Assembly (NCBI GenBank): GCA_034429675.1 | Contig: DAOUFX010000230.1 | Coordinates: 2,339 to 66,338, forward strand | Reading direction: 5' to 3' | Source of the DNA: Anaerolineae bacterium | GTDB taxonomy: Bacteria; Chloroflexota; Anaerolineae; B4-G1; SLSP01 | DNA length: 64,000 nt | Shown: piece after piece, positions 1-64,000 of the stretch | Layout: every line of letters starts with the position of its first letter | Position numbering within the stretch: the stretch's first letter is position 1 | Made by a program: the position numbers and the translations under genes | The notes under the pieces: model-generated | Told to the model about the DNA's origin: nothing | Seen by the model: only the letters and a program-made list of their open reading frames with translations | Databases searched by the model: none

Positions 1-418
1 GGATTCCCTGGCGTTCGCGGCAGATGCAGTTGGCGTTGATGAGAATCGTTTGCATGGCTGACGGGATGACCAGGAAGGCATCGGTGCGCGGGTTGTAAGG
101 GAACGAAATTCCCAGGCCCACGTGGATGGGCTCTTTGTGCCCCCGGCGTGTGTGGATGACGTAGACATTGGGCGTTACCACGACTGTCTGCCAGAGCCAG
201 AACCCGGTGATGCGGTAATCCGGCGGGCGTACCGAGACAGGGATGCCGTTAAACCCGTGCGGTTGCGGCGCCTGTGACGGCCCGCCGGCGGGGGCGCTCA
301 TCACTGCGGCCTGGGCAGGCGCAAGGGCGCGCCGCTTGTTTAGCTGGCGGTCCAGTTTCTCTTGTTCTTCCAACACCTGTTCCATGTAAACATTTCCGGG
401 ATTATCTTGTTTGCTCAT
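1..418 (-). CDS. hypothetical protein, N-terminal part (gene runs off the window edge); possible SPFH/band-7-like N-terminus
   Basis: Reverse-strand ORF starts at ATG 418..416 (translation MSKQDNPGNVYMEQVLEEQEKLD...) and is preceded by a GAGGAG Shine-Dalgarno (plus 424..429). The ORF stays open to position 1. The segment ...GFWLWQTVVVTPNVYVIHTRRGHKEPIHVGLGISFPYNP resembles the start of SPFH-domain proteins, but weakly. It is absent from the supplied ORF track because it is truncated. Confidence 0.45.
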   Translation of the reverse strand, partial: MSKQDNPGNVYMEQVLEEQEKLDRQLNKRRALAPAQAAVMSAPAGGPSQAPQPHGFNGIPVSVRPPDYRITGFWLWQTVVVTPNVYVIHTRRGHKEPIHVGLGISFPYNPRTDAFLVIPSAMQTILINANCICRERQGI

Positions 419-501
419 TGGTCTCTCCTCAGAAAATAGTCGAAAGTCAAAAGTCAAAAAGTTGAAAATCCATAGCCGCTTCTGACGACTGGGTTAAAGA
501 G

Positions 502-539
502 GGTATTTTTGCACACGGTATCCCGTGTGCAAAAATACC
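502..539. repeat. perfect 17-bp inverted repeat with 4-nt spacer (GGTATTTTTGCACACGG tatc CCGTGTGCAAAAATACC); candidate operator or structured RNA element
   Basis: Read directly from the sequence: 502..518 is the exact reverse complement of 523..539. It lies in the intergenic region upstream of the minus-strand gene start at 418. No U-run follows on either strand, so it is not a classic intrinsic terminator. Confidence 0.6.
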
Positions 540-697
540 TTCCTTAATCTCTGATATGTAAGGTGCGATTTTCATCCCCCGCTGGTGAACCGCCGGTTTA
601 CGATGAATTCTTCATTATTCTATATCGGATTGATAAGTCGTCCAATGATAGCTGTCACAGGGGCAATCTCATGATAGGGGCAAATCTGCATTTTTGT

Positions 698-757
698 AGA
701 GACGCAAGATCTTGCGTCTCTCTCCGCATAGAAGAAGACGCAAGATTTTGCGTCTCT
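698..757. promoter_or_regulatory. two tandem palindromic sites, AGAGACGCAAGATCTTGCGTCTCT at 698..721 and AGACGCAAGATTTTGCGTCTCT at 736..757; candidate dimeric transcription-factor operators upstream of the AAA ATPase gene
   Basis: Both sites share the half-site AGACGCAA(N4)TTGCGTCT. Their centres are ~37 bp apart (about 3.5 helical turns). They lie 90–150 bp upstream of the start codon at 849. Track ORFs 563..763 and 620..826 merely span these palindromes. Confidence 0.5.
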
Positions 758-848
758 ACTTGACCCCATGACGCTTTGGGACACAATCAGGTAAATACAG
801 TCTATGTTGTCTGACCTGGCGCACACTATGCGCCGTGCAGGAGGAAGA

Positions 849-2249
849 ATGTCATCTCAAGACCAAGCGTTGATTCAGGCGCTGCGCGCAGCGCTGGCCA
901 ATGCGCCGGAATCTGCCCCGTTGCACAAGCATCTGGGAGACTTGTTGATGGCCGAAAGCGCTTATGCTGAAGCCATCGAGGAGTACCGGGCAGCGCTCAA
1001 TCTCGATCCGGAGGATGTGCCGCTCAAGTTGGCTTTGGCCGGGGCATACGATCGCGCCGGTAAGTATCCGGTGGCGTTGGTTATTTTGGAGGAATTGTTG
1101 AATGGCGCTGCTCCGTCCGCGCCGGTTTATCTGTTGGCAGCGCGCGTTTATCTTGCGGCGGGGCAGGAGCGCCGGGCGGCGGAACTGTATCGGCAGGCGC
1201 TCCTCAAAGATGCCACATTGGGCGATGCGGAGCTGGAATCGCGTTTGCCGTTGGGCGACCTGATCCCGGCGCGCGCTTCCGGCGACGCGCCGGCGGCGGA
1301 GGCTGCGCCCGGCGAGCTGGTCTTCGTCACGGCTGAGTCGCCGGGCGGCGCGGCGGAGGTGGACATTGAACGCCCTGCGATCACCTTCAACGATGTCGGC
1401 GGGATGGAGAAGCTCAAGGAGGAGATTCGGATGAAAATTATTTATCCGATTTCTCATCCTGAAATTTACCGGGCCTATGGGAAAAAGACGGGCGGCGGCA
1501 TTTTGATGTACGGCCCGCCCGGCTGCGGCAAAACGTACATCGCGCGGGCCACCGCCGGCGAGGTGCACGCTGCTTTCATGTCGGTGGGGTTGCACGAAGT
1601 GCTCGACATGTACCTGGGCCAAAGCGAACAAAACCTGCACCGTATTTTCGATCTGGCGCGGCGCAATACCCCTTGCGTGTTGTTTTTCGACGAGGTGGAT
1701 GCGCTGGGCGCGAAACGGTCGGATATGCGCACCAGCGGCATCCGGCAGGTTATCAATCAATTTTTGGCAGAGATGGATGGCGTCAACACTTCCAACGAGG
1801 GTGTGCTGATTTTGGCCGCAACCAATGCGCCGTGGCATTTGGATTCGGCGCTGCGACGACCGGGGCGTTTCGATCGCGTGCTTTTTGTTTCTCCGCCGGA
1901 TGCGCTTGCGCGTGAAGCCATTCTGCGGCTGATGCTCTCCGGCAAGCCGGTGCAGGATATGGACTACAGCCGGTTGGCGCGGGAAACGGAGGGGTTCTCC
2001 GGGGCGGATATGCAAGGCGTCATTGATCGTGCGGTTGAGGCGAAGCTTCACGAAGCCATGAAAAGCGGGTTGCCGCGTCCGTTGAAAACGGCGGATCTGC
2101 TCGCTGTCATCAAAACCGTGCGCCCGACGACGCAGGAATGGTTCGAAACGGCGCGCAATTATGCTTTGTATGCCAACCAGGGCGGCGCTTATGATGACGT
2201 GTTGGCCTATCTCAAACAGACCGGGCGCGGCGGTTTATTCTCGCGCTAG
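849..2249 (+). CDS. AAA+ family ATPase with N-terminal TPR repeats
   Basis: A strong Shine-Dalgarno AGGAGG (838..843) lies 5 nt before ATG 849, the in-frame internal start of track ORF 804..2249. Walker A is GPPGCGKT, Walker B is VLFFDEVDALG, and the second region of homology is ILAATNAPWHLDSALRRPGRFDR. The N-terminus carries TPR-like repeats (AYAEAIEEYRAALNLDPEDVP...). Confidence 0.85.
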   Translation: MSSQDQALIQALRAALANAPESAPLHKHLGDLLMAESAYAEAIEEYRAALNLDPEDVPLKLALAGAYDRAGKYPVALVILEELLNGAAPSAPVYLLAARVYLAAGQERRAAELYRQALLKDATLGDAELESRLPLGDLIPARASGDAPAAEAAPGELVFVTAESPGGAAEVDIERPAITFNDVGGMEKLKEEIRMKIIYPISHPEIYRAYGKKTGGGILMYGPPGCGKTYIARATAGEVHAAFMSVGLHEVLDMYLGQSEQNLHRIFDLARRNTPCVLFFDEVDALGAKRSDMRTSGIRQVINQFLAEMDGVNTSNEGVLILAATNAPWHLDSALRRPGRFDRVLFVSPPDALAREAILRLMLSGKPVQDMDYSRLARETEGFSGADMQGVIDRAVEAKLHEAMKSGLPRPLKTADLLAVIKTVRPTTQEWFETARNYALYANQGGAYDDVLAYLKQTGRGGLFSR

Positions 2250-2258
2250 GAACCGGCG

Positions 2259-3560
2259 ATGACCATAGATTTGACCCGCGCGCAGATATTGCTGGATACG
2301 CAGCGTTATCAAGACGCCGAAGCCGAATTGCGCCAGGTTTTATCCCGTGAGCCGACCCACGCGCGGGCGCACGCGCTGTTAGCTTATACCCTCTACCAGC
2401 GGAATCTTCACCCGGCGGCTTTGCATGAAGCACAGGTGGCCATCGGCCTGGAGCCGACGCAGGCGCACTTCTACTATATCAAAGCGTTGATCCTTGTTGC
2501 CAGCGACAAAGATGGCCGGGCGCTGTCGGCCATCCAGGAAGCCATGCGGCTCGACCCGGAGGTCCCTGCCTACTACGCGACGTTGGCGCTGCTTTACACC
2601 AGGAAAAAGGCCTGGCAACAGGCCGTGCGCGCAGCGGAAGCCGGGTTGCAGTTGGCCCCCGACCATGTCGGGTGCGCCAATATGCGGGCGATGGCGTTGG
2701 TGAACCTGGGGAAGCCGGATGCCGCACAACAGACGCTTGCTGCAACGTTGGCGCGCGAACCGGAGAACCCGTTGACCCATGCCAATCAGGGGTGGGCCTG
2801 TTTGCATCGTGGGGATCAGGCAAAGGCATTCGAACACTTTCGCGAGGCGCTGCGGCTGGACCCGACCTCCGGCTGGGCGCGAGCTGGCATCATCGAAGCA
2901 ATGAAGGCGCGCAACCCGATCTATCGTTGGCTGTTGCGCTATTTTTTGTGGATGTCGCGTCTGACCGATGAAGAACAGTGGGGCGCCGTTGCCTTCATCA
3001 CGGGGGCGCGGCGCGCTCTGGTCATATTGGCGCGGCAGATTCCCATTCTGTATGTCATCGTCGCGCCGATTTTGCTGCTGTACTTTTTCTTCGTTTTTCT
3101 TACCTGGACGGGTCGCCCGCTTTTCGCTTTATTCCTGCGCCTGGATCGTTTTGGCCGGTTGGCATTGCCCAGAGACGAGATCGTCGCTTCGAACTGGGTG
3201 GGCGCTTGTCTGGGCGCCGGCATCTTCGGGGCAGTGATGGGCGTGTTGGCTGCCATTCCCAGCGTCTTGTGGCAATGGCCTTTTTTCACCCCGGGGTTTT
3301 TGATTCTGGCCATTGCCGGCTTTTTATTGATGATGCCGGTTGCGGGCATTTTCCGTTGTCATCCCGGCGGTTGGCGTACCGCGCTGATCATTTACACCGG
3401 GTTGCTGGCCTCGATCGGGTTGCTGGCGTCTACTCTGGCGCTTATTCCGACTCCGTGGGGCATGGGGCTGGGGTTGGGACTGGGGCTGGTGTTTCTGGTC
3501 GGGTGGGTCATCTCCTCGTGGGTGGCGAGCCTGTTCATCGTCTTCGCGCAACCTTCTTGA
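2259..3560 (+). CDS. TPR-repeat protein with C-terminal polytopic membrane domain
   Basis: The N-terminal ~230 aa hold multiple TPR-like repeats (AHALLAYTLYQRNLHPAALHEAQVAIGLEP, AYYATLALLYTRKKAWQQAVRAAEAGLQLAP). The C-terminal ~200 aa are hydrophobic with 5–6 predicted TM helices and end in a GLGLGLGL tract. The start codon lies 9 nt after the stop of the AAA ATPase gene. Confidence 0.75.
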   Translation: MTIDLTRAQILLDTQRYQDAEAELRQVLSREPTHARAHALLAYTLYQRNLHPAALHEAQVAIGLEPTQAHFYYIKALILVASDKDGRALSAIQEAMRLDPEVPAYYATLALLYTRKKAWQQAVRAAEAGLQLAPDHVGCANMRAMALVNLGKPDAAQQTLAATLAREPENPLTHANQGWACLHRGDQAKAFEHFREALRLDPTSGWARAGIIEAMKARNPIYRWLLRYFLWMSRLTDEEQWGAVAFITGARRALVILARQIPILYVIVAPILLLYFFFVFLTWTGRPLFALFLRLDRFGRLALPRDEIVASNWVGACLGAGIFGAVMGVLAAIPSVLWQWPFFTPGFLILAIAGFLLMMPVAGIFRCHPGGWRTALIIYTGLLASIGLLASTLALIPTPWGMGLGLGLGLVFLVGWVISSWVASLFIVFAQPS

Positions 3561-3639
3561 CTTTTCCGCGTATCACCTCTACAATGGTTACGGTGCAACA
3601 AACCGTATAAATCTTAGGCACTAAAAAGGAGCAGAAAAC

Positions 3640-3978
3640 ATGGATCAATCCGCTGGACTTCCTCAGATGGACATTACAGATGATGATAAGCTATGGGCAT
3701 TGTTAAGCTGGATCGGTGCGCCTATTGTTCCCATTATCATGGTACTATGGGAAGAGAAGAAGGCGCGTCCTTTCATTAAATACAATGCGATGCAGGCGTT
3801 GGTCATTGGTGCCGTTGCCTATGTTATCTCCTCTGTTTTATCCACCGTTTTAATCGGTTGTTTTACCGGCCCCTTGTCCTTTATCTATTTCATTTACCTT
3901 GGTATTCAGGCTTACGGGGGCAAGGTAGTGACGGTGCCCGTCGTCACCGACTTCTGCAAGAACCAGGGTTGGCTCTAA
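3640..3978 (+). CDS. small membrane protein, DUF4870-like
   Basis: An AAGGAG Shine-Dalgarno lies 7 nt before ATG 3640. The segment ...LLSWIGAPIVPIIMVLWEEKKARPFIKYNAMQALVIG... fits the DUF4870 pattern (membrane helix, K/D-x-F-V/I-K/R-[FY]-[HN]-A-x-Q-[SA]). There are two or three TM helices. An intrinsic terminator follows the stop. Confidence 0.6.
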   Translation: MDQSAGLPQMDITDDDKLWALLSWIGAPIVPIIMVLWEEKKARPFIKYNAMQALVIGAVAYVISSVLSTVLIGCFTGPLSFIYFIYLGIQAYGGKVVTVPVVTDFCKNQGWL

Positions 3979-4003
3979 TTTAATAGGTACGGTCATTTAA
4001 AAA

Positions 4004-4032
4004 GCGGCTTCCTTTATGGAAGCCGCTTTTTT
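4004..4032 (+). terminator. rho-independent terminator (GCGGCTTCC tttat GGAAGCCGC TTTTTT)
   Basis: Read directly from the sequence: a 9-bp GC-rich stem (4004..4012 pairs with 4018..4026), a 5-nt loop and a T6 run at 4027..4032, 26 nt after the stop at 3978. An A-run precedes it, so it could act in both directions. It overlaps the first 17 nt of track ORF 4016..5848, which argues for a later RecJ start. Confidence 0.85.
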
Positions 4033-4120
4033 GACGCCTTTATATCCGCGTGGTATACTGCCTCTCACTATAAGAATTCCAGATGGCTTCTTTGCGATAG
4101 ATCTGGACATGGAGTGCGTT

Positions 4121-5848
4121 ATGGGAATTGTGGAACGCAAGCGCTGGCAAGTGGCGCCGCCTGCCCCACCGAGTTTTTTTGAACAATTATCGCCGCTTAA
4201 TCCGCTCGTCGCTCAGGTGCTTTACAACCGTGGCATTACAAATCCTGAGACTGTGGCTATGTTTGTCAACGGCATCCTGTCCATGAACAACCCCTTCAAT
4301 TTGACGGGCGTGGATGTCGCGGTGCCCTTGATCCGACAGGCTGTGGCGAGACGATTGCCGGTGGTAGTGTATGGCGACTACGACGTGGACGGCGTGACCG
4401 CTTGCGCCGTGTTGGTGCAGGTGCTCCATGCTCTGGGCGCCACAGTGCTGACGTACATCCCCAAACGTGACGATGAAGGGTACGGCTTGAACAAAGAAGC
4501 CATCACTTCCTTATACGAGGAAGGGGTGCGGGTTCTGATTACCGTGGATTGCGGGATTCGCTCGTTAGAAGAGGTGGCTTTGGCGCGGCAATTGGGCATG
4601 ATCGTGATTGTGACCGATCACCACCACGTCGGCGAGGCTTTGCCGGTGGCTCACGCTGTGATTAACCCGCGACAACCGGGATGCCGGTATCCATTCAAAG
4701 ACCTGGCTGGCGTAGGCGTTGCCTACAAGCTGGCGCAAGCGTTGTTGCGCGCCAACCATCAGGTGCCGCTGCCCCACAGCCGGCGCGACATAGACGAGAA
4801 GAATCTGCTGGATCTGGTCGCATTGGGCACGGTGGCCGACATGGTGCCGCTGCTGGGTGAGAACCATGTGCTGGTAGCTCAGGGATTGGCGCAGATCAAT
4901 GCGGCGCGCCGCCCCGGCCTTAGCGCCTTGATGTCGGTGACCGGGACCGATCCGGGAAAGATCACCACCAATACGATCAGTTTTGCGATGGCGCCCCGGC
5001 TCAATGCGGCGGGCCGCATCAGTGAGGCGATGACGGCGCTGGATTTGCTGCTCGCGCCGGATATGACCGTGGCGTTGCCGCTGGCGCAGGAGCTAGACGC
5101 TCTCAACGCCGAACGGCGGACGATGACGTTGGAGGTTCAGGATCGAGCCAGACGGATGGTTTTGGACGCAGAGACGATACCTCCGCTGCTTTTCGCCGCC
5201 TCAGACGACTTCCCTCATGGCGTGGTGGGTCTGGCGGCCAGCCGGCTGTTGGATGATTTTTACCGTCCCTCGGTGGTGGTGGCGATTGAAGGCGAATTCA
5301 GCAAGGGATCGGCGCGCTCCATTCCCGAATTTCACATTACCCAGGCGTTGGACACAATGCCGGACTTGCTGGTGCGTTATGGCGGGCATGCGGCCGCTGC
5401 CGGGTTCACCGTGCGCACGGAGCTGCTATCGGAGTTCAAGGGGCGCCTCGTCGCGTTGGCGCAAAAGCAACTGGTCGGTTTGATGTTGAAGCCGTCCTTG
5501 TCCATAGATATTGACGCGCCACTCCAGATGCTCTCGTGGGATCTGTTTAACGAGATGGAAAAATTGCAACCGTTTGGCTATGGCAACCCGCTGCCGGTGT
5601 TTGTCAGCCGCCGGGTTTCTGTGCGCAGCGCGCGGGCCGTCGGCGCTGACGGGCGCCACCTCAAGTTGATTGTCGCCGATGAGCAGGGCAAGCAGTGGGA
5701 TGCCATTGCTTTCCGCCAGGGGGATTGGATCGGGCGTCTGCCCGCCTATATTGATCTTGTGTATACTTTGGAAGCCAATGAGTGGAACGGGCGGGTCACG
5801 CTCCAATTGAACGTGCAGGATATTCACTTCGCAGATTCATCTTCATAA
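4121..5848 (+). CDS. recJ: single-stranded-DNA-specific exonuclease RecJ (DHH/DHHA1 family)
   Basis: DHH motifs are present: VVVYGDYDVDGVTACAVL, ITVDCGIRS and VIVTDHHH. The RecJ-typical C-terminal OB-like region follows. The start is set at ATG 4121, preceded by GGAG at 4111..4114, because the track ORF start at 4016 overlaps the upstream terminator. ATG 4109 is an alternative. Confidence 0.85.
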   Translation: MGIVERKRWQVAPPAPPSFFEQLSPLNPLVAQVLYNRGITNPETVAMFVNGILSMNNPFNLTGVDVAVPLIRQAVARRLPVVVYGDYDVDGVTACAVLVQVLHALGATVLTYIPKRDDEGYGLNKEAITSLYEEGVRVLITVDCGIRSLEEVALARQLGMIVIVTDHHHVGEALPVAHAVINPRQPGCRYPFKDLAGVGVAYKLAQALLRANHQVPLPHSRRDIDEKNLLDLVALGTVADMVPLLGENHVLVAQGLAQINAARRPGLSALMSVTGTDPGKITTNTISFAMAPRLNAAGRISEAMTALDLLLAPDMTVALPLAQELDALNAERRTMTLEVQDRARRMVLDAETIPPLLFAASDDFPHGVVGLAASRLLDDFYRPSVVVAIEGEFSKGSARSIPEFHITQALDTMPDLLVRYGGHAAAAGFTVRTELLSEFKGRLVALAQKQLVGLMLKPSLSIDIDAPLQMLSWDLFNEMEKLQPFGYGNPLPVFVSRRVSVRSARAVGADGRHLKLIVADEQGKQWDAIAFRQGDWIGRLPAYIDLVYTLEANEWNGRVTLQLNVQDIHFADSSS

Positions 5849-5866
5849 GGGTCAGGTAATTCCATA

Positions 5867-6820
5867 ATGAAAATTCTTGTGACCGGCGCGGCGGGTTTTA
5901 TCGGCAGCCATCTGGCCGAGACATTGCTTCAGCGCGGCGATGTCGTGGTTGGGCTGGACAACTTCAATGATTATTACGATCCTGCGCGGAAGCGGGCGAA
6001 CGCGGCGCTTCTGGCGGCTTATCCCAACTTTGTGTTGCACACGGTAGATGTGCGGGATGAAGCATCGGTTGCGCACATCCTGGCCGATGGCAGTTTTGAC
6101 GCGGTCGCGCATTTGGCCGCTATGGCCGGAGTGCGCTATTCTATCGAACGCGCTCCGCTCTATACCGATGTGAACATTCGTGGCACGGTCAATGTGTTGG
6201 AAGGAATGCGCCATGCCGGCGTCCCGCACATCGTTTTTGCTTCAACCTCGTCCGTTTACGGTAAAACCGACCGGCTGCCGTTTCAGGAAGACGATGCGCT
6301 CGGCAAGCCATTGGCCTCTTACCCCGCCAGCAAGATCGCCGGGGAGTTGATGGGCTACACGTATCATAACCTCTTCCAGATGTCATTCACAGCAGTGCGC
6401 TTCTTTAGCGTCTACGGCCCACGTGGCCGTCCCGATATGATGCCTTACCAGATTACCGATAGCATCGTTCACGACCGGGTTTTCAAACTTTACAATAGCG
6501 GCGAAATGTACCGCGATTGGACCTACGTGGGCGATATTGTCAAAGGAATTGTGGCGGCATTGGAGCGCCCGTTGGGCTATGCCTGCATGAATCTGGGACG
6601 CGGCGAGCCGGTGCGTATGGGCGATTTCGTCTCGTTGGTGGAGCGGCTGGTCGGAAAGCCGGCCCGGATGGAGACGCCTCCCGCGCCTGCCAGCGAGCCG
6701 CCGATTACATACGCCGATATTACGAAAGCTCGTGAATCGCTTGGTTACGCTCCGCATGTGTCGGTTGAAGAGGGCATGACTCGCTTCTGGGAGTGGTATC
6801 AGGCCAATATCCTCGATTGA
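5867..6820 (+). CDS. NAD-dependent epimerase/dehydratase (SDR family, UDP-sugar 4-epimerase-like)
   Basis: The N-terminal Rossmann motif is MKILVTGAAGFIGSHL. The catalytic YxxxK is in SYPASKIAGE. Length is 317 aa, with the NFNDYYDP and STSSVYG motifs typical of UDP-glucuronate or UDP-glucose 4-epimerases. Confidence 0.85.
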   Translation: MKILVTGAAGFIGSHLAETLLQRGDVVVGLDNFNDYYDPARKRANAALLAAYPNFVLHTVDVRDEASVAHILADGSFDAVAHLAAMAGVRYSIERAPLYTDVNIRGTVNVLEGMRHAGVPHIVFASTSSVYGKTDRLPFQEDDALGKPLASYPASKIAGELMGYTYHNLFQMSFTAVRFFSVYGPRGRPDMMPYQITDSIVHDRVFKLYNSGEMYRDWTYVGDIVKGIVAALERPLGYACMNLGRGEPVRMGDFVSLVERLVGKPARMETPPAPASEPPITYADITKARESLGYAPHVSVEEGMTRFWEWYQANILD

Positions 6821-6865
6821 CATTGATTGAACGAAACCCCGTTTGGTTCTTGACCTTTCAAAGGG

Positions 6866-8422
6866 ATGGATAGCAATTCAATGGACTCCGTCATTACAAT
6901 CACCGGTGAGCACCTGACCCTTGAGGACGTTGCGGCTGTGGCGCGTGGCGCGCACGCAAAGTTGGCGTCTTATGCCGAAACGACGATGGCGCGTTCCTGG
7001 GAAGGCGTGCAGACCCTGTTGGCCAACGGCGCGATTGCCTATGGAATCACCACGGGATTTGGCGCATTCAAGGGTCGCATTATTCCCCAGCATGAGGTCT
7101 CCGCATTGCAACGCAACCTGGTATTGAGCCATGCCGCCGGTGTTGGGCCGGCTCTGGATGAAGCGACGGTGCGCGCGATCATAGCGATACGGGCCAATAC
7201 GCTGGCCATGGGTTATTCCGGTATCCGTCCCCAGGTGGTCGCGACGTTGTTGGAATTGTTGAATCGCGGCGTGATGCCGGTGATTCCGGCTTATGGATCG
7301 TTGGGGGCCAGCGGCGATCTGGCGCCGCTGGCGCATCTGGCCTGTGTTCTCATCGGCGAAGGGGAGGCGTGGTTGGCGGGGGAACGCCTGCCCGGCGGGG
7401 CGGCATTGCAGCGCGTTGGATTGGAGCCGGTGGTGTTGGCCGCGAAAGAAGGTCTGGCGTTGATCAATGGGACGGCCGTCACGACGGCGATCGGCGCTTT
7501 GGTGTTGTTGCGCGCCGAGAATCTTTCGCGCGCCGCCGACATTGCCGGAGCCCTTTCGTTGGAGGCGATGCGCGGCACGACGGCTGCTTTCGATCCACGC
7601 TTGCATTTCGTGCGACCTCATCCGCGTCAGGTGGATGCCGCCGCTTACATGCGGCGGGTGTTATCGAATAGCACCTTCGTCCGCCCGCACGATCCCCGCG
7701 ACATTCAGGACGCCTACAGCCTGCGTTGTATACCGCAGGTTCACGGCGCCGTGCGCGATACAGTTGCTTACGCGCGTTGGGCGCTGGAAATCGAGCTTAA
7801 CGCCGTCACCGATAATCCCTTGATCTTTTTTGATGAGGCCGGTGCCCCCGAAGTGCTTTCCGGCGGCAATTTCCATGCGGAACCAATAGGCCTGGCTCTG
7901 GATTATCTCAAGTTGGGAATGGTTGCTTTGGGCAATATCAGCGAGCGGCGCACGGCGCGTCTGGTGGATGAGGCCTTGAGCAACGGGTTGCCGCCATTTC
8001 TGACCCGTCACGGGGGATTGGAGAGCGGCTTTATGATTGCTCAGTACACGGCGGCGGCGCTGGCTTCGCAAAACAAAGTGCTGGCGCATCCATCCACAGC
8101 GGATTCCATTCCCACCTCGGCCAATACGGAGGATCACGTCAGCATGGCGACCAACGCGGCGCACCATGCACGTCAGGTAGCGGGGAACGTCGAGCGTATC
8201 GTTGCGGTTGAGCTGTTGACGGCGGCGCAGGGCGTGGATTTTCGGCGTGAACAGCTCGGTCCGGTCGCGCGGTTGGGTAGGGGGACGGCTGCAGCCTATG
8301 TGTTGTTGCGATCGCGGGTGCCGTTTCAAGAGCATGATGCGCCGCTGGCGCCGTTGATCGAAGCTGTGGCCGGGTTGATCGCCAGCGGGGAATTGGTGTC
8401 AGCCGTGGATGCGGCTCTGTAA
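6866..8422 (+). CDS. MIO-dependent ammonia-lyase (histidine ammonia-lyase family; His versus aromatic substrate not resolvable here)
   Basis: The MIO-forming Ala-Ser-Gly triad sits in GSLGASGDLAPLAHLA. Conserved blocks GITTGFGAF and NLVLSHAAGVG are present. The 518-aa length is typical of HAL, TAL or PAL. No hutU or hutI homologue is adjacent. Confidence 0.8.
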   Translation: MDSNSMDSVITITGEHLTLEDVAAVARGAHAKLASYAETTMARSWEGVQTLLANGAIAYGITTGFGAFKGRIIPQHEVSALQRNLVLSHAAGVGPALDEATVRAIIAIRANTLAMGYSGIRPQVVATLLELLNRGVMPVIPAYGSLGASGDLAPLAHLACVLIGEGEAWLAGERLPGGAALQRVGLEPVVLAAKEGLALINGTAVTTAIGALVLLRAENLSRAADIAGALSLEAMRGTTAAFDPRLHFVRPHPRQVDAAAYMRRVLSNSTFVRPHDPRDIQDAYSLRCIPQVHGAVRDTVAYARWALEIELNAVTDNPLIFFDEAGAPEVLSGGNFHAEPIGLALDYLKLGMVALGNISERRTARLVDEALSNGLPPFLTRHGGLESGFMIAQYTAAALASQNKVLAHPSTADSIPTSANTEDHVSMATNAAHHARQVAGNVERIVAVELLTAAQGVDFRREQLGPVARLGRGTAAAYVLLRSRVPFQEHDAPLAPLIEAVAGLIASGELVSAVDAAL

Positions 8423-8436
8423 AGGCAGTAGCTTTC

Positions 8437-9951
8437 ATGCAGTTGAAGTCGGATCGTGATCTGTATCGGCGGCGACGACAGACGCCCTGGTTCAGGATTT
8501 TTGTGTTGATGTTATTGGCGGGTATTGGCGGATATGTCGGCTATCTGGTTCTGGCGTTCAAGGAGTCGCCGGTAGTGGTTGGCGGTACACCGGTGCCAAC
8601 GCCGACGGTGACACCTGCCCCGGCCATCTATGTAGCCCAGGCGGAGGATGCATACTGGGCCGGGGATATGAGCGGCGCCATTGCGGCTTATCAACGCGCA
8701 TTGGACGTTGAACCCAATCAAGCCGAGGTGTACCTTGAGCTTTCGCGTCTCTTGACGTTTTCCGGCCAGCCGGAGCGCGGTATGTTGATGGCGCGCGAGG
8801 CGTTGCGACGCCAGCCGGAAAATGCCCGGGCCTGGGCCTTATTGGGGATGGCTTACGACTGGTTGGGGCTGCCTTATGAAGCGATTGAAGCGTGCGAGCA
8901 CGCGCGCTCCCTGGATCCGACCGTGCCTGAGGTGTACGCCTATCTGGCCGAGGCGTATATTGACGCCGGGAGTTGGGCTGCGGCCAATGAGACGATTGAT
9001 CTGGCCATGGAACTCGACGAAAACAATGTGGACGTCAAGCGCAATTATGGCTATGTCCTTGAAAGCCAGGGCAATTACTACGGCGCGATTGAAACCTACC
9101 GCGCGGCTCTGGAAATCGAGCCTAATTTGACCTTTCTGTACGCTTCAATTGGACGCAACGCCGGCGCCGTCAACGATTTGGTCACGGCGCGTGACGTCTA
9201 TAAACAGGCCATAGGGATTGATCCTCACGACGCATCCTTGCTGGATCGTCTGGGCTGGACTTATTTGTTGATAGGCGATTATGATCAGGCCAAGGAAGTC
9301 TTGCAGACCGCGCTGAAAGTGGATTCCAAATACGGCGACGCTTACGGCCATCTGGGGACGCTGTATTTTCAACAGCGCAATTATGAGGATGCTATTACCG
9401 CATTTGGCCCCGCGATCCGTTACGGTGAGGCGCGTTCCCGGCGCTCGACGGTGTTCTTCATTCTAACGGAGGAACCGATGGATGCGTTGGGCGCCGAGCC
9501 TTCCGGCCCGGAGGTGGCGCGGGCGACTTTTGTGCACCCGGTTGAGACGGATATGCCGTTGCGGGGCATCTTTGCCGGTTCCGAGACCTATCCGCAAATC
9601 CAGGGGTATATGCGCTTTGACGTTCTGAGTGGGCGATACGATATCGCATTGACCGGAATGCCGGCGGCGCCTTCCGGCAAGGTTTACGTTGGCTGGTTTG
9701 AGCCGCTCTCGTTGCCGGAACGCACGCAAGCGCGCACAGCTCCGATATTTCCGGCGCCGGATGGACAGGTGCGACTCTCGGGGGAGACGGGCGCCGTGAT
9801 GGGGCCGCCGATTGAGCATTATTACATTCTGGCGCTCAGCTACTATTATCTGGATCAATGTCCTCAGGCTTTGCCCTATATTCAGATTGCCCTCCGTCTT
9901 GATCCTGCCGATGCCAATGCTTTGCAGACGTTGCAGTGGTGTCAGCAATAA
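8437..9951 (+). CDS. TPR-repeat protein with N-terminal signal-anchor
   Basis: There is an N-terminal TM helix (FRIFVLMLLAGIGGYVGYLVLAF). Multiple TPR units follow (AIAAYQRALDVEPNQAEVYLELSRLL, AWALLGMAYDWLGLPYEAIEACEHARSLDP, YGAIETYRAALEIEPN, YEDAITAFGPAIRYG). Confidence 0.7.
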   Translation: MQLKSDRDLYRRRRQTPWFRIFVLMLLAGIGGYVGYLVLAFKESPVVVGGTPVPTPTVTPAPAIYVAQAEDAYWAGDMSGAIAAYQRALDVEPNQAEVYLELSRLLTFSGQPERGMLMAREALRRQPENARAWALLGMAYDWLGLPYEAIEACEHARSLDPTVPEVYAYLAEAYIDAGSWAAANETIDLAMELDENNVDVKRNYGYVLESQGNYYGAIETYRAALEIEPNLTFLYASIGRNAGAVNDLVTARDVYKQAIGIDPHDASLLDRLGWTYLLIGDYDQAKEVLQTALKVDSKYGDAYGHLGTLYFQQRNYEDAITAFGPAIRYGEARSRRSTVFFILTEEPMDALGAEPSGPEVARATFVHPVETDMPLRGIFAGSETYPQIQGYMRFDVLSGRYDIALTGMPAAPSGKVYVGWFEPLSLPERTQARTAPIFPAPDGQVRLSGETGAVMGPPIEHYYILALSYYYLDQCPQALPYIQIALRLDPADANALQTLQWCQQ

Positions 9952-9975
9952 TCCGGTGTAAAGGTTGGAGATACG

Positions 9976-12675
9976 GTGCGCACTTCCTCCATTGAATCAC
10001 GCAATCCCCAAAAGAACTCTCCTCAGGATGGTCGTTCCCGGTCGGCGCAATGGTTGTCGTTACTCCCGTTCGTTTTGATGTTGTCTGCTTTGGCCATTCT
10101 GTATCGGCGGTTGCTGGCCGGACGAGTACTGGCCGGTGGGGATTTGCACACATATTTCTTCCCCTATTGGGTCGCCGTAACGCGCGCCTGGCGGGAAGGA
10201 CACCTGCCGCTGTGGACGCCTTATCTCTTTGCCGGAACGCCCCTGCTGTCTAACTCCCAATTAGGAGTGTTTTACCCCCTGAATTGGCCCTTTTGGGCGC
10301 TGTGCGGGACGTCGTTGGCCGGTGTGGCTCAGGCATTGCATTGGAATTTGCTGCTGCATCTGGTGCTGGCGGCGTTTGCGAGCTATCGCCTGACTCGTCG
10401 ACTGGGTGTAGGGTCTTGGGGCGCTGCGTTGAGCGGGATTTTGTACGCGGGAAGTGGTTATCTGGGCTTGCACATCGAACATCTCAACCAGTTGCAGGCG
10501 CTTGCCTGGTTGCCCTGGGTGTTGATGCCTGCCAGGGACGCTCCGGAGAGCAAAGATGGATGGCGTGCGATATTGCCCTCGCCGATTAACATCATCGCCT
10601 TCACCTTGATCCTTCTGGCGGGACATACACAGATGGCGTTTATCACCGGGATTGCGTTGGTAGTGTGGCGTTTGGCGCTGGCCGTTCACTTGAGCCTGTT
10701 CGCTCATATCCAGGGCGGGAAGAAGTTTCGTGTTGGGATGCGCGAAGGTGGGCGCTCGCTGGTATCTTTATTTCCCTTTGTCCTGGCTGTTTTGGCGGCG
10801 GCCGTACAATTGCTGCCGACTCTGGAGTTGGCGCGTTTTTCAATGCGCAGCGGCGGATTGCCCTGGCGTGAGGCCGTGTCGTTTTCGATACGCCCGTGGG
10901 ATTTGCCGCGAGCTCTGCTGCCATTGTATGTAAGCACACCTTTATTGCCGGAGGGCGTCGCTTACGTGAGTGTGATCGGGATAGCGTTCGCCGGATGGGG
11001 AGTGTGGAATGCTATGGGCAACCGGGCCACCCGTAAGGACGATCGGTATGGGTTTGCGTTGGCCATTTTGGGGCTTGTTGGCCTGTTTTTAGCCCTGGGT
11101 GGATACAATCCGTTCTATTTGCTCGCGGCACGCCTGGGAGTGCCTGGAATTGTGCATTTCCGCGCTCCGGCGCGGTTCCTTGCCCTCTATGTGCTGGCAG
11201 CGGCATTACTGGCAGGAAAGGGTTTGGAGGCGTTGGCGAATGCCGGGATGTTGAGACGGCGGTATTGGCTGCTCGGCGGACTATGTGGATTGGCCTGGGT
11301 AGAGCTACTCGTCTCGGCTGAGTCTCTTCCGCACGCTGCCGCGACGGCGTTGCGCACGTATACGGATTTACGCCCCGCGACGGCGAATCTTGTTTCGGCG
11401 ACGCGGTTGGCCGAGAATGCCGGGGAACCTGCCGGACGGTTCCTGAGCATTTCAAAAACGCTGTTTGATGCAGGAGACGAAACCGCCGTTGCCGCTTTGT
11501 ATGGGGACCGGCTTACCGAGAAGTCTTTGTGGGCGTACAATGTCGCGGCGAAACAACGTGAAGTCCTGTCACCCAACTTCTCGTTGGCGTTCGGCGTCCC
11601 GGCCGTGGATGGATACGATGGGGGAATCCTGCCTCTGCGCCACTACGGCACTTTCTCGCGCCTGTTGCTTCCCGACGGTACTTTAGATGGACGGCTGCGG
11701 GAGAATCTGGAAACTGTGCCGGATGTGCGTTGGCTTTCCCTGATGGGCGTGCAGTTTGTGATCACCGACAAGACGGGCGATGCCTGGGCCGACGACGTTT
11801 TTTATGACCGTCAGTTCCAGCCTCAACTGAAACCGGAAGAAACCTTGACGGTGGCCTGGCTTCCGCAAGATTTTGCCGCCAATGCGCTCGGTGTGTTATA
11901 TGCCGGCGCCGGTGAGGTTGTGTTGCAATTCCATAGCGGAGAAGTGATTTCGCGCTCTTTGCCTTTGAGTACGGCTGATACGCCGGGGCGGGTGCATTGG
12001 GAGCAGGCGCAATCCGTGGAGCACATGACGTTGCGCGCCGGTGAAGGCGGATTGACTCTGACCGGCGCAAGTCTGGTTGATGAACGAACTGCCGCGTTTT
12101 ACCCATTGGTTCTCTCTCCACATTTCCGGCTGGTACATTCCGGCGATGTAAAGGTGTATGAGAATCTGGACGTTTTACCGCGAGCGTTTCTGGCGTCGGG
12201 ATATTCCTGTGTGGCTTCAGACGAGGACGGATTGCAGCAGATGCAAACCCCCGGATTTGATCCGGCGACTCAGGCGGTTGTATCCGATTGCGACGCTGCG
12301 GCACAGGCCGGGATGAAGGAGATACTCAATGCACCTTCCCAAGCGCAGGTGGACATCCTTACCTATAGTCCTACTGCCTGGGTGGTGGATGTGACCTCCG
12401 ATTCTGGCGGCTTACTGATTTTGACCGACGCCTGGTATCCCGGCTGGACGGCGACGCTGGTGCCACAACTCGGATCGGGCGCAAGGGTAGAACCCGCGCC
12501 GCTTTTGCGCGCCGACCTGCTCTTCAAAGCCGTGTTATTGGAGCCAGGAGCGTGGCGTGTGACCTTCACCTATCGCTCGCCCTGGTTATTTTGGGGTGCC
12601 GGCATTAGTGTGATCGGTCTGGGATTTCTAGTTCTGTACTATTTCTTTCTGCGGTATACGAGATTACCTCTCTGA
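9976..12675 (+). CDS. large polytopic membrane protein, YfhO-like (putative glycosyl-transfer or cell-envelope biogenesis membrane protein)
   Basis: GTG start 9976 has GGAG 5 nt upstream. The 899-aa protein has more than 10 TM helices in its first ~480 aa. A large extracytoplasmic domain follows, and a single C-terminal TM helix (GAGISVIGLGFLVLYYFFL) ends the protein. This architecture matches the YfhO/DUF2723-type family, but the assignment rests on architecture only. Confidence 0.5.
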   Translation: MRTSSIESRNPQKNSPQDGRSRSAQWLSLLPFVLMLSALAILYRRLLAGRVLAGGDLHTYFFPYWVAVTRAWREGHLPLWTPYLFAGTPLLSNSQLGVFYPLNWPFWALCGTSLAGVAQALHWNLLLHLVLAAFASYRLTRRLGVGSWGAALSGILYAGSGYLGLHIEHLNQLQALAWLPWVLMPARDAPESKDGWRAILPSPINIIAFTLILLAGHTQMAFITGIALVVWRLALAVHLSLFAHIQGGKKFRVGMREGGRSLVSLFPFVLAVLAAAVQLLPTLELARFSMRSGGLPWREAVSFSIRPWDLPRALLPLYVSTPLLPEGVAYVSVIGIAFAGWGVWNAMGNRATRKDDRYGFALAILGLVGLFLALGGYNPFYLLAARLGVPGIVHFRAPARFLALYVLAAALLAGKGLEALANAGMLRRRYWLLGGLCGLAWVELLVSAESLPHAAATALRTYTDLRPATANLVSATRLAENAGEPAGRFLSISKTLFDAGDETAVAALYGDRLTEKSLWAYNVAAKQREVLSPNFSLAFGVPAVDGYDGGILPLRHYGTFSRLLLPDGTLDGRLRENLETVPDVRWLSLMGVQFVITDKTGDAWADDVFYDRQFQPQLKPEETLTVAWLPQDFAANALGVLYAGAGEVVLQFHSGEVISRSLPLSTADTPGRVHWEQAQSVEHMTLRAGEGGLTLTGASLVDERTAAFYPLVLSPHFRLVHSGDVKVYENLDVLPRAFLASGYSCVASDEDGLQQMQTPGFDPATQAVVSDCDAAAQAGMKEILNAPSQAQVDILTYSPTAWVVDVTSDSGGLLILTDAWYPGWTATLVPQLGSGARVEPAPLLRADLLFKAVLLEPGAWRVTFTYRSPWLFWGAGISVIGLGFLVLYYFFLRYTRLPL

Positions 12676-13114
12676 TTCTCTCGGCAATCTGGCGGTGAAT
12701 TTCCTGCGGAATCTCTATCCGCCGACTGTGACTGTAGGGATTGCCAAACTCCGGATCTTCGAAAACCAAACCGTTTATTTGCACCAAGTGGTTATATCGC
12801 GGTACAACCCACCAATGAACATGAGGATTGGGTGGATTTTCACGAAACGAGAGGTTCATGTAGCAAGACCAGTTAAACATAGTTGTGTCAAATGCCATCC
12901 GTAATGCGCTTTCCAAAACTTTCACGATGGTTAACCATTCGAGCAATTCATCCGGTTTTGTATCGGCAATATCGCCACAATGCCTTTTTAAATGAAGGAT
13001 ACATCTTCCGATAAGGCTTTGATTAGGCGCCAGAACGGTCCGCCAAAATTGTGTTTCCAGTATTAACGGATAGTTGGGATTATCAGGTGACCATGAACAA
13101 ATGGGGCATGTCAT
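12605..13114 (-). CDS. HIT-like (histidine triad family) protein with variant HxHxW motif
   Basis: The start is set at the internal ATG (plus 13114..13112; translation MTCPICSW...) because a perfect AGGAGG (plus 13127..13122) lies 7 nt upstream. The N-terminus has a C-P-I-C zinc-ribbon-like motif. The C-terminal segment PHVHWWVVPRY matches the HIT signature H-phi-H-phi-H-phi-phi with the third His replaced by Trp. The gene lies in an AT-rich island, and its 3' end overlaps the convergent YfhO-like gene by ~70 nt. Confidence 0.55.
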   Translation of the reverse strand: MTCPICSWSPDNPNYPLILETQFWRTVLAPNQSLIGRCILHLKRHCGDIADTKPDELLEWLTIVKVLESALRMAFDTTMFNWSCYMNLSFRENPPNPHVHWWVVPRYNHLVQINGLVFEDPEFGNPYSHSRRIEIPQEIHRQIAERIREVISYTAERNSTELEIPDRSH

Positions 13115-13345
13115 ATTTTTACCTCCTGAGCATCTTACGAAGCAAGAGAATCCACGCTGAGTGTAAGTCAAACTTACGAAAACAGCAACGACTTGGAAAT
13201 TGGTTTTGCTTCTATTTGTATTACTTTTTGAGAACGGCTATAATGAAATTGCTCACGGTCGAGACTGTGTAAAGCGATTGTATGTGAGAACCATGAAAAC
13301 TTTTCTGTCTACTTTCTAAATCTTAACCGAATGGTTATCCTATGG

Positions 13346-13375
13346 TTTACCTTCAAAATTGTTTCGTGATATAAT
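13346..13375 (+). promoter_or_regulatory. putative sigma70-type promoter with extended -10 (TGaTATAAT at 13367..13375; weak -35 TTTACC at 13346..13351) driving the response-regulator/kinase/GAF array
   Basis: Read directly from the sequence. This is the only strong -10 consensus in the 240-bp AT-rich gap between the divergent HIT-like gene and the first response-regulator gene. It lies ~38 nt upstream of ATG 13413. Confidence 0.4.
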
Positions 13376-13412
13376 TTAGACAATTAACTGAAAATTACCA
13401 CGGAGGAGCGGC

Positions 13413-13814
13413 ATGTTCTTCGATGAACAAACATCTGGCAGAGGAGAAAAAATCCTATACATAGAAGACAATCCCGGAAATCGCATGCTGGTGCGTCGCA
13501 TTTTGATGGTAGAAGACTTCGTTGTCGTGGAGGCCGAAGACGGTCTACTCGGGGTTGAAGCTGCCTTGCGCGAGAAGCCGGACCTTATTTTGATGGACAT
13601 GAATCTCCCTGAAATGGATGGCTATGAATTAACCAAAAAACTCCGTAGTTTATCTGAGTTGGATGGAATCCCCATTATCGCGATGACGGCCAATGTGATG
13701 TTAGGGGACAAAGAGAAAACTCTGGAAGCCGGTTGCGACGGGTATATCCCCAAACCGATTGATGTGGATGAGTTGCCTCGCCAAATTCGCCGTTTTCTTG
13801 ATGCAAAGGGTTAA
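13413..13814 (+). CDS. single-domain CheY-like response regulator (receiver only)
   Basis: GGAGGAG lies 6 nt before the ATG. Receiver motifs are ILYIEDNPGN, the phospho-acceptor Asp in LILMDMNLPEMDG, the conserved T/S in IIAMTAN, and K in YIPKP. No output domain is present. Confidence 0.85.
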   Translation: MFFDEQTSGRGEKILYIEDNPGNRMLVRRILMVEDFVVVEAEDGLLGVEAALREKPDLILMDMNLPEMDGYELTKKLRSLSELDGIPIIAMTANVMLGDKEKTLEAGCDGYIPKPIDVDELPRQIRRFLDAKG

Positions 13815-13853
13815 TCAGCCACACAAGACTATCAAAATTTAGAGGCGTTAAGT

Positions 13854-14273
13854 ATGCCGTGGAAAACTACGTTGCCGCAAGAGGCCGTCATTTTAATTGT
13901 TGAGGACAATCTCAATAATTTTATTTTGATGACCCGCTTGTTGGCTTATCTTGGCGTCAAAAAATGTGAATGGAAAGCGTCTGGCTGGAAGGTTCTGGAA
14001 TTCGCCGAGACGTTAGGGATGATAGACCTGGTGTTGATGGATATGAACCTTCCCGACTCAGACGGCTATCAAGCATTGGCCTCCTTGCGTTCCCACAAAC
14101 GTTTTGAGAATGTCCCCATTGTTGCGGTGACAGCGCATGTTTCGTTGGAAAATGTGGATCGAGCGCGGCGCGCCGGATTTGATGGCTTCATCGGAAAACC
14201 ACTGGACCCAGATCGCTTTCCTGAACAAGTTCGCCGGGTTTTAGATGGTGAGGAGGTATGGGAACCGGATTAG
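13854..14273 (+). CDS. single-domain CheY-like response regulator (receiver only)
   Basis: Receiver motifs are ILIVEDNLNN, the phospho-acceptor Asp in LVLMDMNLPDSDG, VAVTAH and FIGKP. The product is 139 aa with no output domain. Confidence 0.85.
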   Translation: MPWKTTLPQEAVILIVEDNLNNFILMTRLLAYLGVKKCEWKASGWKVLEFAETLGMIDLVLMDMNLPDSDGYQALASLRSHKRFENVPIVAVTAHVSLENVDRARRAGFDGFIGKPLDPDRFPEQVRRVLDGEEVWEPD

Positions 14274-16612
14274 GTGAGAGACAAGAGGTTCTCGACGCTT
14301 CGCGTATGATTCCCACTACGGGGATGCGTGGCGGTTTGGGGAGAACGCTGTTGACTGCCTTTTTAATTCTCACTATTTTGCCGTTGACTCTGACGGTAGG
14401 GTACGCTACACAGCAGAACAGCCAAAATCTTCAACGGGAAGTTGAAAACAAGCTCCTGGCTTTGGCGACATTGAAGGGTGAAGCGCTTCGTCGTTGGTTG
14501 GATGATCTGCAAAAGTTGTTGGTGTTTTCCATAACGTTGGACGGAGGCCCTTCGCACGAGGGGTATGAATCGTGGTGGCTAACATTGCGTGAGCAATTGC
14601 CCGACTTAATGGGAGTGGTTGTCTTGGACCAAGATCAGCAACCCGTTTGGTCTGTTACTCAATGCCTGGAAATTTGGAATCAAATCTCCCCTCTTTCAGG
14701 CGACTCTTTATCCTCAACGAATTTGACTTTCTTTTATTCTGGCGTTATCTTTTTTTTACCATCTGCATACCATAATCAGACATTCGTGTTCTGTCTGGAT
14801 GGAAAAGGTTTGAATGAGGTCATTCAAGTTGGCGAGCCGGTCGAGCAAACCAATCATACTTATCTAGTCTATCGTTCATGCCTTTGGCCGGATACGACGC
14901 AGTGTGTGCTTCCTTCTATTGTGGATCAGCAAGCGGGGGGGGTAAACAGCGGTGTCTACGAGGATCATAATGGGATAACGGTTATTGGTGCTTACTACCC
15001 GTTGAATTGGTCCGAGTTGGGTGTGTTGGTGGAGCAGGATCAGGCAAAAACTCTGGAGTCATCGGACCGTATCGCGGCAACGTTTATCGCTCTGGTTCTG
15101 GCTGTGGCTCTAGCCTCAACCGCTATCTCAGCCGTGGTGATTCGTCAAATAACACAGCCGGTCATTCGACTCACCGAATCGGCGTTGGCCATGGCTGACG
15201 GTAAATTGGATCAGCATCTTGAAGTTACTTCACGGGATGAAATTGGGATCCTCACGTATGTGTTCAATGAGATGGCGGCGGATTTGAAATCCTTGTATGC
15301 GGACTTAGAGGCAAGGGTCGCCGTGAAAACTAAACAGATACGGCACTTCAACGAACAGATACAGCGAAGGTCTTTACATTTGCAGGCCAGTCAGAGTGTT
15401 AGTCAGGCGATCACTTCCATACGCGATCCCGATTTATTGTTAAGCCGTGTGACGGAGTTGATTAGAGACCGTTTTTTATATACCTCGGTAGCCATTTACA
15501 TGGTCGAACAGGGGGGCGGCGTAGCTTACATGCGCGCATTGAGCCCAGACACTCATGTAACTACGTCACAGGGCAGTGGAAATTTTTATGCGTGGCCTGA
15601 ATATGTCTACATTGGCGACGGCTCCATTGTAGATCGCGCTATTCGTAAGCGCGGTCCAGTCGTTGTGCCCAAAGAAACCGACGAAGAGATTGAGTGGTAT
15701 CGGCGCACTTTGTGTCAGGCAGTGGTTCCTTTGCGCATGGGAGACCGTGTAACGGGCGCGATTGCCGTTTTGAGTGCGGGGCGTGAAGGAATACAAGACG
15801 ATGAATTAGAGGTCTTGGGGTCGTTGGCGAATCAGGTTGCTATTGCTTTGGAGAACGCTCAGGCTTACGAACGTGAACGCTCGGCTACGCAACAGCTTGA
15901 AGAGGCCGAGGTGTTTAAGTCCCGGTTTATGGCGAATATATCCCACGAGTTACGCGAACCCTTGACCAATGTTATTGGGTTCTCGCGGGTGATTCTGAAA
16001 GAGATTGATGGCCCTTTGACCTCGCAGCAACGCGAAGATTTGGAGCGAATTTACAAGGATAGTCAGAAGCTTTTGAATTTGATCACCGACATTCTGGATA
16101 TCTCACAAATCGAAGCCGGTTTAACGGAACTGAAACTACAACCTGCGGATTTCCACGAAGTAGTCAACGATGTGATGCCTACAGCCAGCGCTCTGGTGCG
16201 CGGTAAGGATGTTAATCTGGTTCAGGAAATCCCCGCGGATCTCCCTTTTTTGCGGGTTGATTCGGCCAAAATCCGTCAGGTTTTGGTGCACCTTTTTACA
16301 AATGCTGCTAAGTTCACCGAACAGGGCGAGATCAAGATAGGCGCCCGGCGCAGCGAAGATTATGTGTATGTGAGCATAAGCGACACCGGCGTAGGAATCC
16401 AACCGGAAGATTTGAACAATATCTTTACCAGTTTCGGACGGCTTGGTCATAGAAGCATGCAGCAGGGGCCAGGATTGGGACTGGCATTGAGTAAGAAGCT
16501 TATTGAGATGCATGGGGGGGAGATTTGGGTGCAAAGTGAGGAGGGAGAAGGAACAACGTTTACCTTCTCCTTACCTTGTTATGCACCTTCAGACGCACCC
16601 GAATTAGAGTAG
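14258..16612 (+). CDS. sensor histidine kinase: TM–periplasmic Cache-like–TM–HAMP–GAF–HisKA–HATPase_c
   Basis: The start overlaps the preceding response-regulator gene by 16 nt. There are two TM helices (LLTAFLILTILPLTLTV and AATFIALVLAVALASTAISAVVI). A HAMP domain spans QITQPVIRLTESALAMADGKLDQ...DEIGILTYVFNEMAADL. A GAF domain follows. The HisKA phospho-acceptor His is in FMANISHELREPL. ATPase N, G1, F and G2 boxes are HLFTNAAKF, SDTGVGI, FTSFGR and GPGLGLALS. This is the only catalytic output domain in the whole locus. Confidence 0.9.
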   Translation: MGTGLGERQEVLDASRMIPTTGMRGGLGRTLLTAFLILTILPLTLTVGYATQQNSQNLQREVENKLLALATLKGEALRRWLDDLQKLLVFSITLDGGPSHEGYESWWLTLREQLPDLMGVVVLDQDQQPVWSVTQCLEIWNQISPLSGDSLSSTNLTFFYSGVIFFLPSAYHNQTFVFCLDGKGLNEVIQVGEPVEQTNHTYLVYRSCLWPDTTQCVLPSIVDQQAGGVNSGVYEDHNGITVIGAYYPLNWSELGVLVEQDQAKTLESSDRIAATFIALVLAVALASTAISAVVIRQITQPVIRLTESALAMADGKLDQHLEVTSRDEIGILTYVFNEMAADLKSLYADLEARVAVKTKQIRHFNEQIQRRSLHLQASQSVSQAITSIRDPDLLLSRVTELIRDRFLYTSVAIYMVEQGGGVAYMRALSPDTHVTTSQGSGNFYAWPEYVYIGDGSIVDRAIRKRGPVVVPKETDEEIEWYRRTLCQAVVPLRMGDRVTGAIAVLSAGREGIQDDELEVLGSLANQVAIALENAQAYERERSATQQLEEAEVFKSRFMANISHELREPLTNVIGFSRVILKEIDGPLTSQQREDLERIYKDSQKLLNLITDILDISQIEAGLTELKLQPADFHEVVNDVMPTASALVRGKDVNLVQEIPADLPFLRVDSAKIRQVLVHLFTNAAKFTEQGEIKIGARRSEDYVYVSISDTGVGIQPEDLNNIFTSFGRLGHRSMQQGPGLGLALSKKLIEMHGGEIWVQSEEGEGTTFTFSLPCYAPSDAPELE

Positions 16613-16651
16613 TTTGATTGGCCTGGCGTATACCCTTTTGGGGAGGCTGGT

Positions 16652-18520
16652 GTGAGCAAGAAGCAAGAGACGACTGGAAATACTGCTCGGTCATTTCAGG
16701 ATACTGAAGTATGGCGGCGAGAGCTGTTTGGAAAAACCATGCTGGTTCTTTCCATACTATCGTTTGTCGTGCTGGTGTCAGGGTTGTATTATGTCTCAGC
16801 TACTCAAAAGGCCTGGTCGGCGCCGATTCTACTGTTTTTTTATGGATTGATTGTTGCTGCTGCTTTTGTCCAGAAAATTCCTTTCACCTGGCGCGTCTGG
16901 ACGTTTTTGAGCGTTTTGCTTGCAATGAGTGTTTTCGATCTGTTGACGTATGGTTGGGGCGAAGATGGAAGGATCTATCTACTCGGAGCGACGCTGTTCG
17001 CGATTCTATTTCTGGGCGCGCGACATGGCTTCGTTGTTTTTGTGATTTCCAGTACGATTTTGCTCGCTTATGTCATCGCCGCTTCGACTGGTATTCTATC
17101 ACTGGTTAGTTCCCCGGAAGTGATTCATCCTCCTGCGACCTTGTGGATGGGTTTGGCTATCTATATGGTGATTTCCACAGGCTTATTCATTTCATTCAAT
17201 TATATTCTCCCACGCCTGCTTGACGCTCTGCAAAAGGGTGTTGATCTTTCCCATGAGTTGGAGGTCGAACGCGCTCGATTGGCCGAGCGGACGAGCACTT
17301 TGCAAAACGCCAATGTGAACCTCCAACGTCGGGCGTTTTATTTGGAGTCAAGCACTCAAATTGCTCAGGCTCTGGCGACGATGGTCGAGTTAGATACTTT
17401 GTTGGACCAGGCCGTGAATTTGATTGCCGGTGTTTTCAGCTTTTCTCACGTCGCTGTTTATCTGATGGATGGTGAAGAAGAGTGGGCGGTGCTGCGCGCG
17501 GCTTCTTCTGCCGAGGGGCATCGCTTGTTGGCAAATCAGCATCGTGTTCTTTGTGGCAGCGATTGTATGATAGGGCAGGTATCCCAGGATTCACAGCCGC
17601 GCATGGCCGGGGTGACGCCTGATCTGCCGCCCGCTCGTTCAGAGATGACGTTGCCGTTGCTGGCAGGGACTCAGCGGATAGGGGTTTTGGATATTCAGAG
17701 TACTGAGGAAGCGGCTTTTGATCAGGATGATATGCGTGCATTGCAGGGATTGTCCGGTGTTCTGGCGGCGGCAATCAGCAATGCGAAGCGTTTGGGGGAT
17801 GAAGCCTCTGTGTTGGAGGCGGCAAGTCCGCTATACCATTTGGCGCGCCGTTTGGCAACGGCGCGCATCGAGCGTGAGATTTACACTGCAATTTTGGAGT
17901 CTTTGCGCGGATTTAGTCCGACGCAGGCCTTTATTTTCCGTTTTGAAGAGGGGCTTCCTTCTGCCTACATGGTAGCCGAGATGCGGAAGGGAGAGTTGGC
18001 ATTTCACGAGCAACGCGTGTGGGCGTCGGATATGCAATACCTCAGCGAGATTGTGGCCTTCAGTATGGCCGTTAGATCTTCTGTGATGATTGGCGACCTG
18101 AAAGAATATCAGTCAGGGCAGGCTGACATTGACGCCGTTTTGGTGCATCTGGCTGAGGATCTGGGAATTCTTTCCTTAGCTTTGACGCCGATGTGGGTCG
18201 GGTCGGTGCTTGTGGGAACTTTGTTGGTCATTTATCAGGCTCCGCATTATTTCACAGCTCTGCAGGGTCAGCTCTATCGTGTTCTGGCCGATTTAGGCGG
18301 ACGCGCTCTGGAGCGTATCTGGTTGCTTCAGCAAGCCCAGGCTCATTTGGAGAGTGAGCGTTGGATTAGAGAATTTGGTGAAGCTGTGACACGTATTCCC
18401 GATTTAGAAACGATGATTGCACAGTCGGCCACTTTGTTGCAGGATGTTTCAAAATCCGATGGCGTGTTGATTTCTTTGAGCGCACCTGAGCAGGAATCCT
18501 TGGAGGCGCCCGGTGAATAA
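16652..18520 (+). CDS. GAF-array member A: polytopic membrane N-domain + S-helix + GAF-A + GAF-B; no output domain
   Basis: GTG start 16652 has GGGGAGG 8 nt upstream. There are ~6 TM helices in aa 25–195. The coiled coil is LEVERARLAERTSTLQNANVNLQRRAFYLE. GAF-A runs FSFSHVAVYLMDGEEEWAVLRAASSAEGHRLLANQHRV...PDLPPARSEMTLPLLAGTQRIGVLDIQS. A divergent second GAF follows. The C-terminal tail is ...QAHLESERWIREFGEAVTRIPDLETMIAQSATLL. Confidence 0.8.
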   Translation: MSKKQETTGNTARSFQDTEVWRRELFGKTMLVLSILSFVVLVSGLYYVSATQKAWSAPILLFFYGLIVAAAFVQKIPFTWRVWTFLSVLLAMSVFDLLTYGWGEDGRIYLLGATLFAILFLGARHGFVVFVISSTILLAYVIAASTGILSLVSSPEVIHPPATLWMGLAIYMVISTGLFISFNYILPRLLDALQKGVDLSHELEVERARLAERTSTLQNANVNLQRRAFYLESSTQIAQALATMVELDTLLDQAVNLIAGVFSFSHVAVYLMDGEEEWAVLRAASSAEGHRLLANQHRVLCGSDCMIGQVSQDSQPRMAGVTPDLPPARSEMTLPLLAGTQRIGVLDIQSTEEAAFDQDDMRALQGLSGVLAAAISNAKRLGDEASVLEAASPLYHLARRLATARIEREIYTAILESLRGFSPTQAFIFRFEEGLPSAYMVAEMRKGELAFHEQRVWASDMQYLSEIVAFSMAVRSSVMIGDLKEYQSGQADIDAVLVHLAEDLGILSLALTPMWVGSVLVGTLLVIYQAPHYFTALQGQLYRVLADLGGRALERIWLLQQAQAHLESERWIREFGEAVTRIPDLETMIAQSATLLQDVSKSDGVLISLSAPEQESLEAPGE

Positions 18521-20213
18521 AGAGAGCAGAACCGAAGCGTTGCGCGTTACTGCGCCACGCCTTCGCGAGTGGCAATTGTCATTGCTAACGCAAATTTTGA
18601 GAATATTGGTCTTTACTGTGTTGTTGGTGATGTTGCCGGCTATCATTTTTGTGAGAGGGGAGCATCACGGTGTTGAGTTTATCGTTTTCTATGGAGTAGC
18701 CTTTTCTGTTTTGCTTATTTTGCGGTTTATAAAAAACATTCCCTACACGATAAAGGTTGTGGGATTGCTGGTTTTAATTTATGCATTGGGTATCTCGGCA
18801 TTGTTACGCGCGGGTTTAGGTAGCAATGCTAAGATTTTTTTGATCGCGTTGCCGTTCACGGCAATGTTGCTTCTGGGCAAATGGGAGGGATGGATTTGCC
18901 TGGTGGGGTCGTTTCTCACGATGGTGGTGTTTGGAGTACTGTTCTCCAACAATATCCTCTCCATTCCCACCGGGGTGCAGGTGATATCGCATAAGGTGGA
19001 AGCCTGGGGCAGTTATATCTTGACGATGACGTGGGCCGGCGCGTTTTTTGTGGCGACGCAAAGTTACATGCGGTCGCGTTTGGTGAGCGAGCTGGCGCAG
19101 AGCTGGGCGATGGCGCAGGAGCTGGATGTGCAGCGTGCGCAGGCTGAACGTGACGCAGTGCGCGCTCAGTTACATGCCGAACAGATGGGATGGATTGCGA
19201 ATTTTGGCAATATCTTGACTTCATTGCGAAATCGTGATTTGTTGGTTCAACGTGTTGTGCAAGATCTGGTCCAGAATTTTTCGCTGTATCAGGTCAATTT
19301 CTTTCTGGCCGATCGTTCTGGCGACGTATTGAACCTGGTCGCTGCCGCCGGCGCGCAAGGCCAGGATGGAGTTGGGGCGATGGTGCCGGAAATGGTAGGG
19401 GGACGTTCCCTTTTGGGGCAAGTCGCTCAGACCGGAAAAGAGCAGTCCCGCGTGCTTGATGTTGGTCAGCTTGCGTTGTTGCCTGACAGTCGTTATGAGG
19501 TGGTTTTGCCATTGGTGGTACGTGGTGAGCTTTTGGGAGTGCTGGATATTCACAGTACAGATGTCACTCTCTCCGAAGCTTCGCTTCAGCTTTTCCGCAT
19601 TGTTTCCGGCTATGTGTCAGGCGCTCTGGATACATTGCGCTTATTTGAAGAATCTGAGCGGCAGACTCACGAGATGCGTATGCTCTACGCACAGCATGTC
19701 GTGGCTTCCTGGCGTTCATTGTTAGCCGTTGAGTCTCTCCCGGCGTACTCGCTCGGCGCATTGCCAGCGGACCGTGCGCGTGAAGTGGCCGAGGAGGTGT
19801 TGCGCGATCGGCAATCCCGGTTGCTCACGTTGGCGGACGATCAGGGTCATTTGTTGGTAGTTCCTTTAATTGCTCGTGACGTGGTGTTGGGTTATCTGGC
19901 TTTTGTGAGGGCTTCTTCTAAAGGAACATGGGATCAAGAGTCGCGTGCTCTTATTGAGATGGCGGCCGATCGGTTGGCGTTGGCCCTGGATAACACCCGC
20001 CTCTTGATTGAAGTGCGACGGCAGGCTTTTTATCAAGAGCAACTGCGCCGTGTAGACGATGTCATTTGGCGCAATCCCAGCCCGGACGTCATTATGGCGC
20101 AGAGTGTGCGTGAACTCGGTCGTTTTTTGGGGGCCGGCGAGGTGCAATTGTATATCGCCCCCATGCAGCAGGAAGAGGGCCCCAATGGGGATAAATCGGT
20201 TGGCGATGAGTAA
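18513..20213 (+). CDS. GAF-array member B: polytopic membrane N-domain + coiled coil + GAF + GAF; no output domain
   Basis: GTG start 18513 overlaps the previous gene by 8 nt, and GGAGG lies 6 nt upstream. There are ~6 TM helices. The coiled coil is ELDVQRAQAERDAVRAQL. GAF-A runs FSLYQVNFFLADRSGDVLNLVAAAG...VVLPLVVRGELLGVLDIHS. GAF-B and the tail run ...DNTRLLIEVRRQAFYQEQLRRVDDVIWRNPSPDVIMAQSVRELGRFLGAGEVQLYI. Confidence 0.75.
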   Translation: MNKESRTEALRVTAPRLREWQLSLLTQILRILVFTVLLVMLPAIIFVRGEHHGVEFIVFYGVAFSVLLILRFIKNIPYTIKVVGLLVLIYALGISALLRAGLGSNAKIFLIALPFTAMLLLGKWEGWICLVGSFLTMVVFGVLFSNNILSIPTGVQVISHKVEAWGSYILTMTWAGAFFVATQSYMRSRLVSELAQSWAMAQELDVQRAQAERDAVRAQLHAEQMGWIANFGNILTSLRNRDLLVQRVVQDLVQNFSLYQVNFFLADRSGDVLNLVAAAGAQGQDGVGAMVPEMVGGRSLLGQVAQTGKEQSRVLDVGQLALLPDSRYEVVLPLVVRGELLGVLDIHSTDVTLSEASLQLFRIVSGYVSGALDTLRLFEESERQTHEMRMLYAQHVVASWRSLLAVESLPAYSLGALPADRAREVAEEVLRDRQSRLLTLADDQGHLLVVPLIARDVVLGYLAFVRASSKGTWDQESRALIEMAADRLALALDNTRLLIEVRRQAFYQEQLRRVDDVIWRNPSPDVIMAQSVRELGRFLGAGEVQLYIAPMQQEEGPNGDKSVGDE

Positions 20214-20227
20214 AGGGAGACAGGGTC

Positions 20228-23068
20228 ATGTTGCCTGATTTGCGTCAAATTTTTAACCTATTGGCCTGGTTATTGGCGATCTCCCAATTGGTTTTTGGGC
20301 TTTATATTATTTTCCTAAATCGCGGTCGCCCGGCAAACCGATTGGCCGTGGGTGGAACCTTTGGACTCGTTGCGGTGAATTCGTACGCGTTTGCGCTGCT
20401 TCTGGGCGCTGACGATGTGTCCGTGGCCTTGCATGCGACGTACGTTCTGGCGGCTACTTCTCCCATGCTGGGATGGGCTTTTCTGAGCGATGCTTTGATT
20501 TTGTTGCGGCCTCGCTGGTATGCAAAACGTCTCGCTTTGTGGGTTGGCATTCTCATAGGTTTATTTGCCTTGCCGGTCTTACTTACTTTTGTTGACGTTG
20601 TTTGGGGGACTAATCTCTGGTATTCCGGCCTGGATGTTGACACCTACAAAGTGGGCTCAGTGACATTGATGATGTACACCAGGGGCTATTTCTCCCCGGT
20701 GATTCACGGTGTATTTGGGTATCTGCCCCTCGGATTGTTCCTGATTGGAGTACTGTGGTTGGGACACGTTCGCCCACACCCCGATTTTCCGCGGAGTCAC
20801 TATTGGGTGTGGCCCTTTTTATTGGTTCAGGTGCTGGCGACAGCGATGTATTTTGTCTCCTCGGCTCTATCCGCGCCGATCGTTGTCCCACTTGTTTTCA
20901 ATGGGCTGTGTGTCGGAACCTATGCCATTGCATTTTTCACCCCGGCGCTTCTGGGACACTCTATGCAACGGGGAAGTTTGCGAACACGCCTGACAATTCT
21001 CATTTTTGTCATTGCTGTGCCTATTTCGGTCTTTGGCGTTATGCTGGTAGGATACCAGGCCGTGGGGATGGTCGAGGAAAGCGAGACGCGACGGTTGGCT
21101 GCGCGCAACGATGCTTTAGCTACCAGCATCAATGTATGGCTCAATATTCACGTCAATGCTCTGGCTGAGGTTGCGAAACAACCCGCTATTGTGACAATGG
21201 ATCCTGAACAGCAGGGGCCGGTTCTTAAATTGATGGATGATATTTACTCCAGCGTGTATTTGGTCAGCACCACAGATTTGACCGGGATGAATGTCGCTCG
21301 GAGCGACATGAAAGAGCCCACGTATTACGGTGACCGGCAGTGGTTCTTAAATGCGCGCGCCGGGGTATCTCCGGCGTTGGAGATTGTGCTAGGGCGCACG
21401 AGCGGAGTGCCGGCTTTGGTTGGCGCGATGCCTATCACGCAGACAGACCAGACCATTGTGGGAATCGTGATGTTTGCCAGTACCTTGTCGGATGTCGCCG
21501 CTCAGGTCAAAACTACTGAAATAGGCGAGTCTGGATTCGCTTATATTGTGGATCAGGAAGATCAGATTCTGGCGCATTCCGACCCGGAGGTGACAGCTCA
21601 CGTGACCGATTTCAGCGCTTACCCACCTGTGATGCAGTTGCGCGCCAATGTCGAGGGATTGGTCAAGTTCCGCGACAATTCGGGGCAACGTTGGTGGGCT
21701 TATGTGCGCAGCGCCGGGCCAGGTTTGGGCGTCATTGTTCAACAGCGTGAAGAAGAAGTGTTGCGCGGGACGCGGCAATTTCAGTTGGTCTATTGGGCGG
21801 TCACGTTAGTCGGGGCCTTGTTGCTGACGACTCTGGGATTTATGGCTGTACGGCAGGCTTTCCGCCCGATTTTGACGTTGACCGAAACGGCTCAGGCCAT
21901 TGTGCAGGGGGATTTGGCCCGGCTGGCCCCCGTTGAAAGCGAAGACGAGATCGGCACGTTGGCGCAGACGTTTAATTTGATGACGGCGCAACTGCGCACT
22001 TTGATCGAGACTTTGGAAGAGCGTGTGGCAGAACGCACGAGAGCGTTGGAAAGGCGTGCCGAGTATCTGGCTGTGACGGCGCGAGTGAGCCGGGTAACGG
22101 CCTCGATTTTGGATGTGGACACTCTGCTCACGCGGGTTGCCAATCTGATTTCTGAACGGTTTGGGTTTTACCATGCGGCAATTTTCCTGATTGACGACAG
22201 CGGCGAATGGGCTGTGTTGCGCACCGTTTCTTCTGAAGATGGAAAGCGTATGTTGGCGCGAGGACATCGTTTGCGCGTTGGCGAGCAAGGGATTGTGGGG
22301 TATGTCTCAGGCGCCGGCCGTCCGCGCATTGCTTTGGACGTGGACGAAGATACCGTATGGGTCAAGAATCCCGACTTGCCGAACACCCGTTCGGAGATGG
22401 CTTTGCCTTTGCAGGTACAAAACCAGATCATTGGGGTATTGGATGTGCAGAGCGTGGAACCCAATGCTTTTTCAACCGAGGATGTGGAGACGTTGCGCAT
22501 CCTTGCCGATCAGGTAGCCATTGCGATCCAGAACGCGCGGCAGTTTCGACAGAGCCAACAGATGCTCCGGGATTTACAACATGCCTATAGCGAGCTGGGG
22601 CAGCGGAGTTGGGCGACGTGGACGGCCTCGCATGTAGGGTATCAGTATATGCCGACAGGCGTTACTGCGATTCAGGCCTCGGAAGTGGCGACAGAAACGC
22701 CATCTTCGACGCAAGTGACAGACCCGAATATTTTGTGGGTGCCGTTACAATTGATCGGCGGACGGGTTTTTGGCGCATTGCGTTTGCAACGGGACATTGC
22801 GTACCCCTGGACGGAACAGGAGATTCAATTTGTGCAACAGGCGGGGCAAGCGATTGCGCAGGCATTGGAGGTGTCGCGTTTGCTGGAAGAGGCGCAGCGG
22901 CGAACGACTCGCGATCGTCTGGTTGGGGATATTGCCAATCAGTTGCACACGACGCTCGATCCAGATGTGATTATGAAAACATTGGTGCGTGAGTTAGGCC
23001 GTGTTTTGGGCGCGCGGGTGGCCTCTGTCGAAGTGACCGGTGGGCGTCCTCCCACGGGGATCGTCTAA
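20228..23068 (+). CDS. GAF-array member C: ~8-TM membrane domain + periplasmic Cache-like + TM + HAMP + S-helix + GAF-A + GAF-B; no output domain
   Basis: The HAMP domain is RPILTLTETAQAIVQGDLARLAPVESEDEIGTLAQTFNLMTAQL. The S-helix is LEERVAERTRALERRAEYLAVTARV. GAF-A runs FGFYHAAIFLIDDSGEWAVLRTVSSEDGKRMLARGHRLRVGEQGIVGYV...PDLPNTRSEMALPLQVQNQIIGVLDVQS. The tail is RDRLVGDIANQLHTTLDPDVIMKTLVRELGRVLGARVASVEV. Confidence 0.85.
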   Translation: MLPDLRQIFNLLAWLLAISQLVFGLYIIFLNRGRPANRLAVGGTFGLVAVNSYAFALLLGADDVSVALHATYVLAATSPMLGWAFLSDALILLRPRWYAKRLALWVGILIGLFALPVLLTFVDVVWGTNLWYSGLDVDTYKVGSVTLMMYTRGYFSPVIHGVFGYLPLGLFLIGVLWLGHVRPHPDFPRSHYWVWPFLLVQVLATAMYFVSSALSAPIVVPLVFNGLCVGTYAIAFFTPALLGHSMQRGSLRTRLTILIFVIAVPISVFGVMLVGYQAVGMVEESETRRLAARNDALATSINVWLNIHVNALAEVAKQPAIVTMDPEQQGPVLKLMDDIYSSVYLVSTTDLTGMNVARSDMKEPTYYGDRQWFLNARAGVSPALEIVLGRTSGVPALVGAMPITQTDQTIVGIVMFASTLSDVAAQVKTTEIGESGFAYIVDQEDQILAHSDPEVTAHVTDFSAYPPVMQLRANVEGLVKFRDNSGQRWWAYVRSAGPGLGVIVQQREEEVLRGTRQFQLVYWAVTLVGALLLTTLGFMAVRQAFRPILTLTETAQAIVQGDLARLAPVESEDEIGTLAQTFNLMTAQLRTLIETLEERVAERTRALERRAEYLAVTARVSRVTASILDVDTLLTRVANLISERFGFYHAAIFLIDDSGEWAVLRTVSSEDGKRMLARGHRLRVGEQGIVGYVSGAGRPRIALDVDEDTVWVKNPDLPNTRSEMALPLQVQNQIIGVLDVQSVEPNAFSTEDVETLRILADQVAIAIQNARQFRQSQQMLRDLQHAYSELGQRSWATWTASHVGYQYMPTGVTAIQASEVATETPSSTQVTDPNILWVPLQLIGGRVFGALRLQRDIAYPWTEQEIQFVQQAGQAIAQALEVSRLLEEAQRRTTRDRLVGDIANQLHTTLDPDVIMKTLVRELGRVLGARVASVEVTGGRPPTGIV

Positions 23069-23082
23069 ATACGGGGCGTGGT

Positions 23083-25854
23083 ATGTTGCAAAACTTTGAA
23101 GTGCTCTTAGCGCTGTTTGCTTTCGTCTTGCTCGCGGTAATGCTGGTATGGGTACTGCGCACCCCCCGGCTGCGTGGGTTACAGCGCCGGGGTTTGCTTG
23201 TATTTTGCGCCTTGACCGTGTTCCCGACGTTGTTGGCGTCAACTCTCACTAGTTGGCTCTCCGCCAATATGGTTGAAACTCGCCGGCTAGACCAATTGCG
23301 TATGGCGGCTGACATCAAACAACAGAAGTTTGATTTGTGGTTCGGAGAGTTAGAGCAGACTCTCTTACGTGAGGCGGAACCAGTGCATACGCAACGTCTG
23401 ACGCTTTTGACATCTACACCGGATTCCACCGAATTTAAGTCAGCTTATGCGGCGCAAGCAACGCGCTTCGCCGAGATATTGGCAGCGCAGCTTGATTTTG
23501 AAGCCTTTTCCTTATTGAATGTGCAGGGAGAGGTTATTTTGTCCACTGATGTGTCTGAATTGCTGAAGCAATACTCCGATAAGGATTACTTCCGGGGGGC
23601 TTTGACGGGTGTGTATGTTCAGACGCCGCGGTATTCTGCGACGGCTGCGGCTACGCCGGGGATCATTGCTTATCCGGTATCGGATGATGCGGGCAACGTC
23701 GTGGGGGTTTTTGTGGCGCGAGTGCGCGCCGATGCCTGGTATGAGGTCGTCGGGGAGTTGCTCAAGTTGGGGGAAACAGAGGAGATTTATCTGGTTGATG
23801 CGCGCTACAATCTGGTGACGCCTATACGTCTGAGCGGTGACACGACGTTTTTGCCTTCCACTGCCATGCGAACGGCTATTGACCACCAGGGAGAATACAT
23901 TGGTCGCGTGCGCAATTCCCGTGGGCGGAATGTCTTGGCGATCTATCGTTGGTTGCCGCAATTGAATGTATTGTTGGCGATCGAGGTGGAGCGGTACGAA
24001 ATCTTAAGCGGCATTTGGTTTATCAGCACCGTCAGTCTGGGGATTGCGTTTGTGTTATTAGGGATTTCCGGTGTTTTGGCATACTTGGCGCTGCGCAGTA
24101 TTTCCGTTCCCGTCGCCGAATTGGCCGATGCTGCCAGCAGTGTTGTGCGTGGCGATTGGGCTACAGTTCGTGAATTGCGCGGCAACGATGACCTGGCGCG
24201 ATTGACTCACAAGTTCAATCATATGATCAGTTATTTTCACCAGCGTATGGGCGATTTGGAAGGGCAGGTTGCCAAGCAGATGGGGGTCCTGGAAGGACGC
24301 GCTGCACAGCTCGAGGCCACTATGCAAATTTTGCGCCAGGTGGTCATGTTACGTGATGTGGACGAGTTGCTCACTATGACAGTTACCCGGCTTTCGCAGC
24401 AATTTGGTTTCCACCATGTTGCCGTTTTTCTGTTGGATGATAGCCGTCAACAGGCTATGCTGCGCGCGGCCTCGTCGGTGGCCGGGCGGCAGATGTTAGC
24501 CGAGAAGTTCCATGTGCCGGTGGGGATGGATAACTCAGTGGGTAGTGTTGCTACTCAGAAGAAGCTTCGCATTATGTCGGATTTGAGCGCGGAGAGTGTT
24601 GATTCGGAAACAGGGCTGTTATTGCAGACCCGTTCCCGGGTTTTGATCCCACTCAGTGTGCGCGACGAAGTGATCGGCGTATTGGACGTTCAATCCAATG
24701 AGGCAACGACTTTTACCGTTAGCGGAACGGCACATCTACAAACGGTAGCCGATCAGGTCGCCCTGGCTTTGGATAACGCTCGTTTGTTGACGGCTACCGA
24801 AGAGCGTTTGGGCGAGATTCGCCAGTTGTTGAGCAAGCAGAGCGCCGAAGACTGGCAGCGGTTTTCGCAGGAACGTCCGCATTGGGGCTATACCTACGAC
24901 GGTGTAGAGGTCAAACCTCAGCCGACGACTACTTTTGCAAAGCATTCGCCGCAATTGGTCTTGCCGGTGCAGGAGGGGCAGCAGCTGATCGGCGCGTTTA
25001 GAGCTTTTTGGGATCAGGCCGAGCCCAATTCTTACGATGTAGAGTTGGCGCGGGACATTATCAATCAGGCCAGTCAGGCTTTGGAGAGCGCGCGTTTGTT
25101 TAGCCGGATGCAGGGCGCCCTGGAGGAGGTGGGAGTTTTGTATCGCAGCAGCCAGGCGCTCCTGGCTGCGCGCACGAGCGAACAAATCTTGCGCGCTTTT
25201 GTGGACTATCTGGTTGCGCCGGGGATTGACCGTTGCCTTCTGGCTTTGTTGGAGCCGTATGCTACCGAGGAAGACATGATTGTCCGGGTCGAAGCTGTCT
25301 GGGAATCTGGCCGGGCGAAATCTTCCTTGTTGGGGGATCGTTGGGCGCTTGCGCGAATTCCGGCGCTTGTGGCTGTCGTTCGCGGCGACGCCTCTGCGCG
25401 CCCCTGGGTAATTCCAGACGTCTCAAAACCCAATGTGCATCTGGACAGCACGACGCGTGAGGTTTTTGCCAGTGTCTTCCGTGTCCGCGCTTTGTTGTTG
25501 GTCCCTTTGGCCGTCGCCGGGAAGGTGCTAGGGTGGTTGTTCGTAGAATCCTTGCACGCTCCTTACGCTTTTACCGAGAGAGAAGTGCGTATGTATCGTA
25601 GCCTGGCCGATCAGGCGGCCATTGTGTTACAGAGTTTGCGCCTGTTGACTGAGGTTTCGTTGCGCGCTGACCATGAACGCCGCATCACTTCGATTGCGGC
25701 CGAAATCCGGCGCCACACCGATACTGAGGCGATTTTGCAAACCTCCATTCTTGAGTTGAGCAAGGCGCTCCAAGCCGCAGAGGGTTTTATCCAAATCGGA
25801 TTTGAAACCGATCCTGCGGTTGCGACCGATGGACCGGAGGCGGAGGACAAATGA
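23083..25854 (+). CDS. GAF-array member D: TM + Cache-like + TM + HAMP + three GAF-like domains + conserved tail; no output domain
   Basis: TM helices are at aa 5–25 and ~300–330. The HAMP domain is VPVAELADAASSVVRGDWATV...LARLTHKFNHMISYF. GAF-A runs FGFHHVAVFLLDDSRQQAMLRAASSVAGRQML. The tail is DHERRITSIAAEIRRHTDTEAILQTSILELSKALQAAEGFIQI. Confidence 0.85.
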   Translation: MLQNFEVLLALFAFVLLAVMLVWVLRTPRLRGLQRRGLLVFCALTVFPTLLASTLTSWLSANMVETRRLDQLRMAADIKQQKFDLWFGELEQTLLREAEPVHTQRLTLLTSTPDSTEFKSAYAAQATRFAEILAAQLDFEAFSLLNVQGEVILSTDVSELLKQYSDKDYFRGALTGVYVQTPRYSATAAATPGIIAYPVSDDAGNVVGVFVARVRADAWYEVVGELLKLGETEEIYLVDARYNLVTPIRLSGDTTFLPSTAMRTAIDHQGEYIGRVRNSRGRNVLAIYRWLPQLNVLLAIEVERYEILSGIWFISTVSLGIAFVLLGISGVLAYLALRSISVPVAELADAASSVVRGDWATVRELRGNDDLARLTHKFNHMISYFHQRMGDLEGQVAKQMGVLEGRAAQLEATMQILRQVVMLRDVDELLTMTVTRLSQQFGFHHVAVFLLDDSRQQAMLRAASSVAGRQMLAEKFHVPVGMDNSVGSVATQKKLRIMSDLSAESVDSETGLLLQTRSRVLIPLSVRDEVIGVLDVQSNEATTFTVSGTAHLQTVADQVALALDNARLLTATEERLGEIRQLLSKQSAEDWQRFSQERPHWGYTYDGVEVKPQPTTTFAKHSPQLVLPVQEGQQLIGAFRAFWDQAEPNSYDVELARDIINQASQALESARLFSRMQGALEEVGVLYRSSQALLAARTSEQILRAFVDYLVAPGIDRCLLALLEPYATEEDMIVRVEAVWESGRAKSSLLGDRWALARIPALVAVVRGDASARPWVIPDVSKPNVHLDSTTREVFASVFRVRALLLVPLAVAGKVLGWLFVESLHAPYAFTEREVRMYRSLADQAAIVLQSLRLLTEVSLRADHERRITSIAAEIRRHTDTEAILQTSILELSKALQAAEGFIQIGFETDPAVATDGPEAEDK

Positions 25855-28541
25855 TGAGTTTCTGGTCAAAGAACTTCGCCCGGCGGTTGGTCACTTATTT
25901 TGCGATTTTGCTTGTGTCAACCATGGCTTTGCTGGGGATTCTTGTCTATCCCCTGGTGCGTTCCAGCATGATTGAAGCGCTTTATGCGCGTTTGGATACC
26001 GCACTGGATTTGAAACTGGTCACGATGCGCTATTGGATTCAGGATCAACGCCAGGAAGTGGCCATGCTCGCTGGAAACGCAACGGTTCAGAACCAGGTCG
26101 CTGTGTTGATGAAGAATGACGCCAACAGCGCCGCTTACAAGAAAGCTTATCGTGAACTCTCTTTGAACTTTAATGCGGTAGTATTGCAGAAGGGCGGGTT
26201 ACAGGAGATTTTTGTTTTAACCGAACCGGATGCGCGCGTGTTGATTTCCACAGATACGACCCAAGAGGGTGTTTATCATTCGGATGACGCCTATTTTGTG
26301 CAAGGACGCTCGCAGCTTTATGTTCAAAGTGTCTATGTTGATCCGGATGTTGATGTCCCGATGATGACGGCGTCTTCCCCCATATTTCAAGACGGCAAGT
26401 TGATGGGGGTGCTGGTGGCGCATCTGGATCTCGATCGCATGCACGAGATGCTTTTGGAGCAGCCCGGGTTGGGATCGCGCGGCGATATGTATTTGATGGC
26501 GCGCCCTGGTCGTTTCATTGTTACATCACGCGAGGAATCGCAGACGACCGCGCCTGAGGTAACTTCAGAGGGCATTCAGGCGGCTCTGAGCGGTCAAGAT
26601 GGTCATAGTGTTTATAGGAATTATGCGGGTCGTTCGGTGGTGGGCGCCTATCGTTGGTTAAAGGAATACAATGTGGCCTTTCTGGTCGAGATGGAGGAAC
26701 GTGAATCCATTGTCAAACCATTGCAGCGTATTTTACTGATTTTGCTGGGATGCGGCGCTCTCTTTGGTGTTCTTGCGGTCGGGGTGGGATATGTATTGGT
26801 GCGGCGAAGTATGCGGCCATTGCAGATGTTGAATACCCTGGCGCGACGGATTGCCGACGGCGATTTGCAGCAGACGGCCCCGATTTTGTACGAGGATGAA
26901 GTAGGAACCCTTGCGCGCACATTTAACACGATGACTCAGGAATTGCGTCGTCTGTACGCTGGTCTCGAACAGGAAGTGGCGGCACGTACGCAGACCCTTG
27001 AACAGCGCAATCGCCAATTGGAAGTTGCCGCGCAGGTTGCCAGTGCGGTGTCGGCTATCTATGAGATTGATCGTTTATTGAATGAGACCGTGCGTCTGAT
27101 TGTCACCTATTTTCATTTTGATTATGCTGCGATTTTCATCCTCGATGAAATCGGCGACTCGGTGGCGCTTCAGGCCGCTGCTTCTGGGGGCGAACATTTG
27201 TTGTTGAATCAGCGCTACAAACAGCGACTAGGACAGGGTATCATCGGACGGGTGGCGCAAACCGGGGCTGCGCGGGTCGTGCCGGATGTTGAGATGGATG
27301 CGGATTTTATCCCTAACCCGGATATGCCCGCGATTCGCTCGGAGCTGGCTGTTCCGCTTCTGGGACGTGAGGGAGTCCTGGGAGTTTTGGATGTGCAGTC
27401 TCTCAAACCGGGAGCTTTTACCGAGGAAGACGCCGGGATCTTGCAGATGATGGCCGAACAGATTGCTTTGGCGATTCAGAATGCCCGGTTGCTCAAGGAC
27501 AGCGAGCGAGTCGTGCATGAACTTGAAAGGCGTTATGGCGAGCATACTCGCGATTCCTGGCAATCCCGATTGGCGCGGCAACGTCTGGCCTATCGCTATA
27601 CCGGTATGTCGGTGGAGCCGTTAGCGCCGGAGTCGCCAGCGGCCACTGCCGATGTGTCGGTAGCGCAAACCAGGTTGGTTTGGGATGATGAGCGGGGTCG
27701 CCAGTTGGTGGCGCCTATCCGATTGCGGGACCAGGTGTTGGGTTCCATTGTATTGCGTCAGGGAGTGGGCGACGCCGCCTGGACCGAGGCTGATGTGGCG
27801 ATGTTGGCTTCTACTTGCGAACAGATTGGTCTGGCACTGGACAACGCCCGTTTGTTGGATGAATCCGCCGCGCGCGCCATCCGCGAGAGGGTGTCGAGTG
27901 AGGTCAGCGCGCGGATTCGCGATGCGGCGCTTGATGTCGCATCGGTGTTACAAGTGACGGCCTATGAAATGGCGAAGTTGTCGCAGGCTGCCAGTACCGT
28001 GCATGTGCGCGGCGGCGAGATTGGCGCGACGTATTTGGAGTCTTGCGCTTATGCCTATGATGCCATGTCGGCGCAGCAGCCGGTAGACTCGAGCCTGTTG
28101 TCTTTGACCCGCCTGGTTAGCTCGCATTGTTTGGTTATCCCGTTGATGTTGCGTGAGCAAATCGTGGGCGCCGTGCGTTTGGAACGGGCTCCCGAACAAT
28201 TCTCCTGGCTGCCGGAAGAAGTTCAGATGGTGGAGGAGATCAGTGTACAGGTGGGTTTGGCCCTGGAAAACGCACAATTGCTGGTTGAGAGCCGGCAGCG
28301 TGCTGCACGTCAGCAGCAACTTAACGAGATTTCTCGGAATTTTTCTCAGTCTTTGGATATGGACGTTATGTTGCGCACCGCAGCGCGCGAGCTTGGTCGA
28401 ATACCAGGGGTTACTGAGGCCGGTATTCACATAACGGCGCCGGTGATGCAAGGCACAGCGCAAGGGGTGGCGCCAGAAGCGGCGCAAGAGACTGCGCCGG
28501 AAGCCGCGCCGGGCGCGGCAACCACGGAGAGTCAGGAATAG
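25851..28541 (+). CDS. GAF-array member E: TM + Cache-like + TM + HAMP + S-helix + GAF-A + GAF-B + GAF-C + tail; no output domain
   Basis: An ATGA start/stop overlap joins it to the previous gene. The HAMP domain is RPLQMLNTLARRIADGDLQQT...EVGTLARTFNTMTQEL. The S-helix is LEQEVAARTQTLEQRNRQLEVAAQV. GAF-A runs FHFDYAAIFILDEIGDSVALQAAASGGEHLL...PDMPAIRSELAVPLLGREGVLGVLDVQS. The tail is ERVSSEVSARIRDAALDVASVLQV...LNEISRNFSQSLDMDVMLRTAARELGRIPGV. Confidence 0.85.
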   Translation: MMSFWSKNFARRLVTYFAILLVSTMALLGILVYPLVRSSMIEALYARLDTALDLKLVTMRYWIQDQRQEVAMLAGNATVQNQVAVLMKNDANSAAYKKAYRELSLNFNAVVLQKGGLQEIFVLTEPDARVLISTDTTQEGVYHSDDAYFVQGRSQLYVQSVYVDPDVDVPMMTASSPIFQDGKLMGVLVAHLDLDRMHEMLLEQPGLGSRGDMYLMARPGRFIVTSREESQTTAPEVTSEGIQAALSGQDGHSVYRNYAGRSVVGAYRWLKEYNVAFLVEMEERESIVKPLQRILLILLGCGALFGVLAVGVGYVLVRRSMRPLQMLNTLARRIADGDLQQTAPILYEDEVGTLARTFNTMTQELRRLYAGLEQEVAARTQTLEQRNRQLEVAAQVASAVSAIYEIDRLLNETVRLIVTYFHFDYAAIFILDEIGDSVALQAAASGGEHLLLNQRYKQRLGQGIIGRVAQTGAARVVPDVEMDADFIPNPDMPAIRSELAVPLLGREGVLGVLDVQSLKPGAFTEEDAGILQMMAEQIALAIQNARLLKDSERVVHELERRYGEHTRDSWQSRLARQRLAYRYTGMSVEPLAPESPAATADVSVAQTRLVWDDERGRQLVAPIRLRDQVLGSIVLRQGVGDAAWTEADVAMLASTCEQIGLALDNARLLDESAARAIRERVSSEVSARIRDAALDVASVLQVTAYEMAKLSQAASTVHVRGGEIGATYLESCAYAYDAMSAQQPVDSSLLSLTRLVSSHCLVIPLMLREQIVGAVRLERAPEQFSWLPEEVQMVEEISVQVGLALENAQLLVESRQRAARQQQLNEISRNFSQSLDMDVMLRTAARELGRIPGVTEAGIHITAPVMQGTAQGVAPEAAQETAPEAAPGAATTESQE

Positions 28542-28546
28542 AGACT

Positions 28547-31336
28547 ATGGCGCCAAAAAAAGCACGATACGGCAAAAAACAAGACCGACCTCCAACGATT
28601 GGTTTGTTGATCGCCCATTCCCGTGATACTTATGAGAATTCTCTGGTGGTTGATATGTCAGCTGCAGCCGGCAAGTTGGGCGCTCGATTGATTTGTTATG
28701 TTGGCAGTGAGCTCTATCGTGAAATGCCGGAAAATGTGATCTTCGATCTGGTTTCATCGGAAAGAATAGATGGGCTTATTATCAGTCCCTCTCTCGGCCA
28801 CAATTTTGACAAGGAGCGTTTGCGCGCGTTTTGTCAGCGTTATGCTCCTTTGCCTATTGTAAGCGGCGCATTGGGTCTTGAGGAGATTCCTCAGGTGATT
28901 CCTGATGGCTACAGAGGAATGCGCCAGTTGGTGGATCACATGATCGAAGTACATGGATGCCGGCGTATGGTTTTTATCCGTGGCCCTGAAGGTCAGGCCG
29001 AGGCGACTGAGCGTTATCGCGCTTATACCGAGTCGTTGGATGCTCATAAGATAGCTCTCGATCCGGCATTGATCCTCCCCGGCAATTTTACCGAAAGGAT
29101 GGCCTACCGCACCCTGGAAGGACTGTTGGCGAGCGGCGTATCCTTTGATGCGGTTGTCGCCGTCAATGATGATTCAGCTTTGGGCGCGCTGCGAGCTTTG
29201 CAGGATCGCCACATTCGCGTCCCGGAGGATGTCGCCCTTACCGGTTTCGACGATGTGGAGGCTTCTCGTAATCGGAGCGTACCCTTTACCACGGTACGCC
29301 AGTTGTTTACGATGTCCGCTGAATGTATGATAAACCTGCTGATGCAGCAAATCCAGGGCGAGGATGTTCCCCCCGTCGTCGTTATACCGACCGAGTTGGT
29401 CATTCGTCGTTCATGTGGTTGTGTGGCCGATTCGATTCGTCAGGTTACAGTTGACGCGCCTTCTCGCATCATAGACTCGTCGCAGCCGGAGATGCCGCTT
29501 CCTGACAGAATCCCATCGGATTTGTGGACTGCGTTTTTGAATGATTTGATGAGTGAGGAGCATGCTAATTTCCTGGGTATCTTGGATCAGAAGGTGCGCC
29601 AGGTTTATGATGAGCGCGGTGATGTTGCGGCCTGGCAAGACACGTTGACGGAGCTGCGACGTTATGCATTGTCTTACATCGCCCTTCAGCAAATTCGCGA
29701 CCCTGGCTGTTTTGACGATCAGGTGAATCTACAAGCCGAGAATTTGCTCCAGCAGGGGCGAGTGTTGGTCAGCGAGGCGGCGCAACGACTTGGCAGCTTG
29801 TTGCACTACGCAGATACTCGCGCTCTGGTAGATTTCCAATATCTTGACCAGGCCCTGGCGACGGTTCTGGATTTGCACGAGTTGCCCGACGCAATCCGCA
29901 CACACTTGCCGTCCTTGGGAGTTCAATACTGTTATTTGGTTTTGCTTGAAGAAACTCGTTCCCTGCAATCGGCCCGACTGTTGTTGGCGTACTCCGATAG
30001 GGTGGCGCATTTTTATGCGGAAAGCCCGACGTTTGATGCGCGATGGTTGTTACCCGATGAGCTATGGGCCGGCAGTCAGCACCAGCATAGCATTGTGGTT
30101 CCGCTTGTGTTGCGAGAGCGGGTATATGGATTTGCCTATATGGATTTTGGAACGTCGCAGGGAAGGATTTACGAGCGACTGGGCAATCAAATCGGCGGGG
30201 TTATTTCTCGTGCACAGTTGATGGCTCAACAGCAGAAGGTGCAACATGAGGTCGAGCGGCTGTTAACCGATGTCCAACGTCGCGCAGCGCTGTTGACCGG
30301 CGCCGCTGAAATCTCGCGAGCGACCACCTCATTGACGAATTTATCCGATCTGCTCACAGAAGCCGTCAACTTGATGTATGACCGTTTCCATTTGTATTAT
30401 GCGGGCATTTTTCTGGTAGACGAGAACCGTCAGTGGGCTGTTTTGAGCGCCGGCACCGGTGAGGCTGGCCGTTTGATGTTGAAGCAAGGGCACAAATTGG
30501 AGATCGGCGGGACTTCAATGATTGGAATGTGCATTACGCAGCGACAAGCGCACATCACGTTCGACGTTGCGCACGATGTGCGGCTGCGTCGCAATCCGTT
30601 GCTGCCGGAGACGCGCTCGGAAATGGCGTTGCCGTTGATCAGCCGCGACCGTGCGATTGGCGCGATGACCATTCAATCTGCACAGCCCAATGCTTTTTCG
30701 GAAGATGATGTTACCGCCTTGCAGACAATGGCCGACCAGTTGGCGAATGCTATTGAGAATGCGCGGCTGTTTGAACAAATGGAACAGAGCCGCCGTGAAT
30801 TGGAGATCGCCTCCGGGCATTATACGCAGGAGGCCTGGCAACAATTTGTCAGCGGAACCGGGCAGTTGGGATATCGCTCGCACCTTTTGGGCGTTAAACC
30901 GGCGGCTGAGATGCACCTTGAAGCGCAAGAAGCCCTGCGACAGAACGCGCCGGTGGTCACTAATCTGATCGCCGAGACCGGCGCGTCGTCCGGCAGCGCC
31001 CTGGGAGTCCCGGTGCGGTTGCGCAATCAAGTGTTGGGCGTATTGAATTTGCGCTTTGAAAGCGAATCTGTCCCGCCGGAAACGGTGGCCTTAGTTGAGC
31101 AGATTGCAGATCGCCTGGCGATTTCCCTGGAAAGCGCGCGGTTGTTGCAGGAAACGTTGAGCACTGCCGAGCGGGAGCAACGCATCGGTCAAGTCACCGG
31201 GCGGATGCGCGAGAATTTGGATGTAGATGCGGTGGTGCGAACTGCTGCCGAGCAGATTCGCGAGGCCATGGATTTGTCGAGTGTGACGATTCGCCTGTCC
31301 CCTCATTCACGACTATCGGACGAGGATGACGCATGA
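28547..31336 (+). CDS. GAF-array member F: LacI/PurR-type periplasmic-binding-protein-fold (type I) ligand-binding domain, without HTH, + helical region + GAF-A + GAF-B + tail; no output domain
   Basis: The N-terminal ~290 aa carry sugar-binding-domain motifs (TIGLLIAHSRDTYENSL, IDGLIISPSL, RRMVFIRGPEGQAEATERYRAY, VVAVNDDSALGALRALQDRHIRVPEDVALTGFDD). No N-terminal HTH is present. GAF-A runs FHLYYAGIFLVDENRQWAVLSAGTGEAGRLMLKQGHKLEIGGTSMIGMCI...PLLPETRSEMALPLISRDRAIGAMTIQS. The tail is REQRIGQVTGRMRENLDVDAVVRTAAEQIREAMDLSSVTIRL. Confidence 0.8.
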   Translation: MAPKKARYGKKQDRPPTIGLLIAHSRDTYENSLVVDMSAAAGKLGARLICYVGSELYREMPENVIFDLVSSERIDGLIISPSLGHNFDKERLRAFCQRYAPLPIVSGALGLEEIPQVIPDGYRGMRQLVDHMIEVHGCRRMVFIRGPEGQAEATERYRAYTESLDAHKIALDPALILPGNFTERMAYRTLEGLLASGVSFDAVVAVNDDSALGALRALQDRHIRVPEDVALTGFDDVEASRNRSVPFTTVRQLFTMSAECMINLLMQQIQGEDVPPVVVIPTELVIRRSCGCVADSIRQVTVDAPSRIIDSSQPEMPLPDRIPSDLWTAFLNDLMSEEHANFLGILDQKVRQVYDERGDVAAWQDTLTELRRYALSYIALQQIRDPGCFDDQVNLQAENLLQQGRVLVSEAAQRLGSLLHYADTRALVDFQYLDQALATVLDLHELPDAIRTHLPSLGVQYCYLVLLEETRSLQSARLLLAYSDRVAHFYAESPTFDARWLLPDELWAGSQHQHSIVVPLVLRERVYGFAYMDFGTSQGRIYERLGNQIGGVISRAQLMAQQQKVQHEVERLLTDVQRRAALLTGAAEISRATTSLTNLSDLLTEAVNLMYDRFHLYYAGIFLVDENRQWAVLSAGTGEAGRLMLKQGHKLEIGGTSMIGMCITQRQAHITFDVAHDVRLRRNPLLPETRSEMALPLISRDRAIGAMTIQSAQPNAFSEDDVTALQTMADQLANAIENARLFEQMEQSRRELEIASGHYTQEAWQQFVSGTGQLGYRSHLLGVKPAAEMHLEAQEALRQNAPVVTNLIAETGASSGSALGVPVRLRNQVLGVLNLRFESESVPPETVALVEQIADRLAISLESARLLQETLSTAEREQRIGQVTGRMRENLDVDAVVRTAAEQIREAMDLSSVTIRLSPHSRLSDEDDA

Positions 31337-33711
31337 GCAAGCTGTTAAAACGCCTTCTGGCCTTTCAACAATGGCCATTATTTACGAAGTCGTATGCCGC
31401 CATTCTGCTCATTGGCTGGGGGACGTTGCTTTTCATGACGTTCATGGACGCCCGTTCCTTGTATGTGCGTTTGGGCGATCAGATCCGTGAGAATTTTGCG
31501 GCTTTGTCAACGCAGCAGATGTCCAAGATTGTGGACGTTTTGGTCCATCATATAGCTCTGGTTCGCACCGTTGCGTTGAATGCGACCGTGATCGAGGAAG
31601 CGGCGGCATCCTCTGAGCGTTATTCGGGGGATCCGGTTGCCGAACTGGCTGCTTTGAACCAGACCTGGCAGAATGCCGCCGTGGACGATCCGGTGGTGCA
31701 AGATGTGATCAATCCGGATAAGAATGCTCTGACGGCACAGTTGTTGGGCTATATGAAAGGATTCCCCGACTATGACAGCCTTCTGGTTACTGATCGGTAT
31801 GGCGGGGTGATCGCCGCCACGTACCGTCCGACGGATTATGCTTGCACTGATCAGCCCTGGTGGCAGGCTGCTTATGGAGAAGGAACGGGGCATTTAAGCG
31901 TCGCTGTCCTCGATGAAGTTACCGGAATGAAGGTGTCGGTGGCTTTGCCCATCCTCGGGGAAGATAGTGCGACGGTAATGGGTGTTGTGCGAGCAACTTT
32001 TCATTTTGAGAGCATCAAGGATCTGCTGGATGAGTTGTTTGCCAGTTATCATGTCGGCGCGGCGTTGTTTGACGCCAACCGGACCATGCTTGTAGCCAGC
32101 CTGCCCCCCACTACCGGCGCTTACGTCAATTCGGATTGGTTAACATCGGAGGCTTACAATCGTCGGCGTTCCTGGCAGGAGTTGTCGTTCGAGAACGGCG
32201 AGCCTGCTTTGGTGGGGTACAGTTTCATCAAGAAGTTGACGGCAGCTTCTCGCGACGTTGTAGATGAGGCCCTTTATGAACTGGATTGGTCGTTGTTGGT
32301 TTATGCGCCACGGTCCGATGTGTATCTTCCGTTGATTCGTGCTCTATGGGGTGTCTATCTTCGGGCCGCAGTTTGGGGCGTGGGATTGATGGTAGCGGGG
32401 TTCTTCCTCGTGCGCTTCTTTAGCGGGCCGCTTTTGCAGCTATTGGGCGTGGTTGCCCAGGAGGCTACCGGTGATCGTAATGTGCGCGCCTGGATTTATG
32501 CTGCGGATGAGGTCGGTAAATTAGCGCAACATATCAATCGTCTGATTGAAGAGAAGCAGGCTTTGCAACAAGGTGTAGAGCAGCGCTCCATTGAACGTGA
32601 GCTTGAGCAGAAGCGTCGCCAACGCGAGCTTGAAACGACTGCGGCTATCGGCGCCGTCACGTCGGCGACGTTGGAGCTGAACGCTTTGATTGCTCAGGCT
32701 GTAGAAATTGTCCACGATAGTTTTGGATTGTATTTTGTGGGCGTATTCCTGCTCAATGAAACTCGCTCCTGGGCCGTATTACATGGCGGCACCGGCGAAG
32801 CCGGGCAGCTGTTATTGTCCAGAGGGTATCGCGCGCGCGTTGACATCGGGAGTATTGGCCAATGTATCACAGAAGGCCGGGCAGTGGTAGATCGTGATGT
32901 GAGTGCTTCTGTCGCCACAGGATTGCCGGAATTGCCCTATACGCGTTCAGAACTGGCCTTGCCGCTGCGTTCTCGCGGCGATGTTTGGGGCGCGCTCTCC
33001 GTTCACAGTTATCATCAGGATACCTTTGATGGCGACCTGGCCGTGGTTTTGCAAATTATTGCCGACCAAATTGCTGTTGCCATTGATAGTATTCGTCTCT
33101 TCGATGCACGTCAGGAAGCGATGCGCAGCCTCCAGCGTGCGTATGGGGAGGCCAGCCGTGAGGCGTGGGAATCCCTGTTGAAAACCCGCGACAGTCTGGG
33201 GGGTGGCTATCAGGCCAAGCGCGCCGGATCGGTCAAGTTGACGCCGACTTCGCCGGAGTCCTGGCGTCCTGACGTGCAGAACGCCTGGCAAGAGGAATGC
33301 ATGGTTCAAAGCGACGATGCGGCTTCCCAAGAGCATCGCATGGCTTTGCCGGTTGTCGTGCGCGGCGTGGTTATTGGTGTGATTGACGTCGCGAAACCGT
33401 TTGCCGCCGGGGCATGGACGCCGGTTGAAATTGCGGAATTGGAGACGTTGACCTATGAGATCGGCGTGGCTTTGGAGAATGCTCGTCTGTATGAAGATGC
33501 GCGCAGTCGCGCGGTGCGGCAGCGCTTGTTGAGCGATGTTTCCAGCCGCATTCGCTCCCCGTTGACCATAGATGCTGTCTTGCAGACTGCGGCGCGAGAA
33601 ATGCGCGATCTGTTGGGTCTGGATGAGGCCGAGGTACGATTGGCCGAACAGTTTGACGCCCGGACCGGGACCGGGCCTTTGGCAGATACGGCAACGCATC
33701 AGCATAAGTAA
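31333..33711 (+). CDS. GAF-array member G: TM + Cache-like + TM + HAMP + S-helix + GAF-A + GAF-B + tail; no output domain
   Basis: An ATGA overlap joins it to the previous gene. The N-terminal TM helix is ILLIGWGTLLFMTFM and the second TM is ~LRAAVWGVGLMVAGFFLV. The HAMP domain is FSGPLLQLLGVVAQEATGDRNVRAWIYAADEVGKLAQHINRLIEE. GAF-A runs FGLYFVGVFLLNETRSWAVLHGGTGEAGQLLL...GSIGQCI...LPELPYTRSELALPLRSRGDVWGALSVHS. The tail is RQRLLSDVSSRIRSPLTIDAVLQTAAREMRDLLGLDEAEVRL. Confidence 0.85.
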   Translation: MSKLLKRLLAFQQWPLFTKSYAAILLIGWGTLLFMTFMDARSLYVRLGDQIRENFAALSTQQMSKIVDVLVHHIALVRTVALNATVIEEAAASSERYSGDPVAELAALNQTWQNAAVDDPVVQDVINPDKNALTAQLLGYMKGFPDYDSLLVTDRYGGVIAATYRPTDYACTDQPWWQAAYGEGTGHLSVAVLDEVTGMKVSVALPILGEDSATVMGVVRATFHFESIKDLLDELFASYHVGAALFDANRTMLVASLPPTTGAYVNSDWLTSEAYNRRRSWQELSFENGEPALVGYSFIKKLTAASRDVVDEALYELDWSLLVYAPRSDVYLPLIRALWGVYLRAAVWGVGLMVAGFFLVRFFSGPLLQLLGVVAQEATGDRNVRAWIYAADEVGKLAQHINRLIEEKQALQQGVEQRSIERELEQKRRQRELETTAAIGAVTSATLELNALIAQAVEIVHDSFGLYFVGVFLLNETRSWAVLHGGTGEAGQLLLSRGYRARVDIGSIGQCITEGRAVVDRDVSASVATGLPELPYTRSELALPLRSRGDVWGALSVHSYHQDTFDGDLAVVLQIIADQIAVAIDSIRLFDARQEAMRSLQRAYGEASREAWESLLKTRDSLGGGYQAKRAGSVKLTPTSPESWRPDVQNAWQEECMVQSDDAASQEHRMALPVVVRGVVIGVIDVAKPFAAGAWTPVEIAELETLTYEIGVALENARLYEDARSRAVRQRLLSDVSSRIRSPLTIDAVLQTAAREMRDLLGLDEAEVRLAEQFDARTGTGPLADTATHQHK

Positions 33712-33725
33712 AAGGGAGAGACCAG

Positions 33726-35444
33726 ATGTTTTCCTGGATTGCACGCTTATTGAATCCACCGACCTTCAGCAGGGATGAGGAAAAGTCGCGGCAGGCGCGT
33801 TTGTTAGCCATGGTGGTGCGGATTGTTTTGGCGATGGCCATACTCCTGATCCTGGCCGGATTGGTTGCGATGGGACTAAGCTGGCGCGCCGGAGAGCCGG
33901 TGTGGTCTTCGACGGTGTTTTGGTGGTACGTGTTTGCCCTGCTCCTTTTTGTGCTGTCGGGAATCGTGCAGTTTCTGTCCCATGCCGGGCATGTGCGTCC
34001 TGCCAGCATTGTTTTAACCGTGACGATAGGGTGCCTGTTCATATACGGACATTGGTTGACCAGAGTGGGCATCCGTTCTCCGCTTTTCTTAGGCTATATC
34101 CTGGTCGCCTTTGTCGCCGGGTTGTTGTTGGGACGCCGTTGGACGGTGATTGTGGCGGGCGTAAGTATACTTCTGGCCGGCTTCTTGCTTTTTGCCGAGC
34201 ATACCGGTTTGTGGGGCGTGCGCGATATTGCTGAGTTGCCCTGGTTAGCTTCAGGCGGGAGTATGAGCCTTTACGTGGTCGCTGTGGCGCTTTTCTATGT
34301 CGCGTTGAGCAACTTTGACTTGTCTCTAAAGCGGGCAAGGGAGGTTAACCAGGAGTTGGATATTTTCCGAGCCTCGCTTGAGGCGCGTGTTGAGGCGCGC
34401 ACCCGTGATTTGTCGCGGCGCGCGCGATACCTGGAAGCTACGGCGGAAGTGGCGCGTTACGTTAGCTCGGAACTGGCGATGGCTGAATTGCTTATGCGTA
34501 TCGTCAGATTGATCAGTGAACAGTTTGGGTTCTATCACGCCGGTGTTTTTCTGTTAGACCCTACCGGCGCGTGGGCTGAGTTGCAGGCAGCCTCCAGTCC
34601 GGGGGGGCAGGCGATGTTGGCCCGTGGTCATCGTCTGGGTGTAGGACAACAAGGACTTGTGGGATACGTGACTGCCCGTGGTGAGCCACGGGTGGCTTCG
34701 GATATCGGGGACGACGCGGTGTTCTTTGATAATCCCGACTTACCGGAGACCCGTTCGGCGATGGCGCTCCCCTTGCGTGTTGGCGGGCGCATCATCGGGG
34801 CGCTCGATGTGCAGAGCAAGGAATCGGCGGCTTTTAGCCAGGAAGATGTCGCCGTCCTGCAAATTTTGGCCGACCAGGTTGCCGTCGCGATTAGCAATGC
34901 CCGGCTTTTCGAGCGTCTGCAAGAGAGTGTTGCTGCCGAACGTCGCGCCTATGGGGAATTGAGCTATCAAGCGTGGGCTGAAGTACTCAAAGAACAAGGC
35001 GAGTTGGGTTACATTGACAATGTCGCCGGGACTTCCATCGTGAAAGGCGCGCCGATGCCCGATGCTATGCAGTTGGCGGGCAGGGAGGCCACGATTGTCC
35101 AGGAGGAAGAAACCGTGTCCATTCCGGTTACCGTTCAGGAGGGAGAAGGCGTGTTGGGGGTGGTGCGGCTGCGCAAACCCGAGGGCACAGGCGCCTGGAC
35201 GCCGGATCAGGTGTCATTGATGCAGGACATTGTCCAGCAGTTAGGCGTCGCGTTGGAAAGAGCGCGGCTGTATCAGGATTCGCAGCAGGTGGCGATTCGT
35301 GAGCGGTTGGTCAGTGAGGCGACCAGCCGTATGCGGCAGACGTTGGATGTAGAAGCCGTCTTGAAAACGGCGGCGGACGAAATCTATCAGGCATTGCAGT
35401 TGGATGAAATTGTCGTGCGCCTGGCGACTAAACACGACGAGTAG
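33726..35444 (+). CDS. GAF-array member H: polytopic membrane N-domain + S-helix + GAF-A + GAF-B + tail; no output domain
   Basis: GGGAGAG lies 6 nt before the ATG. There are ~6 TM helices. The S-helix is LEARVEARTRDLSRRARYLEATAEVAR. GAF-A runs FGFYHAGVFLLDPTGAWAELQAASSPGGQAMLARGHRLGVGQQGLVGYV...PDLPETRSAMALPLRVGGRIIGALDVQS. The tail is RERLVSEATSRMRQTLDVEAVLKTAADEIYQALQLDEIVVRL. Confidence 0.85.
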   Translation: MFSWIARLLNPPTFSRDEEKSRQARLLAMVVRIVLAMAILLILAGLVAMGLSWRAGEPVWSSTVFWWYVFALLLFVLSGIVQFLSHAGHVRPASIVLTVTIGCLFIYGHWLTRVGIRSPLFLGYILVAFVAGLLLGRRWTVIVAGVSILLAGFLLFAEHTGLWGVRDIAELPWLASGGSMSLYVVAVALFYVALSNFDLSLKRAREVNQELDIFRASLEARVEARTRDLSRRARYLEATAEVARYVSSELAMAELLMRIVRLISEQFGFYHAGVFLLDPTGAWAELQAASSPGGQAMLARGHRLGVGQQGLVGYVTARGEPRVASDIGDDAVFFDNPDLPETRSAMALPLRVGGRIIGALDVQSKESAAFSQEDVAVLQILADQVAVAISNARLFERLQESVAAERRAYGELSYQAWAEVLKEQGELGYIDNVAGTSIVKGAPMPDAMQLAGREATIVQEEETVSIPVTVQEGEGVLGVVRLRKPEGTGAWTPDQVSLMQDIVQQLGVALERARLYQDSQQVAIRERLVSEATSRMRQTLDVEAVLKTAADEIYQALQLDEIVVRLATKHDE

Positions 35445-35458
35445 ACGAGGCAGAGTTT

Positions 35459-37246
35459 ATGCAAGACCGGCAACGAAGAACGTCAGGAAGCCTGGGTGGA
35501 ATACGCGATCGCACTCTGGCGGCATCCGATCTACAAGTATGGCGCGCGCAGTTGGTGCAATATGTGCTGTGGATCATGTCCGCGGTCGGGGTGTTGCCGA
35601 CGTTTTTTGGGGCTTATTATCGTTTTTCGCAGCAGCGTTATGGCGCAGTCCTGTTTTTTATTCTGGCCTATGCCCTGCTTCTTTCCCTTGCCTTTGCGCG
35701 CCGATTGAATTATGTCATCCGGGTCCGCGCGATGTTGTTTCTGCTTTACAGTTTGGCGGTTATTGACTTTTTTGCGGATGGACCGGCCGGCGGCGCGCGC
35801 GTGATGCTGTTGGCGGCGGTTTTCGTCGCCGCGATTTTCCTGGGCGGGCGCGCCGGTCTTTACTCATTATTGCTTGCCCTGGCCATCAATGGGTTCTTTG
35901 CTTACCTTTATCTGACCAGTTTTTTGCCGGCGCCGGCGCCGATTGATTTTGTAGACCCCCGGCGTTGGGGCAGCGGCTTTTTTGTGCTGGCGATGTTGAG
36001 CGGATTGGTTGTCGCCAGTATTGACTACCTCATTCCACGGCTGATTGAGGCGATGTCGCAAAGCGGGCGGTTGGCGCGTGAGCTGACCGACTCTCAGACC
36101 CGTTTGGAAGAGTTGGTGGCGCAACAGGGGATGAATCTGGAGCGCCGTGGCATGCAATTGCAGGCCGCCGCCCAGCTGGCTCGCGAAGCCACCGGGTTTC
36201 AGGACGTGAGGCAGATTCTAAACGAGACGGTCCAGCTGATTTCGGAACGGTTTGGATTTTACCAGGCCGGTATCTTTTTGTTGGACAAGGAGCGCGAGTA
36301 TGCTGAGTTGCGCGCGGCCTCTTCTGAAGGGGGGCGTCTGTTACTGGCGCGCGGCTACCGGCAACAGGTAGGCGTAGGTATTGTCGGTTATGTGGCGCAA
36401 AGCGGCGAACCCCGCATGGCGCTGGATGTGGACAATGACGCTGAATTTCTCAGTACGCCCGACTTGCCCGACACTCGTTCGGAGATCGCTTTGCCGTTGC
36501 GTACCAGAGAGGGCGTTATTGGGGTGTTGGACGTGCAGTCTTTGGAATCTGAGTCATTTACTGATGATGACATGGTCATTCTCCAGACGCTTGCCGATCA
36601 GATTGCTCTGGTGATTTCCAATGCCCAACTTTTGCAGCAGGTAGAATCGCAAGTCGAGGCCGAACGGCAGTTCTATCAGCAGCTGAGCAATCGCGCCTGG
36701 GCGGATCTCATCGCGACGGCGCGGACGCCGGGATTTGCGCGGAATTCCGCGGGCGTTTTCCCGGCGGCGAATATCTGGCGTCCCCGTATGGAGCAGGCCG
36801 TGCAGTCCGGCGCGCTGACCTTTGATGAGCAGGAAGCGGCGGCGGTTTCTGTGCCGATTCGGGTGCGCGGACAGGTCGTGGGCGTGATTGATGCGCGAAA
36901 ACGTGGCGGAACCAGCGCCTGGACTCAAGACGAACTTGAGTTGTTGGAGACGCTGAGTGCGCAGTTGGACCCGGCATTGGATAGCGCGCAATTGTATCAT
37001 AATAGCCAGTTGCTTGCCAAGCGGGAGCAGGTGACGCGTGAAATTGCATCGAGGATGCGAGAAACTTTGGATGCGGACATGATCCTGCAAACGGCCGCCC
37101 GCGAGATCGGCGATGCGTTGGGGCTGGCCGATTTTGTGATTCGGGTGGGGACCTCCGATCAGCTTTTGTCGCGGAGTACTTATTCTGACGTTGAATCGGA
37201 TGTGGATGGTAATCCCGAAGCGAGGGGGATGAAGGATGTTGCGTAA
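35459..37246 (+). CDS. GAF-array member I: polytopic membrane N-domain + coiled coil + GAF-A + GAF-B + tail; no output domain
   Basis: There are ~6 TM helices. The coiled coil is LARELTDSQTRLEELVAQQGMNLERRGMQLQAAAQLAR. GAF-A runs FGFYQAGIFLLDKEREYAELRAASSEGGRLLLARGYRQQVGVGIVGYV...PDLPDTRSEIALPLRTREGVIGVLDVQS. The tail is REQVTREIASRMRETLDADMILQTAAREIGDALGLADFVIRV. Confidence 0.85.
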   Translation: MQDRQRRTSGSLGGIRDRTLAASDLQVWRAQLVQYVLWIMSAVGVLPTFFGAYYRFSQQRYGAVLFFILAYALLLSLAFARRLNYVIRVRAMLFLLYSLAVIDFFADGPAGGARVMLLAAVFVAAIFLGGRAGLYSLLLALAINGFFAYLYLTSFLPAPAPIDFVDPRRWGSGFFVLAMLSGLVVASIDYLIPRLIEAMSQSGRLARELTDSQTRLEELVAQQGMNLERRGMQLQAAAQLAREATGFQDVRQILNETVQLISERFGFYQAGIFLLDKEREYAELRAASSEGGRLLLARGYRQQVGVGIVGYVAQSGEPRMALDVDNDAEFLSTPDLPDTRSEIALPLRTREGVIGVLDVQSLESESFTDDDMVILQTLADQIALVISNAQLLQQVESQVEAERQFYQQLSNRAWADLIATARTPGFARNSAGVFPAANIWRPRMEQAVQSGALTFDEQEAAAVSVPIRVRGQVVGVIDARKRGGTSAWTQDELELLETLSAQLDPALDSAQLYHNSQLLAKREQVTREIASRMRETLDADMILQTAAREIGDALGLADFVIRVGTSDQLLSRSTYSDVESDVDGNPEARGMKDVA

Positions 37247-38708
37247 ACTTTATCGGGCCATTATGTCTAGTATTCGCGCCAAAGTGCTGGTAGTGATGTT
37301 GTCCATTGCGCTGCTGCCGCCGGCCGTGATGTCAGGATATACGGCGCTGCAGGCGATTTTCCCTTCCTTTCCCCGCAGCCAGTGGTTGACCCTCGGCATC
37401 GTGGGGGGATTGGTGTTGTTCGTGATAGTTTTGGAACAATGGAGCGCCACCCGTTTGGCGCATCCTTTGCAGCAGTTGCAGATTCGAGCCGTCCAGATGG
37501 GTGCGGGAGACTTGGAAACCGAAATTGCGCTGACGAAGACGGCGCACCCCGATGAAATCGAACTGTTGGCCGACGCCTTGAACCGGACCCGTCTTGCTCT
37601 TTTGCGGACACGCGAGGAATTGGAATTGCAGGTGGAGTCGGCGGAGAGGCGGGCCGAAGATTTGCGCACGGCGGCTGAGGTGGCGGCTTCGGCGGCGGCG
37701 ATTCTTAATCCACAGGAGTTGTTGAGCAACGTTGTGAGCCTTATCAGCGAGCGATTTGGTTTCTATCACACCGGCGCGTTTTTGTTGGACGAAACCGGCG
37801 CCTGGGCCAATTTGCAGGCCGCTTCCAGTGTGGGCGGGCAACGGATGTTGTCGCGCGGACATCGCCTGCGGGTTGGCGAGCAGGGGATTGTGGGGTATGT
37901 GGCGGCGACAGGCGAGCCGCGAATTGCGCTGGATGTTGGCGTGGACGCGGCGCATTTCGCCAATCCCGATCTTCCTGATACGCGCTCGGAAATGGCTTTG
38001 CCATTGCAGTCGCGCAACCGTATTTTGGGCGTGTTGGATGTACAATCGGTTGAGGCGGAAGCTTTTGGCAGTGAAGATATTGTGACCCTACAAATTTTGG
38101 CCGACCAGGTGGCGATGGCCCTCAGCAATGCGCAATTGTTCCAGGCTGCGCAAGAAAACCTGGTGGCCTTACAGCGCGCGCGGGGCGAGTATAGCTTTCA
38201 GGGCTGGGTTGAACTGGCGCGCACGTTGGAGGGCGGCGGATACCGGTATCATCAGAAGACGCTCTCGCCGGCCAAGGATGTCTGGCGTCCGGAAATGGCT
38301 CGCGCCGTTCGGGAGGGTCAGGTGGTGCAGGGCTCCGGGCGATCCGATACGGTGGCGATTCCGTTGCGCGACCGCGACCAGATTATCGGAGTGATGGATG
38401 CGCGTAAACCCGATGGCGCGGGGACCTGGAGCGAAGATGAGATCGCGCTGCTTGAAACCCTGGGGCGCCAATTGGAGGTCGCTTTAGGCAGCGCCCGGTC
38501 CTATCAGGAGACCCGAATTCGCGAAGCTCGCGAGCAGACCGTGCGCCGCATCGCCGACAGCATGCGGCGTTCTTTGGAAGTGGATATGGTTGCGCAGCGA
38601 GCTGTCCAGGAGTTGGGGCAAGCACTTGGCGCAGGGACCGTGGCAATCCGGTTGGGCACTCTCGAAAAGCTGTTGCCGCCGGATGATCAGTCAGAGGATA
38701 AGGGCTAA
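37236..38708 (+). CDS. GAF-array member J: 2 TM + HAMP + S-helix + GAF-A + GAF-B + tail; no output domain
   Basis: It overlaps the previous gene by 11 nt. TM helices are VLVVMLSIALLPPAVM and LTLGIVGGLVLFVIV. The HAMP domain is RLAHPLQQLQIRAVQMGAGDLETEI. GAF-A runs FGFYHTGAFLLDETGAWANLQAASSVGGQRMLSRGHRLRVGEQGIVGYV...PDLPDTRSEMALPLQSRNRILGVLDVQS. The tail is REQTVRRIADSMRRSLEVDMVAQRAVQELGQALGAGTVAIRL. Confidence 0.85.
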   Translation: MLRKLYRAIMSSIRAKVLVVMLSIALLPPAVMSGYTALQAIFPSFPRSQWLTLGIVGGLVLFVIVLEQWSATRLAHPLQQLQIRAVQMGAGDLETEIALTKTAHPDEIELLADALNRTRLALLRTREELELQVESAERRAEDLRTAAEVAASAAAILNPQELLSNVVSLISERFGFYHTGAFLLDETGAWANLQAASSVGGQRMLSRGHRLRVGEQGIVGYVAATGEPRIALDVGVDAAHFANPDLPDTRSEMALPLQSRNRILGVLDVQSVEAEAFGSEDIVTLQILADQVAMALSNAQLFQAAQENLVALQRARGEYSFQGWVELARTLEGGGYRYHQKTLSPAKDVWRPEMARAVREGQVVQGSGRSDTVAIPLRDRDQIIGVMDARKPDGAGTWSEDEIALLETLGRQLEVALGSARSYQETRIREAREQTVRRIADSMRRSLEVDMVAQRAVQELGQALGAGTVAIRLGTLEKLLPPDDQSEDKG

Positions 38709-38711
38709 AGT

Positions 38712-40484
38712 ATGAGCGAACCATCGTTGACCGATTGGGTACAGGAACGCGACCGCCAGCGGTTAAAGGTTCTGAATATCCTGATGCTGGTTGCGACGGT
38801 TGCCGGCGGGGCGGCAACTTTGCCGTCGTTCATTGCTGCTTTGCAAGACTCGCGCCGCTTTGCGACCGAGGCGCCGGTGTTTTTCTCCTACTTGATCATT
38901 GTATTGGCGACTGTTCTGCCACGATTGGACTATCGGCTACGGTTGGGAGTGTTGGTGACGGCCCTTTATTTTGTGGGAATTGCTACGGTGCGCACCTACG
39001 GGATTGCCAGTCACGGCGTCTGGTATCTGCTGGTGGTGCCCCTGGTGATGTTTCCCTTGATCGGCTGGCGCATGGGAGCCTTTTCGTTGGGCTTGAGTGC
39101 TGTGCTGTTTTTCTTTTTCGCGGCAGGGCATCTAATGGGATGGCTCTCGCTGGATTCGTTGCCCGATCCGCGCACTCAGGCGATTGTATCCAGGTTCTCT
39201 GCTGTTTTCATAGCCTTGCTATCAGGCGTTGGAATCATTCAGGGATTTTTTAATCACCATCAGGAGCAGGCCTTGCAGGAGACTTCCGCGCGGGCGTCCG
39301 AGCTAACTCGAGCGCGAGAGAAGTTACAGGAGCACACTACCGAGTTATTACACACCAATGAGCGTTTGCGCACGCAATCGTGGTTGTTGAATACGGCGGC
39401 GTATCTTATCGGTGAGATCTCAGGGTTGGATGATCTGGAGACATTGCTCACCCAAGTCGTGCAGATTCTGCAAAGACGTTTCCAACGCTTTGGTGTTGAG
39501 TGCGTGGGAATTTTCATGCAAGACCTGGAAACGTTGACCACGCAGTCCGTTGCGACTGCCCCCTTGATTTTGCGGGCATTGAGCGGTAGGGAAATTTTCC
39601 CATTGCGCTCGGTGAATGTTTCGACGGTTGTGGCGCAGGCGATACATTCGGGGGAGGTGACTTTCGGGCCATGCACTGTGCGGTCGGAGACAGGCACCCT
39701 CCCGGCTTATGAACTCGCAGTTCCTTTGCGTTTGTACTTGCATAGTGGACGCGCCGATGTCATTTCTCGCGGCGTTTTATATTTTTGCAATACCACTCAG
39801 GCGCTTTTTGAGGATTTGGATGAAGCCGTGTGGCTGACGTTGGCCAGCCAGTTGTCGGTGGCAATACAGAATGTGGGTTTGCTACAAAAGGCTCGCGGCG
39901 AGGTCCAGGAAATGCGGCGGCTACAACAACAATATATGGAACAGTCATGGCGCGACCTCTTCGCCGATGCGGCGGTTTTTGCTTACCATGCCGATGAGAC
40001 GCAGGCGGATAAATCCTGGCAATTTGCTCCAGAGGTTGCGGCAGCATTGCGCGAGGAACGTGTGGTGGTTCGCGGCGGGTCCAAGCATACGCGCGGCGCT
40101 ATCATCGTCCCTGTCAAGGTGCGCGACACGATTTTGGGCGTTGTTGAGATCCAGAGCGCGGAGCCGGGGGCGATGTGGTCCCGTGAGCAATTGGACCTGG
40201 TGGATACGGTGGTGGATCAGCTGGGGGTAGCTTTGGACAGCGCCCGGCTGTACCAAGAATCACTGCGCCGGGCATCCCGTGAGCAATTGACCCGTGAGAT
40301 TACCGATGAAATGCGTCGTTCCATTACGATGGAGACAATTTTGCGGACTGCGGTCGAGAAGCTAGGGCAAGCTATTGGGGTTCCACAGGCTTATGTGCAG
40401 TTGAAATTGAACGAGGGCCCGGAACCGGCGCCGGAGGCGCCGGTTGCGAGCGGAGAGGGAGAAGAGTCTCATGCGTCACAATAA
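38712..40484 (+). CDS. GAF-array member K: polytopic membrane N-domain + coiled coil + divergent GAF + GAF-B + tail; no output domain
   Basis: There are ~6 TM helices. The coiled coil is ETSARASELTRAREKLQEHTTELLHTNERLR. The first GAF is divergent (FQRFGVECVGIFMQDLETLTTQSVA...). GAF-B runs AIIVPVKVRDTILGVVEIQSAEPGAMWSREQLDLVDTVVDQLGVALDSARLYQ. The tail is REQLTREITDEMRRSITMETILRTAVEKLGQAIGVPQAYVQL. Confidence 0.8.
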   Translation: MSEPSLTDWVQERDRQRLKVLNILMLVATVAGGAATLPSFIAALQDSRRFATEAPVFFSYLIIVLATVLPRLDYRLRLGVLVTALYFVGIATVRTYGIASHGVWYLLVVPLVMFPLIGWRMGAFSLGLSAVLFFFFAAGHLMGWLSLDSLPDPRTQAIVSRFSAVFIALLSGVGIIQGFFNHHQEQALQETSARASELTRAREKLQEHTTELLHTNERLRTQSWLLNTAAYLIGEISGLDDLETLLTQVVQILQRRFQRFGVECVGIFMQDLETLTTQSVATAPLILRALSGREIFPLRSVNVSTVVAQAIHSGEVTFGPCTVRSETGTLPAYELAVPLRLYLHSGRADVISRGVLYFCNTTQALFEDLDEAVWLTLASQLSVAIQNVGLLQKARGEVQEMRRLQQQYMEQSWRDLFADAAVFAYHADETQADKSWQFAPEVAAALREERVVVRGGSKHTRGAIIVPVKVRDTILGVVEIQSAEPGAMWSREQLDLVDTVVDQLGVALDSARLYQESLRRASREQLTREITDEMRRSITMETILRTAVEKLGQAIGVPQAYVQLKLNEGPEPAPEAPVASGEGEESHASQ

Positions 40485-43400
40485 AACCAGTTCCCGGCGA
40501 ACCGGGGACGCCCGGAGGCCATTGGCAGGAATTGTGCCCGGTCCTTCTGCGCCTGAGGCCAATCCGTTGTTCTCAGAGGCCGAATCCCGATTTGCCGATA
40601 TGGCTGCGTTGAGCGCCGATTGGCTTTGGGAAACGGATGTCGTAGGGCGTTATGTTTATTCGTCGGCGCGGGTAACGGATATTTTAGGTTATACCGCCGA
40701 CGAAGTGGTGGGAAAGACTCTATTTGATTTGTTGCCTGCCGAAGAGGCTTCACGCCTGCGTGACACGCTTGGCGAGGTGATGGTGGCCCGGCATCCCATT
40801 GAAAATCTGGTGCATCAAAAGATCGCTAAAGATGGGCGCTCCGTGTGGGTACAAACTCAGGCCAGACCGGTTTTTGCTGCGGATGGCGGGTTGTTGGGCT
40901 ATCGGGGCGTTGATCGCGATATTACGGCGCAACGACAGACTGAAGAAGCGCAACGACAATTGCGGGAGCAGGAAGCTTTTTTGCGACAGGTGTTGGATAT
41001 CAACCCGAATTTTGTATTTGTCCGGGATCGTGAAGGGCGCTTTGTCCTGGCGAATCAGGCTATCGCCGACGCTTATGGTACGACTGTGGACGGCTTAATC
41101 GGCAAGACCGATGCCGATTTTACGCTGAGTGGTGCGGATGTGGAAGCGATTCGGCGCAGTGACCTGGGCGTGATGGAGTCTCTGAAGGAGAAATTCATCC
41201 CTGAGAGCCACATCGCTTATGGCGGGGCGCATCCGCGCTGGGTTCAGACCATCAAACGCCCGTTGGTGGACGAAGATGGCGTTGCGCGCCGGGTGCTGGG
41301 AGTTTCGAGTGACATCACCGAGCGCAAATTGATGCAGCAGGCGATCGAGGCTTCCCTGGAGCGACGTGGGCGTCAGGTACAGACGAGCACCGAGATTGCG
41401 CAGGAGATCGCGGGTATAGCGGCGCTGGATGAATTATTCCGCAAGGTGGTGACGCTGGTAAAGGAACGATTTGGCTATTATCATGCCCAAATTTTCCGTT
41501 ACGATGCGGCGACCCAGGCGATGCGGTTGGTGGTCGGCTATGGCGACACCGGACAGGCGATGTTGGAGGCCGGACATTACCTGCCGATGGGGCGAGGCGT
41601 GGTAGGGACGGCCGCAGAGACCGGACGACCGGTCATGGCGAGCGACGTGTCGCAGGATTCGGATTGGATTCCCAATAAATTTCTGCCCAAGACGCAAGGC
41701 GAACTGGCCGTTCCTATCCGGCTGCGGGACGAAATCCTGGGGATTCTTGACGTGCAAAGCGAGACGGCAGGAGCGCTGACCGGGGAGGATCAATTGCTGT
41801 TGGAGGGCCTCTGCGGTCAGATTGCCATTGCTATGGAGAGCACCCAGTTGCTCGAGTTTACCGGCGCTTTCCGGCAAGTGATTGAGGCATCGGGGCAGGG
41901 GATCGGTTGGGCAACCCTGGATGGCACGATGGTGTACGTCAATCCTATGATGTGCCGTATGCTCAATGTGCCCGATTCGTCCGCTCTGGTGGGGCGATTG
42001 TCGCAGAGCTTTTACCCGCCGGAAGTCCAACGACGCCTTGCGGAGGAGATTCTGCCGGCGGTGTTGCAGGAAGGACAATGGCAAGGCGAGTTACCTCTGC
42101 TTTGCTCCGATGGAAAAGTGATCCCAACGTTGGCAAACATCTTCATCATTCGTGACAAAGAGGGCACGCCTCTCTATTTCGCGAATCAAATTGCCGACAT
42201 CACCGCGCGAAAACAAGTCGAAGTGTCTCTGTTGCATAGTGAACAGCGCTACCGGGTGCTATTCGAGCAGGCCAACGATGCAATTCTGCTGGAAAACGAA
42301 AAGGAGCTGATTGTTGACGTAAACCAGCGCGCTTGCGAGTTGTTCGGATACACGCGAGATGAATTGCTTACGATGAAGACATCCGATTTGCAGCCGCCCT
42401 CAACAAGTTCCCTGCCTATTTATTCGGACCCGGGCATGCCAACGAATATCTTCGAACTGAAGGCCTCAAAGCGAGATGGCACGCCTCTCTATATTGAGGT
42501 GCACATTACGCCTCTTGAGATCGGTGGGGAGTCTTTGTTCCTGTCAATTGTGCGAGACATCACCGGGCGCCGGCAAACTGAGCTGGCGTTGGAACAGGAA
42601 CGTTACTTGTTGAATTCCCTGATGGAGAATACCCCGGATCACATTTATTTCAAAGATGTCGAGAACCGTTTCGTTCGCGTTAATCGTTCGATGGCCGAGT
42701 GGCTCCAATTGAGTTCACCTGAAGAGGCGGTTGGCAAGACCGATTTCGATTTTTTCTCCGAAGAACATGCCCGGCAAGCTTTTGACGATGAAAAGATTTT
42801 GATGGAAACCGGACAGTCATTGATCGGGCTTGAGGAGAAGGAAACCTGGCAGGATGGTCATGTGACCTGGGTTTCAACCACCAAATTGCCGATGTACGAT
42901 CGTCAGGGCGTCGCGAGTGGCACGTTTGGAATTTCGCGGGATATTACCGAGAGTCGTCAGGCGCAAGAGCAACTGCGTGAGACGCAGCGTTTGTTGCAAG
43001 GGATTCTGGATAATACTACGGTGGTTATCTACATCAAAGATTTGCAGGGACGCTATTTGCTGGTGAACCGGCGTTATGAGACCTTGTTTAGCGTCAAGCA
43101 ACCTGACATTGTCGGAAAAACTTTCAGAGAGGTTTTCGCGAATTTGGAATTCGCCGGACTGGGGGTTGAAACTGAGACGGTTTTGGAAAGCGGGCAATCG
43201 CTGGAGCAGATTGAAACGATCCGGCGTGAGGATGCGGTGCATACTTATCTCTCGCTCAAGTTCCCTCTCTGCGCCGATGATGGTGCACCCTATGCGATCG
43301 GTTGCATTTCTACCGATATTACCGAACGTGAGTCAGCGGAGACTGAGCGCAAGCGATTGCTGAGCGATCTGGAAAGCCATGCGAAACAATTGGAGGTGGC

Positions 43401-45024
43401 TCTGGAGGATACGGCGGCGCTCTATCGCGCCAGCCAGGCCATTAACACGGCGACTTCCCCTGATGAGATTGCGCACGCGTTGATTGTAGGCCTGCATCTG
43501 CCGGAAGTTTACCGGGTCACATTGAACCTGTTTGAGCATCCCTGGTTGCCGGAGAATTTGCCGGAACAGATTGAAACGGTTGCGATATGGGATAAGCGTG
43601 TGGAGGACGGCGAAATTCAACCTACAGGATCCGGTCAACGTTTTGAATTGCGTCAGTACCCGGCGGCGCATTTGTTTACGCCCGATGTTCCTCTGGTCTT
43701 TTCTGACATCACCACCGATTCCCGAATGGATGGGTTTTCTCGCGCATTGTTTCGCGATGTCTTTGGCGCGCGCGGCGCCGCTTTTCTGCCTATGGTCATC
43801 AGTGGACAATGCATTGGCTTTATCAGCGTTATGACGCACAGTGGAGCGGTCTTTGACGAACGCCGCTTGCGCCGGTTGACGGCGTTATCCAGCCAGGCTG
43901 CCGCTGCCATTCAGAGTATGCGTTTGCTCAAGTCGGCGCAGGATCGCGCGCGTCGTGAGCGTGCCTTGCGTGAGATAGCGCTGGCGGTCGGCGCCAGCGA
44001 GACTATCACTGGATTGCTTAATGAATTGCCGTTGATTGTGGCCCCCTTGCGTCAGTTGGTGCCGGTGGATTCTCTCGTGTTGACTACCCATACACCGGGT
44101 GAGACGGAACTGACGCTTTTTGCTATTCTGGCCGAGGCGACGACGGGACGTTACACCCAGGGGATGCGCTTACCTCTGGAAGGGACTGCCACCGCCTGGG
44201 TGATTGAGCACGACGAACCCTGGATAGATGTTGATATTCGCGAGAATCCTGCCTTTACGCAGGATCAACGCTTGTCGGATGAGCGGTTTGTGTCGCGGGC
44301 GACATTGCCGTTGCACTTTGGCGATCAAGTGGTGGGGACTCTCATCATTGGTTGCCAGCAGGTCGGGGCGTATACCCAAGAGGATGTGTCCGTTTTGCAG
44401 CGTGTCGCCGATCAATTGGCCCAGGCGTTGGAGCGCACACGCTTGTTGGAGACCACTCGCGCCGCTCGCGACGAAGTCACCGCAGTTCACCGTAGTTACT
44501 TGCGGCAGGGATGGCAGGAGTATCTGGAAAAGGAGCGGCAGTTGAGCCAGGCCACTTTCGTGTACGATGGAGGGAATGTCACCGTGCAGCGTGATTTTTC
44601 TCGCCCGGAAATTGAGCAATCGCTGAAGACCGGGGAAGCGGTGACCCAGGCCAGCGTATCGTCGCAGACTGAGGAATCACAACGCACGGCCCTGGCTGTC
44701 CCGATTGAGGTTCGCGGTCAGGTTTTGGGGGTGTTGGGGCTTGAGGACCCCGAGGGAAAGTGGCATTGTAATGCCGAGCAGCTGATGCTGATTCAGGCGG
44801 TGGCGCAGCAGTTGGGTCAAGTTCTTGAAAACTCCCGGTTGATTGAGGCGACGCAAAATCAGGCCGAACGCGAGCGTTTGGTGGATGAAGTGTCGTCGCG
44901 GGTGCGCGCTTCTCTGGAGTTGGATACAGTTTTGCGCACGGCAGTGGCTGAGTTACGCGATGCGTTGCAACTGGCCGAAATTGAGGTGCGCATCGGCGCC
45001 GAGACTTTGTCTCAAAGAAGGTAA
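40471..45024 (+). CDS. GAF-array member L: ~1518-aa cytoplasmic multi-PAS (5–6 PAS/PAC) + multi-GAF protein with the conserved tail; no output domain
   Basis: The start is set at ATG 40471, with GGAGAGGGAGAAGAG upstream and a 14-nt overlap with the previous gene; the track ORF begins at 40444. PAS blocks include SADWLWETDVVGRYVYSSARVTDILGYTADEVVGKT, NPNFVFVRDREGRFVLANQAIADAYG, GIGWATLDGTMVYVNPMMCRML, NDAILLENEKELIVDVNQRACELFGYTRDEL, TPDHIYFKDVENRFVRVNRSMAEW and TVVIYIKDLQGRYLLVNRRYETLF. GAF blocks include FGYYHAQIFRYD...LPKTQGELAVPIRLRDEILGILDVQS. The tail is RERLVDEVSSRVRASLELDTVLRTAVAELRDALQLAEIEVRI. Confidence 0.85.
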   Translation: MRHNKTSSRRTGDARRPLAGIVPGPSAPEANPLFSEAESRFADMAALSADWLWETDVVGRYVYSSARVTDILGYTADEVVGKTLFDLLPAEEASRLRDTLGEVMVARHPIENLVHQKIAKDGRSVWVQTQARPVFAADGGLLGYRGVDRDITAQRQTEEAQRQLREQEAFLRQVLDINPNFVFVRDREGRFVLANQAIADAYGTTVDGLIGKTDADFTLSGADVEAIRRSDLGVMESLKEKFIPESHIAYGGAHPRWVQTIKRPLVDEDGVARRVLGVSSDITERKLMQQAIEASLERRGRQVQTSTEIAQEIAGIAALDELFRKVVTLVKERFGYYHAQIFRYDAATQAMRLVVGYGDTGQAMLEAGHYLPMGRGVVGTAAETGRPVMASDVSQDSDWIPNKFLPKTQGELAVPIRLRDEILGILDVQSETAGALTGEDQLLLEGLCGQIAIAMESTQLLEFTGAFRQVIEASGQGIGWATLDGTMVYVNPMMCRMLNVPDSSALVGRLSQSFYPPEVQRRLAEEILPAVLQEGQWQGELPLLCSDGKVIPTLANIFIIRDKEGTPLYFANQIADITARKQVEVSLLHSEQRYRVLFEQANDAILLENEKELIVDVNQRACELFGYTRDELLTMKTSDLQPPSTSSLPIYSDPGMPTNIFELKASKRDGTPLYIEVHITPLEIGGESLFLSIVRDITGRRQTELALEQERYLLNSLMENTPDHIYFKDVENRFVRVNRSMAEWLQLSSPEEAVGKTDFDFFSEEHARQAFDDEKILMETGQSLIGLEEKETWQDGHVTWVSTTKLPMYDRQGVASGTFGISRDITESRQAQEQLRETQRLLQGILDNTTVVIYIKDLQGRYLLVNRRYETLFSVKQPDIVGKTFREVFANLEFAGLGVETETVLESGQSLEQIETIRREDAVHTYLSLKFPLCADDGAPYAIGCISTDITERESAETERKRLLSDLESHAKQLEVALEDTAALYRASQAINTATSPDEIAHALIVGLHLPEVYRVTLNLFEHPWLPENLPEQIETVAIWDKRVEDGEIQPTGSGQRFELRQYPAAHLFTPDVPLVFSDITTDSRMDGFSRALFRDVFGARGAAFLPMVISGQCIGFISVMTHSGAVFDERRLRRLTALSSQAAAAIQSMRLLKSAQDRARRERALREIALAVGASETITGLLNELPLIVAPLRQLVPVDSLVLTTHTPGETELTLFAILAEATTGRYTQGMRLPLEGTATAWVIEHDEPWIDVDIRENPAFTQDQRLSDERFVSRATLPLHFGDQVVGTLIIGCQQVGAYTQEDVSVLQRVADQLAQALERTRLLETTRAARDEVTAVHRSYLRQGWQEYLEKERQLSQATFVYDGGNVTVQRDFSRPEIEQSLKTGEAVTQASVSSQTEESQRTALAVPIEVRGQVLGVLGLEDPEGKWHCNAEQLMLIQAVAQQLGQVLENSRLIEATQNQAERERLVDEVSSRVRASLELDTVLRTAVAELRDALQLAEIEVRIGAETLSQRR

Positions 45025-45027
45025 TGT

Positions 45028-46806
45028 ATGAAAAGGAGATGGAATAGCCTGGTTTTGAAGATTGGAGTCGCCATCGTCCTGGTTGAGGCGGTGGCGCTTG
45101 CAATCGTTGGCGCCATTTATGTTGATCAAGTTTCGGGCGCCCTGGATGGCGCTTTCGAAAGCCGAATTCAGGTTCCGGCTACACTGATGGATAGACAGTT
45201 GTTGTCTTATGATATGGCTGGGGATCGCGACCTTTTGGAATCGCTGGTCGGCGATCGAGTTTTGCGAAGTTTTATGGTGGACATCAATGGGCAGGTACTT
45301 TTTACATACGCTGATGACTATTTGGGACAACCCTTATCCGACGTGCCCGGCATTGAGGCGCCCGACCGGTTTGACCCGACTCAGGTGCAATTGATCAAAG
45401 TATCCGACGCTGTTATCATTGTTTCTCCACTGAGCTCCGGTCCGCAACGTCAAGTTTTGGGATATTTGTATCTTAAGGTAGCAACTACGCAGTTGCGTCA
45501 GCAAAAGGCCGTCGTTGCATCCATCTTTGGCATAGGGTCTGTGGTTGCGGTGGTGACGACATCGGGGCTGTTGATTTACCTGCTGAACTCACTGGTCTTG
45601 ACGCGCATCGGATCTTTGTTGGGGGTTTCACGGCAAGTGCTTGCCGGAGATTTGACGGCGCGGTTGAGCGGGACATTTTCATCCGACGAGATTGGTGTTT
45701 TGCAGAGTGACATCAATGCCATGGTGGTGCAGTTGGAAGACACCGTCCGCACTTTGGAGTCACGTGTAACCGAGCGCACTTCTGATTTGGAACGCCGGTC
45801 ACGCCAGCTTCAAGTCGTGACCAAAGTCGGAAGCGCTATTGTTTCGATCCGCGAATTCGATACCTTGTTGGCCGAAGTTACCCGGTTGATCAGCGATCAA
45901 TTCGGATTTTATCATGTAGGAATCTTCTTGTTGGATGCATCCGGCAAACGTGCGGTGTTGCGTGCGGCAAATAGTGAGGGTGGGCAGCGTATGCTGGCCC
46001 GTGGCCATACCCTGGAGGTCGGCGGCGTAGGCATCGTGGGATATGTGTCTCGTGAACATCAACCGCGTATTGCGGCGGATGTTGGCGAAGATGCCGTCTA
46101 TTTCGATAACCCGGATTTGCCTGAAACGCGATCAGAGATGGCGTTGCCGTTACTTGCGGGCGGGCGTTTGCTGGGAGTGCTGGATATTCAAAGTAAGGAA
46201 GAGGTTGCCTTCTCTCAGGAAGACGTAGAGACGTTGCGTGGTTTAGCCGATCAGGTAGCGGTTGCTCTCGATAATGCGCGTTTGCTAGGAGAGATTCAGG
46301 CGGCCATCGAAGCGCAACAGCGCGCGTATGGTGAGATCAGCCGCCGGGCGTGGGAGGAACTGTCACGTTCGGAAATTTTAGCCTATCATAGTGAATCTAG
46401 CGGTGACGTTGCGCCACTTGCTGACGAATGGCCGCCCGAAATGATCCAGGCCAAGCAGGAAGGTCATATTGTGCAGATGGACGACTTTACGGTGGCTGTG
46501 CCGGTCAAATTGCGCGGCGAGACGGCGATCGGGGTTGTGAAGCTGCGCCGGCCTGATGACGCTGGGATATGGACACCTCAACAATTGGCATTATTGGAGA
46601 CTTTGAGCGACCGGTTGGGGCAGGCGTTAGAGAGCGCGCGTTTTTACCGGGATTCGCAGCGCGTTGCTTCACGGGAGCAGACCTTACGCGAAATTGTGGA
46701 GCAGGTGCGCGGCGTAGTAGATGTGGATTCGGTTATGCGTACCGCTGTGCGCGAAGTTGGACAGGCGCTCGGTCGTGAGGTTTTTATTTACCTGACGGAG
46801 GAATGA
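45028..46806 (+). CDS. GAF-array member M: TM + extracytoplasmic sensor domain (~150 aa) + TM + HAMP + S-helix + GAF-A + GAF-B + tail; no output domain
   Basis: TM helices are IGVAIVLVEAVALAIVGAIYV and VVASIFGIGSVVAVVTTSGLLIYLL. The HAMP domain is LTRIGSLLGVSRQVLAGDLTARL...EIGVLQSDINAMVVQL. The S-helix is LESRVTERTSDLERRSRQLQVVTKV. GAF-A runs FGFYHVGIFLLDASGKRAVLRAANSEGGQRMLARGHTLEVGGVGIVGYV...PDLPETRSEMALPLLAGGRLLGVLDIQS. The tail is REQTLREIVEQVRGVVDVDSVMRTAVREVGQALGREVFIYL. Confidence 0.85.
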   Translation: MKRRWNSLVLKIGVAIVLVEAVALAIVGAIYVDQVSGALDGAFESRIQVPATLMDRQLLSYDMAGDRDLLESLVGDRVLRSFMVDINGQVLFTYADDYLGQPLSDVPGIEAPDRFDPTQVQLIKVSDAVIIVSPLSSGPQRQVLGYLYLKVATTQLRQQKAVVASIFGIGSVVAVVTTSGLLIYLLNSLVLTRIGSLLGVSRQVLAGDLTARLSGTFSSDEIGVLQSDINAMVVQLEDTVRTLESRVTERTSDLERRSRQLQVVTKVGSAIVSIREFDTLLAEVTRLISDQFGFYHVGIFLLDASGKRAVLRAANSEGGQRMLARGHTLEVGGVGIVGYVSREHQPRIAADVGEDAVYFDNPDLPETRSEMALPLLAGGRLLGVLDIQSKEEVAFSQEDVETLRGLADQVAVALDNARLLGEIQAAIEAQQRAYGEISRRAWEELSRSEILAYHSESSGDVAPLADEWPPEMIQAKQEGHIVQMDDFTVAVPVKLRGETAIGVVKLRRPDDAGIWTPQQLALLETLSDRLGQALESARFYRDSQRVASREQTLREIVEQVRGVVDVDSVMRTAVREVGQALGREVFIYLTEE

Positions 46807-47005
46807 GTTATCGTTTCAATAAAGGTGGGGATTTGGGGGCGGGCGCAGCCCACCCCCCCAGATTTTGAGAAGATACTGAGCATATATCTTTGATTTGACT
46901 TTGTTGGCTATCTGAGCAACGATAGGGTAGAATATGGTAAGGTTATAGAGAAATCTTTTCTCATAACCCCGGACAAAGAGAGACATTTGAGGTAGAGGTG
47001 ATGTT
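46807..47005 (+). promoter_or_regulatory. 199-bp low-GC intergenic region, the largest gap inside the array; probable internal promoter/regulatory region for the downstream cassette
   Basis: GC content drops here. The region contains TTGACT (about 46896) and TAGAAT (about 46929) hexamers, though their spacing is not canonical. An imperfect hairpin GGTTATAGAGAAATCTTTTCTCATAACC at ~46945..46972 lies just upstream of the GAGGTAGAGGTGA ribosome-binding site of gene 47006. Confidence 0.35.
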
Positions 47006-47587
47006 ATGACACAGATTTTTGGTAACTATGTCGAACCGTCCGATGACATCGAACATTTGGTGATCCATTTTTCGCCAACGGCGATCCCTTTACAGCAACG
47101 CTGGCGCAACAATGGGTTGTCGGCGGACTTCCTGGCGGAATATTGGACGACTTTCTTCCCAACGTCCGATACACTTTTCGAAAGCCGTCGAAAAGCGATG
47201 AAGGGCGCGGTTGCTTACATTGCCAATGAGTTGTTGGAAAACATTATGAAATTCAACTACAACCCGGCGCAGTGCGCGGTCAACCTGGGGTTATATTTGC
47301 ATAAAGACGAATTACGTTTTTATACATCCAATGCCATTATCCCCGAGAACTACACCTCGTTTCGTGAGCGCATTCGACAATTGTTGACCGAAGACCCAGA
47401 AGAGTTGTACATTCGCCAGATCGAACAGAATGCTCTGAATGTGGATAAAGGTGGATCGTGCCTGGGACTATTGACAATGATTCACGATTATGAAGCCCAA
47501 CTGGCCTGGAAATTTGAGGATGTGCAATGCGGTACAGCCTCTTCGGAACTGGTGCTTGTCTATACTTTAGTGCGGTTGAATATTTGA
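47006..47587 (+). CDS. GHKL-fold (anti-sigma-factor/RsbW/SiaB/slr1658-like) putative partner-switching pseudo-kinase, copy 1
   Basis: A strong ribosome-binding site is present. An N-box-like IANELLENIMKF fits E-x-x-x-N-x-x-x-[H/F] with Phe at the usual His position. A G2-box-like segment is KGGSCLGLLTM. No G1 box (DxGxG) is recognisable. The product is 193 aa. It is immediately followed by a STAS-like gene, the classic partner-switching pair arrangement. Confidence 0.5.
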   Translation: MTQIFGNYVEPSDDIEHLVIHFSPTAIPLQQRWRNNGLSADFLAEYWTTFFPTSDTLFESRRKAMKGAVAYIANELLENIMKFNYNPAQCAVNLGLYLHKDELRFYTSNAIIPENYTSFRERIRQLLTEDPEELYIRQIEQNALNVDKGGSCLGLLTMIHDYEAQLAWKFEDVQCGTASSELVLVYTLVRLNI

Positions 47588-47601
47588 GGAGGATTGAGGC
47601 T

Positions 47602-47952
47602 ATGAAACAGGTACAGGGTGAGGATTACAGTATTTCCTATGATGATTCTACTGCCACGATTGTGTTTCGGGGACAGATGCGTTTACAAGGAACCGCAGAG
47701 TATGCCAGCATTGAGGAATTACTGGAAGAAGTTTTGACTACCAGTTCCAAGTTAATTTCATTGGATATGTGCGACCTGGAGTTCCTGAACAGCTCCGGTA
47801 TTAATGTGATCTTGAAATTTGCCTTCAAAGTACGGGACTTGCCGATGCGATTTTCTTTATTGTTGCGTGCTAATTCGCAGGTCATGTGGCAATCCCGTAT
47901 GTTGAGCAACTTGCAGCGTTTGATGCCCAATGTGAAGGTGCAATACAACTAG
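47602..47952 (+). CDS. STAS-fold / SiaC (DUF1987, slr1659)-like anti-sigma-antagonist-type protein, copy 1
   Basis: ATG 47602 has GAGGAGGA 7 nt upstream; the track ORF starts earlier at 47527 and overlaps the previous gene. The core LISLDMCDLEFLNSSGINVILKFAFKV matches the STAS/SiaC motif (L-D-[LM]-x-x-L-x-[FY]-[LI]-N-[ST]-S-[SG]-I). The candidate phospho-acceptor is the Ser/Ser pair in LNSSGIN. Confidence 0.55.
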   Translation: MKQVQGEDYSISYDDSTATIVFRGQMRLQGTAEYASIEELLEEVLTTSSKLISLDMCDLEFLNSSGINVILKFAFKVRDLPMRFSLLLRANSQVMWQSRMLSNLQRLMPNVKVQYN

Positions 47953-47988
47953 GCGGTAAAGGGTGCACCATAGTGAAAGAAGGCGATT

Positions 47989-48567
47989 ATGACTGAAATC
48001 TATGGAGATTTTAGGGAGCCTGAAGATGTGGGCGAGTACCTGATTATCCGTTTTTCGCCTAGTTCCATTCCATTGAAGCAACGTTGGCGCAATAATGGGT
48101 TGTCAGCAGACTTTTTGGCCGAGTATTGGGCGACTTTTTTTCCCGCTTATGATATTGCCTCACAGCAACGACAAGCGGAGATCAAGAATGCTATTGATTA
48201 TGTCGCCAATGAGTTGTTGGAGAATATCATGAAGTTTAGCTATTCTCCTTCCAATTACCCTGTAGACATCGGCCTGTATTTATTTGAGGATGAGTTCCGC
48301 TTTTATGCGCGCAATCCGATAGACCCGGTGAGTCTGCAGGGGTTTCGTGAGCTTATTCAGAAATTGCTGGTAGCGGATCCGCTGGAACTTTATCTTCAGC
48401 AAATTGAACATAATGCTGTTTCTGAAGATGGGAATGTCTCGCAGTTGGGTCTGTTGACCATGATGACCGACTACAATGCGACATTGGCCTGGAAATTTGA
48501 ATCGCTTGAGCCGTCTCCCGGAATGGAGATTTTGATTGTGACAACGATGGTGAGTCTATCTTTGTAG
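47989..48567 (+). CDS. GHKL-fold SiaB/slr1658-like putative partner-switching pseudo-kinase, copy 2 (paralogue of 47006..47587)
   Basis: It is collinear with copy 1: PSSIPLKQRWRNNGLSADFLAEYWATFFP versus PTAIPLQQRWRNNGLSADFLAEYWTTFFP. The N-box-like segment is VANELLENIMKFSY and the G2-like segment is SQLGLLTMM. Confidence 0.5.
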   Translation: MTEIYGDFREPEDVGEYLIIRFSPSSIPLKQRWRNNGLSADFLAEYWATFFPAYDIASQQRQAEIKNAIDYVANELLENIMKFSYSPSNYPVDIGLYLFEDEFRFYARNPIDPVSLQGFRELIQKLLVADPLELYLQQIEHNAVSEDGNVSQLGLLTMMTDYNATLAWKFESLEPSPGMEILIVTTMVSLSL

Positions 48568-48608
48568 ATGTCAGATGTTTATTGAAAGCTGAGTGAGGAG
48601 TGCCCATA

Positions 48609-48953
48609 ATGAAAATCGAAGATGAAAATTATGAAGTGACTTATGATCAAGAAACAATGACCATAGTTTTTCATGGAACTTTGCGTCTACGCGGGGTAGC
48701 CGAATACGAGCCCATTACGCATTTGCTGGACGATGTGATCGCCCAGACGCCGGAGAAAGTGACCCTTGATTTGCGCGATCTGCATTTTCTCAACAGTTCT
48801 GGTATCAATATCCTGTTCCGATTTGTGATCAATATGCGTGAAAAGGCAACCACCGTTGTGGTAGTGCGGGGAGCTTCCGAGATTCCATGGCAGACGAAAT
48901 CGTTGAAGAATTTGCAACGGCTGATGCCCGCTTTGCAGTTGGAGTTTGATTGA
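48609..48953 (+). CDS. STAS-fold / SiaC (DUF1987)-like protein, copy 2 (paralogue of 47602..47952)
   Basis: ATG 48609 has GAGGAG 8 nt upstream; the track uses GTG 48600. The core is VTLDLRDLHFLNSSGINILFRFVINM. It is collinear with copy 1 (YEVTYDQETMTIVFHGTLRLRGVAEYEPI versus YSISYDDSTATIVFRGQMRLQGTAEYASI). Confidence 0.55.
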   Translation: MKIEDENYEVTYDQETMTIVFHGTLRLRGVAEYEPITHLLDDVIAQTPEKVTLDLRDLHFLNSSGINILFRFVINMREKATTVVVVRGASEIPWQTKSLKNLQRLMPALQLEFD

Positions 48954-48965
48954 GTTTGGAGGAAC

Positions 48966-49607
48966 ATGGAGCAAGAAGAACCTACCCTTGAGGCTTTGTT
49001 GTCCGAGATTGCTGCTCTGCGTCAGGAAGTCGCCACTTTGCAACAGGAGAGGGACGACATTCAAACCATTATGGATATAACCGTCGAACATTCCGATGGT
49101 GTGACGGCAGAAATGGAGGAGCGCCTGCGGATGATGGAAATGCTGCAGCGAGCGCAGACGCGCGAGGGTTGGGATATTTTGCGGGCGCGACGTGCGGGAT
49201 TGTGGGGGTATGCTTTTGATCGTCAGAAGGTGCGGCGATTGACATCGCTGCCTGCCCCTGATTCGGAAACCCACATGCTTCCGATGGTGATACAGCAAGA
49301 TAAGGTGGGGATGATCGGGGTTCGGGATGACGCGCAACATCCGTTGACTGCGGAAGAGCGAGCTCTGTTGACTTCTCTCTCTGAGCAAATTGCCGCTGCT
49401 CTCGATCGCGCGCGTTTGTTCGAGGTTACTCGTCGCAACGCGGCGCGCGATCAGATTATCAGTGAAATCAGCGCTCAAATGCGGGCATCTTTGGACATTG
49501 ATACAATCTTGCAAACAACGGTCCGTGAAATCGCGGAAGCTCTCAATATTGCACGGGTGGAAGTGCGCCTGGGCAGCGATGAGGATGGAATCGAAGTCGG
49601 ATCTTGA
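48966..49607 (+). CDS. minimal GAF-array member R (213 aa): coiled coil + GAF-B + conserved tail only, with no sensor domain and no GAF-A
   Basis: GGAGGAA lies 6 nt before the ATG. The coiled coil is LEALLSEIAALRQEVATLQQERDDIQ. GAF-B runs MLPMVIQQDKVGMIGVRDDAQHPLTAEERALLTSLSEQIAAALDRARLFE. The tail is RDQIISEISAQMRASLDIDTILQTTVREIAEALNIARVEVRL. Confidence 0.75.
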   Translation: MEQEEPTLEALLSEIAALRQEVATLQQERDDIQTIMDITVEHSDGVTAEMEERLRMMEMLQRAQTREGWDILRARRAGLWGYAFDRQKVRRLTSLPAPDSETHMLPMVIQQDKVGMIGVRDDAQHPLTAEERALLTSLSEQIAAALDRARLFEVTRRNAARDQIISEISAQMRASLDIDTILQTTVREIAEALNIARVEVRLGSDEDGIEVGS

Positions 49608-49624
49608 GTGGCTGAGGTGCGCCC

Positions 49625-51979
49625 ATGGCTGAGAAACAAAAGCTAAATGTGTCCGGTGAAGAAGTCGTTTCTGCTACCCCCGGTGGAATGTCCGCGCAGG
49701 GCAGTTATCGGTGGAAAGGCAGGTGGCTTTCGATCCGTACCCGTTTGGTCGGTTCCTTTGTAATATTGGTGCTTCTGGCGACGTTAGCCGTTGGAATTAC
49801 ATCGGTGGTGTTCGGCTGGCAGAACGGACGGCAGCGGGTTAATGAACGGCTTGAATTTGAGGTGAGATTAAAGGAATCCGAAATCAACGCCTGGCTGGAC
49901 AGACTGGAGACCAATCTCGAAGCATCGGCCTCTGATCAGGATATTACCGATCTTGCCGATTTTCTTTTGCTGCGTTATGCGGAATTTCCGAATGACGCGG
50001 ACTTGACGCCGAAAAACATCCCGGTGGATATGCGCACCAGTCTGAAGTCGCGGATGCAGATGCATATTAACCAAACTCAACTCTTCAACTATTTGGCCGT
50101 GGTGGATGTATTAGGACGGGTGGTGGTGACGACGGATGTATTGCCGGAAGGCTTAATTCCTAACATCTTATCTTCTGTGGATCCGAAGTTACAATCAGCC
50201 ACGACTACACTCTTTCTCTCTAATGATCCTCAAGTGATTGTGGTGATCCCCGTTTTTGGCGCCGCTTCGGTCCTTGACAACGTGACGTCGCTCCCTTTGG
50301 GGTACATGATCGGCGGTGTTGATTTGAATCCGCTCAATTCAATCATGTTCGATAAATCTGGTCTGGGCGACACCGGCGACATCTATCTTGTTGGCGAGAA
50401 CCGTGTCGCTCTTACAGAATTGCGTTTTGGGGTGCAGGGGCAACTGATGCAAACGTCCGCGGTAGATCGGGCATTTTCTACCAGGAAAAGTGGATCAAGT
50501 GGTTACCGCAATGACCGGAATGAATCGGTGGTGGGTGTTTATTATTGGTTACCTCGATTGAACGCGGTTTTGTTGGCCGAGCAGGCGCGCGCAGAAGCCT
50601 TTGGAGCGATTTACGCAACGCTGATTTTGAATATTGTGATTACTGTGGTTGCTGTAATGTTAGCAGTGGTGGCTGCTTCGTTTATTACGCGCAGCATTGT
50701 GAATCCGTTGGCGCATCTGTCTGAGACTGCGCGGCAGGTCGCCGCCGGGCGGCTTGATCATGTCGCCCGGGTCAATTCTCAGGATGAAGTCGGCCAGCTT
50801 GCTCAGACATTCAATTTGATGACAGAACAGTTGCGCGAACTGTTTGCTAATCTGGAACAGCGTGTTGTTGAACGCACCCATGATTTGGAGCGCCGTTCTG
50901 CGTATTTGGAAGCCTCGGCTGAGGTGGCGCGTGCAGCTTCTTCGATCCTTTCTGTGGATGATCTTATTCAACAAGTTGTTGAACTTATTCGATCACGGTT
51001 TTCCTTTTACTATGTCGGTTTGTTTCTGGTGGAGGGCGATTGGGCTGTTTTGCGCGCCGGCACCGGCGATGCGGGGCGGGCGATGTTGTCCCGGCATCAC
51101 CGTATTCGGGTAGGAGAAGGAATGATCGGATGGAGTATCGCTAATCTGCAACCTCGAATCGCCTCACGGGCGGAGGCCGATGCAGTTCGTGTGGTTAACC
51201 CTGAGTTGCCGGACACCCGCTCCGAAGTGGCATTGCCGCTGCGTTCCCGTGGACAGGTTTTGGGCGCATTGAGTGTGCAGAGTACACGTCCCGATGCATT
51301 TGATGAAGATGTGCTCACGACATTGCAGATTATGGCGGATCAGGTCGCCGTGGCGTTGAATAATGCCAGTTTGTTTGCCGCTTCTCAGGAAGCATTGGAA
51401 GCGGAACGGCGTGAGTATGGTGAACGCACTCGACAAAGTTGGGCCGATTTGTTGCGGACGCGCAAATCATGGGGTTATGTCTATGAGCGTGCTCCCGATC
51501 CTGAAATCGCGTCAGCGACGTTGGTGGAGGCGCAAGGTAAGTGGAGCGCTGAACTACGGGAGGTCAAGCGGTCCGGTCATCATATTCAGAATATTGTGTC
51601 CAATATGCGGCGTTTGTCCGTCCCGATATGGGTGGGGAGTGATGTGATTGGAGCGCTGTCTTTTGACCGCAGTGAATCCGATGTGCCCTGGACAGATGAA
51701 GAGGTTCTGTTGCTTGAGACGTTGACGGATCAGTTGGGACAAACCCTGGAACGGGCTCAGTTGTATTGGAATACTCAGCGACGCGCGGCGCGTGAACAGT
51801 TGACGCGCGAAATTACCGACACCATGCGGCGTACGCTGAATTGGGATGATTTGATGCAAGCGGCGATTCGTGAGGTGGGCGGTGTGTTGGAGGCATCCCG
51901 CGCCTTCGTCCAGTGGACGCCTGCCGGGATGATGGCGCCAGGCACAGACCGCCTACACCCGGTTGAGGACCAGGAATGA
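49625..51979 (+). CDS. GAF-array member S: TM + Cache-like periplasmic domain + TM + HAMP + S-helix + GAF-A + GAF-B + tail; no output domain
   Basis: TM helices are LVGSFVILVLLATLAVGITSVVF and IYATLILNIVITVVAVMLAVVAASFI. The HAMP domain is RSIVNPLAHLSETARQVAAGRLDHV...EVGQLAQTFNLMTEQL. The S-helix is LEQRVVERTHDLERRSAYLEASAEV. GAF-A runs FSFYYVGLFLVEGDWAVLRAGTGDAGRAMLSRHHRIRVGEGMIGWSI...PELPDTRSEVALPLRSRGQVLGALSVQS. The tail is REQLTREITDTMRRTLNWDDLMQAAIREVGGVLEASRAFVQW. Confidence 0.85.
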   Translation: MAEKQKLNVSGEEVVSATPGGMSAQGSYRWKGRWLSIRTRLVGSFVILVLLATLAVGITSVVFGWQNGRQRVNERLEFEVRLKESEINAWLDRLETNLEASASDQDITDLADFLLLRYAEFPNDADLTPKNIPVDMRTSLKSRMQMHINQTQLFNYLAVVDVLGRVVVTTDVLPEGLIPNILSSVDPKLQSATTTLFLSNDPQVIVVIPVFGAASVLDNVTSLPLGYMIGGVDLNPLNSIMFDKSGLGDTGDIYLVGENRVALTELRFGVQGQLMQTSAVDRAFSTRKSGSSGYRNDRNESVVGVYYWLPRLNAVLLAEQARAEAFGAIYATLILNIVITVVAVMLAVVAASFITRSIVNPLAHLSETARQVAAGRLDHVARVNSQDEVGQLAQTFNLMTEQLRELFANLEQRVVERTHDLERRSAYLEASAEVARAASSILSVDDLIQQVVELIRSRFSFYYVGLFLVEGDWAVLRAGTGDAGRAMLSRHHRIRVGEGMIGWSIANLQPRIASRAEADAVRVVNPELPDTRSEVALPLRSRGQVLGALSVQSTRPDAFDEDVLTTLQIMADQVAVALNNASLFAASQEALEAERREYGERTRQSWADLLRTRKSWGYVYERAPDPEIASATLVEAQGKWSAELREVKRSGHHIQNIVSNMRRLSVPIWVGSDVIGALSFDRSESDVPWTDEEVLLLETLTDQLGQTLERAQLYWNTQRRAAREQLTREITDTMRRTLNWDDLMQAAIREVGGVLEASRAFVQWTPAGMMAPGTDRLHPVEDQE

Positions 51980-52055
51980 AGGCAACTGAAACGCTTATGT
52001 CAGGGGACCGCCAGCGGATTACCGCGATTATTTTGGGCATGGATAGGTGTCGTTG

Positions 52056-54761
52056 ATGGAAAAAGAGAGCAACTTGCCGCTGCAATCTGAAGATGAAGCT
52101 TTGTTGATTCAGTTAAAACGAGACGCTTCGTTTGCTCGTTTATCTTTGCTGACGGCTGCATCATGTTTTGCGGTAGCGGGTGTGCATTTCCTCGCCGCCT
52201 GGTACCTGTCCCTTTGGCAATATTGGGTCACCGGCGCTTTGACAGTTTTAGCCGGAGGGGGATACCTTTGGATTCGCCATTTGGTTCCCTCTCATCGTTT
52301 TACTTTGACTAGAACGCTGGCCTGGCTCATTCCATTCTTGTTGTTCCCGCCGATGGCTTTCTTCTGGTCTCATGCTACAGTGCCATTGATCATATCTGTT
52401 TCTTCCGTGCAGATTTTTCTGGGGGTCTTGTTGTACGGACGTAAGCGGATGCCCCTGGCTTTTGCGCAAGCGGTTGTCGGCGTTGTTCTGGTGCTCGTGA
52501 TAAACGCCTTTCCTCTATGGCCGCGCCATGATGTGACAACGACCTGGCTGTCACGTCTTATTTTGGGGATTGTTCCGGCCGGCGCGTTTCTCGTCATTTT
52601 GATGACATTGATTCGGGGTTTGCGACGTTTTAGGACCATTCGCTCCCGTTTGACGGTGGCGTTTGTGGTAGCGGTTCTACTGGGAGCCGGCATCGTCATT
52701 TTGGGTTCTGTCACACTTACCTGGCAGAGTATGATTGGACAGGCCTATGCGCGATTGGGCACCGTTTTGTCGCTTAAAGAAGAATCGCTGAATGCCTGGA
52801 TGAAGAATTTGCTGCTGGACCTGGATGTCATTGTGACTGATGAGCGTGAAGTGGAGCGTATACAGGTGCTTTTGTCTGAAACAGGTTCAGAGTCATTGGT
52901 TTATGAGAAGCGGCAGGATTTGCGCGCGCGCCTCAACCAATTGATTGACCAGGTGCAGCGTTTCGATGTGCTATTTTTGATGGATCCCGCCGGCAAAGTG
53001 GTGCTCTCGTCCGATCCGACGCAAGAGGGGGTGCTTTTTACTGACGAAACTTCTTTCCAGGAGGGTTTACGCGGGCCCTACATTTCTCCACCGATTTATT
53101 CACCTTCGGCAGAAAGAGCCGCCATTTTTGTGACCCGGCCTTTGACCGATAGGGATGGAAATCTGCTAGGAGTTTTTGGGGGGCGCGCCAATATCGCCAG
53201 CCTGGATGACACCATCGCGGGCGTTACTTCATTGGATCAAAGCAGCGAGGTTTATCTGGTGGGGGCCAATCATGCGCGATTGACTGATTCGGATGGAGGG
53301 ACGGGCGACTACCTTCAAAGTCCGGGTATTGACGCCGTGTTGCGCGATCAGAATCTCGGTCAGGGCATGTATAAAGGCTACCGGGGCAATCAGGTAGTGG
53401 GTGTGTATAAATGGATACCTGAATTACAGGTAGCGCTGTTGGTCGAGATGGACCGCGCGAAGGCTTTTCAGGGAGTCCAACAGGTGATATTGCTCAATGT
53501 TATTTTGGCTGTGGTTGCTACCGGATTTGCTGTTGTTATTGCGACTTTCTTTACGCAGGATATATCTTCCGCTTTGACATATCTTTCGGAGATGGCGGTG
53601 CGCATTGCCAGAGGGGAACACGGACTTGTTGCCAGAGTGGATCGTGAGGATGAGATCGGTGTGTTGGCGCAAGCTTTCAACAGTATGACCGGGCAAATGC
53701 GCGACTTGATCGGTGGATTGGAACGTCGCGTGGAGGAACGCACGCAAAGTTTGGAGGCTGTGGCTGAGGTTTCGCGCGCGACGACCTCGGTGCTCGATCC
53801 TGATAAATTGTTGCCTCAAGTAGTTACTCTAGTCCGAGAACGGTTCAATTTGTATTATGTGGGTTTGTTTTTGGTCAATGAAACCGGCGATCAAGCTGTT
53901 TTGCGCGCGGGCACCGGGGAAGCCGGGCGGCAGATGATAGAGCATACCTGGCAACTTGAGATCGGCGGCGAGTCTATGATTGGGCAATGTGTCGCCACCG
54001 GGCGTCCGGGTGTTCGCCAGACAGAGGGCGATATCGTAGTGCGTTTTGAGAATCCGTTCCTGCCGTTGACACGCTCGGAATTGGCGCTCCCTCTACGGTA
54101 CGGGACTCAGGTTATTGGGGCGATGACCGTACAAAGTGTGCAGGAATCGGCCTTTGACAAGACTTCCATTGCCCTGCTGCAAAACATGGCTGACCAGGTC
54201 GCGGTCGCGGTAGAAAATGCGCGGCTCTTTACGACAACCCAGAAGGCTCTGGCGCGGGCGTATGATGTGCAACGACGGTATCAGGCGCAGGCGTGGGAGG
54301 ACTACATGAGCGCGCGTCCGACGACCGGATACGAGTTGCAGGCGAATGAACTGCGACCTTTGACCGAAGAGTTGTTGCCGGATGTTCGCCAGATGCTGCG
54401 CGATCGTCGCCCTTTCGTAGAGGGCGGGAAGCTGATCGTCCCAATTTTTCAGGATGATCGCATTGTAGGCGTTTTAGGATTTGAGGGACGAGCGGGGCAA
54501 ACTGAGTGGGGTGCGGAGGAGATTGCCATGGTCCAGTCTCTTTCCGAACAATTGCTGTTGGCCGCCGAAAATCAGCGCTTGTTGGATCAAACGCAACGCA
54601 GCGCGGCGCGCGAACGAACGATCAGTGAGGTCACCGGTCGTGTGCGTCAGGCATTGGATGTGCAGGGTGTGTTAAGAACGGCTGCCGATGAGCTCCAACA
54701 GGTGCTAAGTCTTGAACGGGTTGTGGTGCGGATGGTGCCTCAGGACGAGTCGGAGCCATGA
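52056..54761 (+). CDS. GAF-array member T: ~6-TM membrane domain + Cache-like + TM + HAMP + S-helix + GAF-A + GAF-B + tail; no output domain
   Basis: The start is set at ATG 52056 (MEKESN...); the track begins at GTG 52047. The HAMP domain is ISSALTYLSEMAVRIARGEHGLV...EIGVLAQAFNSMTGQM. The S-helix is LERRVEERTQSLEAVAEV. GAF-A runs FNLYYVGLFLVNETGDQAVLRAGTGEAGRQMIEHTWQLEIGGESMIGQCV...PFLPLTRSELALPLRYGTQVIGAMTVQS. The tail is RERTISEVTGRVRQALDVQGVLRTAADELQQVLSLERVVVRM. Confidence 0.85.
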   Translation: MEKESNLPLQSEDEALLIQLKRDASFARLSLLTAASCFAVAGVHFLAAWYLSLWQYWVTGALTVLAGGGYLWIRHLVPSHRFTLTRTLAWLIPFLLFPPMAFFWSHATVPLIISVSSVQIFLGVLLYGRKRMPLAFAQAVVGVVLVLVINAFPLWPRHDVTTTWLSRLILGIVPAGAFLVILMTLIRGLRRFRTIRSRLTVAFVVAVLLGAGIVILGSVTLTWQSMIGQAYARLGTVLSLKEESLNAWMKNLLLDLDVIVTDEREVERIQVLLSETGSESLVYEKRQDLRARLNQLIDQVQRFDVLFLMDPAGKVVLSSDPTQEGVLFTDETSFQEGLRGPYISPPIYSPSAERAAIFVTRPLTDRDGNLLGVFGGRANIASLDDTIAGVTSLDQSSEVYLVGANHARLTDSDGGTGDYLQSPGIDAVLRDQNLGQGMYKGYRGNQVVGVYKWIPELQVALLVEMDRAKAFQGVQQVILLNVILAVVATGFAVVIATFFTQDISSALTYLSEMAVRIARGEHGLVARVDREDEIGVLAQAFNSMTGQMRDLIGGLERRVEERTQSLEAVAEVSRATTSVLDPDKLLPQVVTLVRERFNLYYVGLFLVNETGDQAVLRAGTGEAGRQMIEHTWQLEIGGESMIGQCVATGRPGVRQTEGDIVVRFENPFLPLTRSELALPLRYGTQVIGAMTVQSVQESAFDKTSIALLQNMADQVAVAVENARLFTTTQKALARAYDVQRRYQAQAWEDYMSARPTTGYELQANELRPLTEELLPDVRQMLRDRRPFVEGGKLIVPIFQDDRIVGVLGFEGRAGQTEWGAEEIAMVQSLSEQLLLAAENQRLLDQTQRSAARERTISEVTGRVRQALDVQGVLRTAADELQQVLSLERVVVRMVPQDESEP

Positions 54762-54787
54762 GCGCTTTAGACTAGGGAGTCAGGTAT

Positions 54788-56506
54788 ATGGAGAGTCAAA
54801 AGTTGCGACCTGGTAATGCATCACGAGAGGAAACGTCCCTGGAACTGACGACCTTGCAGCGCTCTTTTATGCAAGTTCTACTCAGGATTATAACCATAAC
54901 TGTTCCTGTCTCGTTGGGAATATCTGCATACGCTGCATGGAATGTGGGGCAAAAGGCGCTTACCTTCGTTTTGGGAGCGATTTACGTTGTGCTTTTGGTT
55001 TGTTACTTTTGGCAGAGCGCTGCTTTCCGTTTACGGACATGGGTGTTATTAGGGCTATTGGCAGCAAATGCTTTTATCACTTTGGCGAGAGGCGAACCTA
55101 ACGGAACTGCGCGAATGTTCTTGATTCTCATTCCCTTTCTGGCCCGGCTATTTTTGAACCGTAGGGATGGGATTGTGAGCATTGCCTTATGTCTGGTGCT
55201 GGATGGTCTGGCGGGGTTTCTACTCGATATCGGCGTTTTACCGCCTCCTATGGGGAGAGGGGACTTTGATATTCGCATGTGGCTGCTGCCGGGGACGCTG
55301 GTGTTGTTTACTGTGGATGTTCTGATTGTGATCGGCGTGGACTACTTTCTGCAAAACTTTGACGTTCTGTTGAACCGTAGCCGTTTGTTAGCCGACGACC
55401 TGAAATCACAGCGAGCGCATTTGGAAGCGCAGGTCAATGAGCGCACGACGACGATAGCTCGGCGTGCCAAGTATCTGGAGGCGACTGCCAAGATTGCGCG
55501 TGGAGCTTCTATTTCCCTGGATAATCCTGAGATGTTGTATGCGCACCTGGTGAATTTGATCGCCGAGCAACTGGGCTTCTCCAATGTCTCGTTATTTTTG
55601 GTGGATTCAAGCAACGAGTGGGTTGACTTGCGTGCTGCCTCCAGTGATGCCGGGAAGCACTTATTGGAACAAGGGCATCGTTTGCGTGTGGGAGGACAGG
55701 GTTTGGTGGGCTATGCCGCCGATCGGGGTGAAGTCAGAGTGGTGTCAGATGTGCTTGCAGATGTTCTGTTCAAGGCTCACGGGGTTTTGCCGACGACTCG
55801 CTCCGAAGTCGCTTTGCCGTTGCGTGTGGCCGATGCGATTATCGGCGTGCTGGATGTTCAGAGTGTAGACCCGCACGCTTTCAGTGAGGAAGACGTTGCC
55901 GTTTTACAATCGTTGGCCGATGAGGTTGCCGTGGCGGTAAGCAATGTACGTTTGTTCCAGCAACTACAGGAAAGTATTCAGGCCGAACGCCGTGCGCGCG
56001 GTGAGTCGTCGTTTGACGCCTGGCGCGAACAGCTTCAGGTACAAAGTGGTTTGGGGTTTGTGAAGCAGAGAAATGTTATGACCCTATCCGGCGATTTTTG
56101 GCAACAAGAGATGGCTTCGGCGGTGAAGTCGGGGCGCCCGGCATTGTCCCTCGCCGACCCGCGCACTCTGGCGGTGCCGATCAAAGCGGGTGGGCATGTT
56201 GTGGCCGTGATTGATGCGCGGCTCCCCGATGCGTTTAGTAAGTGGCAACCTGAGCAGATTTCTCTGTTAGAGGCTCTTTCCGATGAATTGGGTGAGGCGT
56301 TGGAGCGTGCGCGACTCTACGAGGAGACCCAACGCCGCGCTACGCGCGAACAACTTTCACGCGAAGTGACCACTCGTGTTCGTGAATCTCTGGATATTGA
56401 GACGATTCTGTTGACGGCAGTGAATGAGATTGGTAGCCGTTTGGGGGTAGAGACTGAGGTGTGGATGGGGATGGATCTGGCGTCTGATGAACATGCCGGC
56501 GGTTAG
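54788..56506 (+). CDS. GAF-array member U: polytopic membrane N-domain + S-helix + GAF-A + GAF-B + tail; no output domain
   Basis: There are ~6 TM helices. The S-helix is LEAQVNERTTTIARRAKYLEATAKIAR. GAF-A runs LGFSNVSLFLVDSSNEWVDLRAASSDAGKHLLEQGHRLRVGGQGLVGYA...LPTTRSEVALPLRVADAIIGVLDVQS. The tail is REQLSREVTTRVRESLDIETILLTAVNEIGSRLGVETEVWM. Confidence 0.85.
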   Translation: MESQKLRPGNASREETSLELTTLQRSFMQVLLRIITITVPVSLGISAYAAWNVGQKALTFVLGAIYVVLLVCYFWQSAAFRLRTWVLLGLLAANAFITLARGEPNGTARMFLILIPFLARLFLNRRDGIVSIALCLVLDGLAGFLLDIGVLPPPMGRGDFDIRMWLLPGTLVLFTVDVLIVIGVDYFLQNFDVLLNRSRLLADDLKSQRAHLEAQVNERTTTIARRAKYLEATAKIARGASISLDNPEMLYAHLVNLIAEQLGFSNVSLFLVDSSNEWVDLRAASSDAGKHLLEQGHRLRVGGQGLVGYAADRGEVRVVSDVLADVLFKAHGVLPTTRSEVALPLRVADAIIGVLDVQSVDPHAFSEEDVAVLQSLADEVAVAVSNVRLFQQLQESIQAERRARGESSFDAWREQLQVQSGLGFVKQRNVMTLSGDFWQQEMASAVKSGRPALSLADPRTLAVPIKAGGHVVAVIDARLPDAFSKWQPEQISLLEALSDELGEALERARLYEETQRRATREQLSREVTTRVRESLDIETILLTAVNEIGSRLGVETEVWMGMDLASDEHAGG

Positions 56507-56528
56507 TGTGTTTGTGGAGAACGAGCGT

Positions 56529-56777
56529 ATGAAAAGATTTAAAGCATTTTTGCGACAGCCAGAACTGATGGCCTTGCTTTTTATCCTGGGGGGCCTTGCC
56601 TTTTTTTACCCGGTTCTATTGATGTTGGAAGCTGCGCCGCCACGAACCACGATGCTTGCTGTCTATCTCCCTTGGGGTTTGATCACACTGGCGTTGATTT
56701 TTATTGGACGCGCCAGCTTCGCGGACTCCTCTTCTCCGGAAGCTACGTCGCAGGATGAAGGGGGGCGTGATGGCTAA
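56529..56777 (+). CDS. small 2-TM membrane protein, DUF4212-like (sodium:solute symporter-associated small subunit)
   Basis: ATG 56529 has GGAGAA 8 nt upstream; the track begins at 56487 and overlaps the previous gene. The 82-aa product has two TM helices (LMALLFILGGLAFFYPVLLML and LAVYLPWGLITLALIFIG). Its stop overlaps the downstream SSS-family start by 8 nt, the typical pairing of the DUF4212 small subunit with an SSS permease. Confidence 0.55.
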   Translation: MKRFKAFLRQPELMALLFILGGLAFFYPVLLMLEAAPPRTTMLAVYLPWGLITLALIFIGRASFADSSSPEATSQDEGGRDG

Positions 56778-59700
56778 TCCCTGGGGTGTCATCCTGGCCA
56801 TATCTGCTTACATTGCCCTGATGTTTGTGGCCGCACTCCTGGTCGAGCGCGGTGTTTGGAAGCGCCAGCTCACAGCTTACGGCGGCATGGTCTATGCTTT
56901 GGCTCTGACCGTTTATTGTACATCGTGGACTTTTTACGGCAGCGTGGGCAGCGCGGCCACCACAGGAATGCGTTTTGTCGCCGTCTATCTCGGCCCGGTC
57001 TTATCCGTCATTTTGTGGGGCAGCGTTCTGCGCCGTATGGTGCGCATTAAGAATTTGTACCGGATTACAACCATTGCCGATTTTATCTCGGCGCGTTATG
57101 CCAAATCCGAGGCTCTGGCCGTTGTGGCGACTCTTTTGGCCGTGGTGGGCGTCTTGCCGTATATTGCGCTACAGCTCAAAGCGGTCACCGACTCTTTTGC
57201 AGTGATTACAGCTGCCGATGTCGCTTTTAGCGCCTGGGCGACCGGTTATATTGCTCCGGTGGTGTTGGTTTTCATGATCGCTTTCACTGTTTTGTTTGGG
57301 GCGCGGCGTTTGGATCCCACCGAGCGGCATCCCGGCATGGTTTTTGCGTTGGCCGTTCTGGGCGTTGTGAGACTGGTTGCGTTTTTGGCCGTGGGAATTT
57401 TTGTCACCTATGGGTTGTTGGGGGGCTTCGGACAATTCTTCCAGACCTTAGAGACCAGTTCTTTTGCCGGATTGACCGACATGGCCGGCGGCGCGTCGGG
57501 GCCGTTGGTTTGGATGACTCACATCCTTTTGTCTATGTCTGCGATTTTGTTTTTGCCCCGGCAGTTCCACATGGCCGTTATAGAAAATGAGAATGAGAAG
57601 CATATCGGTACCGCCATGTGGGTTTTGCCGCTGTACATGATTTTGATCACGATTTTTGTTCTTCCAATTGCAGCCGGAGGACTGTTGTTGGGACAATCGG
57701 TAACGGTGGCCGATACTTTCGTCTTACGCCTGCCCATGCAGTATGGCCCCGGTTGGTTGACCATGTTGGTGTTTTTGGGCGGCCTTTCTGCGTCTTCGGC
57801 GATGGTCATGCTTACATCTTTGGCGGTCTCGACGATGATCGCCAATCACTTACTGTTGCCGTTGCTGATGAGGATACCCTCTTTGGGGTTTTTGCGACGC
57901 AATTTGTTGCCGGTGCGTTGGGGCGTGATCGCCATTGTGTTGGTGTTGGGGTATGTGTTCAACGCGCGTTTGGGCGAGTCCTACACGTTGGTGAACATGG
58001 GATTGATTTCCTTCGCAGCCGTCATGCAATTTGCCCCGGTTATTTTGGGAGGATTGTTCTGGCGACGTGGCAGTAAGGTCGGCGCCTTGATGGGATTGAT
58101 TGCCGGGTTCGCGATGTGGATGTACACATTGTTGATTCCTTCGTTTGTTAGAAGCGGTTGGCTTTCTTCATCCCTTCTCGACAACGGGCCTTTGGGCATC
58201 GGCTGGCTGCGTCCGGAGCAATTTTTGGGATTGCGCGGATTGGACAACTTGACGCACGCGGTGTTTTGGTCTCTGTTGTTGAATGTCGGTTTATACGTCT
58301 TGGGCTCGCTGTTTTTCCCTCAAAGTCAAGACGAGAAGGTTCAGGCTGATCGTTTTGTGGATATCCTGGCCCACAAAGGCGTGACGTTTGCCGCGGTGTA
58401 TGGGCACGCCCAGGTAAGTGTCGTGCTGAAAACAGACCAGCTGGAGCAAATTCTGAATAACTATTTCTTTGTTTCGGAATCCAGGGCTATGATTGCCCGC
58501 TGTTTGGAAAGAGTTGGGCTCAAAGATCAGCGTGAAACTACCGTGAATAAACTCGTCGAGTTTTATGATGAAGTGGAACGCGAACTGGCCGGTTCGCTTG
58601 GCACGGCAGCTGCGCATCGCACGATTGACCGGAAATCCCTTTTCACAGCAGAGGAGTCGGCGGAGTTGTCACGCACTTATGGCGAAATCCTGGCCGATTT
58701 GCAAATCGCGCCTGACGATCTGATGAAGCGGATTGATTATTACCGCGAGCGCGAAAATTTGTTGGCAGAACAGGCGTCCGGGTTGGAATCGCGGGTGGCG
58801 GCTCGCACTCGCGCGCTGGCGATGGCTGCAGAAGTGGGGCGTGCTGCGGCTTCAATCTTGGACCCTGAACGCCTGGTTAAGCAGGTGGTGGAGTTAATCC
58901 GCGAACGTTTTGATTTGTATTATGTCGGTCTGTTTTTGCTGGATGAGCTCCGCGAATGGGCGGTTTTGCGTGCCGGCACCGGAGCCGCCGGACAGATGAT
59001 GCTGGCGCGTGGGCATCGTTTGAAGTGTGACGAGGGTTCAATGGTGGGCTGGTGCATTGTGAATGCCCGGGCGCGCATCGCTCTGGAAGCCGAAAAAGAC
59101 GAAGTGCGCCATGTCACTGCCGAGTTGCCGGATACGCATTCCGAAGTAGCTGTGCCTTTGCGCTCGCGCGGACAGGTGCTCGGTGCGTTTACCATTCAAA
59201 GTACGCAGCTAAACGCCTTTGACGAAGCCGCCATCACGGTTTTTCAGATGGTGGCTGATCAAGTAGCGGTGGCTCTGGACAATGCGCGTTTGTTCGCCGA
59301 TGCCCAGGCCGCTATTGAAACCGAGCGGCGCGCCTACGGTGAGATCAATCGCCAGGCGTGGAAAGAGATGTTGCGCAGCCGGCCTGAGTTGCGTTACCGT
59401 CGCGATGCGCGCGGTGCTGTGCATTCAACATCTGGATCGCCGGCGCAAGAGATCGTGCGGGCGGTTCAGACTGGGGATGCAGTCTATTCCGAGGCCGCCA
59501 CTCTGGCGTTGCCCATCAGGATTCGTGACAATGTGGTGGGCGCGCTGCGTTTTCGCAAGCCGGAAACCAATGAGGCGTGGACGCCGGAGGAAGTGACCCT
59601 GTTGGAGACTCTCATTGAGCAACTGGAAGGAGCGTTGGAACGCGCCCGTCTTTATGACAATACACAACGTAGCGCCGCTCGCGAACGCACCATCGGTCAG

Positions 59701-59898
59701 GTTTCTGCAAGGATGCGCGAGCCGTTGGAATTGGAAGATGTCTTGAAAACGGCTGCGGATCAGATGCGTGAAGCTCTCGGCCTGGAAGAACTGGTGGTGC
59801 GCCTGGCTACCGGTCAGACGCTGGCGCAGTGGGCCGGAGACACTGCTTCGGGAGAGCCGGAGACCGACGATTCACCGATGGGAGATCAAAGCTTATGA
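56770..59898 (+). CDS. GAF-array member W: sodium:solute symporter (SSS family, ~13 TM) fused to S-helix + GAF-A + GAF-B + tail; no enzymatic output domain
   Basis: ATG 56770 has GAAGGGGGG upstream; the track begins at 56704. The SSS N-terminus is VILAISAYIALMFVAALLVERG...YGGMVYALALTVYCTSWTFYGSVGSAATTGMRF with ~13 TM helices to aa ~560. The S-helix is LESRVAARTRALAMAAEV. GAF-A runs FDLYYVGLFLLDELREWAVLRAGTGAAGQMMLARGHRLKCDEGSMVGWCI...ELPDTHSEVAVPLRSRGQVLGAFTIQS. The tail is RERTIGQVSARMREPLELEDVLKTAADQMREALGLEELVVRL. Confidence 0.85.
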   Translation: MANPWGVILAISAYIALMFVAALLVERGVWKRQLTAYGGMVYALALTVYCTSWTFYGSVGSAATTGMRFVAVYLGPVLSVILWGSVLRRMVRIKNLYRITTIADFISARYAKSEALAVVATLLAVVGVLPYIALQLKAVTDSFAVITAADVAFSAWATGYIAPVVLVFMIAFTVLFGARRLDPTERHPGMVFALAVLGVVRLVAFLAVGIFVTYGLLGGFGQFFQTLETSSFAGLTDMAGGASGPLVWMTHILLSMSAILFLPRQFHMAVIENENEKHIGTAMWVLPLYMILITIFVLPIAAGGLLLGQSVTVADTFVLRLPMQYGPGWLTMLVFLGGLSASSAMVMLTSLAVSTMIANHLLLPLLMRIPSLGFLRRNLLPVRWGVIAIVLVLGYVFNARLGESYTLVNMGLISFAAVMQFAPVILGGLFWRRGSKVGALMGLIAGFAMWMYTLLIPSFVRSGWLSSSLLDNGPLGIGWLRPEQFLGLRGLDNLTHAVFWSLLLNVGLYVLGSLFFPQSQDEKVQADRFVDILAHKGVTFAAVYGHAQVSVVLKTDQLEQILNNYFFVSESRAMIARCLERVGLKDQRETTVNKLVEFYDEVERELAGSLGTAAAHRTIDRKSLFTAEESAELSRTYGEILADLQIAPDDLMKRIDYYRERENLLAEQASGLESRVAARTRALAMAAEVGRAAASILDPERLVKQVVELIRERFDLYYVGLFLLDELREWAVLRAGTGAAGQMMLARGHRLKCDEGSMVGWCIVNARARIALEAEKDEVRHVTAELPDTHSEVAVPLRSRGQVLGAFTIQSTQLNAFDEAAITVFQMVADQVAVALDNARLFADAQAAIETERRAYGEINRQAWKEMLRSRPELRYRRDARGAVHSTSGSPAQEIVRAVQTGDAVYSEAATLALPIRIRDNVVGALRFRKPETNEAWTPEEVTLLETLIEQLEGALERARLYDNTQRSAARERTIGQVSARMREPLELEDVLKTAADQMREALGLEELVVRLATGQTLAQWAGDTASGEPETDDSPMGDQSL

Positions 59899-61847
59899 GC
59901 ATTCGAGTGAGTCTGGTCATATTGATTGTGTTGGTGGGAATTTTGCCGCTGGGGATTGCCGTTTTTGCGGCTACCAACCAGATGGAGACTCTGGCTATTG
60001 ACAGCGGCAAGGCCGCGCTGGAACAGATTGGCCGGGCTACCATTTACGATCAAGCCACTACGACGGCGCAACAGCTCGCCGCGTATTTCCACGCAAATCC
60101 TGAGATTGACCTGGCTCATTTGTTAGACTACGCCGACGATGAGACGATGCGATCTCTGGCGGTGCAGCCTGTTGGGAAAACCGGTTACACTGCCATCCTC
60201 GACGCCGATGGTGTGGTTTATTTTCATCCCAATCCTGCTTTGATTGGCATCAATATGGCTGTCCTGTCGGAGAAGTTGCCGGACTTTTGGCGCATTCTCT
60301 CTCGCGGCCTGGATGGGACCCTATCGTCCGGGGATTACGATTGGATCGAACCCGATGGAAGCACTCGCCAGAAATACATGGTGGTGATGCCTGTGGGCGA
60401 TACTCAATTCCGGGTGGCGGCCACCACCTATTTGGATGAGTTCTCTGAATCTACTCGCCAGATCGAGACCGCTTTGCGTGACGTGGCGACACTGACACGC
60501 CAACGTTTTTTCGGCACAATCTTGCTGGTTGCCCTGGGGGTTCTGATCCTTGCCTTGCTGACCAGTGTGTGGGTGACCACGCCTCTGCGCGAAATGGCCG
60601 AGGCTGCTGTTCTGGTCAGCGCGGGCAAGTGGGACGCTATCCAACCATCGCGGCGCCGTGATGAATTGGGAATACTGAATCAGGCATTTTACAACATGAC
60701 CGCTCAAGTACGCGGGCTGGTAAGCGGGCTGGAAAAACAGGTCGCCGAACGCACCCAACATTTGGAACGGCGGGCGCGCTATCTGGAAGCGACTTCGGCG
60801 GTTGCGCGGGGGGCGGCTTCAATTCTCGACCTGGAAGCTTTGTTGTCTGACATTGTTAATCTGGTCGGCCAGCAATTTGGCTTCTATCATGTTGCACTAT
60901 TCTTGCTCGGTGCGGACAATGAGTGGGTTGAGTTGCGCGCAGCATCCAGTGAGGGTGGGCGGCAGCTGCTCATTCAGGGACATCGTTTGCGGGTGGATGA
61001 TCCCGGACTTGTCGGGAGTGTTATCCGCGCCAGCGAATCACGCCTGGCGGTGGACGTCGAAGGTGAAGCGTCGCCATTTCGCGATGCCTATATGCCGGAG
61101 ACTCGCTCCGAGCTGGTTCTCCCGTTGCATGCGCGTGATCAGGTCATTGGCGTGCTGGATGTCCACAGTCGTGAGGCTGAGGCCTTTGATTCGGAAGATG
61201 TGACGGCTTTGCAGTCCCTGGCCGACCAGATAGCGGTCGCGATCAGTAATGCTTATCTCTTCCGGCAGGTCGAGGCCAGCGCTGAAGCAGAGCGTCGCGC
61301 CCGTGGCGAAGCTGAATTGGAAGCCTGGCAGGGTTTGTTGCACTCACGGATGAATCTGGCTTTCCGCAGTACCTCGCGTGGAACGGTTCCTGTCCCCGAT
61401 TTGTGGTATCCAGAGATGGTTCAAGCTATTCGGACGGCTCAACCGGTACAAGATAAGGAAGATGGCACGCGCTTTGCCGTCCCGATCCAGGTAGCCGGGC
61501 AGGTCATCGGCGTGATCGAGGGGCGCAAACCGCAGGCGACGGGCCCCTGGACGTCCGATGACATTGTTCTGATGGACACGTTAGCCGCGCAGTTAAATGC
61601 GGCTGTCGAGCGCGCCCGGCTCTACCATGAAACACAGCGCAGCGCAGCGCGTGAACGTGCGATTGCCGACGTTACTTCGCGTATGCGAGAACCGTTGGAG
61701 CTGGAAGATGTGCTGAAGGCTGCGGTCTCCGAAATCCGTCAGGCATTGGATATGGACGAACTGGCAGTGCGCCTGACGATGTCCGGGCCGTTGAAGCTCG
61801 ATGCCCATATGGAAGAAGGATTGGAAGATCATGAAAACCATAGGTAA
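59895..61847 (+). CDS. GAF-array member X: TM + Cache-like + TM + HAMP + S-helix + GAF-A + GAF-B + tail; no output domain
   Basis: ATG 59895 forms an ATGA overlap with the previous stop and has GGGAGA 8 nt upstream; the track begins at 59829. TM helices are VSLVILIVLVGILPLGIAVFAA and FGTILLVALGVLILALLTSVWV. The HAMP domain is TTPLREMAEAAVLVSAGKWDAI...ELGILNQAFYNMTAQV. The S-helix is LEKQVAERTQHLERRARYLEATSAVAR. GAF-A runs FGFYHVALFLLGADNEWVELRAASSEGGRQLLIQGHRLRVDDPGLVGSV...AYMPETRSELVLPLHARDQVIGVLDVHS. The tail is RERAIADVTSRMREPLELEDVLKAAVSEIRQALDMDELAVRL. Confidence 0.85.
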   Translation: MSIRVSLVILIVLVGILPLGIAVFAATNQMETLAIDSGKAALEQIGRATIYDQATTTAQQLAAYFHANPEIDLAHLLDYADDETMRSLAVQPVGKTGYTAILDADGVVYFHPNPALIGINMAVLSEKLPDFWRILSRGLDGTLSSGDYDWIEPDGSTRQKYMVVMPVGDTQFRVAATTYLDEFSESTRQIETALRDVATLTRQRFFGTILLVALGVLILALLTSVWVTTPLREMAEAAVLVSAGKWDAIQPSRRRDELGILNQAFYNMTAQVRGLVSGLEKQVAERTQHLERRARYLEATSAVARGAASILDLEALLSDIVNLVGQQFGFYHVALFLLGADNEWVELRAASSEGGRQLLIQGHRLRVDDPGLVGSVIRASESRLAVDVEGEASPFRDAYMPETRSELVLPLHARDQVIGVLDVHSREAEAFDSEDVTALQSLADQIAVAISNAYLFRQVEASAEAERRARGEAELEAWQGLLHSRMNLAFRSTSRGTVPVPDLWYPEMVQAIRTAQPVQDKEDGTRFAVPIQVAGQVIGVIEGRKPQATGPWTSDDIVLMDTLAAQLNAAVERARLYHETQRSAARERAIADVTSRMREPLELEDVLKAAVSEIRQALDMDELAVRLTMSGPLKLDAHMEEGLEDHENHR

Positions 61848-63561
61848 GTGGATCAGATGGTTTTGGGCAGCGCCGGTTTTCGCGGACGATGAAGAGAAAA
61901 CGCGAATGGCGGAGATACTCAATCCTTTGTTGGTGGGTCTGATGGGGTTGTTGGTATTCGCTGCATTCGCCAGTTTTTTTGTTTTTGCTCAGAAGGTAGC
62001 CAGCGGCATTGTGGTTGCGATTTTGTTCTTTATTTTGTTGCTTTCTCGATGGAGCATGTACCGCGGAAATTTGCGTTTTGCCGGCGCGCTCTTTGCGTGG
62101 GGGACGTGGCTCCCTTGTCTGCTCGTTGTCATTCTGTCCAACATGCGCAGCCTTCTTTCCGTCTCTCTGGTAGCGATTATTGTGATTGCTGGGGTGCTTT
62201 TGGGCCGGCGAACGGCCATTGTGATGGGAATTTCGACCAGTGCGGCGGTCCTGGTTCTGGCCATAGCGGTAATCCTGGGATACCAACTGCCGGATATGTT
62301 CCCTTCTCCAGTTCCGGCAAGTTGGGTCGTGATGACGGTGGGATTGGTGATGGTTTTGTTGCCGCTGAACATTGCACTGCGAGGAATGGGTGAGGCGTTG
62401 TCGCGATCGAAAATTTACGCGACCGAGTTGGAAGGCCAGCGGGAACAATTGGAAGTATTGGTGCGTGAGCGCACTCGCGATTTGATGCGCCGTACCAGCT
62501 ATTTGGGCGCGACCGCCATTGTAGCGCAAGAGGCAGCGATGGTAGTGGGCGATCTGGACAAACTGCTCGCGCGGGTGGTACAGATTGTGAGCGAACAGTT
62601 TGATTTTTACCATACCGGGCTTTTTTTGTTGAACGACAGCGGCGAGTGGGTAGAATTGTGCGCCGCTTCCAGTGAAGGTGGACGGCGGATGTTGGCGCGT
62701 GGGCATCGCCTACGCGTGGGAGTGGAAGGTATCGTCGGGTACGTCGCGCTCCATGGCGAACCACGGGTATCTTTGGATGTGGGTGAGGATGCCGTGTTTT
62801 TCAACAATCCCGACCTGCCGGCTACCCGTTCTGAGGTGGCTTTGCCCTTGCAACTGAGCCGCGAAATGATCGGGGTATTGGATGTACAGAGTACCGAGCC
62901 GGAGGCTTTCAGCAATGAAGATGTGCGTGTTTTGCAATCTCTGGCCGATCAGGTTGCCGTCGCCATCAATAACGCGCGTTTGCTGCGGCAGGTCCAACAA
63001 GTGGCCGAAGGAGAACGTCGCGCACGTAGCGAATTGATTCAGCAAGCCTGGGCTCGCTTTTTGCGGACGCAGTCGCAAGTTGCCTATTTGAGCAACCGCC
63101 GGGGAGTTTTCTCGGCGCAAAGCAAGTGGCAGCCTGAGATGGAAGTCGCGGTGCGTTCTGGCCGACCGGTAGTTAGTGAAGACGACCCTAATTATCTGGC
63201 AATTCCACTTCAAGTGGGCGGACAGGTTATTGGAATTCTGGATGGGCGCAAACCCGATGGTTGGACGACAGACGAAATTGCCATGGTGACTACTTTGACC
63301 GAGGAATTGGGCGATGCCCTGGATCGCGCTCGACTTTATCGTGAGACTCAACGCCGCGCTGCCCGTGAGCAAATGGCCGGGCAGGTAACGGCCAATATTC
63401 GCGAATCGCTGGATTTGGATACTGTTTTGCAGACGGCGGCGCGTGAGGTGGCTAAAGCTCTGAATTTGCCCAAGGTGGAAGTGTGGTTGGGGGCCGGCCC
63501 GCAGAATGTGCCGTCATCCCGGCCGGGAGGAAATGCGGATGGCGTTAACTCGAAATCTTAA
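61831..63561 (+). CDS. GAF-array member Y: polytopic membrane N-domain + S-helix + GAF-A + GAF-B + tail; no output domain
   Basis: The start is set at ATG 61831 (MKTIGKWIRWFWAAPVFADDEEKTR...), whose N-terminus parallels member H; the track begins at 61801. There are ~6 TM helices. The S-helix is LEVLVRERTRDLMRRTSYLGATAIVAQ. GAF-A runs FDFYHTGLFLLNDSGEWVELCAASSEGGRRMLARGHRLRVGVEGIVGYV...PDLPATRSEVALPLQLSREMIGVLDVQS. The tail is REQMAGQVTANIRESLDLDTVLQTAAREVAKALNLPKVEVWL. Confidence 0.85.
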   Translation: MKTIGKWIRWFWAAPVFADDEEKTRMAEILNPLLVGLMGLLVFAAFASFFVFAQKVASGIVVAILFFILLLSRWSMYRGNLRFAGALFAWGTWLPCLLVVILSNMRSLLSVSLVAIIVIAGVLLGRRTAIVMGISTSAAVLVLAIAVILGYQLPDMFPSPVPASWVVMTVGLVMVLLPLNIALRGMGEALSRSKIYATELEGQREQLEVLVRERTRDLMRRTSYLGATAIVAQEAAMVVGDLDKLLARVVQIVSEQFDFYHTGLFLLNDSGEWVELCAASSEGGRRMLARGHRLRVGVEGIVGYVALHGEPRVSLDVGEDAVFFNNPDLPATRSEVALPLQLSREMIGVLDVQSTEPEAFSNEDVRVLQSLADQVAVAINNARLLRQVQQVAEGERRARSELIQQAWARFLRTQSQVAYLSNRRGVFSAQSKWQPEMEVAVRSGRPVVSEDDPNYLAIPLQVGGQVIGILDGRKPDGWTTDEIAMVTTLTEELGDALDRARLYRETQRRAAREQMAGQVTANIRESLDLDTVLQTAAREVAKALNLPKVEVWLGAGPQNVPSSRPGGNADGVNSKS

Positions 63562-64000
63562 TCTTCGTTCGCGCGTGGGACGCTTTTTGCGTTGGCTGTG
63601 GAACATTGCCATTAAGCCGCATCTTTCGATTACGGAGAGCGGCCAGAGGCGTCAGGCGCAGTCGCTGTTGGTTTTGGCGTTGGCATTCTCACTGCTCCTT
63701 TTAGTAGGGTTGACGGTTGCGTTTTTTCTGTCTGGGACAGGGCTTAACCCGGTAATGGCGGCTCTCTTTGTGTTGTCTCTGCTGGTGTATGGCATTGGCC
63801 GTACCCGGTTTTTTACGTGGGGAGCCTTTTTCTTGGTGGTGGCGCTTCCGGTTGTGGTGCATTTCCAAATACTGACAAGAGGGGTTGAGCCGATTGGCGC
63901 TCTTTATTTCACGGTGCCGCTGGTCCTGATTGTTGGTAGCGTTTTCTTCTCTATCCGCGTTCAAATTTTTATGGCTGTGATCAATGCGATTGCCGCGTTT
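63539..64000 (+). CDS. GAF-array member Z (5' part; continues beyond the window): polytopic membrane N-domain of the same family
   Basis: ATG 63539 has GGGAGGA 7 nt upstream and overlaps the previous gene by 23 nt. The frame stays open to the window end. The N-terminus (MALTRNLNLRSRVGRFLRWLWNIAIKPHLSITESGQRRQAQSLLVLALAFSLLLLVGL...) follows the pattern of members H and Y: an amphipathic W-rich leader, then an R/Q-rich segment, then successive TM helices. It is absent from the ORF track because no stop occurs in the window. Confidence 0.65.
   Translation, partial: MALTRNLNLRSRVGRFLRWLWNIAIKPHLSITESGQRRQAQSLLVLALAFSLLLLVGLTVAFFLSGTGLNPVMAALFVLSLLVYGIGRTRFFTWGAFFLVVALPVVVHFQILTRGVEPIGALYFTVPLVLIVGSVFFSIRVQIFMAVINAIAAF

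Follow-up and report, generated by a model that had tools for sequence, protein, structure and literature searches.

What does a LacI-type ligand-binding domain do in a protein that has no DNA-binding head and continues into a chain of GAF domains? The question is raised by an open reading frame in the 64,000-nt stretch of Anaerolineae DNA analysed here (the window). The encoded protein is a soluble LacI-type sensor without a helix-turn-helix (HTH) and with a GAF-GAF-tail C-terminus. Its N-terminus is MAPKKARYGKKQDRPP, and its domain order is periplasmic-binding-protein (PBP) domain, helical bundle, degenerate GAF, coiled coil, GAF-A, GAF-B and a tail of ~50 aa. The gene and its parts are as follows:

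28547..31336, forward strand: whole gene, ORF of 929 aa (domains by Pfam)
28592..29422, forward strand: PBP type I (LacI/GalR-type) ligand-binding domain, aa 16-292 (Pfam, PDB sequences, pocket alignment)
29411..29422, forward strand: S-C-G-C motif, aa 289-292, exact end of the LacI core and junction to the helical domain (homologue alignment)
29516..29860, forward strand: helical bundle, aa ~324-438, four helices, the last of 48 residues (AlphaFold2, alignment A1, pLDDT mostly >90)
29873..30160, forward strand: degenerate GAF-like domain, aa ~443-538 (AlphaFold2 alpha/beta domain and Foldseek)
30161..30337, forward strand: long connecting helix, coiled-coil-like, aa 539-597, from the input module to GAF-A (model helix 249-299, pLDDT 94-98)
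30338..30757, forward strand: GAF-A, aa 598-737, GTGEAG subtype with an NPxLPxTRSE loop (Pfam)
30797..31144, forward strand: GAF-B, aa 751-866, compact complete GAF opening with a conserved W-helix (AlphaFold2, alignment A2, pLDDT 88)
31145..31300, forward strand: linker helix and tail, aa 867-918 (AlphaFold2, alignment A2; paralogue comparison)

The gene is separated from the preceding one by 5 nt, and its stop codon overlaps the ATG of the next (31333). The protein was found in identical form on seven public contigs; a cluster look-up returned neither a name nor an accession for it.

A LacI-type domain without a DNA-binding head

The assignment of the N-terminal domain to the PBP type I fold was supported by Pfam (Peripla_BP_3 at aa 130-290, E 9e-27, 94.6 bits against a cut-off of 26.5; Peripla_BP_1 at aa 17-285, E 1e-11) and by PDB sequences. 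Residues 30-290 matched LacI regulatory cores at E values from 9e-36 (9nt3) to 1e-17, and CcpA-type cores were also among the matches. The PDB matches spanned residues 78-328 of LacI (1lbg) and 53-330 of PurR, with query residue 10 paired with PurR residue 53, and therefore begin beyond the repressor HTH and hinge. Fold, as judged by sequence, and motif order are those of the LacI/GalR-family repressors LacI, PurR, RbsR and CytR. The best scores against NCBIfam LacI-family equivalogs were 62-107 bits, below the cut-offs of 330-557 for PurR, RbsR, CytR, GalR, CcpA and the other named equivalogs.

LacI/GalR repressors open with an HTH and a hinge helix of ~60 aa in total, whereas the 929-aa protein has neither and is thus not a DNA-binding repressor. 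Pfam detected no HTH family in it even at E ≤ 1. Between the upstream in-frame stop (28415) and the ATG there is room for only 43 codons; there is no ATG, GTG or TTG among these, their translation is rich in Gly, Arg and Ala, and they lie over the 3' end of the preceding gene, which is read in another frame. Searching the whole window by tblastn with the HTH regions of LacI and PurR gave nothing below E 0.1, and an HTH was absent from all 120 best homologues. A mis-called start or hidden HTH was rejected on these three results. The preliminary description of this DNA, made from its letters alone, had proposed a LacI/PurR-type fold lacking the HTH and had suggested looking for an HTH-encoding frame upstream; both parts of the proposal held, and that search found no such frame. 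That LacI-family repressors are the closest relatives of the PBP domain would also fit a decayed or mis-annotated repressor whose HTH was lost by frameshift or a wrong start call. Such an origin is extremely improbable, given upstream codons that are part of another gene, the lack of a LacI-type HTH in the window and the homologues, and a 929-aa frame that stays intact at 76-81% identity in two other assemblies.

The ligand pocket was compared with those of LacI and PurR by alignment. R156, N207, D208 and D235 correspond to LacI R197, N246, D247 and D274, F181 to W220 and Q252 to Q291, and Y29 corresponds to PurR Y73. Among the 120 homologues, which average only ~30% identity, the residue was kept at the LacI R197 position in 120, at D247 in 119, at D274 in 107 and at N246 in 87, and ~100 had an aromatic residue at the W220 position. 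The pocket thus resembles that of LacI/GalR repressors at the R197, N246, D274 and W220 positions, but R197 and D274 also play structural roles in LacI-family proteins, so this conservation does not prove binding. Since the ligand-contact positions R197, N246, D274 and the aromatic lid are kept, the protein is credibly a cytoplasmic small-molecule receptor, as the preliminary description had supposed from its sequence; a sugar or nucleoside is a plausible ligand. The cytoplasmic location it had assumed agrees with a maximum 19-residue hydropathy of 1.21 and no TM-like or hydrophobic window in the protein, unlike 17 of the 20 paralogues described below, which do have TM-like windows. Neither the export or lipoprotein signal nor the extracytoplasmic location of an ABC-transporter solute-binding protein was found, and the protein has no Pfam match to HisKA or HATPase_c that would mark a sensor histidine kinase.

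A reusable input module and a shared C-terminus

The LacI core ends in a junction specific to this family. S289, C290 and C292 were invariant in 120 of 120 homologues and G291 was present in 115; LacI carries T-T-L-A at this position. The family also has a His insertion relative to the LacI/GalR repressors, and H136 was likewise invariant (120/120). S289, C290, C292 and H136 were not found at the matching LacI and PurR positions, whereas H131 is shared with LacI. Beyond the junction, an AlphaFold2 model of aa 291-590 (pLDDT 88) consisted of the helical bundle followed by an alpha/beta domain. The bundle, which has no Pfam or PDB sequence match, sits where LacI carries its tetramerisation helix. 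The alpha/beta domain matched GAF structures, including those of PtsP, PDE6 and NifA, with Foldseek probability 1.0 and a target TM-score of at most 0.60; by sequence it had just a weak GAF_2 match (E 1e-3). The connecting helix aligns with the pre-GAF helix that comes after HAMP in the paralogues. Alignment A1 was too divergent for deriving search patterns.

The first ~580 aa (PBP domain, helical bundle and GAF-like domain) form a portable input module, for which 532 homologues were scored. The N-terminal 578 aa aligned over 95-100% of their length in most of the 120 best homologues, and the present protein has the features that define the module, namely the alignment over aa 1-578, the invariant S-C-G-C junction and the lack of an HTH. 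The outputs attached to it in these 120 were HisKA/HATPase (46), GAF (30), STAS (12), STAS plus GAF (8), PP2C (5), MCP signalling domain (3), GGDEF (1) and HD-GYP (1), a variety usual for input modules. Scanning GTDB species genomes yielded 472 relatives, and all loci kept came from Chloroflexota; a genome scan with the single protein as query gave no match. In 38 of the loci fetched the gene lies in the same kind of array as here.

GAF-A covered positions 3-136 of the 136 in the GAF_2 profile (E 6e-29, 101.5 bits against a cut-off of 28.6) and was the best stretch among the Pfam GAF_2, GAF and GAF_3 matches. Its GTGEAG subtype is common to four paralogues (31333, 49625, 52047 and 56704), and the domain is highly conserved among paralogues, including the loop adjoining the usual GAF pocket. 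GAF-A could bind a common small molecule, in which case the C-terminal module would be a second input, not an output. GAF-B was modelled as a helix, two strands, a helix, three strands and a long helix, and matched GAF structures with Foldseek probability 1.0. The cAMP-binding GAF of Lcd1 was among the fold matches, at only 23-24% identity over ~90 columns. The possibility that GAF-B is circularly permuted, with the tail supplying its missing part, was rejected, as the model has a complete helix-strand-strand-helix-strand-strand-strand-helix GAF before the tail.

The tail region opens with a conserved ER(E/D)Q helix; after it come one helix and one strand that make up the start of a further GAF, the rest of which is absent. 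In the model, helices at 94-139 and 143-157 were followed by ordered coil at pLDDT 85-88, and the monomer revealed no packing partner for the tail. In the ORF at 25851..28541, the tail motif runs on into a full extra GAF and then another tail. The resemblance of S-x-R-M-R-E-P-L in the tail to S-H-E-L-R-T-P-L had raised the possibility of a degenerate HisKA H-box; this was rejected because HisKA had no match at E ≤ 1 and because the motif enters a full GAF in the ORF starting at 25851.

Among paralogues, the tail is the best conserved region of the C-terminal module, the helical spine is more conserved than the beta core, and conservation is lowest in the GAF-B beta core. The module shares 33-40% identity over ~340 aa with that of the membrane-sensor paralogues and ends 1-36 aa before the stop codon in almost all of the ~190 ORFs bearing it in the 38 loci. 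A profile of GAF-B plus tail matched 98,733 proteins, among them GAF-only proteins of 1,100-3,950 aa with 6-21 repeats; these very long repeats could point to a scaffold role.

The domain calls of the preliminary description (helical region, degenerate GAF, GAF-A subtype, GAF-B and tail) are in line with the Pfam matches, the motifs and the predicted structures, and its proposal that the protein shares its output module with membrane sensors agrees with the common GAF-A, GAF-B and tail. It was right that the PBP domain is joined to GAF domains; the fused unit, however, is not the PBP domain alone but the conserved ~580-aa module. Its view that such fusions are unusual was not borne out: GAF outputs follow the N-terminal module in 38 of its 120 best homologues and, by their sequences, HTH-less LacI-type proteins joined to GAF chains are common in Chloroflexota.

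An array of sensors behind a two-component head

The gene lies within a long array, headed by genes of a two-component system:

13413..16612, forward strand: cluster head, comprising two receiver-only response regulators (13413..13814 and 13854..14273) and a HAMP-GAF-HisKA-HATPase kinase (14258..16612) (Pfam)
16652..63561, forward strand: array of 20 co-directional paralogues ending in GAF-A, GAF-B and tail (Pfam, paralogue alignment)

The genes are tightly spaced or overlapping, and their inputs differ: MASE11, dCache plus HAMP, HAMP, six PAS, the PBP module and unrecognised membrane domains. On the source contig the array runs past the end of the window, and at least 23 co-directional sensor-GAF-GAF-tail genes lie behind the regulators and kinase. 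The same gene order was found in a metagenome-assembled genome whose protein is 76% identical. The head is conserved in other Chloroflexota species; the trio lies upstream of the array in six related loci (L016, L018, L022, L035, L036 and L038; E 1e-41 to 1e-90), and RR2 and the kinase do so in L040 (within the same E range). The kinase is homologous to the array proteins over aa 212-556 only, and the homology stops where HisKA begins. The C-terminal module of the array is therefore most likely a non-enzymatic transmitter: it has no catalytic domain, is common to more than 20 paralogues and holds the position of HisKA-HATPase in the homologous head kinase. Pairs of slr1658/slr1659 inside the array were considered as a general partner and rejected because they were absent from all 80 related loci. 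In the literature on MASE11, slr1658/9 and GAF arrays in Anaerolineae, we found no description of the present system.

A cytoplasmic receptor and its alternatives

Our preferred reading, which we hold to be fairly probable, is a cytoplasmic one-polypeptide receptor in which a PBP ligand input acts through a transducer on a non-enzymatic GAF-A/GAF-B/tail transmitter and an array-wide partner. The Venus flytrap of LacI/GalR type would bind a ligand that is small and polar or aromatic; sugars, their derivatives, nucleobases and nucleosides are the likeliest candidates. Joined through the S-C-G-C junction to the helical bundle and degenerate GAF, it would close upon binding and act via this transducer and the long helix on GAF-A, GAF-B and the tail, so that the signal would leave at the C-terminus, and not at the N-terminus as in LacI/GalR repressors. 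We infer that GAF-B plus tail is the non-enzymatic transmitter common to all paralogues. Its conserved helical spine and truncated-GAF tail may relay the signal, through protein contact, to a partner that the whole array has in common, for which the conserved kinase and two receiver-only regulators would be the best candidates.

Three other readings place the function elsewhere. The CcpA core binds HPr-Ser-P, and the PBP domain might similarly be a dimerisation or protein-docking scaffold that binds no small molecule, with one of the GAF domains doing the sensing. The equivalog models assign no ligand, CcpA-type cores are among the PDB matches and GAF-A is strongly conserved, all of which suit this reading; we nevertheless consider it unlikely, as very divergent homologues keep the pocket positions unchanged or almost unchanged, the middle GAF is degenerate by sequence and conservation within the GAF-B module is lowest in the beta core. 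A redox or metal sensor appears less likely still. Here the invariant Cys-Gly-Cys that closes the PBP core would form a metal site with the invariant His131 and His136, or a reversible disulphide, controlling the transducer. The strict invariance of S289, C290, C292 and H136 and their absence from LacI and PurR speak for it, whereas H131 also occurs in LacI, and a pure redox sensor would not need the classical pocket, which is conserved as well.

It is about as improbable that the GAF-GAF-tail proteins are structural or scaffold proteins and not signal transmitters, the PBP domain merely tethering a metabolite or enzyme. The many matches of the GAF-B plus tail profile, long GAF-only repeat proteins included, would suit such a role, as would a gene for a ParA/MinD-type ATPase inside one related array. 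Against it, array members open with the classical sensory inputs dCache, HAMP, PAS and MASE11, a two-component system heads the array in several species, and elsewhere the same PBP input module controls kinase, PP2C phosphatase and GGDEF outputs.

The favoured receptor has partial parallels in known systems. Escherichia coli XylR carries an AraC DNA-binding domain on the C-terminal side of its LacI/GalR-type ligand-binding domain (PMC3561964). Both proteins thus couple an N-terminal LacI-type sugar-binding domain, lacking the LacI HTH, to a C-terminal output. In XylR the PBP domain leads straight into this output, which binds DNA, whereas the 929-aa protein has a ~290-aa transducer and three further domains, none of them DNA-binding. 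The sensor domain of the Bacteroides hybrid two-component sensor BT1754 has a PBP-like fold. This periplasmic domain binds fructose directly (PMC3404733), so that a sugar-binding-protein-like domain is built in as a signalling input in both cases; BT1754, however, is a periplasmic sensor whose outputs are kinase, receiver and AraC domains, whereas the present protein is predicted to be cytoplasmic, with no catalytic or DNA-binding output.

The tandem-GAF modules of PDE2/5/6, CyaB2 and phytochromes (GAF-PHY) likewise consist of consecutive GAF folds linked by long helices, and the longest Foldseek alignments were to PDE and phytochrome GAF-PHY structures. Those modules regulate a C-terminal catalytic domain, whereas our chain stops one helix and one strand into a further GAF. 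In logic only, the array resembles chemoreceptor (MCP) sets sharing one CheA: varied inputs (dCache, HAMP, PAS) precede one conserved C-terminal module, and the genes are encoded with one kinase and receiver-only regulators. Unlike in MCP sets, the paralogues have no MCP signalling domain, the cluster has no CheA or CheW, and the kinase is a classical HisKA-type sensor kinase.

Few ligand sensors are as well understood, or have been engineered as often, as the LacI-type flytrap domains. The family described here has lost the DNA-binding head altogether, and its conserved C-terminal transducer can apparently drive at least eight kinds of output; this natural design could serve as a model for coupling LacI-like sensors to kinases, phosphatases or second-messenger enzymes. 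The C-terminal module, matched by ~12,000 sequence clusters at E ≤ 1e-30, points to GAF-only signalling proteins as a very large class in Chloroflexota that has gone unannotated, and to which the conserved array would be a tractable entry point. More speculatively, and with considerable doubt, the cluster of two receiver-only regulators, one HAMP-GAF kinase and at least 20 sensor-GAF-A-GAF-B-tail genes might be an undescribed multi-input system of Chloroflexota, with GAF-B plus tail as a new non-enzymatic transmitter coupling many receptors to one kinase/regulator set and the LacI-type module as its cytoplasmic metabolite input. If so, the dCache, MASE11 or solute-binding-protein-partnered receptors would be extracellular and the PAS and LacI-type PBP receptors intracellular. 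TctC was considered as a recurrent array member and was not found in other related arrays; binding proteins of the NMT1 and Peripla_BP_6 types do recur in them.

A soluble LacI-type domain without a helix-turn-helix

The target open reading frame (ORF) begins 5 nt past the stop codon of the gene before it, and its own stop codon shares bases with the ATG of the gene that follows. Every neighbour between 13413 and the window end lies on this same strand, and the spacing between genes is short or negative.

Target ORF and sites within it
28547..31336, + strand: target ORF, 929 aa
28937..28954: aa 131-136, ending in H136
29411..29422: S-C-G-C motif (S289-C290-G291-C292), at the exact end of the LacI core

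The periplasmic-binding-protein (PBP) domain of the target belongs to Pfam family Peripla_BP_3 (aa 130-290, E 9e-27), with a further match to Peripla_BP_1 (aa 17-285, E 1e-11); GAF families matched best at aa 598-737 (E 6e-29). Peripla_BP_3 is on a review's list of solute-binding protein families that form the sensor domains of receptors (PMC10443332). Among PDB sequences, aa 30-290 resembled LacI cores (ancestral LacI, E 9e-36), and the matches covered residues 78-328 of LacI and 53-330 of PurR; homology thus begins just past the helix-turn-helix (HTH) and hinge of these repressors.

The preliminary description had proposed a LacI-type domain without HTH and had named an upstream HTH-encoding ORF, indicating a mis-called start, as something that would refute it. 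The 43 in-frame codons upstream of the target include no ATG, GTG, or TTG; they translate to a sequence beginning GRYSHNGAGDARHS and coincide with the 3' end of the gene before, which is read in a different frame. A tblastn search of the whole 64 kb with the LacI and PurR HTH regions gave no match below E 0.1. None of the 120 best homologues carries an N-terminal extension able to hold an HTH, the sole 69-residue extension being low-complexity. With neither an upstream HTH nor a start codon, the observation stands: the target is a soluble LacI-type flytrap protein without HTH, the flytrap forming part of a conserved input module. Its assignment as a LacI-family repressor was rejected, the defining HTH being absent.

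The ligand pocket was mapped by aligning the family (120 homologues) with the E. coli LacI and PurR sequences, their numbering checked against known contact residues. LacI-family proteins bind sugars and bases via a set of arginine, asparagine, and aspartate residues and an aromatic lid.

Pocket positions and their retention among 120 homologues
LacI R197: R156 in target, 120/120
LacI N246: N207 in target, 87/120
LacI D247: D208 in target, 119/120
LacI D274: D235 in target, 107/120
LacI W220: F181 in target, aromatic in about 100/120
PurR Y73: Y29 in target, 70/120
LacI Q291: Q252 in target, 81/120

This set was retained although the family averages about 30% identity, which supports a small polar or aromatic ligand. 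The pocket does not give the identity of the ligand, because no NCBIfam equivalog came near its cut-off against the target.

A sensory input module of about 580 aa

A search with target aa 1-578 yielded 532 scored homologues. Most covered 95-100% of the query, so the conserved unit is the whole ~580 aa and not the PBP domain alone. We tallied what follows this module in the best 120 of the 532.

Outputs following the ~580-aa module (best 120 of 532 homologues)
HisKA/HATPase: 46/120
GAF: 30/120
No recognised output, or truncated: 13/120
STAS: 12/120
STAS plus GAF: 8/120
PP2C: 5/120
MCP signalling domain: 3/120
GGDEF: 1/120
HD-GYP: 1/120
Unrelated enzyme domain, following the PBP part only: 1/120

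Given these varied outputs, the unit behaves as a sensory input module. The GAF and STAS-GAF counts contradict the earlier view that PBP–GAF fusions are unusual. With one genome scanned per GTDB species, 472 encoded relatives came to light, and all 74 kept loci came from Chloroflexota metagenome-assembled genomes (MAGs) (Anaerolineae, Thermoflexia, Caldilineaceae, Herpetosiphon, and others); source names among the homologues of aa 1-578 added a small number of Polyangia and a single Firmicutes MAG. The fusion is real and was correctly described, yet it is not rare.

The middle part of the module, aligned over 32 sequences, had no significant match in Pfam or among PDB sequences, only weak GAF matches. 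Its AlphaFold2 model (pLDDT 88, pTM 0.72) comprised four helices, an alpha/beta domain, and a 50-residue helix, in that order. The alpha/beta part resembled solved GAF domains (Foldseek probability 1.0), bearing out the helical region and degenerate GAF read from the sequence. At the end of the LacI core, S289, C290, and C292 were kept in 120/120 homologues and G291 in 115/120; H136, a one-residue insertion relative to LacI, was also invariant (120/120). LacI and PurR have neither the motif nor the insertion. Together, the motif and H136 might make up a site for metal binding or redox sensing.

The C-terminal module and the array

The long connecting helix runs into GAF-A, which spans the full Pfam profile and whose GTGEAG motif is shared with four paralogues. 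GAF-B opens with a conserved Trp helix and was modelled as a compact but complete GAF (AlphaFold2, pLDDT 88), in agreement with Foldseek. It is followed by a 46-residue helix, a turn, a 15-residue helix, and an ordered extended segment, and the target ends in a short acidic stretch. In the alignment of 20 paralogues, the tail motif of ORF 25851..28541 runs on into a complete extra GAF and then another tail. This continuation identifies the tail as the connecting helix followed by the opening helix and strand of another GAF, the remainder of which is absent. In both ORF 23083..25854 and ORF 25851..28541, a single additional complete GAF separates GAF-B from the tail.

Among paralogues, conservation within the module is highest in the helical spine and tail (top-residue frequency 0.54-0.58, versus 0.30-0.43 in the beta core), a pattern that fits contact with a common protein better than binding of a common ligand. 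An exhaustive profile search with GAF-B plus tail matched 98,733 proteins at E<=1e-3, of which 11,746 reached E<=1e-30. Many matches (representative proteins P0137-P0286) were 1,100-3,950 aa long, with 6-21 matches each and GAF domains only, some with dCache and HAMP; several bear the full module at the extreme C-terminus.

Twenty genes from 16652 to the window end finish with the GAF-A/GAF-B/tail module. The same C-terminal module is thus present in the target and about twenty neighbouring sensors, most with transmembrane (TM)-like segments, as the preliminary description had it in speaking of the same output as the membrane sensors.

Array head and inputs of the 20 array genes (all + strand)
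13413..16612: array head, two receiver-only response regulators and a HAMP-GAF-HisKA-HATPase kinase, preceding the array
40444..45024: soluble 1,526-aa protein, about six PAS plus several GAF before the common tail (1/20)
48966..49607: 213-aa protein, no input (1/20)
28547..31336: target, PBP module (1/20)
dCache with HAMP: 7/20
MASE11: 5/20
Unrecognised membrane domains: 3/20
HAMP alone: 2/20

TM-like segments are missing only in the target, the PAS protein, and the 213-aa protein. The PAS protein is the array's other cytoplasmic input; the soluble 213-aa protein comprises nothing but coiled coil, GAF-B, and tail, so the C-terminal module can stand alone. Homology of the head kinase to array proteins covers its aa 212-556 and ends at the start of HisKA; GAF-B plus tail therefore takes the place of the kinase core in a homologue. 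Past the window, the source contig (JGI metagenome, 84,250 bp) encodes two more array members and a TctC binding protein.

Conserved setting and proposed signalling route

The cluster organisation around the target is conserved. Gene order was identical in the MAG with a 76%-identical target homologue, and a similar array lay behind the same kinase type in the MAG with a 46%-identical one. Of the fetched loci, 38 contained 2-10 co-directional full-module ORFs within about 24 kb, and in all but a handful of cases the module stopped 1-36 residues before the stop codon. The two receivers and the kinase also lie upstream in six other Chloroflexota species, as do the second receiver and kinase in a seventh (both E 1e-41 to 1e-90). 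In three more, the kinase alone is seen at the edge of the locus. Stand-alone NMT1/THI5-like and Peripla_BP_6 solute-binding proteins lie between sensor genes in several related arrays of other genomes.

Stand-alone solute-binding proteins (coordinates of each related locus)
L005: 13442..14425
L016: 16531..17514
L022: 17977..19017
L036: 17691..18701 and 21710..22891
L038: 8249..9274

Together with TctC, these interspersed proteins suggest membrane sensors that depend on binding proteins.

We infer that ligand binding would be relayed through the helical bundle, GAF-like domain, and long helix into the GAF-A/GAF-B/tail module, and that this module would signal through protein contact with a partner shared by the whole array, for which the kinase and two receivers are the best candidates. 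Four rivals were weighed against this relay, and only a decayed repressor is ruled out, by the lack of an upstream start or HTH and of any HTH in homologues. The PBP domain could be a scaffold that binds nothing, to be set against the retained pocket; a redox or metal switch could act through the invariant Cys and His residues of the target; and the GAF-only proteins could have a structural role.

Among studied proteins, E. coli XylR is the closest precedent for a LacI-type domain that drives an output at its C-terminus (PMC3561964). BT1754 is a precedent for a sugar-binding sensor domain within a signalling protein, although it is periplasmic there and soluble in the target (PMC3404733). In the literature we found no account of the composite module of ~580 aa, of GAF-B plus tail as a module, or of arrays with two receivers and a kinase at their head. 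The fusion itself is of moderate interest; the conserved array and its putative transmitter merit follow-up.

GC content falls from ~0.58 to 0.48-0.51 over 12000..18000, at the boundary between housekeeping genes (RecJ, HutH, TPR proteins, a YfhO-like membrane protein) and the signalling cluster. At 61801..63561, the longest ORF begins at 61801 and the public gene call at 61831. Two tandem slr1658/slr1659-type pairs, each a DUF6272/SiaB-like and a STAS-like protein scoring above NCBIfam cut-offs, lie mid-array at 47006..48953 in a stretch of lower GC (0.497). No such pairs occurred in 80 related loci, and they may be an inserted partner-switch cassette. One related array, L010, includes a gene for a ParA/MinD-type ATPase (6274..7056), and its last gene fuses a PLP-dependent enzyme to a receiver domain (17759..19495).

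Follow-up and report, generated by a model that had tools for sequence, protein, structure and literature searches.

Genome annotations often contain sensor proteins without an output domain, and little is understood of such proteins. The window (the whole stretch of 64,000 nucleotides that was analysed) comes from an Anaerolineae-type bacterium and contains 20 neighbouring genes for GAF-type sensors (16652..63561, + strand), all of which have the same module of 44 amino acids at the C-terminal ends of their products. What is this module, where did it come from, and what could it do at the end of so many sensors?

Twenty sensor genes with a common ending

The module, here called the tail, can be recognized by a sequence profile, which scores 44–68 bits at the C-terminus of 20 out of 20 proteins and at most 16 bits elsewhere in the same proteins (Table 1). 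The first two genes (those starting at 16652 and 18513) are far more divergent than the other members of the array. The initial annotation had assigned the tail to every member from A to Y. This is correct for the 20 GAF-type genes, but not for genes N–Q, which are two slr1658/slr1659 pairs with neither a GAF domain nor a tail; and the end of gene Y lies outside the window, as this gene starts near 63527 and continues past the window edge, which is 440 nucleotides beyond the last array gene. In Pfam scans the 20 array proteins are all without a match to HisKA or HATPase_c, i.e., they do not qualify as histidine kinases.

Table 1. Positions of the tails, of the genes that encode them and of the genes at the head of the operon (nucleotides of the window; scores are those of the tail profile unless stated otherwise).
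Feature	Position	Strand	Gene	Score (bits)	Remarks
Two single-domain REC genes	13413..13814, 13854..14273	+			operon head; Pfam Response_reg 97 and 75.7 bits
Histidine kinase	14258..16612	+			sensor, HAMP, GAF-A-like GAF, HisKA, HATPase; immediately precedes the first array gene
Gene A tail	18350..18481	+	16652..18520	44.4	divergent
Gene B tail	20028..20159	+	18513..20213	53.5	
Gene C tail	22907..23038	+	20228..23068	53.5	
Gene D tail	25669..25800	+	23083..25854	52.7	
Gene E tail	28305..28436	+	25851..28541	59.5	
Gene F tail	31169..31300	+	28547..31336	54.7	
Gene G tail	33514..33645	+	31333..33711	57.9	
Gene H tail	35295..35426	+	33726..35444	62.2	
Gene I tail	37019..37150	+	35459..37246	67.9	protein of 595 aa
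Gene I low-complexity unconserved C-terminal extension and stop codon	37151..37246	+	35459..37246		family-wide: 10% pairwise identity, 1.14 bits per column
Gene J tail	38526..38657	+	37236..38708	61.2	
Gene K tail	40275..40406	+	38712..40484	64.5	
Gene L tail	44866..44997	+	40444..45024	57.2	
Gene M tail	46669..46797	+	45028..46806	57.2	protein ends 2 aa later
Protein R tail	49443..49574	+	48966..49607	63.7	
Gene S tail	51788..51919	+	49625..51979	62.3	
Gene T tail	54606..54737	+	52047..54761	55.0	
Gene U tail	56342..56470	+	54788..56506	56.0	
Gene V tail	59677..59808	+	56704..59898	59.3	
Gene W tail	61647..61778	+	59829..61847	55.9	
Gene X tail	63361..63492	+	61801..63561	66.5	

The layout of an array protein can be illustrated by gene I, for which it was derived from a Pfam scan, a local GAF profile and an AlphaFold2 model (pLDDT 86.8). 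A MASE11 membrane sensor is followed by GAF-A (aa 239–396), a connector helix (aa 369–420), the core of a mini GAF-B (aa 421–489), α5 of GAF-B (aa 490–520), the tail (aa 521–564) and an unconserved extension (aa 565–595). Within the tail there are a connector helix, h0 (aa 521–537), α1 (aa 539–553) and β1 (aa 557–564). The range 37000–37246 originally given for the motif in gene I does contain it, but also takes in the last part of the GAF-B helix and the extension of 31 amino acids. The protein from gene L has six PAS and several GAF domains, and protein R is a minimal member of 213 amino acids comprising a coiled coil, a four-strand mini GAF-B and the tail.

The consensus first drawn up for the tail is broadly correct, but none of its columns is invariant, and the mean column identity is 49% in the alignment of the 20 genes. 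Nor does the protein stop right after the motif: the stop codon is 2–34 amino acids further on in the array (family-wide median 13), and the residues in between are not conserved, being acidic or Gly/Pro-rich in the array and E/G/P/D-rich family-wide. Among 487 sequences, the information content per column is 2.51 bits for the tail, 2.56 for GAF-A and 1.68 for the GAF-B core; within the module that the array proteins share, conservation is highest in GAF-A (40% pairwise identity). The conserved positions in the tail include several at the surface: R562, E523/Q524 and R532–R534.

Twenty tandem paralogues with similar 3′ ends could also be seen as carrying DNA-level repeats, kept for recombination or gene conversion among the genes. 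However, third codon positions of the tails are identical in 34% of cases, against a chance expectation of 29%, and first and second positions in 54%; and in a blastn search of the window, the tail of gene I matches only itself. On these two grounds the repeat was rejected, and hardly any weight can be given to it. Thus, to judge from codon positions, the likeness of the tails is one of protein only.

Is the array peculiar to this genome? A family can be defined by the order variable sensor, GAF-A, connector, mini GAF-B and 44-residue stub, with a stop codon within ~100 amino acids, and the array has this layout, by which kinase-less GAF sensors that end in a tail can be recognized in Chloroflexota. 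Word-indexed homologue searches, with protein R or with the alignment of the 20 paralogues, gave seven close relatives each, and a tight alignment of seven sequences served as the query for related loci. There are 679 terminal copies of the tail in 152 sources, usually standing in arrays; the median number in a locus (up to ~20 kb) is 6. Of the 417 tail matches in the first 71 loci that were fetched, 401 end within 60 amino acids of a stop codon; 69 of these loci came from a scan of GTDB genomes, and all 69 are from Chloroflexota (Anaerolineae, Thermoflexia or others). Among the related loci, a link between the tail and slr1658/slr1659 partner-switch-like genes was not found outside two close relatives. 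A literature search around truncated or split GAF domains and MASE11, with most subscription journals outside its coverage, yielded nothing about this family.

The tail as the start of a GAF domain

A GAF domain has ~130–150 amino acids and comprises α1, an antiparallel sheet of five to six strands and a C-terminal α5. The initial annotation noticed that the tail resembles such a domain in its first helix and strand, and profile comparison bears this out. When the tail is aligned by hhalign with 645 GAF-A domains of the same family, it covers columns 1–36 of 159 (probability 92.9%, P 3.6e-7); in the PDB, the tail profile matches residues 141–182 of 6OAP (53 bits, E 2e-13, a score equal to the level of the window's own tails), and also 8W26 and 2LB5 residues 14–54. 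As had been supposed, the tail is not an independent GAF domain, since only those 36 columns are covered before the protein ends, 2–34 amino acids later; and the Pfam GAF families (PF01590, PF13185 and PF13492) have no match over the tail in the array proteins, where a complete fold is thus not present.

The closest likeness is to the start of GAF domains of the phytochrome/cyanobacteriochrome class, which has in common with the tail the pattern RE..v..It..iR.sLDld.iLqTav.Evr..L.adrV.vy and the same secondary structure (predicted, in the case of the tail). In the solved domains of this class, ~110 more residues follow the segment and its strand lies in the middle of the sheet, whereas the array proteins end shortly after the strand. 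At E ≤ 1e-3, 8355 proteins match the tail profile. An internal repeat with a period of 170–190 amino acids is found in 122 of the best 150 matches, i.e., they are multi-GAF proteins; those that were checked are cyanobacterial kinases, in which the motif opens each complete GAF domain with a profile score of 15–45 bits. A generic N-terminal GAF helix lacking family-specific conservation had been foreseen as an observation that would refute the proposal on the tail. The motif is indeed generic to a large subclass of GAF domains, but the truncation, and a switch in polarity described below, are specific to the family.

From which proteins, then, could the sensors have been cut? The histidine kinase upstream of the array has a kinase core, unlike the 20 array proteins, and has no tail according to the tail profile. 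The order REC-REC-HK that it closes is also present in at least 10 related loci. Wherever a kinase is visible in a related locus, it is either part of such a trio upstream or a hybrid histidine kinase downstream, on the same strand as the array. On each side 11 boundaries are visible; a kinase lies next to 7 of them, and no kinase lies next to the other 4. In the window the upstream trio is present, and the downstream end of the array lies beyond it.

It is the hybrid kinases that explain the tail. Those at 13458–17312 of related locus L117 and 14749–18600 of locus L108 have a sensor, HAMP, GAF-A, connector and mini GAF-B as in the array proteins, are encoded in the same operon on the same strand, and align collinearly with the sensors across 334 columns of the profile, the tail columns among them. 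The L117 kinase comprises dCache, HAMP, three GAF domains, HisKA, HATPase and REC, and the joint profile of GAF-A, GAF-B and tail aligns to it over columns 2–334 with 389.6 bits. The array proteins stop after the stub, whereas the hybrid kinase goes on to complete a GAF-C (aa 754–908), which the tail columns open, and then has HisKA (at aa 922), HATPase and REC. Because the tail columns of the hybrid kinase start a complete GAF-C that leads to HisKA, the array genes can be recognized as kinase-less paralogues cut after β1. Thus, the tail is the connector helix, α1 and β1 of a third GAF domain, of which the other ~110 residues are absent, and the array genes are paralogues, without the kinase part, of a hybrid histidine kinase (sensor, HAMP, GAF-A, GAF-B, GAF-C, HisKA, HATPase, REC).

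A remnant of a different part of the lost kinase core, namely a degenerate DHp/HisKA phospho-acceptor helix, might be suspected, as the "SARMREPL" of the tail is superficially like the H-box "SHELREPL" of the kinase at 14258..16612. This idea was rejected as next to impossible, since hhalign gives a probability of 0.4% for 585 tails against 26 DHp regions of local kinases, compared with that quoted above for the GAF N-terminus. Furthermore, no array protein has a HisKA match in any Pfam scan, and in the hybrid kinase HisKA lies 140 amino acids further on, past the complete GAF-C.

The profile of the tail on its own has no match at the start of GAF-C in local hybrid kinases at domain E ≤ 0.01. 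Such poor scores imply that the truncation is ancient, and they weaken the argument that the stub mimics the interface of the kinase itself. The 679 genes, the conservation at the level of GAF-A and the saturated third codon positions likewise mark the cut just after β1 as old and, on these measures, as maintained by purifying selection. An odd C-terminal motif thereby becomes a testable statement about evolution: these Chloroflexota sensors are histidine kinase paralogues, all cut at one point of a GAF domain. The family amounts to hundreds of genes, up to 20 per operon, in which a fragment of a GAF domain was kept and re-coded without the rest of the domain.

Fold and contacts of the stub

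What becomes of the first helix and strand of a domain when the remainder is missing? In the AlphaFold2 monomer models of gene I and protein R (pLDDT 84.0 for the latter), the tail consists of two helices and an unpaired extended segment, with pLDDT ~83–87 and ~76–84, respectively; the input alignments were shallow (18–20 paralogues), and the models are read as secondary structure and pLDDT. The tail is therefore predicted to be ordered, and the disorder that had been considered as an alternative is not borne out. Mean-field direct coupling analysis (DCA) of 585 and 487 family members, which is noisy at a Meff of ~420–500, places 98 of 336 top couplings inside the 44 residues, in a pattern of antiparallel α1/β1 and h0/α1. 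No coupling of the tail to GAF-B or to GAF-A is above z ~4 (the best of them ranks 71st in the first run and 142nd in the second). In the true GAF-A of the same proteins, which served as a control, α1–α5 (z 7.7) and β1–β2 (z 5.6) were recovered.

The composition of the strand has also changed. Position 562 holds R, Q or H in 84% of tails; in the internal copies of the motif it is Y in 82%. Position 560 is polar in 53% of tails and hydrophobic in 76% of internal copies: E/T and R/Q stand at these two positions in the tails, where complete GAF domains have Y, F or V. In GAF-C of the hybrid kinases the strand (SFYVALYD) is hydrophobic on both faces; that of the tail has a polar face. Thus, by these residue counts, the face that is buried in complete GAF domains has become polar, with Tyr replaced by Arg or Gln at position 562.

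These results bear on the suggestion that the tail is swapped into another GAF domain. One form of it is that the tail completes GAF-B, in the same chain or in the dimer partner, by circular permutation or domain swap. In a GAF profile, the match to GAF-B is confined to the last ~55 positions, and that to the tail lies in the first ~35; α1 of the tail has weak couplings to α5 of GAF-B (512–549, z 3.2; 508–543, z 2.5); and in protein P0009 a unit of β-hairpin, α5 and tail is duplicated with a period of 116 amino acids, so an internal tail can serve as the start of the mini-GAF that follows it. However, GAF-B has an N-terminal hairpin of its own in the AlphaFold2 model (gene I aa 426–429 and 432–435; model E195–198 and E201–204). 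DCA couples this hairpin to the last strand of GAF-B (rank 4; pair 428–479, numbered as in gene I), which means that the β1 site is already occupied. With the tail strand unpaired in both monomer models, contacts to the GAF-B sheet missing from the top couplings while the GAF-A control contacts are strong, and a polar face where burial would be needed, completion of GAF-B is quite unlikely.

The other form is that the orphan α1-β1 enters the core of a GAF domain in another protein, e.g. by displacing α1-β1 of GAF-C in the hybrid kinase, so that the sensor plugs into the kinase. By position, the tail is the homologue of the segment that opens that GAF-C, and sensors without an output domain are encoded in one operon with kinases. 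Against this, no acceptor, in the form of a GAF domain lacking α1-β1, was seen in the window or among the kinases that were examined (L117, L108 and others have a complete GAF-C), E/T and R/Q at positions 560 and 562 fit poorly with a place inside a GAF core, and the tail profile does not recognize the start of the kinases' own GAF-C. The probability of such trans-complementation is low, if a little above that of GAF-B completion. In sum, an unpaired strand, the lack of coupling to GAF-B or GAF-A and the polar face leave both insertions unsupported. The predictions support instead a stub that folds by itself, as a small helix-helix-strand cap formed by the end of the signalling helix, α1 and β1, which would be neither a loose peptide nor plugged into GAF-B or GAF-A.

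A possible link from stub to phosphorelay

Why would a self-folded stub be kept? Possibly, it is a structural vestige, i.e., a hydrophobic cap that keeps the cut signalling helix folded and dimeric and neither signals nor docks, the output of the sensors lying elsewhere (e.g. in ligand binding or sequestration by GAF-A, or in effects on the membrane). The strong self-coupling of the tail, which makes it look self-contained, and the rank of GAF-A as the best conserved part of the module agree with this. However, the tail is as conserved as GAF-A and more so than the GAF-B core, surface positions included; conservation that extends to R562, E523/Q524 and R532–R534 is beyond the need of a simple cap, and the steady association with kinase and receiver genes points to coupling at the level of proteins. 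The vestige is thus rather doubtful. If the stub were only a helix cap, the output of the sensors should be sought in GAF-A and the connector helices.

The preferred explanation is that the sensors are truncated, kinase-less paralogues with a self-folded stub that couples them to the flanking kinases; taken as a whole, it is probable by a small measure. The sensors would be dimers, in which long connector helices hold both chains together, and the two stubs would meet at the far end, possibly via antiparallel β1:β1′ pairing. Couplings within the strand hint at such pairing (z 2.5–3.9), and those of the connector helix indicate two incompatible registers for the quaternary structure. The paired stubs may be the sole "output" surface of the array sensors: a stub would act as cap and readout of the signalling helix, and would let many kinase-less sensors bind and modulate the histidine kinases and receivers at both ends of the array. 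Coupling between proteins is the likeliest task for the stub because the stub retains the helices that lie next to GAF-C in the kinase encoded with it; most likely, it acts as a dimeric cap or interaction surface. Docking to a common effector, as proposed in the initial annotation, would fit the operons, where genes for histidine kinases and receivers lie on the flanks of the arrays.

Perhaps, the coupling goes further, to a hub with many inputs and one phosphorelay, in which kinase-less sensors, as many as 20, would join the two flanking histidine kinases in mixed dimers or larger assemblies and the GAF-C stub would make the contact by which kinase activity is set. Assembly would occur via the shared module of GAF-A, connector, GAF-B and stub, each protein adding a different sensor domain. 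This would be a functional analogue of the chemoreceptor array that is cytoplasmic, GAF-based and built from truncated kinase paralogues; it is put forward tentatively, as more unlikely than likely. If the stub does couple sensors to kinases, it would be a new route for many signals into one phosphorelay and a natural, stable and functional fragment of a GAF domain, which would be of interest to protein engineering.

Three known systems can be compared with the array proteins. The tandem GAF domains of the adenylyl cyclase CyaB2 and of PDE2A/PDE5 (1YKD, 1MC0, 3MF0) pass their signal to a catalytic domain of their own chain; in the array proteins, by contrast, GAF-B is a reduced version with five strands, and only the stub follows.

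RetS acts on GacS in Pseudomonas; it keeps DHp and CA and binds through its DHp. The array proteins would be like RetS in idea, as sensor paralogues without a kinase output of their own that modulate a co-regulated kinase by protein contact. Unlike RetS, they lack the entire kinase core, and a GAF fragment forms their C-terminal end.

Chemoreceptors carry a C-terminal tether, the NWETF pentapeptide, on which CheR and CheB dock. Like the array sensors, they are paralogues with variable sensor domains and a conserved element at the extreme C-terminus. The chemoreceptor element is five residues long and comes after a disordered linker, whereas the tail is predicted to be a folded unit of 44 amino acids, with a disordered stretch after it.

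The operon and the tail of its sensors

The window (GC content 54.7%) carries one long operon on the + strand, which extends from 13.4 kb to the window end.

Genes of the operon in the window
Feature	Position	Strand	Description
Single-domain receiver (REC) gene	13413..13814	+	operon start
Single-domain receiver (REC) gene	13854..14273	+	operon start
Histidine kinase	14258..16612	+	HAMP, GAF, HisKA and HATPase domains; after both receiver genes
20 paralogous sensor genes without output domain	16652..63561	+	after the histidine kinase
Two slr1658/slr1659 gene pairs	47006..48953		interrupt the array; slr1658-family = DUF6272, SiaB-like; slr1659-superfamily = STAS-like

The N-termini of the array proteins vary (MASE11, dCache with HAMP, a LacI-type binding-protein fold, or six PAS domains). 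The C-terminal part is common to 20/20 and consists of a complete GAF (GAF-A), followed by GAF-B, which matches only the last ~55 positions of the GAF profile, and then by the tail. In the upstream histidine kinase, GAF-A is joined directly to the kinase core. The LacI-type fold (Peripla_BP_3, 94.6 bits) is the N-terminal sensor of the member at 28547..31336, and two related loci (L001 and L002) have separate NMT1-type binding-protein genes within the array. The member at 56704..59898 (1064 aa) begins with ~700 multi-pass membrane residues that match no Pfam family, possibly a membrane sensor not yet described or a transporter-like domain.

The slr1658-family genes inside the array score 219-227 bits to NF052618 and have a SiaB-like kinase fold; their slr1659-superfamily partners are STAS/SiaC-like. 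Directly after the two pairs lies protein R, the minimal member of 213 aa (whole stretch 47006..49607). Two relatives (L001 and L002) share the order slr1658, slr1659, R, which the other 149 loci compared lack; the cluster may form a branch of the system that works by partner switching. A close homologue of protein R is annotated as "Anaerolineae bacterium" (a metagenome-assembled genome, MAG), and the gene order of the window is conserved in that MAG and in one more distant relative.

Alignment of the last 200 aa shows the tail in 20/20 array proteins. Its 44-aa core has a mean column identity of 49% and no invariant column among the window paralogues, and the tail profile reaches 44-68 bits at the very C-terminus of each protein (2-34 aa from the motif end to the protein end) and no more than 16 bits elsewhere. 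In gene I, the representative chosen in the initial annotation, the tail is aa 521-564 (nt 37019-37150); the range first proposed, 37000-37246, includes it together with the last part of the helix before it and an unconserved extension of 31 aa. The statement that every member from A to Y bears the tail holds for all 20 GAF-type members but is too strong, because N-Q are the slr1658/slr1659 genes, which have no tail, and Y runs off the window. Gene Y (ORF 63527..64000, frame 3) has a membrane domain at its start and could be either a further array member or the downstream hybrid kinase.

The third codon positions of the tails are 34% identical (29% by chance), and blastn found no DNA repeat matching the gene I tail elsewhere in the window. 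These two results exclude similarity as a DNA repeat, and with it the idea, of negligible probability, that the conserved 3′ ends are a DNA recombination handle.

Homology and origin of the tail

When 585 family tails were compared with 645 GAF-A domains of the same proteins by profile-profile alignment, the tail aligned to GAF columns 1-36, i.e., α1 and β1 (92.9% probability, P 3.6e-7), which bears out the early remark that it resembles the first helix and strand of a GAF domain. With the DHp regions of the local kinases as target, the same query gave 0.4% probability, which refutes a degenerate DHp helix as practically without chance. The closest sequence and structure relatives are GAF N-terminal segments of the phytochrome/cyanobacteriochrome class, namely residues 141-182 of 6OAP, a LOV-cyanobacteriochrome kinase (53 bits, E 2e-13), and the first 54 residues of the SyB-Cph1 GAF structures 8W26 and 2LB5, which score as high with the tail profile as the tails in the window do; the other closest relative is GAF-C of the operon-type hybrid kinase described below. 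The tail passes a test of homology to the GAF N-terminus, but fails as a member of the GAF domain family because its fold is incomplete. Domain scans found no Pfam or NCBIfam model covering it, and no paper on the tail-bearing family was found in the literature searched.

The 44-column profile, searched against 1.84 billion representative proteins, matched 8355 at E<=1e-3 and 1336 at E<=1e-10. Among the best 150 matches, 122 are multi-GAF proteins with 2-10 internal copies at a period of 170-190 aa, each copy starting a complete GAF and the last typically lying 350-440 aa from the C-terminus; those examined individually are multi-GAF histidine kinases from cyanobacteria. In about 22-28 of the 150, the motif is a genuine C-terminal tail with a short acidic or Gly-rich stretch after it. 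The motif is thus the generic N-terminal segment of a phytochrome/cyanobacteriochrome-type GAF subclass; the special feature of the array proteins is that the chain ends after the first strand.

Two-component genes of the same strand flank the arrays in related loci: REC-REC-HK upstream, as in the window, and downstream a large hybrid kinase with receiver genes after it (a kinase is adjacent at 7/11 clearly visible boundaries on each side). The hybrid kinase is known from these loci, as the window stops before the downstream end of its array. The layout of REC, REC, HK and 5-8 or more tail-bearing sensors recurs (L117:1-17312, L108:1-18600, L003, L009, L078, L094 and L100); L108 and L117 are complete small systems of REC, REC, HK, five tail-bearing sensors and a closing hybrid HK, and in several other loci further receiver genes follow the hybrid HK.

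The hybrid kinase comprises dCache, HAMP, three GAFs, HisKA, HATPase and REC, that is, the common GAF-A/GAF-B module together with a complete GAF-C. The GAF-A+GAF-B+tail profile aligns to it over columns 2-334 (389.6 bits), and the tail columns fall on α1-β1 of the complete third GAF (aa 754-908), after which HisKA begins at aa 922; the kinase sequence here reads '...TQRRAEQMATVNRIGLSINSDLDLKGVLNALYEQISHMLDIDSFYVALYDASSGMIEF...'. The array genes are therefore paralogues without a kinase, cut immediately after β1 of GAF-C. The tail is thus shown to be an orphan h0-α1-β1 of GAF-C, kept by selection in these kinase-less paralogues of a hybrid kinase encoded with them.

Predicted fold and residue coupling

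AlphaFold2 monomer models, built from paralogue alignments and read by secondary structure and pLDDT, were obtained for protein R (pLDDT 84.0) and for gene I aa 232-575 (86.8). They contain a 52-residue connector helix, a reduced GAF-B core of five strands and one helix, a 45-residue helix spanning GAF-B α5 into the first third of the tail, and a second tail helix (model residues 308-323), after which an extended segment is paired with no strand. The tail pLDDT (about 83-87 in gene I, about 76-84 in protein R) means that the tail is not predicted to be disordered, a possibility raised in the initial annotation.

Mean-field DCA was run on 585 GAF-B+tail modules (Meff 505) and on 487 GAF-A+GAF-B+tail modules (Meff 424). 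The most self-coupled part is the tail, 98/336 top couplings of the second run falling within its 44 residues, as an antiparallel α1/β1 set (i+j about 1100-1110, gene I numbering here and below) and an h0/α1 hairpin set (i+j about 1075-1087). From the tail to the GAF-B sheet or to GAF-A, no coupling ranked above 71 and 142 in the two runs (z <= about 4). An integrated α1-β1 would have been visible, since a control on 645 true GAF-A domains (Meff 459) recovered α1-α5 (z 7.7), β1-β2 (z 5.6) and β1-β5. GAF-B moreover shows coupling of its own first hairpin with the last strand (428-479, rank 4); the docking site for β1 is therefore already occupied.

In 84% of 585 terminal tails, position 562 carries Arg, Gln or His, whereas 82% of 430 internal copies from complete GAFs have Tyr there; position 560 is polar in 53% of the former and hydrophobic in 76% of the latter. 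The inward face of a complete GAF has therefore become surface. Completion of GAF-B by the tail, in cis or by swapping, as first proposed, is opposed by the AlphaFold2 models, the DCA and this polarity switch, and is quite improbable. Insertion into the GAF core of a partner, the other form of the proposal, is likewise improbable, as it is opposed by the same switch; no acceptor GAF was seen either in the window or among the kinases examined, and GAF-C of the kinases is complete. What the predictions support instead is a self-folded tail that caps the end of the signalling helix as a small unit and completes neither GAF-B nor GAF-A nor a canonical GAF core.

Couplings within the tail strand (557-562, 557-564, 556-563 and 558-564; i+j about 1119-1122) persist without indel sequences (z 2.5-3.9) and are impossible as contacts inside one extended strand; they fit, suggestively only, a symmetric antiparallel β1:β1′ pair. 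In the family alignment, the connector helix also couples with the GAF-B α5/h0 helix (gene I aa 239-520, window 36173..37018) in two incompatible registers, parallel (j-i about 100-115) and antiparallel (i+j about 941), at z 3-4; an antiparallel dimer or four-helix bundle, two signalling states, or noise might each account for this.

Distribution and putative role

A GTDB scan of one genome per species, with a narrow search pattern that may have missed other phyla, found 69 loci, 69/69 in Chloroflexota (Anaerolineae, Anaerolineales, Thermoflexales, Thermoflexia and "Chloroflexia" MAGs); a metagenome scan added 80. Judged on stop-to-stop translations, the stop codon lies within 60 aa of the tail match in 401/417 matches of the first 71 loci and within 98 aa in 8 more, and only 5 weak matches (15-21 bits) are internal. 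Over 152 sources there are 679 terminal tails (median 6, maximum 11 per locus of up to ~20 kb), followed by an unconserved extension rich in E, G, P and D (median 13 aa). Conservation of the tail is on a par with that of GAF-A and exceeds that of the GAF-B core (2.51, 2.56 and 1.68 bits per column, respectively, over 487 sequences; pairwise identity among the window paralogues 31%, 40% and 24%).

The sensors would dimerise along their connector helices, so that two caps meet, and the cap is the best candidate for the surface by which they act on the flanking kinases, because they have no other output and lie between kinases and receivers sharing the GAF-A/GAF-B module. We consider this reading as a whole (a GAF-C stub, self-folded as a dimeric cap that couples to the kinases) somewhat better than an even bet; its structural and evolutionary core stands on far firmer ground than the coupling step. 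A structural cap without a signalling role is a rather unlikely alternative, opposed by the conserved exposed residues and the operon context. For a cap coupling to kinases, the closest functional analogies would be kinase-less sensors that bind a true kinase and thereby modulate it, as RetS does with GacS, and the conserved C-terminal tether of chemoreceptors. The tail is a sub-domain fragment that is real, widespread and under selection, and its genomic arrangement is striking; it is, however, made wholly of familiar parts, and its function is putative.

In one metagenome protein found by the profile search (P0009, 366 aa), a unit of β-hairpin, α5, tail and "GxGLPSGEA" occurs as a head-to-tail duplication with a period of 116 aa. 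An internal tail can therefore directly precede the C-terminal half of a mini-GAF, an arrangement that represents a still more reduced GAF-like repeat.

Follow-up and report, generated by a model that had tools for sequence, protein, structure and literature searches.

How does a very large array of sensor proteins without output domains pass on what it senses, and what are two copies of a small two-gene cassette doing in the middle of it? The locus analysed here offers an entry to this puzzle. It lies in a stretch of 64,000 nucleotides, referred to below as the window, in which 19 sensor genes follow one another on the same strand (Table 1). Their products begin with MASE11, dCache, Cache_3-Cache_2, periplasmic-binding or PAS domains as the input, usually continue with HAMP, and end in GAF and a shared C-terminal module. 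No enzymatic output domain was found by Pfam in any of the 19. The array spans more than 50 kb and runs on to the contig end with a further two GAF genes and one for TctC. The two receivers and the histidine kinase at its head are the only classical output-type components of this operon-like arrangement, and its sole interruption is the block A1-B1-A2-B2-miniGAF, in which a larger protein (A) and a smaller one (B) alternate twice before a minimal GAF protein. We consider it fairly probable that A1-B1 and A2-B2 are two paralogous kinase/STAS modules that work like SiaB-SiaC or RsbW-RsbV and couple the state of the array to an output.

Table 1. Coordinates of the cassette, its neighbours and the array in the window.
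Feature	Position	Strand	Remarks
Array head, two receivers and histidine kinase	13413..16612	+	Pfam, ORFs, own REC HMM
Single-domain receivers	13413-13814, 13854-14273	+	Pfam for the first; own REC HMM matches both
HAMP-GAF-HisKA-HATPase_c histidine kinase	14258-16612	+	Pfam
Array, 19 same-strand sensor genes	16652..63561	+	Pfam, module mapping
Array sensor directly upstream of cassette, 592 aa	45028..46806	+	HAMP, GAF, shared module; without output domain (Pfam); mini-GAF match E 7e-14
Spacer before A1, 199 bp	46807..47005	+	Largest gap near cassette
A1, slr1658-superfamily GHKL-fold protein, 193 aa	47006..47587	+	Putative Ser kinase, candidate B-binding partner
B1, slr1659-superfamily STAS-like protein, 116 aa	47602..47952	+	Faster-evolving copy
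A2, slr1658-superfamily GHKL-fold protein, 192 aa	47989..48567	+	
B2, slr1659-superfamily STAS protein, 114 aa	48609..48953	+	Candidate phospho-serine Ser63
Mini-GAF protein, 213 aa	48966..49607	+	N-terminal coiled-coil-like segment and C-terminal module common to array sensors
Array sensor directly downstream of mini-GAF gene, 784 aa	49625..51979	+	dCache, HAMP, GAF (Pfam); shared module (mini-GAF match)

An earlier note on this DNA had described the cassette as four open reading frames in two A-B units. Independent gene calls on the contig agree, returning proteins of 193, 116, 192 and 114 aa, all on the forward strand, with intergenic gaps of 14 bp between A1 and B1 and 41 bp between A2 and B2. 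The note had also named the slr1658/slr1659 type from sequence alone, and all four proteins score above the curated NCBIfam cut-offs for it. Against NF047703 (slr1658 superfamily, cut-off 100 bits) A1 and A2 reached 205.8 and 221.3 bits, and against NF052618 (slr1658_cyano equivalog, cut-off 200 bits) 218.6 and 226.6 bits, the profile being covered over its full length by A2. The corresponding scores of B1 and B2 against NF047705 (slr1659 superfamily, cut-off 100 bits) were 123.9 and 157.2. The other membership that had been suggested, SiaB-SiaC, did not stand: A1 and A2 score only 20-24 bits on NF038262, for which the cut-off is 85, and on the SiaC/DUF1987 profile (PF09345, threshold 24.5), where B1 gives no match, B2 reaches 18.7 bits. 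In Pfam, DUF6272 (PF19788, gathering threshold 26.6) gave 30.4 bits for A1 and 20.9 for A2, and neither A protein matched HATPase_c_2. The locus thus holds two diverged copies, inside a sensor array, of a poorly studied bacterial signalling pair. The pair is nevertheless widespread: a representative search returned 568 clusters at 50% identity, and its members include Cyanobacteria, Chloroflexota, Beggiatoaceae and Burkholderiales, among others.

Structure comparison upheld the earlier reading of A as a GHKL protein and of B as a STAS protein. The AF2 model of B2 (pLDDT 95.5) was compared by Foldseek, which gave TM-scores of 0.74-0.76 for SiaC and 0.68 for anti-sigma antagonists, with RsbV and SpoIIAA among the matches. 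B2 scored 26.9 bits against Pfam STAS (PF01740, threshold 22.6), and B1, with 18.5, fell below. The STAS-like core motif that had been noticed in the small protein reads LDLRDLHFLNSSGIN in B2 and LDMCDLEFLNSSGIN in B1. It contains a serine (Ser63 of B2, in FLNSSG) that is invariant among 117 homologues, aligns with Ser58 of SpoIIAA and, by manual comparison, corresponds to Thr68 of SiaC (peptide LLYLNTSSIK; LNTSS against LNSSG). Pfam score, STAS fold and a serine at the N-terminus of helix 2, the marks of a STAS anti-sigma antagonist, are therefore all present in B2, which shares 52-58% identity with cyanobacterial slr1659 homologues. B1 sits on a long branch of the NJ tree and retains the FLNSSG serine together with the remaining invariant residues.

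The company that A-B pairs keep in other genomes sets the window locus apart. In all 78 related loci examined, B is found no more than 4 kb from A, and the family includes A-B, CHASE2-PP2C-A and GGDEF-A fusion proteins. A PP2C gene lies upstream in 53 of the 78, making it the commonest neighbour, and a GGDEF gene is near in 8; these counts are not independent, many of the loci being from Microcoleus, and they come from HMMs that we built from few sequences, by which weak PP2C or GAF domains may be missed. In the window the picture is as the earlier note had it, with no PP2C, sigma-factor or GGDEF gene, and no PP2C or GGDEF gene follows in the 4.7 kb to the contig end (Pfam on large ORFs, our own PP2C and GGDEF HMMs on six-frame ORFs of the window, and precomputed Pfam annotation at the contig end). 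Since PP2C is the commonest neighbour in the family and is present in a sister GAF array (L089), where a GAF-PP2C gene lies directly upstream of A, its absence here is a derived feature. The window locus is an unusual variant, in which PP2C is absent, the A-B pair is present twice and mini-GAF stands directly after B2. The variant is new; the underlying slr1658/slr1659 pairing was already known and is biochemically uncharacterised.

A possible link between the cassette and the array is suggested by mini-GAF itself. Pfam recognises only the C-terminal half of a GAF domain in this protein, and in 18 of the 19 array sensors the very C-terminal end is similar to its residues ~100-207 (E 3e-7 to 3e-24, mostly ≤1e-12). 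Judged by its sequence, mini-GAF presents the C-terminal module of the array sensors as a protein of its own. Among 5.8 billion proteins its homologues form only 7 clusters. It is found directly after B, at a distance of 10-13 bp, in five of five GAF arrays (the window, L004, L171, L170 and L089), and is scarce elsewhere. Adjacency alone does not discriminate between a partner and a co-regulated neighbour, and it is this strict co-occurrence that gives real support to the idea that mini-GAF may be a partner of the A-B switch or an adaptor for it. A conserved Ser or Thr, which could be a kinase target, was sought in the shared C-terminal module and none was found.

The same neighbourhoods can also be read in another way. 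If A and B formed a normal partner switch acting on the histidine kinase and receivers at the array head, or on an unlinked kinase, then the position beside GAF and mini-GAF genes would reflect co-expression only. In keeping with this, 23 of the 78 loci have a histidine kinase gene no more than 4 kb from A-B, often as the next gene after B. In L088 a PAS histidine kinase comes straight after A-B-A-B, in L006 and L008 two kinases are followed directly by A-A-B, and the array in the window begins with two receivers and a HAMP-GAF histidine kinase. That kinase is, however, 30 kb distant from the cassette, and the tight and nearly exclusive placement of mini-GAF behind B in GAF arrays argues for more than shared expression. 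We regard co-expression only as a possible but doubtful account, noting that a histidine kinase target and mini-GAF as a partner are compatible with each other.

The putative nucleotide site of A bears on whether the modules could work by phosphorylation. The motifs quoted in the earlier note are present in both copies, ANELLENIMKF at residues 73-83 and GLLTM, and the G1 box (DxGxG) is absent from both, as had been stated. In a set of 119 representatives reaching down to 31% identity, E75 never varies, and G6, W33, A40, N74, L76, E78, N79, K82, N109, G154, Y162 and W168 are at least 90% conserved; A1 and A2 keep every family-invariant residue. Alignment places seven of these 13 positions (N74, E75, L76, E78, N79, K82 and N109) within segments corresponding to the GHKL N-box and G1 site. 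The proposed equivalences to SpoIIAB are E75 to E46, N79 to N50 and N109 to D81, from an hhalign match that is not significant (E 0.18) and is consistent with the fold match. In A, G1 is replaced by N109 without glycines, the adenine-binding Asp having become Asn, and G2 is reduced to xLGLL. PDB sequence searches with A2 and with the A-family profile gave nothing significant. The closest solved structure to A2 by TM-score is SiaB, which a broader A profile also reached, at E 0.58. In this weak alignment G154 of the GLGLL motif falls in AGLGLLDI of SiaB, and SiaB also has an Asn at the position of N109. The residue equivalences of A and B to SiaB, SiaC and SpoIIAB are proposed from weak alignments, with similarity below significance, combined with the fold.

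These features leave some room for a switch that works by binding only, in which A would be a pseudo-kinase that transfers no phosphoryl group and simply sequesters B or a target, or lets it go. Such a mechanism has been ascribed to the anti-sigma factor UsfX. Such a switch needs no phosphatase in the locus, and it would fit the missing G1 box, the change of the adenine-binding Asp to Asn, the absence of PP2C from the window and the 4.7 kb to the contig end, and the finding that PP2C is upstream in 0 of 6 loci with two A genes. SiaB, however, is a demonstrated kinase that aligns with the same Asn and GLGLL features, and the missing G1 box is therefore no argument against kinase activity in A. 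Many of the most conserved superfamily positions align with the GHKL Mg/nucleotide site, and the serine of B is invariant. A linked PP2C has moreover been kept in most relatives, including the sister GAF array, which is sensible only if B is phosphorylated. A switch by binding only is in our view unlikely.

The cassette had been called an exact duplication with ~60% identity between copies. This figure stands for the DNA, where identity is 61.6% between the A genes, 55.5% between the B genes and 58.6% over the complete unit. The duplicated architecture stands as well, but the proteins are only 55% (A) and 40% (B) identical and the duplication is not exact in sequence. Protein comparison between copies gave E-values of 2e-79 for A1-A2 and 1e-36 for B1-B2. 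The order A1-B1-A2-B2 is kept in two further genomes (L004 and L171), and dN/dS is 0.04-0.21 for all four genes (0.04-0.07 for A1 against its L004 and L171 orthologues, 0.06-0.21 for B1) and 0.09-0.14 for mini-GAF. The cassette and mini-GAF genes are under purifying selection. Kept order, low dN/dS and profile scores well beyond the curated limits show the cassette to be more than a chance resemblance. Between dosage and two specificities, which the earlier note had left side by side, the second is favoured, since three genomes have kept both pairs, which have diverged from each other and evolve under purifying selection.

It is highly improbable that the cassette plays no part in the array and is only a decaying duplicate or a recently acquired remnant of a mobile element, phage or plasmid, as its GC content is 45.5% against 54.5% in the array but its GC3 is that of its neighbours (0.51-0.56 vs 0.55-0.57), so that the difference comes from amino-acid composition, while gene order and content are conserved in three genomes at the low dN/dS given above and all invariant residues are kept in both copies. 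Horizontal transfer, first suggested by the low GC, was dropped on the GC3 comparison. A defence-system or phage origin was likewise dropped, with no match in PADLOC or PHROGs; given the conserved order and selection as well, the phage or plasmid remnant that the earlier note had mentioned is close to refuted.

The spacer before A1 carries features of its own. It contains a GC-rich hairpin at ~46830-46864 (MFE -27.1 kcal/mol, z-score -2.5) and a conserved block at 46889-46930, in which TTGGCT-N18-TAGAAT occurs with the inverted repeat CTATC-N8-GATAG. This 42-nt block is nearly identical in L004 (one G/A difference), even though synonymous changes separating the genomes are close to saturation. 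Scanning for promoters and terminators near the cassette gave no more than chance would, the promoter-like TTGGCT-N18-TAGAAT alone did not exceed chance, and Rfam returned nothing credible.

We return to the reading that we prefer, two kinase/STAS modules that read the array. In each module, A would be a GHKL-fold serine kinase and binding protein, and B a small STAS-fold phosphoprotein. We propose that A binds B and, driven by ATP, phosphorylates the invariant serine where helix 2 begins (Ser63 of B2), and the phosphorylation state of B would then set which partner B or A can bind. In this lineage the linked PP2C has been lost, the module has been duplicated into two diverged pairs and the pairs are fixed beside mini-GAF. 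With no linked phosphatase, a reversible switch would need a gene that lies beyond the window and the 4.7 kb to the contig end. The likeliest role would be to convey the state of the multi-sensor array to an output through contacts with mini-GAF and the shared module, and the output may be the histidine kinase and two receivers at the array head or an unlinked target. The A-B pair is a good candidate for the read-out of the array. If it is true that A, B and mini-GAF read out the array, they would represent a new mode of many-input integration with a minimal three-protein core. For this widespread pair as a whole, the comparative data lead to a concrete and testable model, a SiaABC-like switch by serine phosphorylation in which diguanylate cyclases, histidine kinases or sensor arrays would be exchangeable as the output.

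By analogy, the block might also form the centre of a signal integrator that resembles the stressosome but uses a GAF-like module in place of STAS, an idea we put forward only tentatively and hold to be rather improbable. At least 20 output-less sensors would co-assemble through their C-terminal module, mini-GAF taking the part of minimal scaffold that RsbS has for RsbR; slr1658 kinases and slr1659 STAS proteins would be captured or released by the assembly, and the second A-B pair would stand in for the missing PP2C, as a second tier or a layer for resetting. SiaC binds the stalk of SiaD (PMC8457831), and the coiled-coil N-terminus of mini-GAF could be a docking site for unphosphorylated B in a similar manner.

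Among known systems, Slr1658/Slr1659 of Synechocystis sp. PCC 6803 belong to the same families by curated profile, with the same A-then-B order and strict pairing. Their host is a cyanobacterium, whereas the window locus is from Chloroflexota (Anaerolineae-like), and here the pair is duplicated and set inside a GAF-sensor array with a dedicated mini-GAF. Most cyanobacterial slr1658/slr1659 loci have a PP2C of ~660 aa just upstream, in contrast to the window locus with no linked PP2C. A Synechocystis slr1658 knock-out recovers poorly from iron starvation and shows pgr5 up ~1000-fold (PMC7555055, PMC6525291); this phenotype is all that the searched literature holds on the slr1658/slr1659 proteins, with no biochemical data or mechanism. 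In SpoIIAB-SpoIIAA and RsbW-RsbV terms, A has the N-box residues E75 and N79 of GHKL anti-sigma kinases, but it lacks a G1 box, a complete G2 and a HATPase_c_2 match, the window has no sigma-factor gene, and the order is kinase then STAS. A also has ~55 extra conserved N-terminal residues (RWRNxGLSADFL...FFP) that are absent from anti-sigma kinases.

The array resembles a stressosome in having many sensors with variable inputs and one C-terminal module, accompanied by a GHKL kinase/STAS pair and by a small protein that carries the module by itself (PMC9237108). It differs in that the module is GAF-like rather than STAS and the candidate free scaffold is mini-GAF rather than RsbS; the window array has no RsbT-type HATPase_c_2 kinase and no RsbX. 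Duplicated A/B genes do occur within true sensor-STAS arrays in L009 and L088, in L009 together with RsbS/T/X-like genes. The SiaABCD system of Pseudomonas aeruginosa comprises the PP2C SiaA, the kinase SiaB, the DUF1987 protein SiaC and the diguanylate cyclase SiaD. It provides the closest structures to A2 and B2, and its layout is echoed in A/B relatives with PP2C upstream and GGDEF adjoining or fused. The window locus fails the SiaB and SiaC profiles, has no counterpart of the linked PP2C SiaA and GGDEF SiaD in the window or the 4.7 kb to the contig end, and carries two kinase/STAS pairs. The partner in SiaABCD is a cyclase, whereas in the window locus it is likely to be a GAF-module protein or a histidine kinase.

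We confirmed the duplicated kinase-like/STAS cassette proposed in the earlier note as four open reading frames on the plus strand, arranged as two consecutive A-B units (see table), and every motif quoted there was found in the encoded proteins. Product lengths were taken from gene calls on the 84-kb metagenome contig JGI 3300023207 Ga0255811_10442780, which contains the window. The identity of ~60% that had been estimated between copies agreed with the 58.6% observed at the DNA level between unit 1 and unit 2; protein identity was 55% for A1 against A2 and 40% for B1 against B2. The nearest named relatives were Anaerolineae and other Chloroflexota MAGs.

Cassette, array head and neighbouring elements, in window coordinates.
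Feature	Position	Strand	Product or remark
Receiver protein, array head	13413-13814		
Receiver protein, array head	13854-14273		
HAMP-GAF-HisKA-HATPase kinase, array head	14258-16612		
Hairpin in spacer before A1	~46830-46864		G-run/C-run
Non-coding block upstream of A1	46889-46930		42 nt
A1, slr1658-type	47006-47587	+	193 aa
B1, slr1659-type	47602-47952	+	116 aa
A2, slr1658-type	47989-48567	+	192 aa
B2, slr1659-type	48609-48953	+	114 aa
Mini-GAF protein	48966-49607		213 aa; directly after B2
Small gene without Pfam match	~56487-56777		96 aa; L001 (the window's own locus) 18499-18789

The NCBIfam slr1658 superfamily model scored 205.8 bits on A1 and 221.3 bits on A2 (cut-off 100), the slr1658_cyano equivalog 218.6 and 226.6 bits (cut-off 200), and the slr1659 superfamily model 123.9 bits on B1 and 157.2 bits on B2 (cut-off 100). 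Pfam matches above threshold were DUF6272 in A1 and STAS in B2. The SiaB kinase model was not reached by A1 or A2 (24 and 20 bits, cut-off 85), nor was the SiaC model by B2 (18.7 bits vs 24.5). Since the slr models were passed and both Sia models failed, A and B are members of slr1658/slr1659 and not of SiaB/SiaC; the previous interpretation, which had allowed either type, was largely right. The module is a named family that is biochemically uncharacterised, and literature on slr1658, slr1659 and DUF6272 yielded Synechocystis genetics alone. The family is large, with 1430 clusters found at 90% identity (word-indexed search) and 568 at 50% (representative search), spread over Cyanobacteria, Chloroflexota, Beggiatoaceae, Burkholderiales and other groups.

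The structural model of A matched UsfX/RsbW (score 13.2), SiaB (13.0, 141 aligned residues), SpoIIAB (11.2), the RsbW domain of Rv1364c (10.9), RsbW (10.1) and histidine-kinase CA domains (6-7), and SiaB gave the top Foldseek TM-score (0.55/0.61). In a set of 119 representatives with identities as low as 31%, E75 never varies and G6, W33, A40, N74, L76, E78, N79, K82, N109, G154, Y162 and W168 are at least 90% conserved. A weak alignment with SpoIIAB, in agreement with the fold match, equates E75 with E46, N79 with the Mg-binding N50, F83 with H54 and N109 with D81 of the G1 box. The broad A-family profile reaches SiaB weakly (E 0.58), and this weak alignment places the Asn of SiaB VVSAGN at N109 and AGLGLLDI opposite the A-family SGLGLLTM. 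SiaB has experimentally shown kinase activity and phosphorylates SiaC at Thr68 (PMC7647112, PMC7278518). The missing G1 box in A is therefore no evidence against catalysis. The predicted B2 model (pLDDT 95.5) matched SiaC at TM 0.74-0.76, and also the antagonists 4QTP, RsbV and SpoIIAA. Ser63 of B, invariant in 117 homologues including B1, aligns with SpoIIAA Ser58 (FLNSSGIN vs FMDSSGLG) and by manual comparison is the counterpart of SiaC Thr68 (LNTSS).

We surveyed 78 genome and metagenome loci with at least 3 kb on each side. With HMMs built for this analysis, which are less sensitive than Pfam, and with counts inflated by many related Microcoleus genomes, B lay within 4 kb of A at all 78 loci, a SpoIIE-type PP2C upstream at 53, a histidine kinase within 4 kb at 23 and a GGDEF protein within 4 kb at 8. 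Natural fusions join A to B (the kinase to its STAS partner), CHASE2-PP2C, GGDEF or pentapeptide domains, and a GAF-PP2C-A protein of ~2000 aa is present in a Chloroflexaceae MAG (proteins P0281, P0286, P0288, P0294, P0275, P0252, P0322 and P0269; locus L019 4586-10582). The linked and fused partners are together the components that make up a SiaABCD-like partner switch whose outputs can be exchanged.

Six loci carried two A genes (L004, L006, L008, L009, L087, L088), and none of these six had an upstream PP2C in the 78-locus census, compared with 53 of the 72 single-copy loci, an association that is only suggestive because the sample is phylogenetically biased. A downstream PP2C was present in L087 and L009. 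In L088, A-B-A-B precedes a PAS histidine kinase and at least five PAS-STAS proteins; L009 holds B-A-A-B within a stressosome-like cluster of dCache-HAMP-STAS, PAS-STAS, STAS, two HATPase_c_2 and SpoIIE. Duplicated A/B genes therefore tend to accompany output-less sensor arrays with a common C-terminal module. The duplicated genes sit amid sensor-STAS arrays at L009 7841-16789 and L088 7219-17776 (one Caldilineaceae and one Anaerolineae MAG), so that the slr1658/9 module co-occurs with stressosome-type clusters; the L009 cluster carries RsbS-, RsbT- and RsbX-like genes.

The cassette is embedded in a same-strand array in which 19 sensor genes come after the head kinase and which continues to the contig end. 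For input the sensors have MASE11, dCache, periplasmic-binding, PAS or Cache domains; HAMP usually comes next, ahead of GAF and a common C-terminal module, and domain scans found an enzymatic output domain in 0 of the 19. The earlier observation that no PP2C phosphatase, sigma factor or diguanylate cyclase lies nearby held up: Pfam and own-HMM scans found no PP2C or GGDEF gene in the window or 4.7 kb beyond, and no sigma-factor gene was found within the window. One sensor (28547-31336) has a fused LacI-type periplasmic-binding domain, and genes for separate NMT1 or TctC binding proteins occur here and there in the arrays on related contigs and on the rest of this contig. Such scattered solute-binding elements (L004 14020-15111, L170 16376-17341, L171 5099-6154, L169 13442-14425) suggest small-molecule inputs to GAF arrays. 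The small gene overlaps two array genes at their ends, and a counterpart of 81-82 aa was called at the corresponding position of L004 and of L171. Just upstream of the array, where GC falls to 48% across a 1.5-kb boundary region, lie two unrelated genes (9976-12675 and 12605-13171, minus strand), one encoding an 899-aa multi-pass membrane protein without Pfam match and the other, on the opposite strand, a 188-aa ORF whose HVHWWVVPRY motif looks like a HIT-family histidine triad.

Eighteen of the 19 sensors (16652-63561) end in the same module of ~100-160 aa, for example the last ~110 residues of 45028-46806, 49625-51979 and 61831-63561, and it recurs in mini-GAF. A W..L..R helix comes first, then a stretch whose match to GAF is confined to the final third of that domain; the tail of ~50 aa (R.A.RE....I...MR..LD.D.VL.TA..E....L....V.VRL) is similar to GAF's first helix and strand. 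Circular permutation or domain swapping of a GAF could account for this architecture. The module showed no conserved Ser/Thr.

Mini-GAF residues ~100-207 match 18 of the 19 sensors at their extreme C-terminus (E 3e-7 to 3e-24, for most of them 1e-12 or lower), and the N-terminus of mini-GAF is coiled-coil-like. Only seven clusters of this protein occurred among 5.8 billion proteins searched, and wherever context was visible (window, L004, L171, L170, L089) the gene belonged to a GAF array and followed a B gene at a distance of 10-13 bp. The order is GAF-PP2C, A, B, mini-GAF in L089; A, B, mini-GAF without PP2C in L170; and A1, B1, A2, B2, mini-GAF without PP2C in the window, L004 and L171. A rough NJ tree puts A1 together with the one A present in L089, with A2 as sister to these two, and gives B1 a long branch. 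What is new is the duplicated, PP2C-less, mini-GAF-linked A/B form within a giant sensor array.

A phage or plasmid remnant was contradicted by the lack of PHROGs or PADLOC matches and by dN/dS of 0.04-0.21 for A1, B1, A2, B2 and mini-GAF across the window, L004 and L171, with synonymous sites near saturation. GC is 45.5% in the cassette vs 54.5% in the array; GC3 does not differ, which speaks against recent transfer as the source of the low cassette GC.

The 199-bp spacer preceding A1 holds a GC-rich hairpin (z -2.5), just past the stop codon of 45028-46806 and followed by AGATTTTGAGAAGATAC. L171 has a similar G-run/C-run before A1 (~35-85), then AGxTTTTGAGAAGATAC; L004 lacks the element. It resembles a terminator and, acting as one, would divide the array into two or more transcription units. 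The L004 copy of the non-coding block differs by one G/A despite near-saturated synonymous sites. Within the block are the inverted repeat CTATC-N8-GATAG and TTGGCT-N18-TAGAAT, a promoter match no better than chance when taken by itself; the cassette may have its promoter and operator here. These spacer elements hint at separate regulatory input to the cassette.

Beyond the family, folds, conserved positions, linkage, fusions and selection established for the cassette, we infer a mechanism in which A would bind B and phosphorylate Ser63, and unphosphorylated B, or freed A, would bind a partner. In this lineage that partner would most likely be mini-GAF or the sensors' shared module, and the signal would then pass on to the head kinase and receivers or to some unlinked output. 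An unlinked PP2C would dephosphorylate B, or the second A-B pair would serve as a second tier; cyanobacteria offer documented cases of kinases and phosphatases that act in trans on STAS proteins (PMC13555669). The coiled-coil stalk of SiaD is where SiaC binds (PMC8457831), and by analogy the coiled-coil N-terminus of mini-GAF is a reasonable candidate docking site.
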